Part shown: positions 1 through 64,000 of the stretch, piece after piece | Layout of the letters: the number at the start of each line of letters is the position of its first letter | How positions within the stretch are numbered: position 1 is the stretch's first letter | Assembly (NCBI GenBank): GCA_973895155.1 | Contig: OZ316894.1 | Location: 2,744,457-2,808,456, forward strand | DNA from: Marsupella aquatica | Lineage: Eukaryota; Plantae; Marchantiophyta | Direction of reading: 5' to 3' | DNA: 64,000 nt | Notes under the pieces: model-generated | The model's input: only the letters and a program-made list of their open reading frames with translations | Database searches by the model: none | Told to the model about the DNA's origin: nothing | Program-made: the position numbers and the translations under genes

Positions 1-345
1 CCCTTTTGTGGGCCACCGATGTTGTATGCCAACGATGTTGTATGCTGGCTTTTTGAATGAATTTGAATTGGTTTTTTCAAGTCAAAAAATAACCCCTGGT
101 GTCCACCCCTTTTGTGGGCCACCCATGTTATATGCTTTTGAATGATGACCCCTGGTGTCCACCCCTTTTGTGGGCCACCCATGTTATATGCTTTTGAATG
201 AATTTCAATTGGTTTTTTTAAGTCAAAAGATGACCCTTGGTGCCCAACACTTTTGTGGGCCACCCATGTTGTATGTTTTTGAATGAATTTGAATTGGTTT
301 TTTCAAGGCAATTTTTTGAATGAATTTGAATTGGTTTTTTCTAGG
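1..345. repeat. Degenerate tandem repeat with ~55-90 bp units
   Basis: CTTTTGTGGGCCACC(C/G)ATGTT(G/A)TATG occurs four times and GAATGAATTT(G/C)AATTGGTTTTTT four times; the array probably continues left of the window. Confidence 0.8.
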
Positions 346-1470
346 CAAAAGATGAGGGCATGATCATAAGCACAGCACTGCACCAGAGTAGCTTTCTCAT
401 GAGCGTTTATCATCTCACGTGCTTGACTTTGAGTTGTTTTGATGCATTTGAAAACTGTGAAAACGTACTTATCGGTTGCAGAGGAGGACCCCTATGATTT
501 GAAAGGGTTTTACATTACTTCATGGCTACGTGTGGATGGTACGGTAATAGTGTCTTACACGGCGGCCCATCCACGGATCGATGCAGGCACATTCCAAATT
601 CAAATCCCAATGCTGTCTGCAGTGAAATTCCCGCAGTGGAGAGTGGCCATTCTATTGATATGATGAACAATTACAACAGAGTTATCTGGTCAAGTAGATG
701 GATCGCCAATTCTCCCGAATAGAATGTATGCAAAGAAAGGGTCAATTTGTACTCAAACTCCATTTAATAATGATATGTAATGTCTACGAACTGTAAATGT
801 CTTATTCTACGGGACAAGTGCCTGACTATCAGCAATGCAAGTGCTTCACGCAATCTACAAATGCTAACTATCAGCAATGCCTCACGCAATCTACAGTTAC
901 GTGTCTTTATTAATCATGCCATGGCTCTGCTCCATGTTGAGTATCTACACCAGCTACAAAACTTGCCAATCTTAACTGAGAGAGTGCAATTGTGCAGCGA
1001 TGACATGCCACTTTGTTGAATAGTGCCTGCACGGGATTCCCAGTCATAGACCTGCCACCTTGCTGCAAGTTCATGTAATGATCATCCCAGTCATACTGAT
1101 TGAAATTCGGGTACTGATCATCCCAGTCATACTGTTTGATTTACTTGTCAGGGAAGTAGGCGAGAAATATTTAAATTTGTTCTGTTTTAATGAAACTGCC
1201 ATTGGTGGCTTGTGCAATTGATATGGGATCTGAACTGGAGGCATCTCTCTCTGGCCCACTCTAGATGACTGACAATTGGGCTAAACACCATTGGGTTCGA
1301 CAAGAGTAGGGTCTTTTTCTTTCTATTCACCTCATCTGTTGTTTCTTTGTGGCCTTGAATTTTTTGATGTCCATTCAATCCCATTGCCAAGGTGCCAAAC
1401 TCTTATCTTTATCAGGAAATCAAAAGAAATAAAACAAACATGACATATAGCAGCGTTGGTCTCGTCTGCT

Positions 1471-4400
1471 TTAGCAAGATGGAGCAACACATTCTTCCTT
1501 GAGGAGGTCATCTAAAGTTCTTTGGGAGATTGGTCCCTGACCTAGATTCTCAATCTCCAGCATGAACTCAAGCACAACATTCATGGTCGGGCGATTTTCA
1601 GGCAGCACGCTTGCACAAAAAAGACCTAACTGCAAAGTCAACATCATTTGCTGCCTAATGATTGCATCACGAGCACCCTCGAATTTTAGAGTTGGGTCAA
1701 GGACCTCTATTGGTGTAACTCTGGGTGTAATATTTGACTCTTGAAAACTGCTTTGGACTATGTACACTAGACCCTCGTCTTGGCCAGAATGGGGCATGCT
1801 TTGAGTTTGTATAACTGCTTTGCCAGTCAAGAGCTCAAGAAGAACCACTCCAAAGCTATAAACATCTCCTTTGGTGCTGACTCTAGTACCTGTCCCGTAT
1901 TCTGGATCAACCAGTTATGGAAGAAAACCAAGTCAAAGATTGAGAGTAGCAAGTTACAAAATCACTCCTATCGATAAACTGTATGTAAATAACAATATCT
2001 CAAATTACAATCCTCGTGCCCGTCCTCGTGTTGCTTTAAATGCATGTCAATAAGTAGAACAGACTGAGTTAAATCATCGAGCTAATTAATCAGTAGAACA
2101 CTCACCTGGGGCCATGTAGCCAAAGGTGCCACAAATGGTTGAGGCGGACACTTCCCCATTGTCCCCATTGTTGTATGTCACAAACTTGGAAATGCCAAAG
2201 TCACATAGCTTTGGTTCCAAATCTGCATCCAGAAGTATGTTGCTTGGCTTCAAGTCTCGGTGGATGATCGGGTCTGGAAACTCGTGGTGAAGGTACACCA
2301 TTCCCTTGGTCACACCCAAGAGTATCTTGAATCTTTCTGCCCAAGTTAACTCACACGGAGCATTTCCATGCAGGTTTTCATGTAAACTCCCCTTGGGCAT
2401 GTATTCCAGCAAGATGGCCTTGATGTCCTCACTAGAGTACAGCCCAACAATATTAATGATATTGCGGTGCCGTAACTGAGCAAGCGTATGTGCCTCGCTC
2501 AAGATCGCCTTCGCATCTTGCCGCCGTCCCTCAATATTAGATGACCCTCGATCCTTCAGAACTTTGATAGCTATATACTCACCGCCAGGTAAATTAGCCT
2601 TGTACACAATGCTTTGGGGACCCTTTCCAATAGCAGCTTCCTCTCCAGCTCCTACAGCAGCAAGTATGTCAAACTTGCTAAAGAACCTCATTGAAGGATC
2701 AATGGTAAATGTGACGAGTCCGAGGTCCCTGTTATCTTCCCTGCCATGATAATGCCGGGAGGAGATATACAAGGCTCCCAGGAGAATGATAACAAATACC
2801 ACAGCAGAAACTACAGAGATCCACACAATGGGACATTCAAAACCGTTGCAATGTGATCTCCCCTTTGGCGACGCTGTAATTTCAACTGGACAGAGTCGTT
2901 GAGGCCCCAGGATACCTCCACACAGGCCAGGATTTCCCAAAAATGAAGCTGACGTCAGGTTGGCCTGGAAAGCGCCCGAATTAGGAATCGGCCCACTGAA
3001 GTTGTTGTAAGAAGCATTGAAGGTCGTGAGATCCTTAAGCAATCCAAGATCTCGAGGAATCGGTCCTGAAAACCGATTCAAAGAGACATCCAAGCTTTGC
3101 AGAGAAAGGCATCCTCCAAGGCCCAAAGGAATCGGTCCTGAGATGTTGTTGGCGGATATATTTATGACTACAATTTGCTTCAGTCCACTAATTTGTGACG
3201 GCCATGAACCAGAAAGTAGATTGCCGGATAAATTCAACATCTTCAGAGAGTTCATCGTTCCAAAAGCCTCCCCGCGAATACTGCTGGTCAGTCTATTGTG
3301 TGAAAAATCCACTGATATCAGCTGCATGCATTTGCCCAAGGAATCAGGAAGTGCCCCGGTGAGCTTATTTGTAGACAGATTCAACTGCTGCAAATAGACA
3401 AGCTGGCCAATCTCCACTGGGATGGTACCATCAAAATTATTGTCGCTGAAATCAAGGTCTTGCATCACGTAATAGTTCCTCAGGAGCTCACCATCAATAC
3501 TTCCATGAAGCTGGTTGGCTTCAAGGTGAAGCCCGACCAGACTGGTCAAATTGGCGAGCCCAAGGGGAATTTCTCCAGTCAGGGTATTTTGTCCCAATGC
3601 CAAAATAACCAGCGTGGAACAATTGCTGAGCGATTCCGGAATCGGGCCGTGAAAATCGTTATTTGAAGCATCGAAATACTGCAATAGCTGGAAAGCTCCG
3701 AAATCTCCATCTAACTTCCCGTTAAATTGATTATCCTGGACTTGTATGTAAACCAAGCTCGCCGTTTGATTGAAGATGAAGGTAGGGAGAGGGCCAGAAT
3801 CAAAAAAGTTACCTGCAATATTGAGAGAACTCAGCTGTGACAGGTTTCCTAACACGGGGGGAACCTGACCGGTGAGCTGATTATAAGATGGATCAAAGAT
3901 TTTCAGAAAAGTGCAATTTCCCACAGAAGCTGGAATCGCTCTTGAAAAATTGTTAGAATATACTGTAAATTCTGTTAGTTGGGACAGTTGCCCTATCTCT
4001 ATGGGGATTGGACCTTGCAGATTCATTTCAGCAAGAAAAACCCGCTGCAACTTTTGGAATGATCCTATGGATGAGGGAACAGCTTGAGAAACAAATCCGG
4101 GGTTGAGTCCCAACCCGAGGACCTGTAATACTGAACAGTTAGATAACGAGTCCCAGGGAAGTTCGCCGCTGAAAGCGTTACTGTCAAGATATAGAATATA
4201 CAAGTTTCTGAGGGAACCTATTTCATTTGAGATAGGACCCGTTAACTGATTCTCGAACAATTCAAGATTTCGAAGGGAGCTGAGATTGAATAGGGATCTG
4301 GGAATCTTGCCAACGACTCCACAATTTCCGATGTCAAAATGTTCCAGATTCGTCAGTGCACCTATATCACGTGGAATCTCAGAAGGATTCCAAGGATTGG

Positions 4401-5475
4401 ATCGCAGTACCAACTTGGAAAGATTTTGTAATTGTCTCCAGGACTGAGGTAAGTTTCCAGTGAGTTGATTCTCACCTACGCCGAGCTCCTGCAGTGACGT
4501 CATATTCAATGTCCACTTGGGAAAATTTCCCTGGAAGCTGCAGCCCTCTACGTGAAAACTTCGCAGGTGAATCAACTCTTGCAACTGGAACGGGAGCTCC
4601 CTTCCCAGTCCTTGATTGTAACGCAACCACAACTGGGTAAGGGATGAGCAATTACCCAAACTAGGTGGAACGGAGCCAGACAAAGAGTTTACGGCGAGAC
4701 TCAGATACTTCAAATTGGACAACGCGCCCAACTGGGAAGGAATGGGACCGTCCAAAAAATTTGTACCTAACGCCAAATACTGTAAGGCTGAGCAGTTGCC
4801 TAGTGCTTCTGGAATCACTCCAGTAAGGTTGTTAGAGAACAAATCTAGAGTTTGCAGTTTATGAAGATTTCCCACTGACGGCGGGATATTTCCATGCAGT
4901 CCGTTGAAGGACATGTTGAGATACAACAGATTGGAGCAGCTGCCAAGGCTGGCTGGTATCGAGCCGTGCAAGAGGTTTTGCGAGAGGTCCAGATGCTGCA
5001 GATTTAGAAGCTGACTGAGGAGGGTCGAGACCGTTCCTACCAGGTTAAGGCCCTCCAGATTGATGGCGGTGACGTAGTCGGAGTTCGCTGAACACTGAAC
5101 CCCCGTCCATCTACAGGGATCAGTGTCATTTGCACGCCAGCTGCTCAGCACTCTCAGCGGATCGCCCGTGATTTCACTCTTGAAAGCCATGAGAATTTCC
5201 ACTTCCTTGCTTGCCTCGATCGTGTAGAAGTTTTCATTTTGTTCAAGCGAGAGTAGTCTTCTCCGTATTTTGTAGTGTGTGGGAAGAATAGAACTGGACG
5301 CACCAGTGGATACCAGATTGAACCCTCGCATACTAGTAGCTTGTCCCATTGCTGCTATAGCACGTCCCTCTAGACCACTGTGGGTAGAACCGCAAAAGGA
5401 CCATTTGCCGTTGGCGAGAATGACAACGGTGATGATAAGATACTGAAGAAGAATGCCTCTTATCGTTGCTGCCAT
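1471..5475 (-). CDS. LRR receptor-like Ser/Thr kinase, two exons (5475-2106 and 1901-1471)
   Basis: Signal-peptide-like N-terminus (MAATIRGILLQYLIITVVILANG), LRRNT cap (W..C.W.GV.C), about 28 plant LRRs (LxxLxLxxNxLxGxIP), GNPGLCG cap, TM helix (IVWISVVSAVVFVIILLGALYI), and kinase motifs IAIK, HRDLKPSNILLD, DFG. GT-AG intron 2105-1902 lies at the usual GYMAP/E position and restores [32 protein letters not shown]. An alternative ATG exists at 5508. Confidence 0.95.
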
Positions 5476-7629
5476 CCTGACTCTCGGCCAATTGATTGAT
5501 GAATTCATACACGGTCTCTTCCTCGTTACTCGAGTATCAAACAACGGAGCCGATATCTGCAATTGGCATGATTGCTCAAATTGTAAGATCGAGAACTGAC
5601 AAATCAGGTTCTAAGTCGCGGTTAGGATCGCTCTACACTAGACTAGTGCCCTTGAGCGTTGAACAGTCACTGATTCTGTGTGGCTCGAAGATCCCATTCC
5701 CATAATCCATCACGTATTTAATAATATATATGTACATAGCGTTCATGATACAGAGTTTTGGTTGATTGTAAGCTGTGAAGTCCTATTTCCCCCAATCTAT
5801 TACGGAAGCTTAGTAAACCAGGTAACGCCTGAGCTGTACGTGTGCGCCAAATACAAGCCACGCATTACTCATGAAATTTGATCAATACAATCAAAGCCAA
5901 AATTCTAGAGAGAATTAAATGTCTCAGAGGCACTTCGGCTACTTGCGCTAAGCCAGCGGGAAGAAATTGTTCTTCTTATTAAGAGTTTAATACTTTGACC
6001 CAAAAAATTGGTTTGAGTGAAGCTAAGCTTACGAAATTAAAGTAGTATCCTTGAACTAGTCAACGCAATGGCAAGCAGAAACAATTGCAGTAGTCCAACA
6101 GAGTTCTAGTCGGACCTTTCAGCCCATCCCATGCATGTTAGGCCGATCAATTGCAATTAGCTGCGCGTGGCAGAATTCGAAGCCAGCTCACTCAGTTTCG
6201 AAAGCATACAAAGCTCCTCGACAGTTCTAAGGGGTCAAACTTTAGTAGACGTAATCTTTGCAAGAACTGTATGTGGAGGGACCATCACTGGCTTCAACTA
6301 GCTTAGCGCAGGGCCCGTTTTGTGTCAGTGCAAGAAACAACTCAGACTAGTCTATGGACTTACGTACAGGTCGACAATCTGAGAAGTCGCTGTTAATTCA
6401 TAACTAGTCGATGATGCCGAGGAGGTCAAATTTCAAAACGGTACATCGAGGGCTGGACGTGAATTTAAAAGTGACTAAATCGAGTATTCAGGGCCTCCAA
6501 TATAAACAACGAGAAACTACGTAGGATGCCTTGAGGCCTGCGCGATAGGCAACTTCAATCTGATTAATCAGATTCCCTCGTATTTTCGCCCTCTTGCTCT
6601 CGCTGAGTCTGTAGGCACGCAGGGCAAGAGCAAACAAGCAGCTCAATTACATTGATGATTTTCATGTAATGAAGGAGATACAGTTTCAAGCTCAGCATGC
6701 AGGCAGGACTGCATCAGGTGGCAAAAGCAAGAAGAAACTCACAGTATATTGACGGCAGTTGTACGTAATCAAGGCGAATTCTTAAGCTGCAGAGTGATAG
6801 TCGATCATGAGCCACAGCTGAATGACCTTTCGTCCTCGATAGCTCTCGACCTTGCACACGGTGCGATTTACACTAATTGTCTCCTGGGTCTTATGATCGA
6901 TCTTCACAGCCACATATTTGCCTGAGTGTACTCTCCTTGGGTCTTATATAGGCGCTCCAGCAATTGAACGGAACGGGATGGGAAAGGGTGGTCTGGGTCA
7001 TGTAGCCAGCTTTTAGACTCCCGGTGGACTCCGCTACCTAACTGAGCTCAAGGATCAAAGTCATGTCTCTCCGTAAAAGGCTTACCTTACAAGTAGCCAA
7101 TATCCTTCTCAACGCGCTCTGCAAGTCAGGGTACCTCGACAAGCTACTGTAGCTTGGGGCAGTTTTCACTTTTGGTTGTCTCCAAGATCTGATCGGGGCC
7201 ATCCATTGTGGAGAAAGGGGGGCTGCCAATCACTTTACAAAAGATTGGGGGCACTTTCCACCTCAACTATAACTATATGAAACTAGCCCCCACTCCATTT
7301 TAATTTTTAATTTTTTAAAACTAGCCACGGCTACCACGTGAATAGCAAAGATCCAGTACAATAATTGTGTCAAGAAAATAAATTCACTATTCACATTCTT
7401 TGAAAGTCAATGAAATGATAAAAAAAACCATAACTCTTGTCATCATTTTAATAATCATATATTAATAACATACCATTCTCCTATTTACAACGATTGACAA
7501 TATCGATGCATATTAATGTCTAAATCCGTATGACTTGTGATATGGCTGCCCGCAGCCTGCAGCCATTGCTAGACGTTAGAACAAATATAATTAGAATTAA
7601 AAAAGCCTCACCAGCTGTGCAGCAGACGC

Positions 7630-7697
7630 TGCCTGCGTGGTAGTCGAGCAGACTTGGGCCCAACTGGGCAGGGGTTCGAATCCTGCCTGGCCCAGTT
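7630..7697 (+). other. Possible tRNA-derived (SINE-head-like) remnant
   Basis: Pol III B-box GGTTCGAATCC at ~7673-7683 inside a hairpin (AACTGGGC...GCCCAGTT). The A box is weak and no cloverleaf is evident. Confidence 0.3.
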
Positions 7698-7929
7698 CTC
7701 TTTTGTAACAAACCTCACCCAAAGTGGGGTTCATTCATCAACTTTGACACTTAGAAAAAATTTACGTTCACATTCTTTCGCGGGCAGCCAACGGGGATGG
7801 TCGCGGGCAGGGAGCATGCGAGGCTCATTAATGAGCCTCGATATTGTCATCCGCGCTGAATATTCTCCTTCTATGCACATCTCCCACTTCTATGCACATC
7901 TCCCTCTTTCTATGCACATACTAGCTCGA

Positions 7930-10505
7930 TGCCTGCTGCACAAAAGATGTTGAGGCGAGAAAAGATCGATGTCGACATGAGGAAAAGATATCGATGTGAA
8001 AAAAATGAGGAAAAAGATGTCGATGAGAAAAAACATATCAAGGTGAGAAAAAGAAGTCGAGATGAAAAAAAATGTCAAGGAGAGAAAAGATGGTGAGGTG
8101 ACAACGAGACATAAAGATTGAAAGATCTCAATGAGAGAAAAAATGTCAAGGGTGAGGAAAAGATTGGAAGGTGAGAGAAGATGGCAAGTATAGAAAAAAA
8201 TAAGATATTGAGTCGAAGAAAAGATATCAAACCAGGTGAGAAAAGATCTCAAAGAGAAAAAACTTGTTACTGTGAGATAAAGATGTCAATGTGAGAAAAA
8301 GATATCAAGGTAGCCAAGATAAAGATGTTGAGAAGAAATAAATATGTAAAGATTAGAAAAAGATGTCAAGGAAAGGCAAGGCAAAAACAAATATGATTTG
8401 CGATGTAGTGGTGAGGCCGAGGGTGAGGCATGTTATGTGTGATTTTGAATCACTATATAGTTGTTGTGGTAGTGTTTAATAACCCGTGTGTTGCACATAA
8501 AAATTAAAGACCCCAGATAGTGGCCACCACATCATAGAGTTTAATTATGTTTTTATGAGGCAGTTGTGAGGCAGGTGAGTGGGCAAAGGTTCATGAATAA
8601 ATCTGAAAAAATCCAAAATAAATAAATTAGATGAAGGATCAAGATTGATTCACACTTTTCCATGAGTTTATTTTGGCCTCAAATAATTAGTTTTTAGCTT
8701 TATGAAGAAAAAACTACGTAACTTCACTCCCATTAAAAAATTTATTCTTCACAATTTCATACACCCATTTTAGTTCATTTCATATTCCTAATTCTACATC
8801 TATAGTATTTCTTTTCAAATACATAGGCTTTTTACATATAATGATTGAGTACCTCCATTAAATGTACACATCTGTACCAAAAGTTTGCCTGGGTGTACTT
8901 AACTTGTACCCCTTTGGTGTCCCCTCATAATTATTACCAGCTACGTACCCTAAGGTCATATTTGCTTTGGTGGACACTTAGTTTTAGTTGATCAAAGGCT
9001 AGAATTAATCAATCTACATATATAATACTGGATCCCGCCAAAAGTAGTCAATACTCCCTTTACAAAATGAGATTTGGTGGGAACATTGGCTCACCATTGG
9101 ATTTATGTTATCCTTTATTCCCACCTTTGATCAGTTACAAATGAGTGTACCAAAGCAAACAAGACAATAAGGTACCTAGGTGGTAACTAGGTGATAATAA
9201 TTGTGAAGACAATAAGGTACCTAGGTGGTAACTAGGTGATAATAATTGTGAGTGAACACCTAGCCTAGCAGGTACAACAGCATAATTTTTTGTCACATAT
9301 GAATATCTAATAGTCTATGCAATCATTAGACACTAAAGTAGTTTGTGTTATTGGAAAGAAATACTCTCCAGCTAAATGGATTTAGATAATTTTGAACAAT
9401 ATATTTATTAGTGGGAAGGGAATTTTGCAGTTTTGTTTTTTTTTTCTTTCTCAAAAAGCTAAAATTTAAATTTCCCTTTTAATGTATCTTTGATGTAATG
9501 ATAGGGGGGAAGTAGTGTCTCCCATATAATACCCTATTCTACCAAGAAGATCAAATAGTTCTTTTCCAAACTCATAAAAAAAAGGGAATCAATCTTAGAC
9601 CTTTATCAAAACATTGGTTTTTTACGTTGTCAGATCTATCCATACACACCATTTCAAATAAATGTCTACCCTAACTACAATTTAGCCTGCCTGCACCTAC
9701 CCAAGATAATAACTTAACTTTAAACAATCAATTGTATTTATATTTAAAAAAATGTGGATAAAATTATTATTATTCTTAAATGGAATGTAAATAAAGCACA
9801 GAAAATGCTTATTTCTCTACAAATTGAAAACTTTAATTAAAAAACACATTTTTTCCTGTCACTCGGTTAGACTCTATGATGCGGTGGTCGCTATCTCGCT
9901 TCTCCAATTTTTATGTGCAACACGAGTTACAGACCACAACCACAACAATTGTATGCCCATAATTGTGCCAATACCAACAACTACATGGCAAAGCTCTTTT
10001 ATATGTCTCCTTAGCATCTTTTTTCACTAAAGTCTTGCAGATATTTTTCTAATCTTTACATATGTATCGCTTTTCAACATCTTTTTCTCATTTCGCCATT
10101 TTTCTCACATTCACATCTTTACCTCACCATGAAAGTTTTTCCTCACTTGACATATTTTCTCCCCCTTGACATCTTTCTCTCTCTACATCTTCTCTCACCT
10201 TAACATCTTTATCTCACTGCGACATCTTTCCCTCATGCTCAACATTTCTTTCCTCAACATATTTTCCTCATTTTTACATTGTTTTCTCACTTCGCCATCA
10301 TTTCTCTCCCCAACCACTTTTCTTCACCTCGACTTCGTTTTCTCTCATCAACATATTTTTTCATCTCAACACCCTTTCCTCACCTCAACATCTTTTTTTC
10401 ACCTCAACTTCTTTTTCTCTCCTCAACTTCCTTTTTTCTCATCGACATCTTTTTTCATCATAACATCTTTTCCTCACCTTAACATCTTTTGTACAACGCA
10501 CAGGC
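7930..10505. repeat. Large degenerate inverted repeat (foldback), centre at about 9010-9115
   Basis: Colinear reverse-complement matches: ~7930-8400 (AAAAGATGT-rich) vs ~10000-10505; GTGTTGCACATAAAAATT..CATCATAGAGT (~8487) vs ~9870-9925; AAGATTGATTC..ATGAGTTT (~8641) vs ~9570-9600; TTTGCTTTGGT (~8961) vs ~9148; TGATCAAAGG (~8989) vs ~9124. Confidence 0.8.
9161..9250. repeat. Perfect 45-bp tandem duplication
   Basis: AAGACAATAAGGTACCTAGGTGGTAACTAGGTGATAATAATTGTG occurs twice. Confidence 0.95.
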
Positions 10506-11199
10506 ATGGGGCTATCCTAACATAAATGGAATGGTCAAGCTTTGTTCCCACCAAATCTGAGTTTGTAAAGGGACGATTGCCTACTTTTGGTGGGCTTTCT
10601 TTATTATAGTTGTAGATATTATGGTGGGGCCCTGGAGCCCATTTTTTGAATGTAAATAGGAATCATTACAAATTTTACATATCAAAGTGCTAAAAAGCAC
10701 AAATGCCAAACCGGGAAACAAGGTCCCAAAGGCAAATGATATACATCATAGCCATGAGTTTTCCCATCCACATGGTGGGCTATAGAGCTACTGTCTAGAG
10801 GTTTTATTCTAGAAGCCTAGACCCCAACTCTAGCTTGTGGTTACGGACCCCATTAGGGGTCTCTTGCAAATTCTCTTCCCATGAGGTTGCGCCACATCAA
10901 CACAAGTAGTCACAAACAGGAATGATCCTACTTTTAACAATAACAAACGTGCACATTCCTGTTTGTGGCAAAAGCAACGTATTTTTTGGGGCGCCATGCC
11001 ATAAATATTAAACGTAAAAAAACCAAAATGCAAAGAGATGTCATTTAGTAAAACAAAGTTACCATTTTGATGTTTGTCAAAGATATATTAGTGCTTATAT
11101 CAAAATGCTTGTATTTTTTAATTGTTTGCAAGTTTGAAAAAAGCAATGGATAGAAATGTACATAGTTGAAACCCCTTTGGCTTCACATTGTAAAACTAA

Positions 11200-11690
11200 A
11201 TAGTAAATCTCCTTAGTACTTGATAAAATCTGCCAATCTTTGATTTATTGGAAAACTCAAGATCAAGATTTAGAAACTTGTGACCTCTTTAGTAGTGTCT
11301 TGATAAAATCTCAATGTCATACTCATTGGAAAGCTAGAGTAAAATTAAAAACTCATCATCTCCTTAGTACTTGATAAAATATATCAATGTTAGGTTCATT
11401 GGAAAGCTAGAGAATTTAGATACTCATGATCTCTCTATTTCTTGACAAATAATCTCAATGTCACACATTAGAAAGCTAAAGAGATTGAGAACCTCCTGAT
11501 CTCTTGAGTACCGTGACAAAATCTGACATGAAATTTGTCAATGTCGGACTCAATGTTGGAAAGCTAAAAGAATTCAAGAACTCATGATCAAAATTTCTTA
11601 TACTCACACTCATTGGAAAGGCAAAGAAATTCAAAAACTCATATGGAACTTGACAAAATTTGTCAATTTGAGACTCATTGGAAACCCTTT
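11200..11690. repeat. Degenerate ~60-bp tandem array
   Basis: Recurrent units CTTGA(T/C)AAAAT....CATTGGAAAGCTA....AAACTCATGATC. Confidence 0.8.
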
Positions 11691-12899
11691 CTCGATTAAG
11701 AGATATCACAATCTTGTCACCGTCACAAACTTAGCCGCTACAAATTGATTTCTTTGATCACGTCGCCATCGCTTGTCCACAATGCTTGCTTCCCGGCTTG
11801 AATTGTTCGCATCTCTTAGATAGTCTTCAACTAAAGCTCACTATGAACACAGGTTGACGCCAAATGCAGCCGCTATGTCAAAGAAACAATTGTTGGTCTT
11901 CCCCTCACACCATAGCTTTCTTAAATAAAAACAACTACAAATACTTTGTGTGAAGTGATGGCTCATTCATTTTGTGTGTTCTTCCCACCAAATTGACAAG
12001 CATTTTTTTGGCAACAGCTGAGTGTTGTGCTCCACTCTGTCTTGTGGCGGTAATGCTCAATGTAACTCACAAACAATCAATCAAGAATAGTTGAAAGATT
12101 ATTTCTCCAATGTGTAAGCAAAACCTATCAAAAAACTCAATTCCTCCACATTCAACCTTCTGTTTGATAAATCTCTATCTTTTGAGCATTTGTTTTTATA
12201 CGAGCACACACCAACACCATCGGGAGACTCAAAACCGTCGGTTACCGCCTTGATGAAAATTGATTTCGCTTAATCACACACACATTCCTTGGATGAACAT
12301 GGGGGTCCACGGATTAATTAGCCTTTTATAAGTAAGATGGAGTGGAGGCCAAATTTTGCTTATGTGTAACACTCTTTTGTCCTAGATTTTAGACTAGATC
12401 ACCTCTCTTGGAGGTCTCTTTGTCTACAAACCTCTTGGTCCATGTGTATTTAAGTCATTTGCATTAACAAGGGACCTACAAGTCTCTTTTCTTGTCACAT
12501 CTAGAAATACTTTAGCCAAAAAATAAGTCTTTAGTCTGTCTTTCAGCAAATTAATCTAGCGTCCTCAATCTGCAGATTAATCTAACACCACTAGCCAAAC
12601 ATAAAGACTTGTAATCTTACACTTTACAAGACCTTGGAGTCCATAACATCATTCCGAAAATGCATTTAGCCCTGCTTCGGTGAAAAAATTCCCCCAACTT
12701 ATTGTAAAATAAGAGTTGCAGATATTATAAATGGGGGACTGCAGTGTGGACTATGGCCAAACATAAAGACCTTCCACGATGAGTACGTGCGGATATTATA
12801 AGTGGGCAACGACACTGGGGACTATGGCAGAACGTAAAATTCTTCCACAGTGAGTGTTTTGCCCATGACAATGTACCTAGCTAGCCGAGAATTAGTTAT

Positions 12900-13574
12900 C
12901 ATAGATCTGTAACACAAGCAGATATGATCTTTGTTCGCGTGATTGTTTTTTCTGTTTAATTTTTGTCTAGAAGTGGACATTCTTTATTAATTTTCTTAAC
13001 AGAGTATAGCGGTCATTTGCTTACATGGGGAGAGGAGAGATAAGTTACCTAACCGCTTTTGTTTTCCTTGTTTAGTTTTTTCCTGAGAACTAGAAGGCCA
13101 TGCATTAATTCTATGGAAGTTAAATAATGTTCAGACACCCATTTTTTTGGGGCCCCATACACTAACAATCCCAGTCCCCGACGCTGTAATTGCCCGCTCC
13201 AGTCTGATCAACTTTGGGATTATTTTCTAGTACCCTTTACTTTTTATTGACCACTTCAGCCTGGTCAACTTTGTACTGTCAACTTTGGGTTTATTTTCTA
13301 GCACCTTTTACTTTTTGTCAACTGCAATATCTCAACCGACGGAAGCTTAAGAAATGGTACCACTTTAATGTGAAGGGTGAAGCATTGGCCAAAACATCAA
13401 CTGGGACTTTCAACCAAAGTTTTGACAACGACAAAAACCAAATACTCATAAGGGTACAAGGCAGAGGCGACGGCATAGGCTTGTGTATTATTGACCGAGT
13501 AAAGTACCTTGCAATAAACACCAACCAAAGCCAATGAAGAAGAATGGTGTGGATAAGTGCTGCCTAATCTCAAA
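12900..13574. repeat. Direct repeat copy A (~675 bp)
   Basis: Colinear with 14987-15945 from CATAGATCTGT to GCCTAATCTCAAA. Confidence 0.9.
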
Positions 13575-14986
13575 GAAGTCCCTGCACAGGGCAATCATAG
13601 TCTTTGCCAGAGCATTCAAACTATGTAGGAACATCATGTGATAAATGGGTACCGCGTGAAGTGGGCGTGAAGTACGTTCTTAACCAGGATTGCTCTGCCT
13701 GCATGCAAAGGATCAATAGGAAATGAGTGGGCCATGTAGAGAGTCTAGCGCTGATTTTGTCCAAGCAAAAAGTGTGAAGCTGAGAAGGATTCAATCCCCA
13801 ACCCAAAGGAGTCCCAAGCCCGGCCCCAAGATAGCACTGTATTTCTCATTTGTTCCTAATCGGGTTCCTAATTTTACAACCTGTCCTGATTAGCCATTTA
13901 GAATTTTCATCCATTGCCAGATGGATGATTGTAGATTTGTGTAGATTGAGTTTAGCAAGCTAAAGCCTGTTTGACTTTGTAAAAGTCTTACTCTGATGCC
14001 GGTACTCCCATATAGGCATTGATAATCTGTATGCCCCTCAGACCCCCTTGTGAAATTTCAAAGTCGAGGAAGTCCATAAGTGGCTGAGTCGCAATAACAA
14101 ATAAGAGGGGGAGAGGGGGCACCCTTGGCAAAATCCCCTAAGCATGAAAATATCACCAGAACATAATCTGTTGATATGCGATGTGCACTTTAGAGCAAGC
14201 CCCTGTGAGTAGAGATCTGACCAATGCAAACTGATAAAGTGACTCTGGGAGTGACTCCCAATACTGAGCAGATGCATGGATTCCCAAATGTAAGAATGGC
14301 AAACTGTGTCAAAGGCCTTTTAATTCAAAGTCTAGCTCAAGAAACAAAGCACAATGTTTTGTGGTCCTGATCCAATCTATAGTCAACAATTCCCTAGAGA
14401 TATTCTCAAGAATATGTCTACCCAGAACATAACCAGTTTGTTGGGGGCTGACTATCTTGTTGAGGAGAGGCTTCAGTCTCAAAGCTAAGATCTTGGCCAC
14501 AATATATCTTGTAGATAGTGTTGAGCATAGTTAAAGGTCTCCAATCTTTCAAGCGACGTTTATTAGGCTCCTTAGGGATAAGCTTGTTCTCCATAAATTT
14601 AGAATCATTGCTTTGAACATGTCAGATTTAATAAAGTGACAGTAGGAACAGTAAACCTCTGCAGTAAGGCCATCAGGGCTGGGCGCCTTCTCTGCAGGTA
14701 AAAGCCACAGTGGGTTTCTTATATCCTCCATAGTGGGCGATAATTCTCCGATGTGGTTAGCCCTTTTGCACCATTAAGGAACAGCTGGCGGCTTGCTTCA
14801 CCAACATCTCTGGAGGTGCTTTTGGCAAGATCTTCTAGGGCTATGTAATGAGACATGTACATTGAACTTCCAACACCTTCAGGATCAGTCCTGCCTGTGC
14901 GATTGTAGAACCATCATCCGGTAAAAGCAAGGACATAGCTTCACTTCATCTTTTTGCTTTGACTGTGGCAAAATAGTTATCTAAAC
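13575..14986 (-). pseudogene. Degenerate L1-type LINE reverse transcriptase fragment
   Basis: Broken frames carry YFATVKAKR, KAPSPDGLTAE, KILALRLK..IVSPQQTGYVLGRHILENI, LELDF and RGFCQGCPLSP. Confidence 0.85.
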
Positions 14987-15945
14987 CATAGATCTGTGAC
15001 ACCAGCTTATACGGTCTCATCATTTGCATGATTGTTTGATTGTTTTTTCTGTTTAATTATTGTCTGGAAGGGGACAGTCATTCTTTATTTCTCAACAGTG
15101 TACAAAGGTCATTTGCTGAACTTTGTTCACTTGTTGTGGGCCCAAAAATGGCCCCTACATGATGTATATTGTTTGCTCTGTATTGTCAGATGGCATGTAT
15201 AGACGTGTTCCAATTGTTGTGATGAGACCATATTTGTTTTTATTATATAACATTGCAAAAGAAACATAAACGCCAAACAGGAAGACAGGGTCCCAAAAGG
15301 CAGAACAACCAAAAGGCCCCAAATGTTTAGTAGCATACATAAAGTGTACATACACCTTATATCGAATCTCCAGGGCACATCAGGATGGCTCACATGGGGA
15401 GAGGAGAGATAATTAACCTAATTCCTTTTGTTTTCTTGGTTTAGTTTTTTCCTGAGAACTAAAAGGCCATGCATAAATCTATGGAAGTTAATGTTAACCC
15501 ATTTTTTTGGGCCCCATACACTGCCCATACGCCCCAGTCCTTGATGCTGTTGCCCACTCCAGCCTGATCAACTTTGTACCATCAACTTTGGGTTTATTTT
15601 CTATTACCCTTTACTTTTTATCGATCGCTCCAGCCTGATCAACTTTTTACCATCAACTTTGGGTTTATTTTCTAGCACCCTTTACTTTTTGTTGACTGCA
15701 ATATCTTCACGGAAGCTTAAGATATATGGTACCACTTCAATTGAAGAGTGAAGCATTGGGCAAAACATCAACTGAGACTTTGAACCAAAGTTTTGACAAT
15801 GACAAAAGCCAAATACTCATAAGGGTACAAGGCAGAGGCGACGGCATAGGCTTGTGTATTATCGACTGAGTTAAGTACCTTGCAACAAACACCAACCAAA
15901 GCCAATGAAGAAGAATGGTGTGGAGAAGTGCTGCCTAATCTCAAA
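14987..15945. repeat. Direct repeat copy B, with ~270 bp of extra sequence at ~15120-15390
   Basis: Matches 12900-13574. Confidence 0.9.
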
Positions 15946-17064
15946 TTGGAATGGAGGGGGGGGGGGGGTGGTGGCAAGAAGCGAAGGGTGTGGAAGTTTA
16001 GGGTGTAGAGTTTAGGGTTTGCCGAGTTGTGATTGCCATTTTGGCAACACTTCTTTCCAATGTAGTCATATATGGCTGCTTTGTAACAGAGTCTAATTAA
16101 TTGTTCAGGTACAGCCTGCTACTTTGGGTAAGAGTCACGATTGACAGAGTATTGGTTTATGAAACTTGTGATTAATTCCCTTGTCTCCTGAGGTCTCACT
16201 CAGGCCAAAACAATTAACACATCACATGTAACCAACCATGAGGTCATTCTAATAATTTATTCCAAGGGCTAGGAAATACTTGAATTGTTTTGTGACAGAA
16301 CGTTAGGGCCTTAAGATAATGTTATTCTACCAAGTTTTCTAACATTCCAAAAACAACAAATATTATTAAACAGAGGTAAGAAATTTCCTGTTTTTTTTTA
16401 AGTTTTAGGGGATTGACTTTGAGCCTTCAAACTGTTTGCACATGATGGGGGGGGGCCATATAGTGAGACAACAATGAAACTTTGAAGTTCAAGGCTGTTT
16501 GTCAGTTTGTCAACACTCTTAAGTTCCCCATTGACATTGCAAATAGCACAATTTCTTAAGCTCCGTTGAGGTATTGCAGTCACTCTACAAGAAATGAAGC
16601 GTGCCAGAACATAAAGCCAAAGTCTATTAGGCTGGAGCGGAAACATGCAGCATTGGGGACTGGGACGGGAGTAAGTGTACGGCCCCCCAGAAAAATTGGG
16701 GAGCATTAATTTGACATAGATTTAATGTACGTGTGTGGTATCTAGCTAAAAGCAAGATGATGCAGATAATTATTGAGTAGGCGAATAATGCAAATTTTTA
16801 TTGATTAGCTTGTATGTAAATTCTCTTTGCAAGCCTTTGCCTAGCTATAGTATCAGGTTAAGTATGAGAGGCCAGTCTCTGGAGTCATCAGCTGGCCCCA
16901 ACTAGAGTGGTAGAGCACATCAATGGGGCAGGGCAGATTTTTAGTTGGAAATCTGCAAGCGTGGTTCCTTTTTAACATTCACCACCTAGATACTCTTAAA
17001 ACAATTTGGAGGCACTTGGCAGCGAGTGTAGGCAGGTACGTTTCATAGCTTATAATGCTGTACA

Positions 17065-17895
17065 TTTTATTTATTTTATTTATTTTTTAATTTTTATTTT
17101 ATTCCGCTTGAACCCCACGGAGAGGGCAACCAGCAGGCCAAAAAAGGCATAAAGAGAGACCCTAAGGGGCAAGCAACAAAAGAAGATCCATGATAGTGCA
17201 CATCAGGGGTAGTGGTAGTGCAGCTCCAAGTAGAGGGGAATTGCTTCCCTCATCCAAGTGCCTAAAATACTCCCTAATCTAGACAGCGCAAAAAGTCCTT
17301 AGCACATAACCTACTCGCACTATTTTTATGTGTGCCTATCAGCCGTCCTGTCTTCTTCACCTGTTTAAGTGTTTAACAGAACCATCTCAGCAAGGCATGA
17401 GTTGTAACAATTCTTCTAACTCCCTTCCTGATAAGCACTATTTGTTCTGTCTCTAACAGTCTCAACGCCTTGGTCAACCTATCAAGTTTCCTTCCTGAGG
17501 ATGGGAAGATGGCTGAAGCCACACCCGTGAGATGGTCCATTGTTTTGGCAATGACTTGTAATGGGTCAAAGACTCTATTAGGGGTCAATTCAAAAACCTG
17601 TGTATTCCGAGCATTCCACAAACTCCACAGAACCTGGTAGATTACGAAAGCGCGCAGTGAGTGTATGGAAAGACTACCCTACATAAAACCCAGCAAATCA
17701 GTAATACTTGCAAAGCTCCCAATAAGTCCTCCCTACATCCAGCTTTTGATCTCTGTCCAGACTCCAAGAACATGATAGCAGTGACAAAACAGATGAGGGA
17801 TAGTTTCCATCCTACGGGAGCAAAGTGAGCAGCAACCGTCAGATTTCCCAATTCTTACTGCTCGCGAGCCAGTGCAAATTCCTTGTGCCACAATA
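17065..17895 (-). pseudogene. LINE ORF2 C-terminus (zf-RVT) and 3' tail
   Basis: Reads IVAQGICTGSRAVRIGKSDGCCSLCSRRMETIPHLFCHC and WNARN, continuing ..RAKVFIW from 27966 across the CACTA insertion. Confidence 0.85.
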
Positions 17896-18732
17896 CACTA
17901 CTACACTATTGGCCCCTTTTGCGAACCCATACACATCGCAATCAACAAAGGCCCGATAAATAGAATCCGGCACTTGCGAACTAACACGCATCGCTACACC
18001 ATCCCAAATTGCGAAGTTAAAACCTTCGCATGCGGACCATCGCAACGCCATCGCAACACCATCACAATTTCCTAACCAAATTCCCTCGCAACTTGTCGAA
18101 CACTTCCGAGTTCAAAATCGTCGCAAACGCTTCGCATTATGCCGCACGGTCCTTTGTTACCGACGTTGGTTTTTGTGAAGCTGGAAGGTTCGCTACGTGT
18201 TTGTGATGGGAATGAGTTTGATATTTGCGATGTCGTGGGGTTGGCAACTAGCGAGCCTTATAAGATCACTCTTATGCAAAATAAATTTGATGGGGACTTC
18301 CGATCTAAATTGGATCGGAACTTGTGACTTGGTTTAGGCCAGAAGTTGGGAACCATTTGACTTCGCAACTTGTGATGTTACTTGGTTCTATAATAGCGAT
18401 CCGAGTCATTTTAGTATTTCCTAGTTATCCAAGTTCGCAATGGGTTCGCACTTTCATGGGAACACGACTTTCAATCAATGTTTTGCAAGGGATTTCTCTT
18501 GGCAGTGGACCCAATGTGGAAGGCAAATGTTTTTTATAAGATCCATGCAAGTATATAGGTGGATATACCAAAATGTTAGGGCTTGAATTAAGGAACCCAA
18601 TACACAAGAGGGGTGGCATATCTGATGCCGGCCAAGTCACCCTACTCAACATATCCTATCCTAGCTAAGCTCCAACATGGCTAGTCAGTGACATGTATCT
18701 CATGAGCCCGGTCATGAGATTCTACAAGCTAA

Positions 18733-20797
18733 CTAAAATGGACTCTTCCAACCCCGCTTTGTCGGCTTCTTTGCCGGCTTCTTTGCCGGCTTCTTGCCCT
18801 TATCCTTCTGTGGATGTACAGCCTGGTGCTGACGGGTGTGCGGTGCCTTTCGGCGCTGCTGCTCCTCCTGCTCCTCCTCCTCCTCCTGCCCATCCTCCTC
18901 CTCGTCACCTCCCTCCTGCTCCCCCTCATCATCAACCTGTCTTGATGATGCACGACTACTACCACTACCGCGATGGGATGAACCTACCTCCCGGCTACTG
19001 CCCCTCTCCCTAGAACCGCTGGTAAGAGGAGTAGCCCCCTCATCCTCATCATCACTACTACTTGCGTCAGCACCCGACCCCTCAGGCTCATCCGAATCCT
19101 GCATCCGTACACTTAATCAGTTTCTACAAATTAAAAAGGGTCATCCACAATGTTGGCATCACAATTAATTAAACCTTGAACACCTAGATACTTACAGTAG
19201 CCAACTAGGCATCCACCATCTGAAAGAGGTACTTTCTCCCATGGTCCATCCCTATCTCAATATGTTTCTTGGATATCTTCCTCTTATATTTCCGGTACTG
19301 CCATGCACCATAAAACCAAAAAGTAAACCCATAGGCTAAACCAAAATTCACAATGCGAGAGGCCTTAGGCCTAGAAAAGTTAAACTACTTTGAAAACAAC
19401 TCAAATTCACATTTGCGAAGCTAATGCGTTCACAAAATGCGAAGCCCTAATTTTTGCGAAGGCATTGCGATGGCTTTTGTGATGCGCGTACCTTCGCAAC
19501 AGCATCAGAAAATCCAAAAAGAAAAAAGTGCATAATAGAGTTTGCGAGGCTCTTGCGAACGAATACGCATTGCAATGGGATCGCAAACTGTGATCCCGAG
19601 AGGTTTTTAAAAATGCGCAAATTTCTAAGTGTCAGTCGTGACCTAAAACAATGCACAAGCAAGCACATGAGAGCATGGACATTCATGACATTCCATTCAC
19701 TTGCATTACCTCAACTGAGAAAGTAAGGAGGAAAGAGCTTAGGGAGGAGAGGAGACACTCACAAAGTGGGCCTTGAGACCGGGGAGCCCGCCTTGACCCA
19801 GCTTGTGGACTGGATTTGGGGTGGCTTTCACTCGCTTGGCTGCATCCATGAAACGTTTGGGTGGTCTTCCTTCTTCGTCGACCACCTTTTGCACATCAGC
19901 TACCTTCTGCTCGAGTCCCTTCAGGTCATGGTCAAGGGGGAGCTTCCCGGTCTCCTTTGCTTTCAGGGATCGAGCTAGTGTATCCTTCCATTGTTCCAAC
20001 TTGCGAGTTGCTTTGATTTGCACCTCAATCTTGTAAAATGCATTCCAGATGTCCTCAGTGAATTGGAGGGGCCTGCGCAAATTCCTGTACGATCTCAAGT
20101 CTCTCAGGTGGGCTCTAATCTTCATCCTATCATGGTATCTCATTTGAGACATGGAATTAGAAATCTTGTCTGCCAGCCATTGCTCATCTATGTCAGCTCC
20201 ATTACGAAATGCATCCTTGATCTGATTCATCACTCTCTTTCGCTCTGCCTTCTCAACCTTTCCCCATTGCATGCCTCGTGAGAAATTGCTTGTGATGATC
20301 TGTTTGATGGTGCTCTTAGCCCCTGCATAGGCTAGCTCAGTTGGAGTCCCAGTTGTCTCCAAGGCAATGAATGGAAGCTTTTTCCTTGCATCCTCTTTCT
20401 GACGTTGCTCATCTCGTTGTTTTCGAATTGCATCCCTCTCCTCTCTTCTCTTCTGTTTTTCTATGGCTTGAGGAGAGGCAACTCCCGACTTAGCCCTCTC
20501 CTCCCTCTTCCTTCTTTTCTCTCTAGCCTTCTCCTCAGCTGCGACCCTCTCTTCCTCGTCTCTAGTAGCTTGCCCTGCCACAATTCCTGTTTGCAAAACC
20601 TGGCCTAAAATGGCACTCAAGGAGGCAAGCCCTGCTGGAGTATTCAAATTTACTTCACCCAACTGTGCAGCACTGAGATGTTGGGCTACTAAGTCGCTCC
20701 ATGCATTATGTTGCTTCTCCTGATTTGCCCCATTGCCACTACCACCAGCACCATGTCCTCCACTCCCACCATGCTCTCCACTCCCACCGGTAGCCAT
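18733..20797 (-). pseudogene. CACTA second (TnpA/Ptta-like) gene; exons 20797-19763, 19297-19196, 19098-18733
   Basis: 352-aa first ORF with a charged coiled coil and the motif HKLGQGGLPGLKAHF. Both GT-AG introns are phase 0. Exon 2 has one in-frame TAG. The tail is acidic then basic. The gene is divergent from the transposase. Confidence 0.7.
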
Positions 20798-21239
20798 AGC
20801 TCAATCCCTCTCAGGTCTCTCTCAATCTTCTCCCCGCGGCCCCTTCTCCTCTCGCTCTCCTGATCAAACAAGGAATGAGCTTGATGCGAGCTCCCGCCGA
20901 CACTTACGCATTTCAAAAAAACCTCTTTGCGATCACATTCGCATCACAAACTGCCACCCTATTACCTTCGCAAACGGTCTCGCAACTTGCGATACTTTTG
21001 TGAAGAACATACCCTCGCTAATCCATCGCAACCCGCAAAAACGCCCAAAAATTGTTCTCGGCCTCTGTATTTGCGAAGATGTTGCGAACCCGGGAGGTTC
21101 GCAAAATGCATCTCTAATTTGTGAAGCAATTTGCGAGGCAGGTGATCTCGGTTTAGGGTGGGAAACTATCCCAGGTGTTTAAACGGCTTTACAAGGGTAT
21201 GGCCTATTTAAACCCTTTTAACTCAACATGGATTTGTGA

Positions 21240-22135
21240 ATGGCCAATTAGTTTGAAGAAGAGGATTTTAGGTTGTAGTTGGGCTTTGTGTTTTTGTTTT
21301 TGAATCTTAATTGGGTTCTAATTTAACAAAGGGTTTGAGTTTTAATTTGGGGTTTGGATTTAGAAACGGTTTAGTTTAGGGAGGGTTGTGTTTCAATTGA
21401 AGGGGTTAATTTGGGTTTAGGTTTTAATGTAAGGGTTGGGTTTGACTTTTCACTGATTTCATATTTTTTGCTCTATACATATTTCAGTTTAGGGACATGG
21501 TTTTAATAGAGGGCTTTAAGTTAGGGTCTAAGGTAGGGGTTTGGGTAAGGTTGTAATTGAGAAGTTTGGGTTAGGGTTTAGGGTAGGGGCTTGATTTTGG
21601 TTTAAGTTTAGGGGTTTGGGTTAGGTTTAGGGTAGGGGCTTGATTTTGGTTTAAGTTTAGGGGTTTGGGTTAGGTTTTAAGTATAGGGGTTGGGTTCCAT
21701 TTTAATTCTAAGTTGTGTTTCATTTTTAATTGTGGGGTTTGGGTTAGGATTTTTGGGTAAGGGTTTGATACGTAATGAGGGAATATGGATAGGTAACTTA
21801 GGATGGAGTTTGAGTTAGGGTTTAAGGTAGGGGTTTGAGTAAGGTTTTAGCTGAGGGGTTTGGGTTAGGTATTGAATATAGGGGATCGATGGGTTCAATT
21901 ATAATTCAGGCTTGTGTTTAATTTTTAATTTAGGGATTTGGGTTAGGGTTTAGGGTAAAGGCTTCATAGGTAATGAGGGAGTTTGGGTTATGGTTTCAGA
22001 TGGGGTTTGAGTTAGGTTTTAGCTGAGGGATTTGGGTTAGGGTTTGAATGTAGCAGTTGGGTTTTTAGCGTAGGGGTTTTGGTTAGCTAGGGCTTTGGGT
22101 AAGGGTTTTATATGTTCATGTTTAGGGTAGGTTTT
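21240..22135 (+). repeat. Degenerate telomere-like (TTTAGGG/TTAGGG/TTTGGG) array inside the CACTA
   Basis: G/T-skewed stretch with repeated GGGTTTGGGTTAGGGTTTAGGGTAGGGG-type units between the two divergent genes. Confidence 0.85.
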
Positions 22136-22570
22136 TTTTCTAATTGAGGGTATGCTTTCTTTATTTCATTAACATGAAGGGGTGGAACACTCTAGGAGTT
22201 ACAGGGCACTTCCCCATCGTTTTGAGAGTTTTGGCTAATGCATATGCATTGCGAGAGCTCGGGCATCTGAAAGGTAAAGCTTGTTTTCCTGGCATTTTTT
22301 ATTTGTACTGTAACTTGAGGGTCTATCATCCCTTTCTATAGTTTACATAAGTCATTGCTTAATTCATTGTATATTTGCAGATTTCTCCCTCCTACTTCCA
22401 GATTGGGTTCATCAAGTTTGGACCAAAAGACCTATAGGCATTGCTGAGCCCAGGTCTCATAAAGGTATTTTTTCCTTTCATTTCAGTTTAATATGTCTAC
22501 TTAGGGATTACAAATGATCGTTTTAGCTATTTGTTTACTAACTCGCTATTCCAAATCTTCCACTTGCCAG

Positions 22571-23722
22571 ATGTCTTCATCCTCTACAACTTCCACCACA
22601 TCAGACTCCTCCTCTGATGAGGACATAGATCCTCCTCCTCAGCCTGAAACAGCCGCTCGTCGACCTAGTGGTCCACCACGCCAACTTTGCAGTTGTAAAA
22701 AATGTGTGGGGATGGTTGTCCAGAAGTCATATGTATGTGCAGACCATATTTCTCGATATGGACAACATCGAGGTCTTACACCCGGAGCCTCTTCATCCCA
22801 TACGGTGAGTTGTAAACTTACTATGGTTTATTTTTTATTCAATTAATATTGCTAGCATGATAAGTTGGGGAAGTTTACAATCACTTTGTTGGATTTGTTC
22901 CCTATAGGTATCTAATAGGCCTACACCCACGGCACCAGCACCCTATGTTCCCTCACAAGGAGTTCTAGATGCTATAGGCTCGGCCCTTTCACAAGCTTTT
23001 CGTTTAGTTGCAGCAGAGCGAAGTGGTGTTGGGACAGTTCAGGGTGATGGTATTGTTACACGAGGGAAAAAACGGTCTAAAAGGCAACCTAGAGGGGAAG
23101 TTGATCAGTACACCTGTAGGGTTGATGGTAGGTGGGGACCTTGTACATTCACAGGGAAATGTGTTCCTATCATAAAGGATTGGAATCCTGATTGCCTTGG
23201 TTTGCCATGTGATATAACCTATGGTGAGGAAATAGAGGTTTGGGGAAGACATTGGATTGTCAAAAGTTCTACACTAGGGGAGAGACATGGGTATGAAATT
23301 TTTTCTTGCCAGGACATCATTGTGGATGATATGGGTGGAAAAGGGCGCTCTCAAGATGGACCAACGTTGTTCCCATATGGTGGACCATTTACAAGCGAAG
23401 ACATTGGAACATGCTCCTTGTACAACACCCTGAGTGGAAGACTTATGCATTGGACATGGATACTTTTGATGGTTGCACTAGGAAGTATAGTGAACAACGT
23501 ATAATTGATGGTGATCCCATCCGTAGTGGAAATATAGCCGGTTTCATTAACAGTACTGTGGGGACCCGGCCTAAGCGTAGGAAAAACTGTGAATGGGTTT
23601 TTGTTGATGGTCCCCCTCCAGCACCATATGGGCAGAGATATCATCATGACCATTGTCTACTTGTAGCTACTAGGACCATCAAGGCCGGAGAGGAGTTGTT
23701 TACACATTATGAGTGGGATTAG
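22571..23722 (+). pseudogene. CACTA-encoded SET-domain protein (exon 22571-22804 plus exon 22908-23722; one frameshift at ~23388)
   Basis: Reconstructed frame contains WIVKSSTLGERHGYEIFSCQDI, LFPYGG, YALDM, IIDGDPIRSGNIAGFINS, NCEW and LVATRTIKAGEELFTHYEW, matching SET signature motifs in order. A basic NLS-like RGKKRSKR lies upstream. Confidence 0.8.
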
Positions 23723-26700
23723 GCTTATTTTAGGGATATGTATTATTTATATGTTCCTTCATGCTTTGTGAACATATATTTTGTAAGTTAGGGTTTACAC
23801 CCTAAACCTATGATGTTCTTTCACATTGTATGTTAATAATATGTGTCGATATTGTTTTTGTCTTATGAGGGATTTAATTTGGAGTTTGATTGTGAATGCT
23901 TTATTGTATTGTCCATAGAATGTGCGACCTAGCCAAGATATGTTGCCAAGGAGGTTGAGAGCTACATATGAAGAAATGGGCATGCCACAAGACGGAGTCA
24001 CATCATCAACAGATTCTTCATCCAATGACAGTGACAATGAGGGTTTGGACGAAGGGGCACCTAGGACAGATTTTGAGGTCATGCAGGACCAGGAGACAGC
24101 CATGGATGACTTCATGACAGATTGGTTTGGTGTGGACGCCCGTGTGGACGTTGATGGTGAAGGACGTGGGCCACCCAATGAAGGAGCTCCTCCACCAAAT
24201 GCTGCACATGACCCCCGACCTCAACATACACCAAAAGGTCAACAACAATGGGAAGAAGCGGAGGCACATGCTAGAACACCTATTTATGGGGGTGCTCGTT
24301 TGAATAGACTCTCTACCATCTTGGCATTGATGAATCTTTAGGCAAAACACAAGGCAAGCAATGCCCTTCTATCGGATTTGTTTGCAATTTGCCATGACCT
24401 CATGTTACCTAGTGACAATGTATTGCCAGGAACTTGGAAGGAGGCAAAGAGAGTTCTATCATCCATTGGTATGGAATATCATATCATTCATGCTTGTATG
24501 AATGACTGCATCCTATATCATGAGACCAATGCCAGCATAACTGAGTGTCCAATTTTTCATGAGCCTCGATATGACAACAACATGTTGACGAAAAAGGTGC
24601 CCAGGAAAGCTGTCCGTTGGTTTCCCATTATTCCTCGATTGTTGCATATGTATCGATGTTCTGACTTGGCAGAATTGATGGTATGGCATAAGACACATCG
24701 ATCAAAGGCTGGTGTCATGCGGTTGCCAGTTGACTCCCCTGCTCACAAGCATGTGGAGGCACAATGGCCAGAGTTTGCACATGACCCTCGTCATGTGAGG
24801 TTGGGGTTGGCATCGGATGGGGTCAGCCCACACTCCCTTGGTGGGAAAGGACGCCCAACATCAGTTTGGCCGGTGGTTGTTATGAATTACAATCTTCCAC
24901 CATGGTTGTCCATGAAAAAGGGCTTCTTATTGCTATCATTGATTATCCCAGGTCCATCTAAGGTAAAAAACATGGACACCTATTTGGCACTATTGGTTGG
25001 GGAACTCCAAAAATTATGGGAGGGTGTGTGGGCCTATGATGGTCAAAAAACTACAGGGGGATTACCACGTGTCTTCAAATTGAAGGGAATCAATATGTGG
25101 ACCATGCATGACTATCCTGGTAAGGGGTATGGATTGGTGTTTTTTTTATGTAATAGAGAGTTTGTTTTAAAAGAAGTCCCTCATATTTATGTATGTACAT
25201 GAACTTTTTAAATCCTTTGACTCTAATTGAGAAAGTTATTTTGGTTTGGGTTTGTTGCAGGGTTTGGGTTTGTTTCAGGGTTACAAACTCAAGGGTATAA
25301 GGCATGCTCCACTTGTGGTCCAAGCCTTGAAGATATGGCCAAGTACTCAAGATGGCTTCGCAAGATAATCTACCTTGGGCATACCAAGTTTCTTCCACTT
25401 GGACATGAGATGAGGTCTGACCCCCTTCTATTTTCAGACTTTGACATGATCAATGGTGATGAGCGTGACATACCTGAGCGTACATCCTTTGCACATTGGA
25501 AATCCATAGCTGATAGGGTGGTAGACCCTAACGACCCCATGACATTTGATGGAAGTGGGTTGACGAGGTGGAGTATACTAGCCACATTGCCGTATTGGCC
25601 AGAGTTGAAGATTCATCATTTGTTAGACCCCATGCATATAGAGGGAAATGTTGGGAAGGCTTTGATCAAGCATTTTTATGGAGAAAAGGACCATAATTTT
25701 AGGGAGGCATGCCAGGATCTAGAACGACATCCAGATGTATGGATAACAGTTGATGCATCAACAGGGATGGAACACCGTCCTTCAGCTCCTTGGGTTTGAG
25801 TGTTGGTGAAAGAAGAGAGTTTCGACAACGCATAGGTCAGATGCGGTTTCCTACAGGCTATGGTGCCAATCTCTGGAAAGCTTTTGGGATGGAGGACAGT
25901 CATAAGTGGCCAATGTATTTGAAGACACATGACTATCACCGTTTACTACAACATATACTTCCTGTGGCAATCATAGGCTTGGGCAGTGAAGAAATGCAAG
26001 ACGCCCTATGGTCATTGGGCACTTTGTTGAGATGGATATGCTCAAAGGAAATATATGAAGAAGAGATCCCACGGATGGAGGTATTGGCAGCAGAGGTAGT
26101 GTGCAAGTTAGAGAAGGCCCTCCCTCCTTCCTTCTTTGATTGTCAAGTACATTTACTTGTTCATCTTGTGAGGGAGGTTGCCATTGCTGGTCCAGTGCAT
26201 TGTCGTTGGATGTATTGGTTGGAAAGGTATATGGTTGTGTTAAAGGCTTATGTACGGAATCATGCACGACTGGAGGGGAGCATGGCAACAGGATACTTGG
26301 CAGCTGAGAGTATGTTCTATTGCAGCAACATCTTAGCTACCATTGATCCTAGTTGTTCACGCAGTTGGATGGAAGAGAGAGAAATGGAGGAGGATCGTTT
26401 AACAGGAGCCAAAAAAACACGCTTACTGACCGGAGTGGAGTTGACACAGATGACTACTTTCATGTTGAGTAATAGTACTGTGATGGAAGAATGGAGAGAG
26501 TTTTATGAGGATGCAAAGAGGGAGAGTCGTCGTCCAAGGATTTTTCCAAAGTTCCTTGAGTATATGAGGGAGAAAGTACTTCAGTTGGATGCTATGGTGG
26601 CCCAAGGTGAGAGTGTATCACAATTTCCAGGTATGACTCCTGAGGTTCGAACAATTGTTCATGGCCCTTTGAGATTTGTTCAGACCAGAACAGCAATGTG

Positions 26701-27208
26701 GACACAAGGGAGACATTTCAGGATTTCTGACCTTGATGAGAAGAGGGGTAGAACTTTTGACTGTGGAGTTCAAGGGCAGTTCATGCAGGATTCACAAAGT
26801 AGCCGCCATGACACCAATGTCATCCGAGATGTGGTGCCTCACTATGGGAAGATAGAGGAGATCTTGATTGTATCCTATGATGCGGATACAAAATTTGAAG
26901 AGTATGTCTTCAAGTGTAAGTGGTTCAAAATTCACTTGGTTGGTGAGAATCGCACAGTACTTCTTGATGATTGTGGGTTTACTCGACTGAATACATCAGC
27001 AACTAGCTTTCAACCATCTCATTGGCAAACATCTGAACCGTTTACATTCCCAAGTCACCTTGAGCAGTGTTTCTATATTCCGTACCCACCAGACCCAGAG
27101 GAGTGGTCAGTTGTTATACCGTATGTGCCACGATCTCGTTCCATTATCTCAGAAAAACCTGAAGTTATTATTGTGTCAAACGGAGGAGAGGATGAGGACC
27201 AAGTTTGA
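22571..27208 (+). pseudogene. CACTA Tnp2/TnpD-type transposase; exons 22571-22804, 23919-25119, 25261-27208
   Basis: N-terminal CSCKKC..H zinc motif, IHACMNDC, RLGLASDG, NYNLPPW, HDYPG, LDPMHIEGN, KTHDYH, HLLVHL..GPV..RWMY..ER and KCKWF..EPF. It has an in-frame TAG at 24339 and a frameshift at ~25795. Confidence 0.93.
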
Positions 27209-27962
27209 TGCATCACTAGTAGTAAAACTTGTTGTGAGCGTATAATTGTGATTATATTAACTATCATGGTTTTATTTATATTTACCTATTTATTTTCTTC
27301 TTTTGTCTTACAAACACTTGGACTTTGAAATTTCATTTTACTGCTATACATGCAACCCTAGCCACTAGAAAATTTCTCCTCATGCATGCCACCTTTTTTA
27401 AATCCCTAGCTTATAACCTAAACACATGCATTCTCCATCTTCTAAATTTTTCTCTCAAAAATTTCCATTCTGAAAACTTTGCAAACAACTCTCTTTGTGA
27501 AACATTTTTTGAACCAGACAGGAAGGAATTTCTGAACCTCTTGTGAATCCAATTCCATCGGTACTTGTGATACAAATACGTTCTCAAACTTGCGACCAAA
27601 TTGGCTTCGGTACTTTGCGACCCACCGTTCTTCACAACACTTTCCGAACATAATAGGTTCACAAACCATTTGTGATAGTATTAGTCTCGCTAAATTATGA
27701 ACCAAAATGTATCCAAATACGGTCGCGATGGTCGCGGACTCACAAAGTCGTTGCGAGACAACTAGTATCTAAACGTGTTGCGAAGTCAATAACATCAAAA
27801 CTTAATTGCGATGTATGTAGCTTCACAACGTGAATGTGCGATGGTAAGAGCATGGGATATTGTGATGCGTGTTGCATCACAAAATATCTGAAGGTTCTAA
27901 CATCGCAAGGCCTTTTTGACTTCAAAAAACACCTTCGCAAAAGGGGCCGATATGTAGTAGTG

Positions 27963-30900
27963 ATACACCTGCCCAGATAAAGACTTTTGCTCTTGTGGCC
28001 AAATCGGATGACCATATCCCCTTCCATACTCTGCTCCAATCCTTTTCGCTGAGCGTCACCTGCCAGATAATGTTGAGTCGCTCCCAATCCGAGCCCTTGG
28101 GTCGCAGCATTTCATATACTCTCATGTTTGATAGACTAAAATGTCTCATCACTATTTCGGTATCGCTCCATCGCCACAGTCGCGGATCGGCATCTTGCTC
28201 ACCTGCTCCCACTATCATGCCACAAATCTTTGAATACAAGGACAAGCAAAGGGACCGTCTTGTATCATTTAGGCCCCTTAAACGTCGTAGCTTCCCCGAG
28301 ATATCCTTCCAGTCATTCAGCCTGATAGACCACAAGTCGCTTACCTTGCGAAGTCCCATTCTTCCATAGGTCCTGATTGTCTCCATAATGCTTTCCTCAG
28401 GCAATTGGTGAAAGCCTTGTAAACTCCTGACCAGGTCTTCAAATCCCCAATTACCCGAGATGACACCTGTATCAAGGTAGAGTATCAGGTGCGCTCTGGC
28501 CAGTTCCCATGCCTTCCAGAGTTGGCCAGTGTATGTTAATTTACCAAAGGAGCGTGGATTGCTCAATAGTAATTTATCCGTCAATGAGTAGCAATTCCTT
28601 CGCACCATCTTGTAGTTTCTCCATTTAGTCAACTGTAGATTGACTGCCAACATCTGTGCCCATTCCGAGTGAGGGTCATCAAGTGCTCATGAGAACCATT
28701 TACATAAAAGGGCATCAGAATGACTTCTGAACTCTTTTATGCCCAATCCTCCATCCAATTTAGGTCTAGCAATCTTCTCCCACGCCACCAGTGGGATCTT
28801 ATGTCCTCCAAGCGGATTGTTGCCCCATATGAAAGTCCTGTTAAGCTTGATAAGCTTCTTGGCCAGTGTTCCTGAAGATCATATAAACATCATATGATAT
28901 ATCGGAATTTCTTGTAAGACATGTTTAATCAGAAGTAGCTGCCCTATAAAGGAAAGAAATCGAGTTGACCAAGATGAAAGCCGAGCTCCAATACGGTCAA
29001 GACAGAAGTTATGCAGTTGGGACTCTAGCAGATCAACTCCGAATGGAGCGCCAAGGTATCGCTGAACAAATTCTTTCATGCTAATCGTACAGCCAGTAGC
29101 TTTAAGCCAATCAAGAATTTCATCCATAGCAAGAGGAATGATGATTGATTTCTTGAGATTGAGTTTAGCACCGGTAGTGCATTCATAGTAGTTTATAGCA
29201 CTTCTAGCTTGTTCAAAAGCTTTAGTTGTTGCAGGAATCAACAGTCCTAAGTCGTGAGCAAAAAGTCAAAAGCAGATCTAGAGTGATGAGTTGATTCGCA
29301 GACGTTGTAGCCTCCCTACGGCAATCTCTGCATTGCAAAAGTCCATGAAAGGTTGTGTTGAAATTGCAAAAAGTAGAGGGGAGAGTGGGCAGCCTTGCCT
29401 TACCCCACGTCTCATCTCAATATCTCCTGACCACAGGCCGTTCACCAGAGCTTTAGAACAACCGTTGCTGACTAAGGATTTAACCAGGAAAATGAAGCGG
29501 GATCCTATCCCCAACAGGTTCATGCTTTCCCAAATGTATGAATGATCCACCATGTCAAAAGCTTTCTCAAAATCTAACAGCAAGAAAAGCGTAGGAGTTT
29601 GCGTGATGCTGATCCAGTCGCTTGCAAGCCATGTGAGAGAAATATTTTCCAAGATATGCCTGCGAGGGATGAAGCCAGTTTGCTAAGGGCTAATCATTTT
29701 TGGCAGATAGATCTTCAAACGTACAGCTAAGAGCTTAGCTATAATCTTGTAGGTGGTAGTCAGCATTGTTAACCCTCTCCAGTCACCCAGTCTTCGTTTA
29801 TCCGTCTTCCTAGGGATAAACCGAATAACTCCATCTTTAATCCCAAAAGCCATATTGCCAAATCTCCAAAATTCACAAACCATCTCATGAAATTGCACTT
29901 TCATAAACTCCCAGCATCCTCGCAGGACCTCGGCAATAATTCCATCTACTCCGGGCGCCTTGTCACATGGGAGTAGAAGCAGCGTTTCATAGAGCTCTTG
30001 TTGAGTAGGCAACCTCTCCAATCTACAAATTTCGATAGCTGAGAGAGCAAAATGCGTGTTTTGGCATAATCTTCTCCTCGTAGCAAGATTCTCATTACGA
30101 ACCTCCACAGTAACGTCAAAAGGTGTATAAAGTCGCTCACAGTGCTGTTGCACCTCCCTAAGCACCATGTTCTCATCCCTGATCTCATTCTCGACTTGGT
30201 CAAGTGCAAGCTAGAGGGGTACCAAAGGAGTCCCCAAGGACTAGCTCAAAAAGGAGAGGGAAAGGACTAGAAATGTCATTAAGATTTAGTTGAGCACACT
30301 CCCAAAAAGGTTGGCCACACTTCCAAACAATTGGGGGCACTGCCAACAATGTTGTGCACACTTCCGAAAAGATTGGGCACGCTTCTAGAATTCCAAAACA
30401 TTTGGACACACTTCCAAACATTTGGCATGCATGATCTAACCTTTCAATCTCACCAAAACAATCCTGGCCATTCCATGTAACATTTTGGTCTTTTTGTCCT
30501 CTAGTGATTGCTTTAACCAAGGACCTATGTCCTTTTGGTGGAGAAAATGGAGATCCTTTCAGTACCCCTCTAGCTTGCACTTGACCGCTTCTCCAATCAG
30601 AAGTTCAATGTGTTCTCGCGCCCGTTTAGCCTTCACCATTGAGAAGTAAAACTTAGAGGGTTCATCCCCCTGCCCAAGCCATTTAATTCGTGCCAGCCTC
30701 CTGTTGTGATGTGCTTCTTCCAATTCCATTTCTCTTAAGCTCTGTTCAGTACTAGTGAACTCCTGTAATGTATCCTCAGTGTATTCCTCCATTATCACAA
30801 TTTTCAACAGATGAAGTTTTTCTCTTAGTCTCACCATCTCCTCATCCCAAGGGACCGGGGAAAATTGTAGATCAATGTAGCAGTGGCGGAGTCTCTGTAC

Positions 30901-31795
30901 TGCATCCGCAAATCTAAGGTGTGGGTTCTCTTCACTTCTAGATTTTGCTTTCCATGCAGTCTCCAAAGCATCTATATTCTCCCTTTTCCGAAGGATAGCA
31001 GGGTTTGCCTTAAAATAAGTAGCTCTATGCCCCCTTGATTTTGTAGAGTTCCAAGGGGTCATCCTGAACGTAAGGATGATAGGATCATGATCTGATAATT
31101 AAACCAGTATAGCCATCATGTTGCAACTCTATAATCTCTTCCATCCATTGCCCCTTTTCACTCAAGTAAAAGCGGTCTTATCTGGATTGTATCAGTCTAC
31201 CATTACGTACTCTTCTCCAGGTAAAGTTAGATCCAATTACCTGGCCCAAAATCTCCTGTGCATCTTGCAAGTCAAACCGCAACCTCAGGAGACGCCAAGT
31301 ATCTAGCTCTCGTCCTCAAATACAAGGGGAAGACCCCATAGAATCTTCCAATAACTCAGTCATATTGAAGCCCCCACAAATGATCTATTTCTCCCGAGGC
31401 AGAATATTCAGTAACTCATTCCACAGCAGGACACGCTCGGTCATTGTATTGGGAGCATAGATACTGATCAGCCCAAAACTTCCTTCTTCGTGTTGTAATT
31501 GTATCCAGACTGCTCTTCCTCGATCAAGAGTGCCCGATGCCTGCACCACAAAGGATGGATGTACCAAAATTGCAGTGCCTCCTTTCCCTTCATCAAGAAT
31601 CGCGTAGAAAACTTGGAATAAGGGTAGAATTACTCTCAGAGCATTGTTAAGTCTGAAAGTGTCTACCTTAACCTCCTGTAAGGCCAAAGCATCAATAGGG
31701 GGATGAAGAGAGGCTACCCATTTCTGGACAACTGTTTTTTGATCCAGATTGCAGAGGCCACTAACATTCCACGATGCAAAATTAAAAAGTTTCAT
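27963..31795 (-). pseudogene. LINE ORF2 (APE endonuclease and reverse transcriptase), disrupted
   Basis: SWNVSGL, LQEVK, IYAPN, GDEPSKFYF, KAPGVDG, WRGLTMLTTTYKIIAK, LDFEKAFD, GVRQGCPLSPLLF and RYLG; multiple stops and frameshifts. Confidence 0.93.
30198..30587. mobile_element. ~390-bp MITE inserted in LINE ORF2
   Basis: Perfect 25-bp TIR GGTCAAGTGCAAGCTAGAGGGGTAC (30198-30222 and 30562-30586). CTT flanks both sides. Removing the element restores LIGEVENEIRDENMVLREV. Confidence 0.92.
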
Positions 31796-33065
31796 TCTGA
31801 GATGACAAGCTTAATTCAGGTATCCCCATGTGTCGGGCCTTCTGTATTCCCAATCACCATTTAAGAGTGCTTACGTATGGAGCTCAAGGTAAGTCCTATT
31901 TGGGCCCAGTATGGGATCGCAAATAAGAGCCCGAGCAAGATCTTCCTTCTCCCGAGGAATCAGTGTCTCCTCTGATACCAATTCAGTAGGACTACCTAGG
32001 CGTCGACGTTGTTCTCCAATCGACTTCTTCTCAGGTGTTGTCCATCCATCAGCATCCTGCATCTTGGCATCCGAGGCAAAGTGTAAGGAACGTTGGTTCT
32101 TAGCTTTCTTTTTCCCCTTCTCTTTCTTCTTTTCCTCAGGCGGTGACCTCCTTGCCAGCTTCCTTACCCGGTCTCTCTTGATTTCCATTCTTGAGATGTC
32201 ACTAGTAGAAACCGGGGGGTATTTAGACCCCATTAAACAACTATTCAGTACCGTATAGGACTTGGAAACGGTTGGGAAGGACTCCAGTCCTTTATAGGAC
32301 TATGAGTCGTATGTTTTGTTACTATAATCAACTGAGTCCTTTATAGAACTGGTTTATAAGTCGTTTTATAGACTGGATTTTCAGTCTATTGTAGTCTTTG
32401 TGTGGGTAGGTTTGGTGAGTCTTTTTCAGTCTTTTATGGGCTGCGATGGTGAGTCATTGGGAACGACTCAAAAGGTTATGGAGGGTAGTCTTTAAGTATA
32501 CTTTGTGGGTTTATAAAACGACTAAAGTAGACAATTTGTGGGGTATGTACAAGTCTTTCATGTCAACTGGAAATGAGTGATGAAGACCCCACTATACTAC
32601 TTGGAATGAACTCACTCTTGTGCACAAATAACACATTCCATTCATGTTTTATTGTGTACTTGGAATGAACTCACTCTATAAGGTCCCCATTCACCATGTT
32701 AACATTAGAACCTCACACAAATTTTCAGAAAGCCATCTTCTATACCATGTACACTAATATGAATTCACAGATTCAAACATCATAGACTACAAAGAAGGTC
32801 AATGTGCATTCGTCTATACCATACACACTAATCCTGAAATGATACAAAACAGATTCAAGTATCATAGACAATCACCATAGAGCCATAGTTTGACATCAAT
32901 CACTTGTTTCATATATACAGAATTCAGAAATATCAATGTCACACACAACGGCTCCTTCATCCTCTTTACCAAATGGAAAAATTGGTACAGATATTTCTTG
33001 GATCTTTCCAAGGCAATGTCAAAATGTAACACAATTCACATGATTCTATCTACACTTGCATTCAA

Positions 33066-36000
33066 TCACTGCAGACTAACACACTCTGATGGCCAGAGCA
33101 CAAGAGATCCTACTGCATCTGCAATTATTTCCTGAGGTGGATCATCGTCTCTATTCGGAAATGGCAAATTACAATCAGATACAATCACTGTAGTCAACAA
33201 CACTACTACATGGTCATCCGGGACCACTTTGCCATGGAATTTAGCATGATCCGGTCGCAAAATGCCTGTACCCACACATACCTGCGAGTCATCCTCCCAT
33301 GATAGAAGATTATGGACAGGCTCTGCTGTGGCTATCACCTCCACCTTACCCTGGCTATTTTTCTTGGCTTTCCTGGGTGGCTTATACATGACATTATTCA
33401 TACCTTGGTTGCGAGTCATGACTTTGGCACGAGTGTTTTGTGCTGGTGATCGAGAATTGGCTACACTCTTCTTCAAAGAATCTGCATCCATATTTGACAC
33501 TTCCGATTGTATAGCAGGATTTCCCTGCGACATCATCTCAGTATCTGCCAACATTGTACTTGCTTCAATTGAAACATCTACAATCTTACTTGCATCCAAT
33601 GTTGCTCCCAAGTTTCGAAGTCGCTTCACCCTGCTCCCACTTGGTTGAGAGTCTGTCAACTCTGCATCAACTACAATTCAGTGCATTGTCCAACATAAGT
33701 GAATCACTCATCACATGTGCGCCATGTACATGTCACCAACCACAAAGTTGTCACTATCTCCTTACCATTATGAACAGCCTTCTTCCCCTTCTTTGCCATT
33801 GCCATATCCTCCATGCCTGCTTCTGCTGATCAATAAACACACCACAATATTCAGGTTTAATCTATTAACCACTGAATTGTTTCTCAACAATGGTAGGAGA
33901 GGAATTTAAAGCATCAGCTTACCTGATACCTCCTTGGCTATGGTCACTGAGGCACTGGGCACATCTTTTTCATTGCTCTTTGAATCACCTGATACATCAA
34001 TCATGATGTCACTTCAGATCCCAGTTGATCCAACCAGGTCTTACAGAAAAGATTACCTCCAACCGGCTTAAGCTTCACAAAACTCCATGCACTTTTCAAA
34101 TATAATGTACTGGATCATAGCAGGTTACCTGTCTCAGCAACCTTTTTGCCATTCTGCTTACTGATTACAGGGTCCTTCTCTGCCTCCACTCTTCCTGCAT
34201 TCAAACCATTCATTCAATTCATGAAAACTTACTTCTAACATTTGAACATAGGACACAATGAACAATGGGCCGGTGTCATTTCCATACCTGTGTCAGATTT
34301 GCCAATTCCCTTTTTTGTTAACAAGGGCACACTTTGTACAATGTTGCCCTCATTGTTTGGTTGGGAACCACCCAATTTTTCAATCACAAGCTTGAAATTA
34401 GATTCCACTGATGCAAGAAGGTTCGCTACAGATGCCTCCACAATATCCAAACGATCAGCCAATTTACTTTTCACTCGAGGGAGTCCACACTCTAATGACT
34501 TCAACCGTTCACACATCTATGTGAGAGTTGTAACAGTTCCCTGTCATAACATAGCTTACATATCTCAGATAATTGTCCCCAAGAACTGGTTGCTTACTTC
34601 CTACTACAATTCTTTCTGATGCTCAAGGCCAAATAGTCACAAAACATACAGAATTACAACATAATCACCTGTTTGGAAGTCACACTTGTCACCTCACTCC
34701 TTTGTTTCATGAACTCCTCTCTCACTTCTTGTGCTGATGGTTCTTCACCTGTCAATTTCTTCTGCAATCCACATCAATATACATATGAATGAAACCAAGT
34801 GTTGATTGTCAATGAAAATGTAATAATGGTAGCAAGATGATAAGTTTGAGGCTTACTATCAGGCCTTCATTGGAGCATAACTTCCTCTCCCAGCCTGTGA
34901 CAGGTGTTTCACTTTGTCTCGAGCATTTGACATCAGTTCATTTTTGCTCTGTCCAGCCTTTGACATGAACCCTTTGATTAACCGTGTCCATTGATCCAAT
35001 TCCAATGATGGGGGTGGTGGCATTGTCCTATTAGAACCATTGTCTATCCACATCCTTTTCAACCTATGCCTCTCTTGTTTCAAAATCCTCATTGCATAAT
35101 CTGATATGCAATCTTCAACTGGGCCCTTACCATCATTACCAACATAGTCCCACCGTTCAAGAATGTCCTTGCAGATAGCAGCCCAATCAGCTTTGTTCTG
35201 ACTCCTAAACTCTGTAATGCTCAAATCTAACCAACGCAATACTTCTCCTCTTAGGTCAGAATGCCAACGGTTCTTACCATCACATGTGGGAGTTATCCAA
35301 CCATCGGAATTCACTTCTACTTTACCAAATTTGTTACTGTCTCCTGCCTTGGTACTCCCTGAAGCGCTACTAGGTGTCCCTCCATGGCCTGGTGTCCCCC
35401 CACGGCCTGGGGTCCCTCCACGGCCTGATCTCCCCCCACGGCCTGGATTGCATTGTCCAAACCTCCCTGGAGTCCCTGCACATTTACAGGATCCATTAGG
35501 TAAGTATGAATCATAAATGCTGCTGCCAAATATACACTGGACTTCAGAGCAATTCTGCAATGACCAAGTTACCTCTCCCTTGGCGCATAGATGGTTCTGG
35601 ACCACCTGTCCTATTGCTTTGTCTTGATGAATTAGGGCCGTTTCTCCCGCCTGTGAATGATTGCCTCCTATTTGAACGTGGATGGCCTTTGTTGTTTTTG
35701 TGATTGTCCCAATCAGAGTCTGCATACCAACAGGTACATGCCACACTCATGGACCTGTAAGATAAACTCTTTGCCCTAGCTACACATCAGATAAGTCCAT
35801 ATTGAGCTAAATCTCTACTACCATCACAAAATCACTAGCACAAGGCACTTACTTGTCCAATCATCCTCCTCACCTTTCCATTGCCCTCTGTACCCGTCTC
35901 TACCACGCTCTGGGTGTTCATATTCATCCCATCCATCTTCTGCTCCATCATAGTCATCATCATAATTATCAGGCGTCCCTTGCCAATAACTCTGGCTCCT

Positions 36001-36190
36001 TCTAGGGTATGGATTATGTGATTTCTCTCTAGCTGCCCACCTACCTGGGACTTGATGAGGGCCCTGTGCATCCTGCACAGGTGCATTTTTCTGTGAGCCC
36101 CCTGCAGCTGGGCTCCATCCATATCCAATCTTTCCTCTTCACCCCACTCTCCAAGCCCCATGTCTGTCTCCATGTCATCACCCTCTTCCC
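33066..36190 (-). pseudogene. Multi-exon TnpA-like gene of CACTA-2 (exon structure not fully resolved)
   Basis: Ptta-like segment WTRLIKGF..NARDKVKHLSQAGRGSY, GTPGRGG repeats, and a C-terminal Tnp1/EnSpm-like domain FHGKVVPDDHVVV..LPFPN..AVGSLVLWP. Confidence 0.7.
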
Positions 36191-36371
36191 CCATAGCTTT
36201 TGCAGAGCACCCACAACCAAACAGGGAGAATCAACACACTAAATTCAAAGTATCAATCAATTTCATGCATATCCAACTATCCTAAACATCATTCCAGGCA
36301 GCAATTCCCGTTCTGTGACTCTGTGCAGGTAGTCATCCTCAACCTCATACTTGCCAATCGCCAGCTGTTGC

Positions 36372-37984
36372 CTATTGCAAATCATCAACCTCATCATATT
36401 CCATTTGCCCAGGTTCATCATGTGTCTCTCTCAATGTTAAGGGGATGTAGTCAGTCCCTGCCCGAGTTGGAAGTACAGTCTCATGACTAGGATGCTCGAA
36501 TGCAGCATGGTCATCCAAACTGAACTCTACTTTACTTCCATCCATCCGCCTATTCCGTGCTTGGCTATGGCATACCACCCTCCAGCCATGTGACTCCTCC
36601 ACATCTGGAAAGAAAGCCTGTTCAACTTGGCTAGGGAAAACAAAAGGCTCAGACCATTCTGGTACTCTGGACCTAAAATTGGCCAACAAGAACCCATCAT
36701 GATCACGCTTGATGGTGGCCCTTGGTCTCTGCCACTTTGATTTCACCCATGATTCCTTCATCAATATCACTGGGACACTTGTGTTACCATAATTCAACAC
36801 CCAAATGTTGGTCAACTCCCCCACGTAACCCATCTTCATCCACCCCCTCTGTTCTTCAGAGGTTCTCTGCTCAAACACAGAAATCAAACCACAATCATAT
36901 GATACACAATGGTCACCCTGCTCATCCCTCACTCGATAATGATTTCCATAAGCTCTCATCCGTTTGTAGGTCAGAATAGACAATCGTGGTGGCACAGATA
37001 GAAGATACAAATCCTTCTTCATATCTGGGTGATGTCTACTATGCTCTCAAATTGTCACCCGAATCCACTGCTCGAACTGTGGGAAGGGATCCTGCTGCCC
37101 AGAGTGTGCAGCTTTTTGCATATCATATTCCCTGCAATATGAGGTACAAGCATAGTTAGGTCTAAACAACACATGACAACCTAAGATCACCCTTGGAACA
37201 AACAAGAAGCATCACAACAAAGGCAAGTCAATTCAATCACTCACCTCCACCATGGTTGCATAGGCTCTATGTTTGCCAGCACATATGAATGAGCCTTGTC
37301 TCGAATCACAACAGGCAGCTGAACAGCACGTCCCACACCTTCAACAACCTCGCCACTCACTCCATCATCTTCACCAGATTTCCAAACTCTTGTCATAGCT
37401 TCACCAGACCCAGCCATGTACTCTGTTAGGAATCCCAACGTCTCATCCTTAATGTACCCCAATGCCATGGAAGCCTCTGGCCTGTAGTATGTTCTCACAT
37501 GACCTTTTAACAACTTCATGTATCGCTCCATAGGGTACATCCATCTGGTACTGACTGGCCCATACTGCCCTAGCTCTTCTACCACATGGATTAGGAGATG
37601 AGTCATAACATCAAAGAAAGCAGGGGGAAGTATATCTCCAAGTCACAGAGGACATAAGCAGCATCCTGCTTCAACTGCTCCAATCCTTGGGGATCCCACA
37701 CTTTCACACATATATGGCGAAATACATTGCACAGTCGAAGAATGACATTACAGACTGGTTTCTGCATGAGACCTCTGAGGCATAGGGGCAGAATATGCTG
37801 CATCAACACATGGTAGTCATGTGTTTTCATACTGCCAAGTTTATTCTTTGTAATATACTTCTTGAAGGCACCAGCATAGCTAGAGGGCACTTTCAGACAG
37901 CTCAATCTATACAAGAATGTCTTCCATTCTTCCTGTGTGCACACATACTTAGGGAGCTTGGAACTTGAGAAGTACATTGGGATT
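36372..37984 (-). pseudogene. CACTA-2 transposase, C-terminal half
   Basis: MKTHDYHVLMQHILP, MTHLLIHVVEE..GPVSTRWMYPMERYMK and EPFVFPSQVEQAF; frameshift at ~37605; intron 37244-37132. Confidence 0.92.
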
Positions 37985-40262
37985 TGTGATGCCTAGACAG
38001 GAATCACTCGACCAGTTAAGTGGGTAAAGCAGGAAGGCACCCTAGGAACACCTTAGTATAGGGACAAAACAAGGAAAATATAAACAATTAGGGGCAACCA
38101 TGGAACCCGGGCCGAGGCCGGAGGTAAGGATGCTGAGGGTGAAAACTCGATTAGGGTTAGGGTTAGGGCGCGTTAAGCGTCGGCGGCTAGGAAGGATCAA
38201 CGGGAAGAAGGACCAGCAGAGGAGAGGGGTAAGGAGCGCTTGCAGGAGATGGTGGCTCATTTGCGAGCATGAACTAGGCAGACGACTACGGGAGGCCAAC
38301 TACTGTCAGCTGCTTAGGCAAGCACTCGGGGAGAGAGTAGATACCGACGATCGACCTAAGGAGGGTATGAGCAACGTCAATCAAGCGGCACATTTCTGGG
38401 GATGCCTGTTCGAACGGGCAACTGAGTACATCAAGACTTACGAGGACGAGGAATCAGAAAGGGCAGCTCGAGAACGGCAGGAGCTCGCTCGATTGTGGGA
38501 GCTGCAAAAGACGGCTTTCTTAGGAGGCGAATCATCAAGGACGAGTTCCTGTGGACGCCTACTTCCAATCAACTCGACCATCTTCTGTTTTGCAAAGACA
38601 GCGTCGTCGGCATCCGAGAGGCCATCAAGAACTGCAACGACATACACTGGGAATTAAAGGGTAGCACGGAAAGGTGGACCCAGGCAACGGTGCTAGGAGA
38701 AACCTCCACGGTAGCAGAGATGAAGAGGAAGGGAGCCGTCAATGATGAAGCCACCCCGACAAAAAGAACGAGGTCGGCGGCACCAAAGAAGCCAGCCGAG
38801 CAATAGAGCAGGAGGCAGGGAGAAGCCGAAGAGGAGGAGGTCGATCCCATCAAGGCCATTCCAACCAGGGATGACACCTGGAAGGGCTGGGCGGCAACCC
38901 TACCGGTGGAGGTGCAACTACATTTTGCATGGGAGGAGGATGCATGCTTTACGGCCATGCAGACCAAGAAGTACCAAGGCTTCATGGCCGGATCCGGCTT
39001 AGAGGCCTTTGTAAGATTACCATGGCTGAAGCCGGAGGTACCGGAGTCAGACCTATTAGAATTCGTGGGGTCATGGGAACCCGAGACCAATTGCACGAGG
39101 ATATATGGGAAGAATTTCTATCTTACTCCCAAAGTAATTGCCGAAGTGTTTGGCTTGCCGATAGGCAATAAGACCAAAGTTGATACCAGGAAGACCTTGC
39201 CTGACAAGGAGTTCCGGTCGTTCCCCGGGCCATCAACGAAGAATGGCTTCTTCCGGAACACCTGCACCAACCCGCACATAGGAGAGATGATCGACTTCTT
39301 GCGGGTGACCATGCATTGTAACTTGCCGAGGGCAGAGATCGGCAAGGCACAGGTCTATCTGGCAGAGAGGCCAGACCCAAGCCGGGACTACAACGGGTAC
39401 CTCCTCAACCAATTGAAGAAGATCTTAAAGGAGGAGCAGTAGGTAATCGGCATGGGGAGCGTGTCGCGGCTTGGCTATCACATGCCGCTGTTGTGCCGGT
39501 ATGCCAGAGGTCAGACTTTTGCCCCAGTACTTCCCCTGCAGGTAAGGGCACCCGAGGAAGCTCCAACGCCGAGGCCATTGGCTGAGAAGCCTCAACCACC
39601 TGTTAGCCCTACGATCGAGCAGGTGTTTAGGCCCAGGAAGGAGGACTTGCCGATGCAGCAACCAGGCATGCAGAGTCTGCTGAAACTACTGGAGAAAGAA
39701 AAGAGATCGGCATCGGCAACGACTACGGCAACGACAACAATGCAGGACACTACTACAGAGGTAGGCCTACACCGGCTCACAAGAGAAAACCCCTTTGCTG
39801 GAGACAAGGAGAGAATCAGGCCGGAATCCAAGCCAGGTGTTCGAATGTATGTGGGAGTCTCAAGCTCCGAATCTGAGGCAGAATTGCCTGAAGCTCCTAC
39901 CGACGAAGAGGAGAGGGAGAAGCCGGACGTCCAAGAAGTAGAGGAGGCAGTGGAGGACTGCAGCCATGATAATTCCGGCTATGGGTCGGACCATCACGTT
40001 CCAGGAGTAAGGACCTGTGGCCGGTTTGTCCCCACACTTCCAAGGGTAGTGCGAGGGGACCCCAACCAGCAGGGTAGCCCTGAGTCTCCCCCACCAGATG
40101 TTGCTCCCCCGAGCTTTGACGGCATAAAACAGACGGTGCAGGAATTTCAGGAGCGAATCAGGCAGGAAGAGGAGGCAGCCCTGGCTAGGGAAAAGGATTT
40201 ACCAGGAGGAGATTGGCCGGAGGACATCAGGCGGCTAGCCGAAAAAGGAAGCAAATACCCCC
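37985..40262 (+). mobile_element. Truncated LTR (same family as 42447-46118) with disrupted ORFs; right boundary approximate
   Basis: Begins TGTGATGCCTAG and is colinear with the reverse complement of 46118-44575. Confidence 0.8.
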
Positions 40263-41903
40263 CGATTCGGCCATCTCAATATCAGAAGGAGGATCAGAAG
40301 TAGAGATTTGTTCACCATCTCCTTCCTCAGAAGTAGGAATGGGTTCTCTTATTATCAATGCTTTACTCAAATTTGGCGCTTCTAGTGCCGGGACCTCCGG
40401 GTGTAGAGTAATCTCCCTAGAATCAGCAAATGGGAGTTCAATCACTTGCAGGTCCTGTATAACCTTGTGGATCTCGCCTTTGTATGGGAGATCCTTAGTC
40501 CTGGATTCAGTAAGACCGCAATCCACAGTCGGCCCTACCCATCCACGATCATTAGAGGCTGGCAGTGCATTCGCAACACCCGTGAGTACTTGACCGAAAA
40601 GAATTGGTATCTCTCCATTTTCCTTGCCAGGTATCAAGAGCCCACCTTGAGTGGGTGACTCAGCTGTTGTCACCAATACAGGTCCGTCCTCAGAGCGGAT
40701 GTCATTGTCCACAATGGGAACGGGAGCAGCCACTTCCACCACATTCACATTCTTTGCAGCACTCGTCACCCCAGCCATTTGTTCATTTAGTGCCGGCTCC
40801 ATGGCATTCACATTTTTGGCCTGAGGATCCTCAGTAGCCCTAGTCTCTTCAAAATTTCTGCAATCTCGAGCAAGATGGCCCTTCTTTCCACAACAAAAAC
40901 AATGGAAGGGTATATTTTTAAAAATTACTGGTTGCCAGATGGAAAGACCCTTCTGAATTTCCACCTCAACACTCAACGGCACTTCTCTTTGAGTATCCCA
41001 GAGGACACAGGCTCTGTCATGAGGGTAAGAACTAAGATCATCTCCCTGAATGTAATGTAGAATGTCTCCCAAGGAGGCAGCCAACTTCCTTCGGCATGGC
41101 TCTAGTATCAAGGCTCTAAAAGGGATTTCAATCCAAACAGGTAGCATCGTGTAAAACTCACTGCGTATATCGAACAATGGATCCCATGGAAAGGTGAAGA
41201 CATATTTCCTCTCAAGGAACCAAGGTGCACATGCTAGGGCAAGGTCCCTGTGTTCAGGATCTTTGAACGTAACCATGTAAAAGCTTTTTCCCACAAATTT
41301 CACCTAAGTGACAGGCGAATTCATCTCCTCTACAAAGGTCTTATTCACCCAAAATTTGAAGGTTGGAAGCATTGGTGCCCTGTCAGTGAAGTAGCACATC
41401 ATTGTGCAGTTAAAAAGTTCAGTGACTGTCTCTGCAGCCTCATCCAGGGACCACTTTATTGTGGTATGCAACTTAGAAGGCCAATCCTGGATTGAGAGAT
41501 CCAAAATCCTTCTCAAAATTGGTATGCATGCTTCAATTTCTGCCACCCGCTCCACCTCAGTAGCGCGCTATTTATCAGTGACAGTCCCCGGGGGTGCGCT
41601 CTTCTGATGAGCAAGCGCCTCATCCCTAGGTTCAATTTCTCCGCGGTCTCCAATATCATCTTGAAAGTCCTCCAAAGGGAGGCCCATAATCCGCCCTTCC
41701 ACTTCATCCATTTGAAGATGATCTTGTGTCCTCTGAGAATCCCATCTTGAGAAACCGTCCCTCTCAACACCAGAAGATCTGAGTCCATACCAGCTCTGCG
41801 CGTTACCAGTGCCTTGATTCGTACCATCAACTTGCAAATGGGGATGTCCAGAGCTCGTCATCGCTCTGACATCCTGACTTGGTCCTCCAAGCACGGAAGC
41901 CAC
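40262..41903 (-). pseudogene. LINE ORF1 (DUF4283-like domain and CCHC zinc knuckle)
   Basis: FYMVTF..APWFL..FPWDP.F..LPVWIEIP and CFCCGKKGHLARDC; in-frame stops. Confidence 0.9.
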
Positions 41904-43348
41904 TCCTCCGCCAAGTGGCTCAACACCCTTTCCCTGGGAGTAAATATGTGTTTTTTAATACAGAGGGTTGAGCCAGTAACACATATTTTGGTTGTGATCA
42001 AGTTTTTCCACTACATCAAAACATGTTTAGGTTTATTTTTAGTTACATTGTTTTTTGGATTCCTTGAGTTGAGAGGTACAAGAGTTTAGTAGTCAAGACT
42101 AAAATTGAACCCTAATTAACATGGTGAATATAAGGCCATTATAAGGAATGAAAAATTGGCCTTACGAAAAGGGGAGTTGCATACCCGAGTTGTTGTTTAA
42201 TTTCCTTTTTCTTAGGAGAGGGGACAGAAGAGGGGATGGACACACATTGACAGCATATGTAATCAATGCAATGGTTTCTAGTAAGGGTTAAATGAATTTG
42301 AATGGATCTCATTTACTTTTCCTCCCCTGGCCTCTAAATGAACTTCTCACCCCTTTAATATTAATATTCCCAGTACAAATTGGTTATTCTACGAGACTTG
42401 GTCAATACCTAATCATGCATAAACATGTGTTGTTGCTGAAGAGAAGTGTGGTGCATCCCATGGCTCCCTAAACCCAAGAAACCCCCTGCACAAGCCGATT
42501 CCCGCAGGTTTCGCTCTCAGCGAGGCCGGCTCCGCGGCTTTAGCGGCATGGGACGCTGCTAACTCCACTACTAACATTTTACACACATATACTAGACAGA
42601 TCCTTCATCGGGTCATGAGATACATAGTTGGCCTCTTCTATGCCTTCCCTTGTCCTCCTGTCCTGGCCGGTCTTCCTTTAGGTATGTTTGGATTCCGCCG
42701 CCGGAATGATCCTCAGCTGGCTTGGGTAAGCCGCTAAGACCTCTCTCAGCTCGACACATCCAACTCTTACTACCTTGCTTACTCCCTTCTCTTGGTTGAT
42801 GTGGGCAATCTTCAAACAAGTTAATGCGACACACAAATAGCAAAATGACTCCTTTTGACTGAATTATACCATGCACTTGCCATACTGTAAACAGTACTTC
42901 TCATACACAAGATCTGCGAACTAAGCCGTGAGGCCAACTCTATTCATCTCTTAGGCATGAGGAAACATGAATATACACAAGGGTCACAGTATAACTAATC
43001 GATAGCTTCTTTTACTACTTGATCCTAGCCCTGCTGGTGCTCTAAAAACTTGCTAAGGAAGAAGGTCGTGAACTCCCCGCTGCCCAGGTACTTATCTTGG
43101 CAGTGGATCCACCTAATTCCTTGCAGCGTAAGCCTAATCTATCCTAACTGAAATCTACCTATGTACATCGAGGCAGTCCGAGCACAAGTGTTGCTCTTAC
43201 CACTGGATCCGCAATCCCACTAATCTAAGTGTCAGGGCCGCCTCTTGGTCCTGATCCTAATTTCTAAACTTAGAGATTTGCGCCCACCCTGCCCACTCAC
43301 GCCTCCTCCCTCCACGCCCGTCCTCCTTAAAAGGAGCGACTCTTTGCT

Positions 43349-44383
43349 TTACTCTCCATCGGCTTGACTAGGTCCACCCTCGGCTTCAGCCTCAGCATTG
43401 GCCACGACCTCCAATACGACTACGGCCTCCCTGACATGCTCTAGTGGTGGATCCGGTATCCCGGCTTCATCACTGACTGTCCTGGCCTTGGCTTTGCTAT
43501 CCCCGCCTTCTAGGACAGTTGGATCCTCTGCCGTGACCCTACCTGAGGTTGGTGCCGGGTTCTCCTCCGTGGTCACGACGGCTTGAGAAGCCGTGACATT
43601 ACTCCCTGACCCAGAAGGTTTCCGCTTCTTCTTCTTCCCTATTTTGGTAGCTGGTCCCTTCCCATTGCTACTTACTTTCGGCACCGGTGCGAGTGTCACG
43701 GCTTGTCCTTTGGCCAGTACTACCCTTGGCAACTTGGTTGCCCCACTTGGAGTTGGAACTGATGAAGCCAAGCACTTAAATATTGCGGCTTGTTTCTTCA
43801 GCCGCTCCGTTTGGTTGTCGGCTCGTCGCTGTAAGTTCTCCATCTTCCTCGTGCTTTCTTCCAACTCCTGCGTTTCGTGCAGGTCCTTCCGCGCCTCCTC
43901 TAGCTCCTTCTGAGCTTCCTCCAATTCCTTCTGGGCTTCCTCCAATCCCTTCTTCAAGGTAGCCCTCTCCTCCTGGCTTTCTCTCAGCTCCTTGTCGAGC
44001 TTTGTCACAACCTCAGACTCCATCTTATTCATCTTGGCATAAGTCTGATCAAGTTGGTCGTCTTTCTCACGCAGGTCGGCTTTGAAGCTGGCCGTCAAGG
44101 ATGCAAGCTCCTGCTGTAGCACAATAATCCCTTGATAGGATTTCCCTAACTCGGCTTCCTTCTGCTCAAGGGCTCCACGGATATCCTCGAGCTCCCCCTT
44201 CAACGCCCTCTCCCTCCTCTGGGTCTCTACCATGGCCCAATTGTTGGTTGCTATGTGGGCCTCCTCTGCATCCCTCAGCTCTCGCTTCCACTTCTCCCTT
44301 TCCTTGACCGCATCGGCCAACTCCCCTTGGGTCCGAGTCAATTTATCTTTGATAATCTGATTATCAGACTGAGCAATATCCAA
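43349..44383 (-). CDS. Coiled-coil protein fragment inside the LTR
   Basis: 344-aa open frame with heptad repeats (LEEAQKE) and a basic KKKKRK stretch. It is probably the 3' part of a longer ORF disrupted at ~44400-44570. Confidence 0.6.
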   Translation of the reverse strand: MDIAQSDNQIIKDKLTRTQGELADAVKEREKWKRELRDAEEAHIATNNWAMVETQRRERALKGELEDIRGALEQKEAELGKSYQGIIVLQQELASLTASFKADLREKDDQLDQTYAKMNKMESEVVTKLDKELRESQEERATLKKGLEEAQKELEEAQKELEEARKDLHETQELEESTRKMENLQRRADNQTERLKKQAAIFKCLASSVPTPSGATKLPRVVLAKGQAVTLAPVPKVSSNGKGPATKIGKKKKRKPSGSGSNVTASQAVVTTEENPAPTSGRVTAEDPTVLEGGDSKAKARTVSDEAGIPDPPLEHVREAVVVLEVVANAEAEAEGGPSQADGE

Positions 44384-44608
44384 TTGCCCCTACATGATGT
44401 TTAGCTCATGCCGCTTAATCCGTAGCTCATCTTGGGCTTTCTTGGCTGCCTTCAGGTCCTCTGCCTTGGCTTCCTTCTCTCTAAGCTGTCGGATGATCTC
44501 GTCCTTCTTTCTTCTCTCCAAAGCCACCGCTTCTTCCAATCGGCGTTTTTCCAACATCTCTCTCTAGAAAAAAAACAGCGGCATGTGATAGCCAAGCCGG
44601 GACATGCT

Positions 44609-45442
44609 TCACTTGCCGATCACTTGCTGTTCCTCCTTCAAGATCTTCTTCAGCTGGGTGAGGAGGTACCCGTTGTAATCCTTGCTTGGGTCTCGCCTCT
44701 CCGCCAGGTAGACTTGTGCCTTGCCAATCTCTGGCCTTGGCAAGTTACAATGCATGGTTACCCACAAGAAATTGATCATCTCTACGATGTGCGGGTTGGT
44801 GCAGGTGTTCCAGAAGAAGCCATTCTTTGTTGATGGCCCTGGGAACGACCGGAACTCCTTGTCAGGCAAGGTCTTCCTAGTATCTACTTTGGTCTTATTG
44901 CCCATTGGCAAGCCAAACGCTTCGGCAATCACCTGGGGAGTGAGATAGAAATCCTTCCCATACACCCTTGTGGAATTGGTTTTGGGCTCCCATGATCCCA
45001 CAAATTCTAATAAGTCTGAATCTGGCACCTCCAGCTTCAGCCATGGTAATTTCACAAAGGCTTCCAAGCCGGATCCGGCCATGAAGCCCTGGTACTTCCG
45101 AGTCTGCATAGTTGTAAAGCATGCATCATTCCTCTTCACGTGCAAAGTGCAATTGCACTTCCTCGGGGAGGGTCGCCGCCCATCCTTTCTAGGTGTCATC
45201 CCTAGTTGGAACGACATTGATGGGGTCGACCTCCTCTTCTTTGGCTTTGTCCTACCTCCTGCTTCCCTGCTCAGCTGGCTTCCTCTGCTTCCCTGCTCGG
45301 CTGGCTTCCTTGGTGCCACCAACCTTGTTCTCTTCGTAGGGGTGGCCTCTTCGTTGTTGGCCCCTTTCCTCTTCATAGCGGCTGCCGTGGATGTTTCTCC
45401 GAGCATGGTTGCCTTCATCCACCCCTCCGTGCTACCCTTCAA
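44609..45442 (-). pseudogene. Retrotransposon accessory ORF (resembles the Athila/Tat extra-ORF 'putative plant transposon protein' domain)
   Basis: GLEAFVKLPW..LLEFVGSW..TRVYGKDFYLTPQVIAEAFGLP, nearly identical to 38906-39442 (+). The family assignment rests on pattern recall only. Confidence 0.6.
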
Positions 45443-47949
45443 TTCCCAGTGTATGTCGTTGCAGCGGTTGATGGCTTCCCGGATGCCGACAATTCTGTTT
45501 TTGCAAAATAGAAGGTCGTCTAGCTCATTGCCAGTAGGTGTCCATAGGAATTCAGCCTTGATGAGTTCTCCTCCTAAGAAGGCAGACTTTTGCAGCTCCC
45601 ATAGTCGAGCGAGCTCCTGCCGTTCTCGAGCTGCTCTTTCTGATTCTTTGTCCTCATAGGTCCCAATGTACTCAGTTGCCCGTTCGAACAGGCATCGATC
45701 CCCAAAAATGAGCAGCTTGATTGACGTTGTTCATATTACCCTTCTTGAGTTGATAGTCGGTATCTGCTCCCGCCTAGAGTGCTTGCCTAAGTAGCTGACA
45801 GTAGTTGGTTTCACGTAGTCGTCTGCTTAGTTCGTGCTTGCAAATGAGCCACCATTCCTTGCGATCGGTCCTTACCCCCCTCCTGCCTGGTCTTCCTTCC
45901 CGTTGGTTACCCATAGCCGCCGGCACTTAGCACGCCCTAACCCTAATTGTGTTCCCTGTCGGGGCGTCCTTACTTCCAGCCTTGGCCCGGGTTCCATAGT
46001 CACCCTTAATTGTTTATATTTTCCTTGTTTTTGTTACTATACTAATGTGTTTCCAGGGTACGTACACTCCTGATTTTACCATTTAAATTGGCCTAGTGAA
46101 TCCTGGCTAGGCATCATAAGAAGTTGCATAAAAGATGTTGCATAAAATATGTCAATGCAAAACAGATGACTGTAAAGTTGTTAGAGAAAAGGTGTCATTG
46201 TGCAAATGTTGTCGATCATTCTTCAAAAGATGTTGTTGCATAAAAGATGTCACTATGAAAAAGATGTAATAAGCGAAGAAAGTCATGGATGCAAAGCGGG
46301 ATGCAAAGTATAGAGATCTAGCTATGCAACTAAAATTACCTATCATACTCTTCTTGATGAGCTTGTGCTTAGATTTTCACTACGATTATGTCTCGGGTGT
46401 GAAAGTCAATTGTCATTTCAATTGGGTTGTCATTGTGGTTGAATGTGTGATTGACATTCCAGAGATTCCAGAAGTGATGTTGTTCATGTACAATGTCATC
46501 ATTTTGATCCTTATTGTTGCTGAAAAAGTGATGGTGTTTAGGAGGGTAAGAGTGCAGAGAAGTACAAGATGGGCAATGGTGGCTGTGCAATGGTTGAATG
46601 TGCAAGGCTTTGGGCAACATTTTGGATGTTGTTGATCTTGCTTCCATCCTATAGCATCTTCTGGCTAGGATGTATGCCCAGGCTATCAAGGATCTTTGTC
46701 TACACCTACATACAGTCATTCCCCAAGTCATTTGATCTCTCCATTTGAGAAACTTAGTTTTGCTTCCCTTTTAGGTCTTGCTTTGCTCTTATTTCCCTGG
46801 CATCATTGTCTAGAGCAAAGACAACATTCATAATTAAAGGGAAACCAATGATCATCCAACACACAAGTAGTTGGTCAACACTCAGGGATGCATGGTTCAC
46901 CTCAGCTGAGGCTACATCCAAGGGAACACAAGAGAACTTTACTGCGTGCACTCTAGGCCCCGCTCTAGGCCCATTGACAAATACCGAGTCTCCCCACTCC
47001 AAGATCTCTTCTACCTTTGTAACAATGAGCCTAAGTACCTCCTATATATCCAAGCAAACACTACTTGGGGATATACTGTGCAACACGGCTAACCTAACCA
47101 AGTCTACAGTTAAGATGAATCCTAACTACATTAACAGTTGTAACTCTAGACCTAATAGTAAATGCCTAACAATCATTTATTTAGCAACTCACACTTCCTA
47201 TTTCTTAGAGTGGGTTTCATTGAGAGCATAGCACCTTTGGCCCTTTTTGGGCACATGGGCAACAACATAATTTACATTGTTGGCAGATATATTCCTTGTT
47301 AAGGATACACCTTTTCTACTTTCATTTGTCATGGATCACTCCAATTATGAGCACCAGTTCCGGGATCAGATCTTGTTCAAATTGTATTATTTACCTTCAT
47401 TCTAGGAGGTTTTGCCTTGGTTTTTGTCCTAGGACCCTGTCCATCTTCAGGATGACCTCAATAGGTGATTGTATGCACTCTTCCACTATCTTTAGCATCT
47501 TGATTGCCAAAAGCACCTGAAACGGGAGTGAGCTTGGATTGTTTGTTTGAAAAAGAAGGTGCAAGGGGTGTCTTCAGGCCAAGCCTGGGATTCCTCATTT
47601 GCATATGTCTATGGTGGAGTTTGTGATACCCATGCATCTTTGTATGGGGCTACCCCACTCACTTCTTGTTGGCTTGCTTTCTCCTTGCACGTGTGGGAAG
47701 CTGGTAATTAATGCCATAGGGGCTGTCCATCTTCTTTGTTGCAGTTGGGAAAACAAAGAAGATGGTTCTTCTCAAAATTGGATTAAAACAACCCTAATGT
47801 TCTTCAACAAAAATTTAAATTTTTTTCATTACATCCAATAAAAAACCTTATACTTATTTGCGCGTGATGGGTTGGAAGAAAAGAAGTGAGGACCCTGGGT
47901 TCATGATTATGTGAGGGATACTATTGCTCTGTCAGGATTTCTCCCTTGG

Positions 47950-48230
47950 GGAATCACTCATTGGATTAGTAGAATGGGGGTGCAAACAAATAATTTTTAA
48001 TTATGTCAAACTACTAATTATAACCAAAATTTTATACTAAAGGCATTTAAAAATACAATTGGTAAAAATATTATTTTTTGTATTCAACAAGGTATTTAAA
48101 AATTTGTCAAAGTAGTATAATAAAGGGTACAAGGTTTTTTTTAATTGAATTTGTTTTGAAATTTTTTATTGGTTGATCTATGTTGTTTCGGGGGGTTTCA
48201 CACTAAGTTATTCCCAAAGGGTTTTCTCTA
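47950..48230 (+). repeat. Dispersed AT-rich repeat; related copy at ~63510-63710 and a partial copy at ~51855-51940
   Basis: Shared ATACTAA.GGCATTTAAAAAT.CAATT and TATTCAACAAG.TATTTAA.AATTTGTCAAAGT.GTATAATAAA.GGT. Confidence 0.75.
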
Positions 48231-48967
48231 GGACTTTGGTGCATGTGTTGCAAAAGGTGGTGCTCAACTTGCTTGGTATTTCAAAGATAAATAATCTCAT
48301 CAGTTATCAACCATCTCCATCAATTAGCCTCATGTCAGTTGCCATCTCATCAGAGAGGTTGTCGAGTTGCAGTGCAAGAAAAAAAGGGAACAAAGATTGA
48401 ATTTTTTTTATTTAAGGGATAACTAATTTTTTTTGGTTTTTTTCACTCTAGGGTGTCTGTACACCCCATCTCGGTGAGGTCAGCTGAGGTGGGTGGGTGT
48501 CCGTACAGTACAGACACCAAAAAATTCCAACAAAAAAATTTCCAAATTTTTTCCCGAAATTTAAGATATCTTTTTTTTTGCCCAACATTTGTTGCCGTAT
48601 GTGTCAGATTTTGTTTTTACGTCAAAATTGATAACTGATGCTCTTGTGTACCCCGGTATTTCACAATGCACAATAATTATGGGTTGATCAATTAACATGG
48701 TTTGTGATGGGCGATGTATCTTGGTTGATGTTGTGATGGCCAATACAAGGGCCAATACATCATTGAGATAGTAGCAACAAGAGCTGAGGCAGGAGTAAGT
48801 TACACATTCGGCAATGACAAAACTAAGAGGTAAATATGTTGCACACACTTAGCATCATTTGCCTTGCTCTTGAGATATAATTTTAGGCGACTACATCATG
48901 GATCAATTTAATGGAATTCTTAATTTGATAGGCAGCTCACAATGTTCATAGTCCAATGGGTCCTATC

Positions 48968-49295
48968 CTCGGGGGGGTCACTATATGGAGGGTCATACAT
49001 CGCGTGCGACGTTTTAGGGTTTGACCCCCCTAACTTTAAAGTGAAAAATATTTTTTTGCAAAGCCCTTTCTTTCTTAAAATTTTGTCATTTTTTATTAAA
49101 AAACCCCTAAAAACTTTATAGAAAGTATTTTTTGCAATTAAATAGGCCTATGTGTTCTTTAAAGTCGACCAATCAATAAAACATGCCCTATGTGTTCTTC
49201 CACCAAACTTTGGAAGTCTTCCGCCACACCCATTTAAATGGGCCTATACTTCGTCGCACGTGATGTGTCACTTCCGTGGAAGTGACCCCCCCGAG
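48968..49295. mobile_element. hAT-type MITE (328 bp)
   Basis: TIR CTCGGGGGGGTCAC / GTGACCCCCCCGAG with an 8-bp TSD GTCCTATC (48960-48967 and 49296-49303). A decayed relative lies at ~51490-51665. Confidence 0.9.
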
Positions 49296-49969
49296 GTCCT
49301 ATCAGACCTCCAATATTTATTTTGACCAAGTACTTTTGTCAAGGAATTTCAGTGACATTACAAATAATGTGCTCAAGCTTGAGCAATCTATCATCAATCT
49401 CTCACCATATATAGGTGCTAGTGTGCATCCATAGAGGCCTCCCACTTACTAGATCGGCATCCCTATCTTTCTTGGAGGTATAGTTACAACAAAAGATGTG
49501 GACCATCAGCTCTTGACATGTTTGCTTAAGACATGGATCATTAGTTCATCACGCTAGTGTAGTGGTTGCTCTTTCTAACCCTTTTTTCTTTTCCTCTTCC
49601 TACACTTTTGGGGTTGTTTTTGGCTGCCTCTTTTTGTGTTTGCTTTTTGTCCTCTTTGAACCTCTTTTGTGCCCCCTTGATCCTATGATGAATTAGATTG
49701 GCAAACTCAATGGCAAACAGTGCTTCATTTACTTTGTTTGTTCATTTTTGTGTAAACTACAGTTCTTTGGTTTTCAAGTTTGTAAGTAGACTACAAATTA
49801 AAAGCTTTGGTGGGACTAGCTACATATTATAGTAGTTGATTTGGGTTATATGTACTTTTTATTAGGGTAAACACAAGATTAGCATAGGTACGTTAGATGT
49901 GACATTAATTAGGGGTAAGGGCAAGAATCAGTAATTATACAAGGGAGAGTTCTCCCTCATTCTCCTACT

Positions 49970-50280
49970 GGGGTATTTACAAACGACAGGAAATAGCAAA
50001 TAGTAACAGAAAATAGAAACTGGTAACAAGAAAATGAGTGGTAATTTTTTTTGATTTTTTTTTTTGAATTTTTTTTTTGGGAAAAAAAGTTTTTTTTTCT
50101 TCAAAATATTATTATTTTTGCTAGCGCCCGGCGCTGGTAATGCGCTCCCAAAGCTAGCCAAAAAATGTTGTAACTTAGATTTTTTTGGAAAATGAAACTT
50201 TTTAGAAAATATTTTGACATGGTTATTTTTCCTGGTACCAGTAAACCTGTTTCCTGTTTTCTGTCACGCGTGCCATACCC
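49970..50280. mobile_element. MITE, same family as 54410-54781
   Basis: GGGGTAT..GACAG / CTGTCAC..ATACCC ends flanked by CTCCTACT on both sides; shared core GCTAGCGCCCGG.GCT.GTAAT. Confidence 0.82.
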
Positions 50281-51944
50281 CTCCTACTCATCTTTCTCTC
50301 ACCTCTCCTTTATCTCCTCTCCTTTCTAACCTTGCAAATTTGTGAGCTAGCAACAAAACATACATAACATAAATCCTTTGGGAATTGAAACCCCCCATGT
50401 TCTCAAAGTTTGCACCATCCAAAACTGTTAACTACTTGACAATAATTGCTAAACCAAAACATTCCACTTTTACTAGTTAAACAACAGAGTGTACTTCTAA
50501 TTGATGATATTCTATATGAACATTATGTTTTGCGGGAAAAATAGAGCTTGCTAAGTCTGGAATTAAATTATGTAGAAAATCCATGTCATCCAGTACATTT
50601 AAAGTATCCAATCATTGGAAACTTTAAATGTAAGGATACCCATTAATTTTGTCCCATGTGTTGAACCCTATATAACTAGTGTGACTTTTCAGTGGAAAGT
50701 GATTTCTTGGAGGTTACACATTGATCAAGAGACAAAAGTTTGATGAACTCAAATAACTGTTCTGAAACTAAGACTAGAGCAATTTAATTTCATCCTGGGG
50801 GTTTCACTTTCACAAAAAGGGCACATATATCAGGTGAGACGAAGAAGAAGCTTATTTTATTGGTTCTAAGGGAAGACTTAAGATCTTCTCAGAAGAACAA
50901 TAGGAATTTTAAAATCTAGTTCTGAGACTTTTAAGAACATTAGGGTTTTTAAATCAAAATTTTGGAAAATTTCAAGAAGATTCCAACTTTATGAGGGTTG
51001 CAAAATAATCTTTTTTCCTACATTTTAGGGGGTCGGAGGCCTACAAATGTTGCAGGTGATGGGGAGGCCTCCACAAAGTGAGACCCACAAGATTACGTCT
51101 GTGTCAAGACTCTAGGGTACCTGTTGACTTCCCCTAGCCTGACCCTCCTCAAAAGTAGAACTCCAATGGACTTGTGTTATCTTATTTATAAAGTGCGAAG
51201 GGGAATTTAGGGTCAGGGTCTAGGCTTCTAGAGTGAAGCCTCTAGATCACGACTCTACGGCCCCACCAAACTATTAATATGTGCATATAAAGAAGATGTG
51301 CATAGATTTACATGATGATATATTATCATGTATGACATAAATCATGATTGTTTTTTACCATTTCATTAATTAATATGTAACGAATGAGGATAGGGAAGTC
51401 TATATTTTGTTACATTTTATTGTGCTCTTCTCTAATCACATTCAAAAAACGAGTAGTGACGGGGCTAGTTGACATTAACTTGCATCAAGTCTGGGGGGTC
51501 ACGATATGGAGGGCCATACATCATGCACAAAGCATTGGGTCATTTATGACCCTCTAAATAAAGTTGTACGGCACCAATCATTTCACCTATATTTTGATTG
51601 AAAACTTAATAAGTATTTCGCCAAAACCATTTAAATGACCCTGTACTTCATTGCGTGATGTGATGTGATATTTTTTGACACTGTTCCTTGCACTTTTTTC
51701 CTCAAAAGTTTGAACAGTGAAATATGCACAAAAATGGGTTGATAAGGTTTTTTGGGAGTATCCTATAAGTATGATAAGGAATCCATTTCCTTAAGTAGAG
51801 CCACAAGACTGAGAGGAGGGTGACACACAAGGACCTTTGTGATGCCATCATGGCACTTGGGAATCACTTGTTAGATTATTAGAAAGGGGTGCAAACAAAT
51901 AAAGGATATTTTAAATCTTGTTGGGATAATAATTATAATCAAAA

Positions 51945-52468
51945 GGCACTGATACTGCTCGATATAACCGGATCTAGGATGAGATCTGGGAGGAAACTTT
52001 GCCTGAAACTATCGGAAACCTTTTTCCATTCCAGAAAACATCGGACCCCTCGGATAAAATGACGAAGGAGAGGTCGATATGGTTGCCTTCGGACAACTTC
52101 CGATATGTTTACTATTGCACCTAGGTTTCGAACCAATATCTTTCCCAATATCATGTCCGTTGTTTTAAATATCAGACCATGTCCGTTTGTTTTTCCAACG
52201 AGCCTCAGGTCCGAGTGTATTTGCATCGGAAGCTAAAGCCTTACTTTTGTCGTCTCTTTGCAATGCTATTAATTTTGGACATTGTCCAATAGTTCTGGTA
52301 TGGGATATGGTTTGCGATGTAGTTTACATCGGTACCTTTATTTCCGATATATTATGAATCGGAAATTATGATGGTTTTAATATCGGAATTTGTCCGATGC
52401 ATTCAGTTTTGGACGGGTAAAAGAAGCCGCAATTTGAGTATCGGAAAGAGACCAAAAATGTACTAGTG
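51945..52468. mobile_element. Terminal fragment of a third CACTA element
   Basis: Ends ..AAAATGTACTAGTG (reverse complement CACTAGTAC) with dense TCCGA/TCGGA subterminal repeats, and truncates a LINE ORF1. The other end was not found. Confidence 0.8.
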
Positions 52469-53430
52469 TCTGGGTTTCCCTCTGCCGTCTCATCCAGTTC
52501 CTCCGGAGTGTCATCAATTTCTTCTCCCTTGTTTTTCTGGTCTGCTTTTGCAACCACATCCCTTCCTTCCCTGCATTCCCGAGCTAGATGGCCTTTCTTA
52601 TTACACTTGAAGCAGTGAAATGGAATGTTTTTAAATAGGATTGGTTGCCAAATGATTATGTCCTCCCTTATCTTAACTTGTGCACTTTGGGGCACCTCCC
52701 GCTCAGTGTCCCAAAGGATGCAGGCCCTATCATGTGGATAGGAGCTGTAGTCGTCTCCTTGGATGTAGTGTAGTAGCTTCCCAAGTGATTCTGCAATCTT
52801 AATTCTACATCCTTCTAGCACCAGAGATCGGAAAGGGAGCTCGATCCAAACAAGCACCTTCGTATATTTTGCAGATCTGATGTTGAATGAGGGGTCCCAT
52901 GGGAACGTAAATACCAATTTACGCTCAAGAAACCAAGGTGCTGATTCTAGAGCCAGATCACGATGATCTGCCTTTTCAAATACTATCAGGTAAAATCCTT
53001 TCCCCACAAATTTAACCTGTAACACTAGCCAATTCCGCCCCGCTACCATCCAGTCTTCCACCCATGCCCAAATAGTGGGTAGCATAGGGGTCCAGTCAGT
53101 AAAATAACAAAGCATTGCGCAGTTGTATAATTGCTTGACATTACTCATAGCTTCTTCCAAGCTCCATTCCACCGTAGTGTATAGCTTCGTGTTCCAATCC
53201 CCTTTTGAGTTTTCAGCAATCTCCTTTAATATGTTAATACATTTATCTGAAACCCCTTCCCTCCCTTTTCCTTCCGGATTCGCCGTTGTTGCCTCCTCGT
53301 TCAGGTTACCAGGACTCACGGGTTGCTGATGCCGAGTTGTTGTTGCTAAACCCGAAGGTCTGTTTGTTGTTGTGGAGGATCTCATTACCCTAGGCTCCTC
53401 AGTGAGAGGTGAAGCCACCATTTCAGCCAC
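52469..53430 (-). pseudogene. 5' fragment of a second L1 LINE (ORF1)
   Basis: KFVGKGFYLIVF..APWFLERKLVFTFPWDPSF..CFKCNKKGHLAREC; paralogous to 40262-41903. Confidence 0.9.
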
Positions 53431-54339
53431 CTCCTCATGCGCCGTTTGGACTCCTTGAGTCTCCCATGAGTCGGTGGCCCCTTGTGGGCTCGATCAGAGT
53501 TGGCAAATAAATCAAAGGGCTGTTGGGCAACAAAATTAGGATGGTGTTGTTGAGCCCTCTGCGGGCCCCAATCCCAATTTGGAACTTCCCCACATGAATC
53601 TGTGCACTGTATCTCAAGCTATCTTCACCGTGAGATGTCATATCGTAGCAGGGAGGCGCAGTGGGTAAAAAAGAGTAAAGCAGAGTGTCTTCTTATCTCT
53701 CAAATAGTTCCTCCTTGTGAAACCAGTAATTAATGCCAATCAACCCCTCCTCTCGAGGATTATCGCATCATAATCACCACCTTTTCTTACTCTTGTTCTT
53801 CCCTTCCCTTCACTGTTCCCCCAGCCTTCTCCCTAACCTATATGTCTCTTACACTTCTCAAATTGCCACTTTTTCCTCCCTGTTCAATTCCTTTGGCCAG
53901 CCCTATCTTTGGTGCTGTCCGTTTCTCTCCCATTTTCCCAAAGGCGATCTCGGCTTGTCCTCCTCTACCTCTCCTATGCTTCCTTTCCTTTAATTCCTTT
54001 CTGTCTTAGCTATCCCCAATCTCCATTCACTAGTTTCTCCAGTCCTCCATTTTGTCGCGGTATATTGCTATTGCTTCCCTTCTATCTCCCTGCCAGGTGC
54101 AACGGTTTTACCGTCAATCCTCAAAGTTTGCAAAACCTAATCACCTCCAAGGTCCGTGTGCTTACGATCCTAAACCATACTCAGCCATATTAATCTTGAT
54201 CACTTACGCCATCGCTCCTCAATCAATAGATCCCCCTCGTAATCTTAATCCCCAGAATCTTGATGATCCTTCTTGATACATTCCCAAACCAAAAACCCAC
54301 CGTGCACCTCAGCCCCCTTCTTCAGTCCCCAATTTCCTG

Positions 54340-55025
54340 TGTACCATAATGTCTTAACTTGTAGTTACCTTATATTGATTCTATAAGTTACGTACAACTG
54401 GGGTCAAACGGGTATAACCACCGTGACAGCAAACAGCAAACAGCAAATAGTTACTTGTAACAGCAAACGGATGGTAAAAATTTTGGAATTTTTTTTGGAA
54501 TTTTTTTTTGGAATTTTTTTTTTGGAATTTTTTTGGGGAAAAAATATTAAATTTTGTTTGTGAGTCGATAATTTTTGGCTAGCGCCCGGAGCTAGTAATA
54601 GCATCGCCTTACACTAGCAAAAAATTGTCATGTTTTAAATTATTTTGAAAATTGTGACTTTTAATGACACATTTTAAGATTGTCTAGTTTGCTCGTAACA
54701 GTAAATTTTTGCTCGTAACAGGAAAATTTTTGCTCGTAACAGTAAATCTGTTTGCTATTTGCTGTCACGGTGAAAACCCTCGGGTCAAACAGTACACCGA
54801 CCCTTGCAGCGGGCCTTGCAGATGTGTATACCAAGATGCCTTAACTTGTAACTTTATATTGATTTTGAAGTTACAAGTGGGGTCAAACAATACACTGATC
54901 CTTGCGGATGTGTGTACCAAAATATCTAAACTTGTAGCCTTATATTGATTTTAAAGTTACAATTAGGGTCAAACATTACACCGACCTTTGCATATGTGTG
55001 TACTATAGTTTATTGCCTTAACTTG
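54340..55025. repeat. ~80-bp tandem array interrupted by a MITE
   Basis: Units AACTTGTA..TTATATTGATT..AAGTTAC..GGGTCAAACA.TACAC.GA.C.TTGC. Confidence 0.8.
54410..54781. mobile_element. Mutator-type MITE (372 bp)
   Basis: Inverted ends CACCGTGACAGCAAA / TTTGCTGTCACGGTG with a 9-bp TSD GGGTCAAAC (54401-54409 and 54782-54790). Confidence 0.9.
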
Positions 55026-56939
55026 AATAATATGATATGGACCTTATAATTATAGTACCCAATTGATAATAAACTTAAGTGAGTCACTTTAGGTACAAAG
55101 AGCTAACTTCTCCATTTTTGGAATCCAACAAAGGGCAAATTTCACTTTCTTAATATGTAATGTGCTAAGATAACCATAACGATATGAAACAAAATTACAA
55201 AAGATTCATCTACCTACCAAGAGTATTGCTGTCTACAAATAAATTGCAAATTACGAATACTTATAGTTTTGTTAAGATTGCATAAATCTATTGTGTTGAT
55301 TCAAATAAAAGCTCTAAGTGTTGTGGTAAATAATAAATTTACTAATGTTTGCACATCCATATATGAAAATGCTATAAATTTTTAGCTTATGATAAATATT
55401 ACATGTGTGAAAATTAGATTTTAAAGTATAGATAGAGTCCATGCTTGATTTAGCTTTATGAGTGAACAACTTTAGCAATCATATTTATTCAATGTGGAAT
55501 AAAGCTCAGAGAAACAAACCTCTATTTCAAGCTTAGATGACAGCTTGGGGTTGTTTCTTAGTGATGCCAAAATTTGTCTGCAAACTCACACAAAATTGCT
55601 CATGTCAATTGAATGGACAAAATATCAAGTCACTTCACAAATAACAAATAAACACAAATTCTAGTCATAAAAAACATGCACTGATCATATAAACATTTAC
55701 CTTAATGGTAGTCACCATGAGAAATCTTAAAAAAAGATCTTGTATGCCACTTGAGTGTAGCTCCCCCTAGACCTTATTCAAACATATTCCTTGAATATAC
55801 ACCAAAAAAGTCATAAGCACAATCTCAAAACTCATTTACACATTCAAAAATAACCAACTACAGCTTTTTACTAAGTAGTCCCCCAAATTGACCCAATTTA
55901 GTACCCGCTCCCCCAAACTAAATTATTTCTCAAGTGCCCCCCCATTCCGTATGTTGGGTTAAGTAAACCACAGGAGTTAACCCGAGGGTGTCCGTCATTG
56001 GTCGGGTGCCACATGGCGAGGCGCTACTTGCCCGCGTGCTACCCTGGTCAAGAATGCCCGGTCCCGCCCCTCCCTCACCCCCTCTACAGAATTAGGGTCA
56101 TCGGGCCCTCCTGGCCAAGGATCACCCTGCTCCGGCCCAAAGACTCCCTTTGCCCGACGGCTACCCTGCCGTGGCCCAAAGCCTCCCAAGCCCGACGACC
56201 ACCCTGCTGTGGCCCAAAGCCTCTCAACCCGACCACTGCCCTGTGCGAAAACTCCCGTTTTGTGTTAAAAAAAGGTTCGAATGTTTCAACATTCGCCCCT
56301 TACATAGGTGCAACAGTTTTCAGACTTCGGGAGGGCGACGATTCCTGCAAGAGTGGGATGAAAGCAGGTGGAATGGATGGCCAGCGGCCTCCCATTGAGC
56401 TCCGATGACCTCCTAGCTGGCGTGTTGAGGCAACACGTTCTCCCAAAAGCAACCACCACTGTTTACACATTGCTGCAGGTATTTCACAATGTGGATGGCA
56501 AAAAGAAGGTCTTGGGCGAAGGGCAATGACAAGGAGGTGGGACGGGAGGAGTGCGTTCTGTGAGTTCTCCTCATGTGAGTAGCCAAGGGAGGGGATCAAC
56601 GAATCCGGTGGGAGCTCGGCATTGTAGGGCAGGCCCAAGTTTTGACAGAACTTAGGCTTAAACTATTGCACATTCGAGCCGGTTTCAAGGCAAAATGACA
56701 TTGTAGTGAAATGGTGCCGACTGTGGGGGAATTCTTGTGAGTGGCAGAGGGCAACAAAGGACAGAGGACCACCTACTGCAAGAGCAAAGGGAAGCTTGTG
56801 TTGTCTTCCAGAAGTTACTGTAAGTGCTATCAAGAAAATGCTGTATTCTTTGTTCATGAAGACTGCATGTTATTTATTGTTCCTCTGGTATAAATTTCCT
56901 CTGTTCCTCATGTATTGCTTGCTTTGTGGTTTAGGAACC

Positions 56940-59013
56940 ATGGAATCACATGAGTCCCTGCAGCTGAAAATCGGGAAAACATATGACAGTTGGGAGGACT
57001 TGAAGAAAGCCATTGTAGATGATGGAGTTAGAACTGAGAGAGTAATTGTGACACAGAAGAAGGACCACAACAAGTGGAAGGTAAAATGTCGGATGAATGA
57101 CAATATCCATGGGGAGAAGCAATGCCATTGGCATCTAAGGGCAACAAAAAATGTAGAACTGAGACCATAACGATCACTCGAACTCACCTAGAACACACAT
57201 GCGAAGCTGCAGACCATTACAAACATAGAATGCACTCTAATTCAGATAGGCTTGCAGATCGTATACTGGATATCATTTAGAAAAATCGGCAAACAAGAGC
57301 CTCATTCTTGAGAGATTCTACCCAAGCTTTAGTCCACCCTGACATTAAATATCACACTGCATACGCTGCAAAATAGAGATGTTTGAAGCGTCTTGATGGA
57401 GACCAGACTGAGTCTTTTAAATTGATCCCTGCTCATTGCCACCATATCCTACAACGTGATCCGGGGGCAGTAGCTAAGTATAGAGCTCCTGGAGGTCATT
57501 TAGATATGTTGTTTGTCTGTCCCTCTGCTTCTAGAGAATCCTATCGTCACTTCAGGCCAATGATTGCATTGGATGGCACCCACACCAGGTGTATGTATCC
57601 TGGAATCTTGCTATTGGCAACCACACTGGATGCAAATAATACTGTGATTGTTCTAGCTTATTCTTGGGTGCCATCAGAAAATGAGGTGAATTGGAGGATG
57701 TTTTTGAATTTGTTAAGAGAAGCCATTCCAGACTTGAGCAAGCCAAACACTGTCTTTATTTCAGATAGAGAGAAAGGTTTGACTGATGGAGTGCCAGAGA
57801 TTTTCCCGCATGGGCATCCGGCATATTGCACTTGGCATCTTGCAGAGAATGTGCATAAACACCATGGCAAACAAATCAGAAAACTCTTTGAGAGCCTACC
57901 ATATGCTGTGACTCCAGCAAAGTATAATGCACGGCTACAGCGTATTGAAGAAAAGAGCAAACCTGCTGCTGATTACATTAGAAAGACAGTGAATCCCAAA
58001 TATTATTCAAGAGCCTTTTTTCCACATCGAAGGTAAACAACTCCCTTTCTGTCTTTCTGAAATTCAGCTACAATTTCCAGTACAGGGTGCAGTTGCTAAA
58101 CTTTGCTTGTTTGTGACAGATGGGGCCATGAGACTTCACAGCAAGCCGAAAGTAGCAACCGTGCTTTCAAACCACAGCGGCAGGAAATAACCTTGAACAT
58201 GTCTTGCCAAATTTGGGATTATATCATGGTGAAGTACTTTGAGAAGAAAGCGTTGGCTGCAGGGATCAGTACCCCATTCCCTCCCAACATCATGACATAT
58301 TTGAGGGACGTTGTGGAGAAAGCAACTCATCTTACTGCTCACCCATCCAGTCAATCAGAGGTGAGGATTACTGATGAACGGAACATTCAGTTCATAGTGC
58401 AATTTGAACCTCACTGGTCTTGTAGTTGTGGTGACTTCCAAGACACTCTTCTGCCATGCATGCATGCTTGGCGGGCCTTGACAAGACTATACAAGAGACA
58501 TTATGATTATGTCTCCCCAATGTACCTTTCAGAAACATTCAGAAAACGTATGCAACTCATTTGCCAGCCTTGGTAAGGAGTGACTTGCTGCCAGATCCCA
58601 ATTGTGGTCCGCCATTGAAGAGGTGGAGGAAAGGGCGTCCAACTGAGAGGTTGAGGATGCATTTCAATGATGATGAAGTGTGTCGACTGCCTCGAAAGTG
58701 TGGACTGTGTTGTGACAGAGGGCATGATAGGCGGAATTGTCCCCAACGTGCAGCAAGTCAAGAGATGGTGGCAACTTCTCCAATGCAAGTTCATGACAAC
58801 AATGTTGCAAAGAAATATCAGAACCTTGACAGTGACAAGGACAGCATGTACGCAAGTGACATGGGTGGCACTGATGACTCTTCCAGCCCTGAAGAGACCA
58901 ATGACGAGGGCGGAAGTCACACTGTAGTTGGTTGGGGAACACAGGATAGTCTTGAAATAGGTAGTTTCTCTCAATTGTTGGCTACAGTAGAATCTCAGGG
59001 TGCAAATCCCTGA
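56940..59013 (+). pseudogene. MuDRA-like transposase
   Basis: LKIGKTY..C..CHWHL..HTC domain; DDE core IALDGTH, FISDREKGL, CTWHL, QAESSN; SWIM CSCGDFQDTLLPCMH; knuckle CGLCCDRGHDRRNC. Intron 58033-58119. Stops at ~57168, ~57278 and ~57373 and a frameshift at ~58550. Confidence 0.93.
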
Positions 59014-59365
59014 TGATCAACAGAACAGTTTCATTTGGTTTTGCAAACTTTTCATGGCCTGTTCTATGTAGACATGCATTTTTCAACACTCATGAGGAAC
59101 AAACATGTGTGATTCATGGCCTGTAATATGTACACAGGCTTCTTGTAACACTTAGAGGAATATATGTGTATGACATGATATTGTCTTTTTGCAAAAGAGA
59201 TATGAATTGCTTTTCGTGAGAATACTTTACAAAGCTTGCCACAAACTAGTGAAATGTGGACAGAATTACAGAGTAAATTAAAAGCCACGCCAAACTTTAC
59301 TTCTATGCACAACTTTAATTACATCAGTTGTAGAGATTGATCCATCAGGATAGTTTTCACATAGT

Positions 59366-60016
59366 CTACATTTGGCGGATTCCCCAACCAGACCTACTTG
59401 TCATTCCTTTTTGCATATACTCTACTGCCTCAGCCCTGGTCTTGAAGGACTTAAACTTGCAGCCACTAAATCCCCACACTTGTTTTTCACACTCATCCCA
59501 CGTCTCATAAATTCCTGGTTGGAAACCGCGCACGACAGCATAGAATTTCTGCTTCTTTCCAGGTTTCCATGTGGATGCAGGGCCTTCCACATAGTGAAAT
59601 TGCGGAGTCTCTATACCAATTGGTTCTGCCACCCAAGCTGAGCCCTGGACAAATCCTCTGCCAATTGCTTCTGCCACCTTCGACTCTGAGCCCTGGACAT
59701 TTGAGCTCTTTGCTGGTTCTGCCCTGATCACTTGTACCTTAGTCTGTGGGGTTACTTTCGGACCAGTCGTCTGCTCACATATTAACAACTCCTCTGGAAA
59801 TTCTGGTGCACTGCGCTCATGGCTCCCTGGGGCATTGGGGTCATGGTTGCCTGCTCGATGTCCTCTAGAATCCAAGGTCTGTACACCTAAGTGCACATAG
59901 TCTCGACAACAGTGCAGCAGATCCGAGACGACACGAAATGAGGTGCCAAGCACTCCAAGGATTGCCCAAATGCAAATAAGGAATGCCTTAACAAGCAATG
60001 TCCACATCATTGCCAT
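59366..60016 (-). CDS. MULE-borne 216-aa protein with an N-terminal hydrophobic segment and a C-terminal RNase H1 N-terminal (caulimovirus viroplasmin-type) hybrid-binding domain
   Basis: Intact ATG-to-stop ORF; KFYAVVRGFQPGIYETWDECEKQVWGFSGCKFKSFKTRAEAVEYM matches the YAV.G...G.Y..W..C..QV.G......K.F....A pattern. No RNase H catalytic domain follows. Confidence 0.88.
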   Translation of the reverse strand: MAMMWTLLVKAFLICIWAILGVLGTSFRVVSDLLHCCRDYVHLGVQTLDSRGHRAGNHDPNAPGSHERSAPEFPEELLICEQTTGPKVTPQTKVQVIRAEPAKSSNVQGSESKVAEAIGRGFVQGSAWVAEPIGIETPQFHYVEGPASTWKPGKKQKFYAVVRGFQPGIYETWDECEKQVWGFSGCKFKSFKTRAEAVEYMQKGMTSRSGWGIRQM

Positions 60017-60911
60017 CTCCTGCGCACCTTCACCCTTGCCCTCTCACTGCTGCCTGAACTCGCAACAACAACAATCACAATAGACTAGTAAACTCAGTCA
60101 CACAGAATGTCAATCAGTAGGGAATCGAATGGGGAAATTCAAATGTGGAAACATTCAAACTTTCTCTTCAGCAAAAACTTGGGACTCCCTCAACAATGCT
60201 AACTCTCTCAGATTCAAAATAAGCTGGAGGACATTGAAGCCTCAAATGTGAACAAGTGGAAGGATAGAGGTGCTAGGGATAGGGACGCCAGGCTTAGGAG
60301 GTCGTCAAACCTCAATGGGAGGTTGTATGCCTCCCCTTCCACCAACTTCCCCTTGCTGTTTCCCTTCCGCTCTTGCAGGACTTATCGCCCTCCCGAAGTT
60401 TGAAAATAGTCGCAACTACGTAAGGGGCGAATGTTGAAACACAAAATGGGAGTTTTCGCACAGGGCAGTGGTCGGGGTTGGGAGGCTTGCGTCCACAGCA
60501 GGGTGGTCGTCGAGCTTGGGAGGCTTTGGGCCACGGCAGGGTAGCTGTTGGGTGAAGGGAGTCTTTGGGCCGGAGCAGGGTGATCCTTGGCCAGGAGGGC
60601 CCGATGACCCTAATTCTGTATAGGGGGTGAGGGGGGGCCGGGACCGGGCATTCTTCACAGGGTAGCGCGTGGGCAAGTAGCGCCTTGCCATGTGGCACCC
60701 GACCAATGACGGACAACCTCGGGTTAACTCCTGTGGTTTACTTAACCCAACATACGAAATGGGGGGGCACTTAAGAAATAATTTAGTTTGGGGGAGTGGG
60801 TACTAAATTGGGTCAATTTGGGGGACTACTTAGTAAGCTGTAACCAACTATTCTCAAAGCATTAAATTATTCTATTATTATAAAATTCCTACAAAACTAA
60901 GGCTGTGACTT

Positions 60912-62390
60912 GAACTTAAAGCTCCCATGGACACACACCTTTGCCAAAACGCCCGGATGGACACACACAACTTGCATGGACACAAAGTGAACTTGGGATT
61001 TCGCTTGTATAACACATGATTCATTGTTTGGCAAAAGTGACCTGTAATGAGTTGTTTGACCGGGAACAAGAGATTTTTGGTTGGTAGTCCCGGTAGTCTA
61101 TCCATGACTCCGGTTCTTCTTCCTCGCAACAACCGACACATGGCATGGCTTCGAATGTGCATTCAGCTTTGCCTTATCCTCGTAGCAGAACCCATCCTTC
61201 GCGATGATTGCTTGCAAATTTAGGGTGGCAAAGATGAATCGATTTAGTCTGCTTCTTCCAATGCGGGTTTGTTTGCAATTGATTTAGCCAGAGAAAATGC
61301 TGAGACGCTGAGACTTGATTGATGGATTGTAAATTTAGGGAGCTAAGAGCTGAGACTTGATTGATGTATTGTAAATTTAGGGAGCTGAGCGACAGCACCC
61401 TTTGCACCGTATGTTTGCTTTGCAGCTGAAGATTGCTGGTGAAGGTCGTACGTAGCTGCCCTTTGCAGGTGATGGTCACAGCTGAACTTCACAGCAGGTT
61501 GCTAGTGAAGATCATCGCAGCTGAACTTTGCAGCCTCTGTTCGCAGCCTCTGTTTGCAGCTCAACTTCACAGCTGAATTGCAGCCACTTATCGCCTCCGG
61601 CTGAAGTTCGCCCTTTCAGCAGTTTGATAGAGCTAAGTTTGATTTACCCCTCCTGTTGCGCCCAAAATCCCTACCTCAACACTTTGAGCAATATGTGCTG
61701 TTGAGCGCTGCTAATGAGATGGAATTCAGTTGGCAAAAACACATTTTGTAAAAGGAACTCATGTTTGCAGCATAGTCCTCCGGCTGAGGTTCGTAGCACA
61801 TCCAACCATCCCTTTTGTAGCGCAACACAGCCAGCTCATTGTTTCGAACACAGCTTAGCCAGCCCCCATTTTGCAGCGTAGCGAGCAATCGCAGCACATC
61901 CAACAATCCCTTGGCGTTTAACAGCACAATGAAGCCAACACCATGTTTTGCAGTGCAGTGCAGTGCAGCAAGGCCCGGTCCCCCATTTCGCAGTGCAGCC
62001 TATGTACATTCAATCGAGACCCACATTCAATCGAGAGTCCTGCCATCGGGCCTGCCATGCCAAGGTGCGATCCATTCAATCGAGAGCCCTGCCATGCCAA
62101 TCTGCTTCCCCTGCCATGCCAAGGTGTGAAGCTGCCTTTTTGCTTCTCATCCCAGAATTAGCGCAACCTCAGGAAGTGTCGATAGCCAGGCCAGGTTAAG
62201 GAAGGAAGGATGGAAAAACTATGCAGCCAACTTAACTTCCGTTAATGAAAGACCTAGCCAACTTAAGTTCCGTTAATGAGAGACCGGAATCCATTTATGC
62301 TGTCAATGAAGGTCGCCATGACACTGTAATTTGTCTGTGTCCATTAGGGCCGTCGAAGCAAACGTTTGTGTCCATGGGAGCTTTAAGTTC
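60912..62390. mobile_element. Non-autonomous Mutator-type element (1,479 bp)
   Basis: 24-bp TIR GAACTTAAAGCTCCCATGGACACA with a 9-bp TSD CTGTGACTT (60903-60911 and 62391-62399); internal short repeats. Confidence 0.92.
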
Positions 62391-64000
62391 CTGTGACTTT
62401 CTATTGATTAGTAAAACATACATTTAAAAAACGGAAATGAAATCAATATGTTTCTCCTCTCATGAAGGTGGTTGTATATAAAGTTACCTTCTTCCCAATT
62501 CAACATGATCATTATGATTCTACACTTATGGGTTTTTTCTTTCTTTCCATTTGCCATTAAAATTGATGAGAATTTTGTTTTTGTCATTACTAGACAAATC
62601 ATGATGAATAAAGTACATTTTGCAAACAAAAAGTATACTTGTCTCCCCACAAAACAATTAAAAAACCAATCCTATAAATAGTTTTTGAGTTTATGAATTT
62701 GTTTGCTAGTGATGTCAACTTTTATTATGCAAACTTCAAATACTTTAAATTAAAAACATCTCATAATTTTAAAGACAAGTCCAATGCATAATTATCCATT
62801 GCACAAAATGTTGTGAGACAATGAAGTGCAGGTGATTGCCTAGCTCCTGGTCTCCAAGATAGCTCGTTGCTCACCCTTGTGATGAATAATTTATCACTCA
62901 AACAAGTGAGGTGATAGCTACACTCAGTGACAAGTTGCAATGTGAATTACACAGAGAGGTGAAAAGAACATGAGAGAGGTGGAGACAAACAAAGGATGAC
63001 AATATTATGTACCATGCTAAAAGCTCTTTCCAAATTCTTGGCACTCTATTTGGGCACATCATAGAGTTTTGGCAGACTTGATGACCAAGAAAGACCAAGA
63101 AAGAGAGCTAGTAAAACAAACAAATACAATATTACCAATGTGTAAAAAAACATTGAGCTGGACCCGCATACTAGTTACATTGAGCAAGCTATTCCTTAAA
63201 TTAATTTTGTATTCTAGGAACTTAAGTCACTAAGTTGGCCTAATAAAGTTTTTAACCTGACTAAATTAATCTTACCTAACCTGTTTAGGTACCCAATTGT
63301 CTTGACCTTCTATTACCTACTATGCATTTTTCTCTTCTAACCCTACTTTTGCTAACTGTGGTTACTTCTACTATAGTTACTCTATTTTTTAAACTTTAGT
63401 TGACAACTACTACTTAATCTGGCATCCAACACTGCCACTTTTTGGCCCTTTGAGGCTTCTATTGCCGTTTGGCGTGTTGGTTCCCCCCATCCATGGGGTT
63501 CACGGGGAATAAAATTGAAAATTAAATTATAATAAAAATTTATACTAATGGCATTTAAAAATCCAATTTTATATTCAACAAGATATTTAAGAATTTGTCA
63601 AAGTCGTATAATAAAAGGTGTAAGGATTTTTTTAATTGAATTTATTTTTTCAAATTTCATTGGTTTGTTCTCATGTGTTTTAAGGGTTTTACTCTAAGTG
63701 ATTCCTAGGGTGCCGTGGGTTGTCATTACCCTAGACTCTGGATACCGGATAATGATGGAGCAACTCCATGCCTGGGCTTCCACCCCATAATGATGTTCTA
63801 AAGAGACAAGGGGCTGATCCCACTAGAAGAAATTGACCCATTTCGATACCTGAATATGTCAGTCTTTTTGGTTTTTGTGACTTCATCGTGACCCTGGTTG
63901 CTCGACAAAATATGGATACCCAACCCAAGCAAAGGCAATGAGGTGATGCATAATCTAGAACAAGAGTTTCAAGAAGATCTAGAAGAGAGGCAAACAATCT

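What the first reader, a model, noticed from the sequence alone, without database searches (positions are those of the whole stretch)
22571..23918. CACTA transposon encodes a SET-domain protein as an alternative exon inside its transposase intron
Seen: the first coding exon (22571-22804, 78 codons, CxCxxC..H motif) ends in a phase-0 GTGAGT donor. Two downstream AG acceptors are both in phase. The one at 22908 opens a ~270-codon terminal exon with an NLS-like RGKKRSKR and a SET domain (GY(E)IF, YGG, GNIAGFINS, IKAGEELFTHY; one 1-nt frameshift at ~23388). The one at 23919 opens the Tnp2 transposase. Established: SET domains are SAM-dependent lysine methyltransferases, En/Spm makes TnpA and TnpD by alternative splicing, and VANDAL MULEs encode VANC anti-silencing proteins. 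Inference: this family may make its own compact methyltransferase (no post-SET cysteines, NS in place of the canonical NH), joined to the transposase N-terminal zinc motif, to modify chromatin at the element. I do not know this arrangement as a described CACTA feature. This copy is probably non-functional.
Basis: partly seen in the sequence, partly recalled or inferred. Interest (0 to 1): 0.92.

Follow-up and report, generated by a model that had tools for sequence, protein, structure and literature searches.

The report
Plant transposon with spliced-in SET enzyme
A cut-and-paste jumping gene of mosses, liverworts and their relatives carries, between the first two coding exons of its transposase gene, a long-conserved exon for a SET-family protein that is likely spliced to the same start and is predicted to methylate histones at the element; the copy in this window is broken.

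Summary
Confirmed. The region lies in a complete 10,067-bp CACTA element (17896-27962, CACTA ends, ATA duplication). Exon 1 (zinc knuckle) ends in a phase-0 donor, followed by two in-phase acceptors: a 271-codon SET exon (PF00856 above cut-off; one missing base near 23388) and the Tnp2 transposase. Intact 343-351-aa exon 1+SET models are annotated in Sphagnum species and Calypogeia. The transposase follows the SET exon in 20 of 22 informative close loci, and the same donor and two acceptors recur in a locus whose SET is only 37% identical. dN/dS is 0.14-0.29 between families and about 1 among most young copies, which points to selection through active elements. An intact relative folds as a SET domain (pLDDT 91) at 28% identity or less to solved enzymes. 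Its cofactor and catalytic residues are kept, so recent passive capture is rejected. Splicing, activity and substrate are untested (no RNA data). SET cargo is published for HarbingerS, oomycete MuDR, Helitrons and red-algal Plavaka (EnSpm superfamily); the shared-exon layout was not found in my literature searches. The scan noted this six times before in peat moss; this copy belongs to another family. New variant of a known kind.

The parts
17893..17895 (.). left target-site duplication ATA
17896..17925 (+). left terminal inverted repeat, CACTACTACA..GGCCCCTTTTGCGAA
   Evidence: (pair I17)
17919..18435 (.). left subterminal cluster of TTGCGA/TCGCAA motifs
   Evidence: 37 motifs in the 10-kb element, 14 in 53.9 kb outside
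18736..19116 (-). likely last coding exon of the divergent second gene
   Evidence: similar acidic frame in L005
19413..19581 (.). internal TTGCGA/TCGCAA cluster in the presumed intron of the second gene
19760..20797 (-). main exon of a divergent second gene, TnpA-like by position and a recalled motif only; no Pfam, NCBIfam or Atlas hit
   Evidence: conserved in 5 close loci at 48-64%; pN 0.22-0.29 against pS 0.64-0.79; negative scans
20927..21131 (.). internal TTGCGA/TCGCAA cluster between the two divergent genes
21280..22120 (+). degenerate telomere-like (TTTAGGG) tract, expanded in this copy
   Evidence: 10 TTTAGGG in the spacer here, 0-2 in the spacers of 10 related loci
22381..22464 (+). 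likely 5' untranslated exon; another donor at 22274; both recognisable in L008
22571..22804 (+). coding exon 1: Ser-rich start and C-x-C-x2-C...H zinc knuckle; phase-0 GT donor
22805..22907 (+). 103-nt intron to the SET acceptor
22908..23722 (+). SET terminal exon (271 codons when read through); 1-nt deletion near 23388; second Gly of GxG changed to Glu in this copy
23723..23918 (+). AT-rich stretch: presumed 3' end of the SET message and rest of the transposase intron, ending CATAG
23919..25119 (+). TnpD (Tnp2) exon, phase-0 acceptor; premature stop at 24339
25261..27208 (+). TnpD last exon (PF02992, PF13960, PF13952); stop at 25797 and a frame change near 25830-25855
27590..27935 (.). right subterminal cluster of TTGCGA/TCGCAA motifs
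27934..27962 (-). right terminal inverted repeat
27963..27965 (.). right target-site duplication ATA

Best explanation
This CACTA lineage carries a conserved SET-family exon between exon 1 and the transposase exons, and likely makes two proteins from one transcript: zinc knuckle plus SET, predicted to be a SAM-dependent lysine methyltransferase that would mark histones on the element and help it escape silencing, and zinc knuckle plus transposase. Shown: the element, the exon order, conserved in-phase splice sites, the SET fold of an intact relative, conserved cofactor and catalytic residues, and purifying selection between families. Inferred: alternative splicing (about 85%), catalytic activity (about 75%), multiple methylation because the Phe/Tyr switch position is non-aromatic, a histone substrate (about 55%), and targeting to the element through the shared zinc knuckle and the element's TTGCGA repeat arrays (about 35%). 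This copy is dead in both proteins.
For: Layout: the transposase starts 143-185 bp behind the SET exon in 20 of 22 close loci with at least 280 bp downstream (9 of 31 were too short). A GT follows exon 1 in 13 of 13 loci where the pattern found the exon end. L032 (SET 37% identical) has the same phase-0 donor at 610 and acceptors at 686 and 1565; L042 also has knuckle, SET and Tnp2 in this order. Gene models joining exon 1 to the SET exon are annotated in Calypogeia fissa (351 aa) and in S. jensenii, S. troendelagicum, S. balticum, S. fallax and S. compactum (343-348 aa); Riccia sorocarpa models hold knuckle-like+SET or SET+Tnp2. Selection: window against 10 loci gives dN/dS 0.14-0.25 for the SET C-part and 0.14-0.29 for the N-part, next to 0.02-0.16 for TnpD. 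Young Sphagnum-type copies give 0.55-1.03 in 5 of 6 pairs, and a distant low-GC clade gives 0.23-0.35 in 5 of 5 pairs. Fold: P0001 (81% identical over the SET core) gives pLDDT 91.3 and pTM 0.86, Foldseek E 7.5e-8 to SET8 and VIA Z 12.3-10.6 to Set1, EZH2, SET7/9, SET8, NSD2, LegAS4 and MLL1. Active site in up to 110 rows: GxG 98/104 and 101/105; Tyr/Phe of YxG 89+20 of 109; Asn of the NH motif 96/108; Glu of GxEL 92/97; terminal catalytic Tyr 86/95. The His-to-Ser change is fixed (98/108). The best solved sequence match, LegAS4 (E 2e-8), also lacks that His (YINFS) and is an H3K14 trimethylase (PMC10653858, passages). The switch position is non-aromatic in 193 of 194 stored proteins with the motif (redundant set).
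Against: There is no RNA evidence for either junction. The annotated models may be ab initio, and no annotated exon 1-TnpD skip form was retrieved (0 hits, a weak search). No substrate can be read from the fold, because the top structural matches are tied across H3K4, H3K27, H4K20, H3K36 and H3K14 enzymes. In this subfamily the protein ends three residues after the catalytic Tyr, so the cofactor pocket may be incomplete without a partner. Only 5 of 16 full-length SET exons in close loci are intact. The closest-looking solved enzyme writes a mark that serves a pathogen, so a repressive or non-histone role is open. The second gene is not shown to be TnpA. PMC3874154 (passages) notes that many SET proteins lack the aromatic switch, so the multi-methylation inference is weak.
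Confidence: 0.5

Rival explanations
1. An active methyltransferase with a non-histone substrate: it methylates the element's own TnpA or TnpD, or a host silencing protein, to tune transposition.
For: SET7/9 (recalled as a broad non-histone methylase) ties for the best fold match (Z 11.8). No histone-reader or pre-/post-SET module accompanies the domain.
Against: The best solved sequence match is a histone H3 enzyme. The SET core has pI about 6-7 in 6 of 8 members checked, compatible with binding a basic tail (weak).
Confidence: 0.2
2. A self-limiting switch: use of the SET exon diverts transcripts from the transposase, and the protein writes a repressive mark that keeps copy number tolerable.
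For: The exon is terminal and mutually exclusive with the transposase exons. EZH2 is among the tied fold matches, and PRC2/H3K27me3 silences transposons in liverworts and hornworts (bioRxiv 10.1101/2022.10.24.513474, passages).
Against: The family is multi-copy in Sphagnum (clusters of 360 and 112 member sequences). Published transposon chromatin accessories are read as anti-silencing (PMC12730594, passages).
Confidence: 0.15
3. A catalytically dead SET fold that acts as a histone-tail reader or as a decoy against host methyltransferases.
For: The NH motif is changed to NS, there is no post-SET zinc cluster and the C-terminus is very short.
Against: GxG, YxG, the motif Asn and the terminal Tyr are kept in 88-96% of rows at 18-79% overall identity, which a pseudo-enzyme would be expected to lose.
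Confidence: 0.12
4. A host SET fragment captured passively and drifting inside the intron.
For: CACTA elements capture host fragments (recalled). Young copies show dN/dS near 1.
Against: dN/dS is 0.14-0.41 between families. The layout is kept at 37% identity. The family spans 346 clusters at 50% identity with E up to 0.001 (only the best 150 were seen). Identity to solved host-type SET domains is 24% or less.
Confidence: 0.03

Closest known systems
Plavaka accessory gene PAG2 of red algae (EnSpm/CACTA superfamily; bioRxiv 10.1101/2025.02.11.637652, passages read; supplements closed)
   Same: A DNA transposon of the EnSpm superfamily keeps a SET (PF00856) domain as long-term cargo, proposed to modulate chromatin.
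   Different: PAG2 is a separate gene fused to an N6-adenine methylase, in a three-gene cassette beside a Plavaka transposase. Here the SET is an exon between the first exons of a plant Tnp2 transposase gene, with no DNA-methylase domain. Kinship of the two SET domains was not tested.
HarbingerS, oomycete MuDR families and Helitrons with SET genes (cited in PMC12730594, passages, and in the Bostrychia preprint; the Repbase Reports were not seen)
   Same: A transposon-encoded SET protein is proposed as a counter to silencing.
   Different: Other superfamilies and hosts; described as accessory genes, not as a splice form sharing the transposase N-terminus.
Maize En/Spm TnpA and TnpD (recalled)
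   Same: A CACTA element makes two proteins from one alternatively spliced transcript.
   Different: There the alternative product is TnpA. Here it is a SET protein, and the TnpA-like gene lies on the opposite strand, head to head.
VANC proteins of VANDAL MULEs (cited)
   Same: A likely element-encoded anti-silencing factor, with short motif arrays inside non-coding parts of the element (TTGCGA clusters here).
   Different: VANC is not a SET enzyme; binding of the arrays here is untested.
Legionella LegAS4/RomA and other compact SET enzymes (SET8, viral SET proteins)
   Same: Best solved sequence match (E 2e-8; 28% over 130 residues, Z 10.8): no His in the NH motif, a non-aromatic switch, and no post-SET cysteine cluster.
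   Different: LegAS4 needs its ankyrin domain. No relative of this family was found in prokaryote genomes or viral contigs (pattern-based scans).

Membership tests
CACTA/EnSpm DNA transposon | terminal inverted repeats starting CACTA | tested here: met
   17896 and 27962
CACTA/EnSpm DNA transposon | 3-bp target-site duplication | tested here: met
   ATA on both sides
CACTA/EnSpm DNA transposon | Tnp2/TnpD transposase | tested here: met
   PF02992 E 1e-39, PF13960 E 2e-33, PF13952 E 1e-7
CACTA/EnSpm DNA transposon | subterminal repeat arrays | tested here: met
   TTGCGA/TCGCAA 37 times in 10 kb against 14 in 53.9 kb, clustered at both ends
CACTA/EnSpm DNA transposon | TnpA second gene | tested here: inconclusive
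   conserved divergent gene without Pfam, NCBIfam or Atlas hit
SET domain (PF00856) | profile match above the curated cut-off | tested here: met
   30.4 against 22.4 bits for the window's C-part; 22 of 25 relatives match at E up to 0.1
SET domain (PF00856) | SET fold | tested here: met
   pLDDT 91 model of P0001; Foldseek probability 1.00, VIA Z up to 12.3, rmsd 2.3-2.9 over 119-135 residues
Active SET lysine methyltransferase | GxG, YxG, motif Asn, GxEL and terminal Tyr | tested here: met
   88-100% conserved across the family; GxG broken in the window copy
Active SET lysine methyltransferase | His of the NH motif | tested here: not met
   Ser in 98 of 108; also absent in active LegAS4, so not required for activity
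Active SET lysine methyltransferase | SAM-dependent methyl transfer to a lysine | not testable with these tools
   needs an assay
Plant host SET classes with Cys-rich post-SET (SUV39, ASH1, TRX; class features recalled) | post-SET cysteine cluster and class-specific partner domains | tested here: not met
   the window subfamily ends 3 residues after the catalytic Tyr; 176 of 194 stored proteins have fewer than two Cys in the tail; only PF00856 is found
Plavaka PAG2 | N6-methylase (PF01555) fused to SET | tested here: not met
   no such hit in 25 close or 8 distant proteins
HarbingerS | Harbinger-type transposase | tested here: not met
   the transposase is Tnp2
VANC-like anti-silencing factor (works-like) | sequence-specific loss of silencing at its own family | not testable with these tools
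   needs expression in the host

The most novel reading that the evidence does not exclude
An ancient CACTA lineage of non-flowering land plants toggles, by one splice choice, between its transposase and its own histone methyltransferase. Both carry the same zinc-knuckle address, so the element writes a protective histone mark on its own copies. In a second, low-GC clade the SET exon has been wired instead to the element's DNA-binding protein, and hosts such as Ginkgo have recruited copies as genes.
Probability: 0.25. Interest if true: 0.88.

Novelty: new variant of a known kind. Interest (0 to 1): 0.63.

Why it matters
Transposon-encoded SET proteins are listed in several superfamilies, but the passages read here report no test of their activity, and the only proven self-acting anti-silencing system cited is VANC. 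This family offers a compact (about 200-residue core), well-folded candidate with many near-intact copies in sequenced bryophytes, so the question of whether a transposon can write its own histone marks becomes directly testable. The shared first exon suggests how one element could aim both its cutting enzyme and a chromatin writer at the same DNA. It also warns that many 'SET domain-containing proteins' annotated in Sphagnum, Riccia and Calypogeia are transposon genes and would inflate host SET counts.

Tried and rejected
No whole genome is held, so sister copies in this host were not collected, and no RNA reads could be laid, so the junctions are unobserved. AlphaFold on the full-length protein with 25 rows failed (pLDDT 37); the core with 110 rows succeeded. 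Single-sequence and shallow-profile PDB searches found nothing. A search for longer proteins holding the start of the TnpD exon found none (weak). Complex prediction of the exon-1 knuckle with the second gene's product gave no verdict (score 0.00, alignments not used); it is neither for nor against. Scans of viral contigs and prokaryote genomes with two alignments found no relative, so a viral or bacterial donor is neither shown nor excluded. The second gene could not be named as TnpA. The idea that the low-GC clade fuses SET to TnpA-like exons got only weak support (20 of 1000 shuffles; nothing). Errors of mine: the second-gene rows and the window row of the tree were read in a wrong frame; both were redone and the earlier values are not used. 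Horizontal transfer between moss and liverwort lineages was considered (73-80% identity of the SET core, dS 0.7-1.9), but synonymous sites are near saturation and no host-gene baseline was available. Nine answered literature searches bear on prior description or motifs; none listed a paper describing a SET exon in plant Tnp2-type CACTA elements. Repbase Reports, most subscription journals and bioRxiv supplements (the Bostrychia table of PAG-bearing elements) could not be seen.
Full report
Observation. Exon 1 (22571-22804) is 78 codons with a C-x-C-x2-C...H motif and a GTGAGT donor, and the acceptors at 22908 and 23919 are both in phase 0. The C-terminal frame of the first downstream exon matches Pfam SET above its cut-off (E 5.5e-7), and the frames behind 23919 match the three Tnp2 transposase families. 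Sister DNA places a single missing base near 23388. The copy has further lesions: Glu for the second Gly of GxG and two stops plus a frame change in the transposase.

The element. It is a complete CACTA of 10,067 bp, 17896-27962, with about 30-bp inverted ends and an ATA duplication. A second gene lies head to head on the minus strand (19760-20797 plus later exons). It is conserved in 5 close loci, but no library names it, so 'TnpA-like' rests on position and a recalled motif. TTGCGA/TCGCAA occurs 37 times in the element against 14 times in the other 53.9 kb, clustered at both ends, in the second gene's presumed intron and between the two genes. The host is not identified; named close relatives are from mosses and liverworts.

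Relatives. The SET C-part found 23 longer proteins, named ones from Calypogeia fissa and Sphagnum at 66-84%. Several are 343-351-aa models that join exon 1 to the SET exon exactly as proposed. Of 44 metagenome loci, 31 are close. The transposase begins 143-185 bp behind the SET exon in 20 of the 22 with at least 280 bp downstream; the two exceptions (L028, L029) have a truncated SET, and 9 loci were too short. A GT follows exon 1 in 13 of 13 loci where the pattern found the exon end. The acceptor AGs were also seen, but with patterns that contain them. Of 13 distant loci, 5 have at least 1.2 kb downstream, and 2 of these (L032, L042) have Tnp2 there. L032, with a SET only 37% identical, keeps the knuckle exon, a phase-0 donor at 610 and phase-0 acceptors at 686 and 1565; its twin L033 has a CACTA end upstream. 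The other 3 (L036, L038, L040) belong to a low-GC clade with no transposase behind the SET, so their link to CACTA is not shown. Profile searches gave 561 proteins at E up to 1e-5 (one listed) and 346 clusters at 50% identity at E up to 0.001 (150 listed). Of 10 of these looked up, 4 are from Riccia sorocarpa (one a SET+Tnp2 model), 1 from Calypogeia, 1 from Ginkgo and 4 are unnamed. In the corrected tree the window copy sits in a supported group with the Calypogeia and Sphagnum proteins, as a separate family (80% and 73% over the core).

Selection. Against 10 close loci, dN/dS is 0.14-0.25 for the SET C-part, 0.14-0.29 for its N-part and 0.22-0.30 for exon 1 (6 loci), next to 0.02-0.16 for TnpD (Nei-Gojobori, synonymous sites partly near saturation). 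Among young Sphagnum-type copies it is 0.55-1.03 in 5 of 6 pairs; between L001 and those copies 0.37-0.41; in the low-GC clade 0.23-0.35 in 5 of 5 pairs. Five of 16 full-length exons are intact. Neutral decay within families with constraint between them is what a gene maintained through transposing copies is expected to show (inference), and it argues against both passive capture and a host function for ordinary copies.

Structure and active site. P0001 (204 aa, 81% identical to the window core) with 110 aligned rows folds at pLDDT 91.3. Foldseek and VIA-align return only SET and PR domains at the top, with ties across Set1, EZH2, SET7/9, SET8, NSD2, LegAS4 and MLL1 (Z 12.3-10.6, 16-28% identity); viral SET proteins score alike. 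The fold therefore gives no substrate. The family keeps GxG, YxG (Tyr 89, Phe 20 of 109), the motif Asn, GxEL and the terminal Tyr at 88-100% (roles partly recalled, GxG and the catalytic Tyr stated in PMC10653858). Ser replaces the His of the NH motif; LegAS4, the best solved sequence match (E 2e-8), lacks that His too and trimethylates H3K14. The switch position is non-aromatic in 193 of 194 stored proteins, which by the Phe/Tyr rule would permit multiple methylation, though PMC3874154 (passages) warns that many SET proteins depart from the rule. No relative was found in prokaryote genomes or viral contigs; the Atlas's first hit is a Streptophyta SET cluster.

How it likely works. One promoter drives two short untranslated exons and exon 1. 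Splicing to the first acceptor gives a nuclear zinc-knuckle-SET protein and would end the message before the transposase; skipping gives the transposase with the same knuckle. I infer that the knuckle brings either product to protein-bound motif arrays of the element, and that the SET form methylates a histone tail there to keep the element transcribable or excisable. Splicing, catalysis, substrate and targeting are each untested. The rivals are a non-histone substrate, a repressive self-limiting mark, a dead reader, and passive capture.

What is known. PMC12730594 (passages) states that SET genes are carried by HarbingerS and Phytophthora MuDR families. The Bostrychia preprint (passages) describes PAG2, an N6-methylase-SET accessory gene of Plavaka elements in the EnSpm superfamily, and mentions Helitron captures. 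SET cargo in DNA transposons is thus a known kind. The searches listed no paper on a SET exon sharing the first exon of a plant Tnp2 transposase; Repbase Reports and bioRxiv supplements were not visible. Passages of PMC11982613 and PMC12477816 did not describe it. Six earlier notes of this scan report the same arrangement in peat-moss DNA; they are unchecked AI notes and were not used as evidence.

Verdict. A real, old and selected feature; a new variant of a known kind; mechanism plausible but unproven; this copy inactive. Interest 0.63.

Noticed in passing
L036:2070-3510, L040:1990-3420, L038:1200-2404, L035, L037, L039: In a low-GC, high-copy clade the SET exon appears internal (GT after the catalytic Tyr region) and is followed by exons ending in H-x-G-x-GGY, like the window's divergent gene, with no transposase behind it. 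This may be a SET-TnpA fusion; support is weak (20 of 1000 shuffles).
   Followed up: partly
P0345 (Ginkgo Gb_21150), P0352/P0417 (Calypogeia fissa): Family members with unrelated Cys-rich N-termini and long branches; possibly host-recruited copies. Context not available.
   Followed up: no
window 21280-22120: Degenerate telomere-like TTTAGGG tract in the spacer between the two divergent genes, expanded in this copy but not in related loci.
   Followed up: partly
window 33069-37929 (minus): Fragment of a second CACTA: 3' half of TnpD (DUF4216) followed head to tail by further open frames, cut at its 5' side. No SET by profile search.
   Followed up: partly
window 2089-5610 (minus): Long open frame for an LRR receptor-like kinase, a likely host gene.
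   Followed up: no
window 27922-31810, 40230-41303, 52369-53493, 57377-58573: LINE-like remains (DUF4283 and zinc knuckle; endonuclease- and reverse-transcriptase-like frames by eye), one of them the insertion site of this CACTA, and a MULE transposase fragment.
   Followed up: no
window SET core against P0002 and P0008: 80% and 73% identity to a liverwort and a peat-moss protein with dS 0.7-1.9 may hint at horizontal transfer among bryophytes; no host-gene baseline was available.
   Followed up: partly
P0270, P0287: Unnamed proteins with knuckle and SET in one continuous frame; P0270 is on a 2.1-kb Logan contig, possibly a spliced transcript (source type not determined).
   Followed up: no
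L028:2119, L029:2050: A truncated SET followed by another CACTA end; the two exceptions to the SET-transposase linkage.
   Followed up: no

Follow-up and report, generated by a model that had tools for sequence, protein, structure and literature searches.

A Marsupella aquatica MULE whose second gene joins a predicted membrane helix to an RNase H1-type hybrid-binding domain that lacks the nuclease

Second genes of MULEs and the hybrid-binding domain

The maize element MuDR combines long TIRs, a TSD of the 8-11 bp class, a transposase and a second gene (mudrA and mudrB), and its two genes are convergent. For MULEs as a group the TSD class is given as 8-11 bp, and the second genes described are mudrB, mutB, vanB and vanC (PMC6446971). 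MURB binds the N-terminus of MURA and is required for insertion (PMC12973397, PMC6446971), and the vanC gene of VANDAL/Hiun MULEs indicates that accessory genes of these elements can have an anti-silencing role (PMC6446971). VANC is a sequence-specific anti-silencing protein that binds non-coding regions of its own element. The locus described here, in a 64-kb stretch of the Marsupella aquatica genome (the window), shares the layout of MuDR; its second gene differs in having a PF01693 domain and a hydrophobic helix, shows no evident likeness to MURB, and, unlike VANC, has no match to a family of that kind.

The PF01693 (Cauli_VI) domain is best characterized as the hybrid-binding domain (HBD) of RNase H1, with structures from human (3BSU) and yeast (1QHK). 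The human HBD prefers RNA:DNA hybrids to dsRNA by a factor of at least 25 (PMC8677849), and the substitutions K59A and K60A reduce its affinity nearly 10-fold (PMC7261153, PMC8677849). A nuclease-free version of the domain occurs in a protein of another selfish element, the 520-aa P6/TAV protein of CaMV (PMC7102451), and PF01693 is also present in capE, which is cargo of a DNA transposon, the Pleurotus ostreatus Helitron helpo1.3 (PMC4289320). The latter differs from the present case in that the element is a Helitron, found in one long copy, and capE is described as a captured viral-like gene (PMC4289320).

An atlas of plant TIR elements lists accessory proteins with Cauli_VI for 1 of 1,846 MULE, 3 of 775 CACTA and 1 of 217 PIF/Harbinger clusters that were recently active, and for PIF/Harbinger it also has the domain in 3 of 217 transposase-assigned models (PMC12973397 Table S6). 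The MULE case is a singleton among 335 singleton domains (PMC12973397). These entries are like the present one in placing the Pfam domain in a MULE accessory protein; the rows concerned give counts only, and the main text of the same paper does not contain the word 'Cauli'. The pairing of domain and element is already tabulated there, and not discussed. No RNase H or Cauli term occurs in the text and three supplements of PMC6446971, as far as these were available, and the available text of 10.1101/572842, PMC4083042, PMC13547354, PMC5603734 and PMC5751038 holds no relevant mention; their supplements could list the domain. No discussion of a Cauli_VI domain as a MULE second gene was found in the literature consulted, and the layout with a membrane helix is without a found relative.

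Anatomy of the element and its second gene

The element is a 4,980-bp MULE (Mutator) DNA transposon at positions 55861-60840 of the window, arranged as TIR, gene, gene, TIR, with the two genes convergent and the whole flanked by a TSD. Its features are as follows.

55851-55860, unstranded: left TSD, 10 bp, a perfect match to the right copy
55861 to about 56423, + strand: left TIR
56820-56934, + strand: probable intron in the transposase 5' leader, with GTAAGT donor and TTTAG acceptor, inferred from sequence
56940-59013, + strand: MULE transposase pseudogene (DBD_Tnp_Mut, MULE DDE, SWIM, zinc knuckle)
58033-58119, + strand: transposase intron, 87 bp, GT-AG, an exact 29-residue gap against the intact relative P0170
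59014-59365, unstranded: spacer of 352 bp between the convergent stop codons (3' UTRs)
59366-60016, - strand: second gene, 216 aa, uninterrupted, with a G at both -3 and +4 of its ATG
59417-59548, - strand: RNase H1-type hybrid-binding domain (PF01693, Cauli_VI), aa 157-200
59616-59699, - strand: tandem duplication within the linker with a 48-bp (16-codon) period and a 3-bp indel between the copies
59942-60004, - strand: hydrophobic segment aa 5-25, a predicted membrane helix within a predicted helix of aa 3-48
60285-60840, - strand: right TIR, upstream of the second gene
60841-60850, unstranded: right TSD, 10 bp, a perfect match to the left copy

The outer 405 alignment columns of the TIR arms hold 379 matches, 21 substitutions (14 of them transitions) and 3 gaps, a pairwise divergence of 5.25% and an identity of 94.8% across 400 aligned outer bases; over the whole arm identity is 85% across 572 columns. 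The transposase matches PF10551 (E 7e-14) and SWIM (E 5e-5), with weak matches to PF03108 and the zinc knuckle, and its D/D/E motifs lie at 57566, 57758 and 58145. The two relatives of the transposase that were found, at 35% and 32% identity, are both environmental sequences; a fungal origin of the element was considered on this account and is not claimed. Alignment to intact relatives places in-frame TAG stops at 57278 and 57374 and frameshifts at about 57150-57165 and about 58540. The original prediction was right that the transposase is broken but counted at least three stops and a frameshift: the further stops, from 58034 onward, fall in the 87-bp GT-AG intron. With two stops and two frameshifts in its transposase, the element is not an autonomous active MULE. 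RNA folding of the spacer between the two genes is unremarkable on the - strand (z -0.46).

The rest of the window holds a mixture of host and transposable-element sequence, in which the LRR receptor kinase and the CACTA and DUF4283 LINE pieces point to a land-plant host. A host LRR receptor-like kinase gene with an open frame of 1,174 codons occupies 1474-5610 (- strand), and inverted arms with subterminal repeat arrays of about 19 bp at 7960-10600 resemble a non-autonomous TIR element. A degenerate tandem array of 24-25 bp units with many telomere-like TTTAGGG words (21400-22170) lies upstream of a region (22908-27205, + strand) in which a SET-domain frame (23330-23719; PF00856, E 5.5e-7) sits just upstream of CACTA frames for Transposase_21, DUF4218 and DUF4216 (24342-27205); the SET-domain frame is possibly histone-methyltransferase-like cargo of the CACTA element. 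A decayed LINE with endonuclease (27925-32299, - strand) and a second CACTA remnant with DUF4218 and DUF4216 (33069-37642, - strand) follow. At 38066-46031 there is an inverted duplication of about 1.4 kb (79-89% identity) of a long frame without Pfam match (38807-40300, + strand, and 43352-45730, - strand), with a DUF4283 LINE ORF1 piece between its arms, and a DUF4283/zinc-knuckle LINE ORF1 lies at 52366-53493 (- strand).

The second gene occupies a mudrB-like position and starts about 270 bp inward of the right TIR. Its translation, its placement and its hydrophobic start all agree with what had been predicted, as does the domain, which matches PF01693 at E 6.8e-20 (71.5 bits against a curated cut-off of 21), with no catalytic RNase H family (PF00075) in the Pfam search and a stop codon 16 residues past the domain. 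The only PDB sequence matches are RNase H1 HBDs, those of yeast 1QHK (E 6e-8) and human 3BSU (E 9e-8), three sequences in all. Human W43 and K59 have their equivalents in W173 and K189, and S190 stands at the position of K60. In a set of 343 homologous domains, Ser is found there in 30%, and wherever a column of this set is conserved to at least 75% the second gene has the majority residue; the set was chosen by likeness to the query and so leans in its favour. The protein differs from RNase H1 in that the domain is C-terminal, the catalytic domain is absent and 156 unrelated residues come first. A truncated RNase H1 was rejected on this domain order. The linker had been described as low-complexity; it is instead predicted to be disordered (pLDDT < 50) and contains the 48-bp tandem duplication, which keeps the frame, as does the 3-bp indel between its copies (read by eye).

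The most hydrophobic 19-residue window of the protein is aa 7-25, with a Kyte-Doolittle mean of 2.29. An AlphaFold model made from the single sequence has low confidence as a whole (mean pLDDT 47.5), with only aa 1-40 above 70; its confident part is a helix of aa 3-48, with blocks of 73-94 pLDDT across aa 1-40, and the domain region reaches 41-62 with the expected strand-helix order. A Foldseek search with this model returned nothing at E 0.001, and the model was not taken as evidence. It is quite likely that the N-terminal helix is real. The alternative is that the hydrophobic stretch is an intron or UTR, in which case the product, if any, would be a soluble linker-HBD protein. The probable leader intron of the transposase, which was used as a negative control, likewise reads as an open frame for a hydrophobic peptide, and the T content of the stretch (0.38) is close to that of the transposase intron (0.36). 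Codons 1-43 have a negative codon score, and they are covered by a candidate GT-AG intron of 141 bp that keeps the frame (60027-59887, AAG/GTGCGC donor, TTAG/G acceptor). After such splicing, however, there is no in-frame ATG before the domain, and a start further upstream is prevented by the in-frame stop at 60044-60046. The hydrophobicity of 2.29 compares with 1.71 in the intron control; of the 279 open 45-mers of the window that begin with Met, the start of the second gene itself among them, 2 are as hydrophobic. T favours codon position 2 (8/15/10), unlike in the intron (18/19/14), and the context of the ATG is strong. A wrong 5' gene model is regarded as highly improbable.

Origin and intactness of the second gene

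Several measures indicate that the frame is a gene in the historical sense, and its length exceeds what chance would give. When the dinucleotides were shuffled 20,000 times, the 156 codons before the domain remained free of stops in 13 cases. A codon model was trained on 5,123 codons taken from 16 other frames in the window; by this model codons 44-155 reach 0.15-0.16 bits per codon in frame, and the two remaining sense frames 0.09 and -0.05 to -0.07; codons 1-43, at -0.095, are nearer to the intron control (-0.167) than to the remainder of the ORF. The CpG observed/expected ratio of the second gene is 0.39, a noisy value from 651 bp, next to 0.34 in the transposase, 0.35 in the CACTA element, 0.44 in the LINE and 0.63 in the host LRR-kinase gene. 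This depletion, like that of the transposable elements, suggests long residence in methylated TE DNA, and is a modest sign.

The second gene has no lesion in 648 bp, compared with four in about 1,987 bp of the transposase. At the lesion rate of the transposase, the probability of finding none in 648 bp is 0.27 (0.20-0.38 for five to three lesions), and the conditional P for the difference between the two genes is 0.32. In decay simulations at 2.6% substitution (5,000 runs), with indel rates going up from 0 to the TIR-derived value of 0.0037, the frame was still open in 46%, 29%, 19% and 9%; with both rates doubled it was open in 0.6%. The arms of a TIR need not begin identical, so the age could be less than the figure of 2.6% implies, but not more. 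The argument that the gene is intact and therefore selected was rejected on the probability of about 0.27, which bears out the caveat of the original prediction that its intactness could be chance. The MULE copy itself is probably decaying neutrally, with the second gene still open by chance. It had also been proposed that the ORF is a domesticated cargo gene, which would mean that it now serves the host and is kept by selection after the death of the transposase. The absence of lesions would fit this, but the difference from the transposase is not significant, the TIRs and TSD are still crisp and the gene is CpG-depleted in the manner of a TE; domestication of the present copy is unsupported by these data and very unlikely.

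Searches for relatives of the second gene returned the domain and little else. A protein search with the whole ORF gave one match, a fungal RNase H that aligns in the domain only, and a search with the domain region gave one match to a bacterial-type RNase H. Against 1.84 billion representatives, phmmer returned 5,931 matches, of which the best 150 all cover only the domain region; in these 150, aa 1-152 found nothing better than E 5.5. The Atlas gave no usable match to aa 1-150, for which no family or relative was found in any of the protein searches. An exact look-up of three start variants found none, a 23-nt TIR pattern had 0 metagenome matches and the window contains no other copy of the gene. 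Nuclease-free HBD proteins are themselves common: 54 of 62 matches, picked from the best 150 of phmmer towards short or top-ranked ones and in part incomplete, lack PF00075 at E 1e-5, and the closest Atlas clusters are Cauli_VI proteins of 194-256 aa, mostly from Basidiomycota (score 0.93). Six proteins (P0017, P0025, P0031, P0091, P0010 and P0112) are of an Ascomycete type; they hold two or three copies of the HBD and have a C-terminal region in common. That region has no PF00075 match in any of them, and several are named 'Ribonuclease H' in their source.

The family was also approached through its transposase. The transposase core, aligned with its two relatives, led to 112 confirmed metagenome loci, of which the best 80 (27-46% identity, 289 kb) were taken. 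A profile of the 343 domains, which scored 80 bits on the window and 75 bits on the viral-contig locus L081 as positive controls, detected the domain in none of the 80, with a top score of 1.4 bits; 24 of the 80 have at least 1,600 bp downstream. TIR arms of at least 65 bp around elements of 2.6-3.5 kb were seen in 6 of 15 loci inspected (two of the six being the same element), and none of the six has a clear second gene. In viral contigs a single locus, L081, was found, with an HBD-RNase H-type gene in an unrelated context. The absence of the domain from the 80 distant loci, together with TIR-bounded elements that have no clear second gene, implies that the gene is a narrow add-on rather than a broad trait of this transposase group.

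These results bear on the possibility that the second gene is passive cargo, a host or other-TE gene for a helix-linker-HBD protein captured in Pack-MULE style, without benefit to the element and open because the copy is young. MULEs often take up host sequence (PMC6446971). A narrow distribution, the abundance of nuclease-free HBD proteins with small Cauli_VI clusters as the closest in the Atlas, and the chance of about one in four that the frame would still be open are all consistent with capture, and the open frame and the good domain would also be accounted for if an intact donor had been captured recently. Other features are harder to reconcile with it, namely the exact mudrB-like placement behind the right TIR, a reading that needs no introns, CpG depletion on a par with the transposase and linker changes that keep the frame. 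Passive capture is the main rival to the reading favoured below and a real possibility, if on the whole an unlikely one.

A possible hybrid-binding accessory protein

The best explanation, which is held tentatively and falls a little short of probable, is that the second gene has long belonged to the element family as an accessory gene and that its product would hold on to RNA:DNA hybrids and leave them uncut, as a MURB-like tether or as a hybrid shield; about half of the weight given to this reading lies on a tether step and the rest on the shielding of the element's own hybrids. The convergent layout with its TSD, the strong domain, its place at the C-terminus, the open frame, the frame-keeping changes in the linker and the loss of CpG point in this direction, as do the role of MURB in insertion and the presence of Cauli_VI in recently active plant TIR clusters and a fungal Helitron. 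The lack of the domain in distant loci, of any relative of aa 1-150 and of a second copy in the searches made for one, the non-significant intactness, the poor score of codons 1-43, the singleton status of the MULE case in the plant atlas and the Ser at the position equivalent to K60 count against it, and a membrane anchor fits awkwardly with work on chromatin. In the proposed mechanism, transcription would start from the right TIR, as in MuDR; the N-terminal helix would act as a signal-anchor, so oriented that the domain lies in the cytosol or nucleoplasm; the domain would bind hybrids (R-loops) arising at the element under convergent transcription or at target sites that are being transcribed; and this binding would benefit transposition. 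The original prediction had offered a TE-borne R-loop binder as one option, which is plausible.

Another option offered was an RNA-silencing suppressor. On this reading an ER-seated protein would sequester dsRNA from convergent transcription away from Dicer, in the manner of viral suppressors. Convergent genes may yield dsRNA, the HBD binds dsRNA weakly, a membrane anchor would fit a cytoplasmic role, and vanC provides a precedent for anti-silencing by a MULE accessory gene. The argument from CaMV P6 is weakened, however, since P6 with aa 166-201 deleted still suppresses, domain D-I being what suppression requires, and the deletion sits in the miniTAV domain, which overlaps the RNase H domain (PMC3836500). 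In the Pfam and protein searches nothing like D-I was seen in the second gene, whose aa 1-150 are without match, and no likeness to P6 outside the domain was found. The P6 deletion presumably removes part of the Pfam domain. The preference of the human HBD for hybrids over dsRNA and the presence of a single HBD also speak against suppression, which is quite unlikely as the role of this protein.

To return to the accessory hybrid binder, a wider reading would have the nuclease-free HBD of RNase H1 recruited repeatedly as an R-loop reader by unrelated selfish elements (plant MULE, CACTA and PIF/Harbinger, a fungal Helitron and caulimoviruses), with the membrane-anchored version of this MULE holding hybrids at the nuclear envelope and thereby steering insertion or shielding from silencing. 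This is conceivable but doubtful.

The roles of MULE second genes are largely open, with MURB lacking a recognisable domain and VANC being lineage-specific, and a second gene with a nucleic-acid-binding domain of known structure gives a direct handle on function. If the gene is passive cargo, it represents an ordinary capture. A selected helper would link R-loops with cut-and-paste transposition or anti-silencing and account for the occurrence of the same domain in three plant TIR superfamilies.
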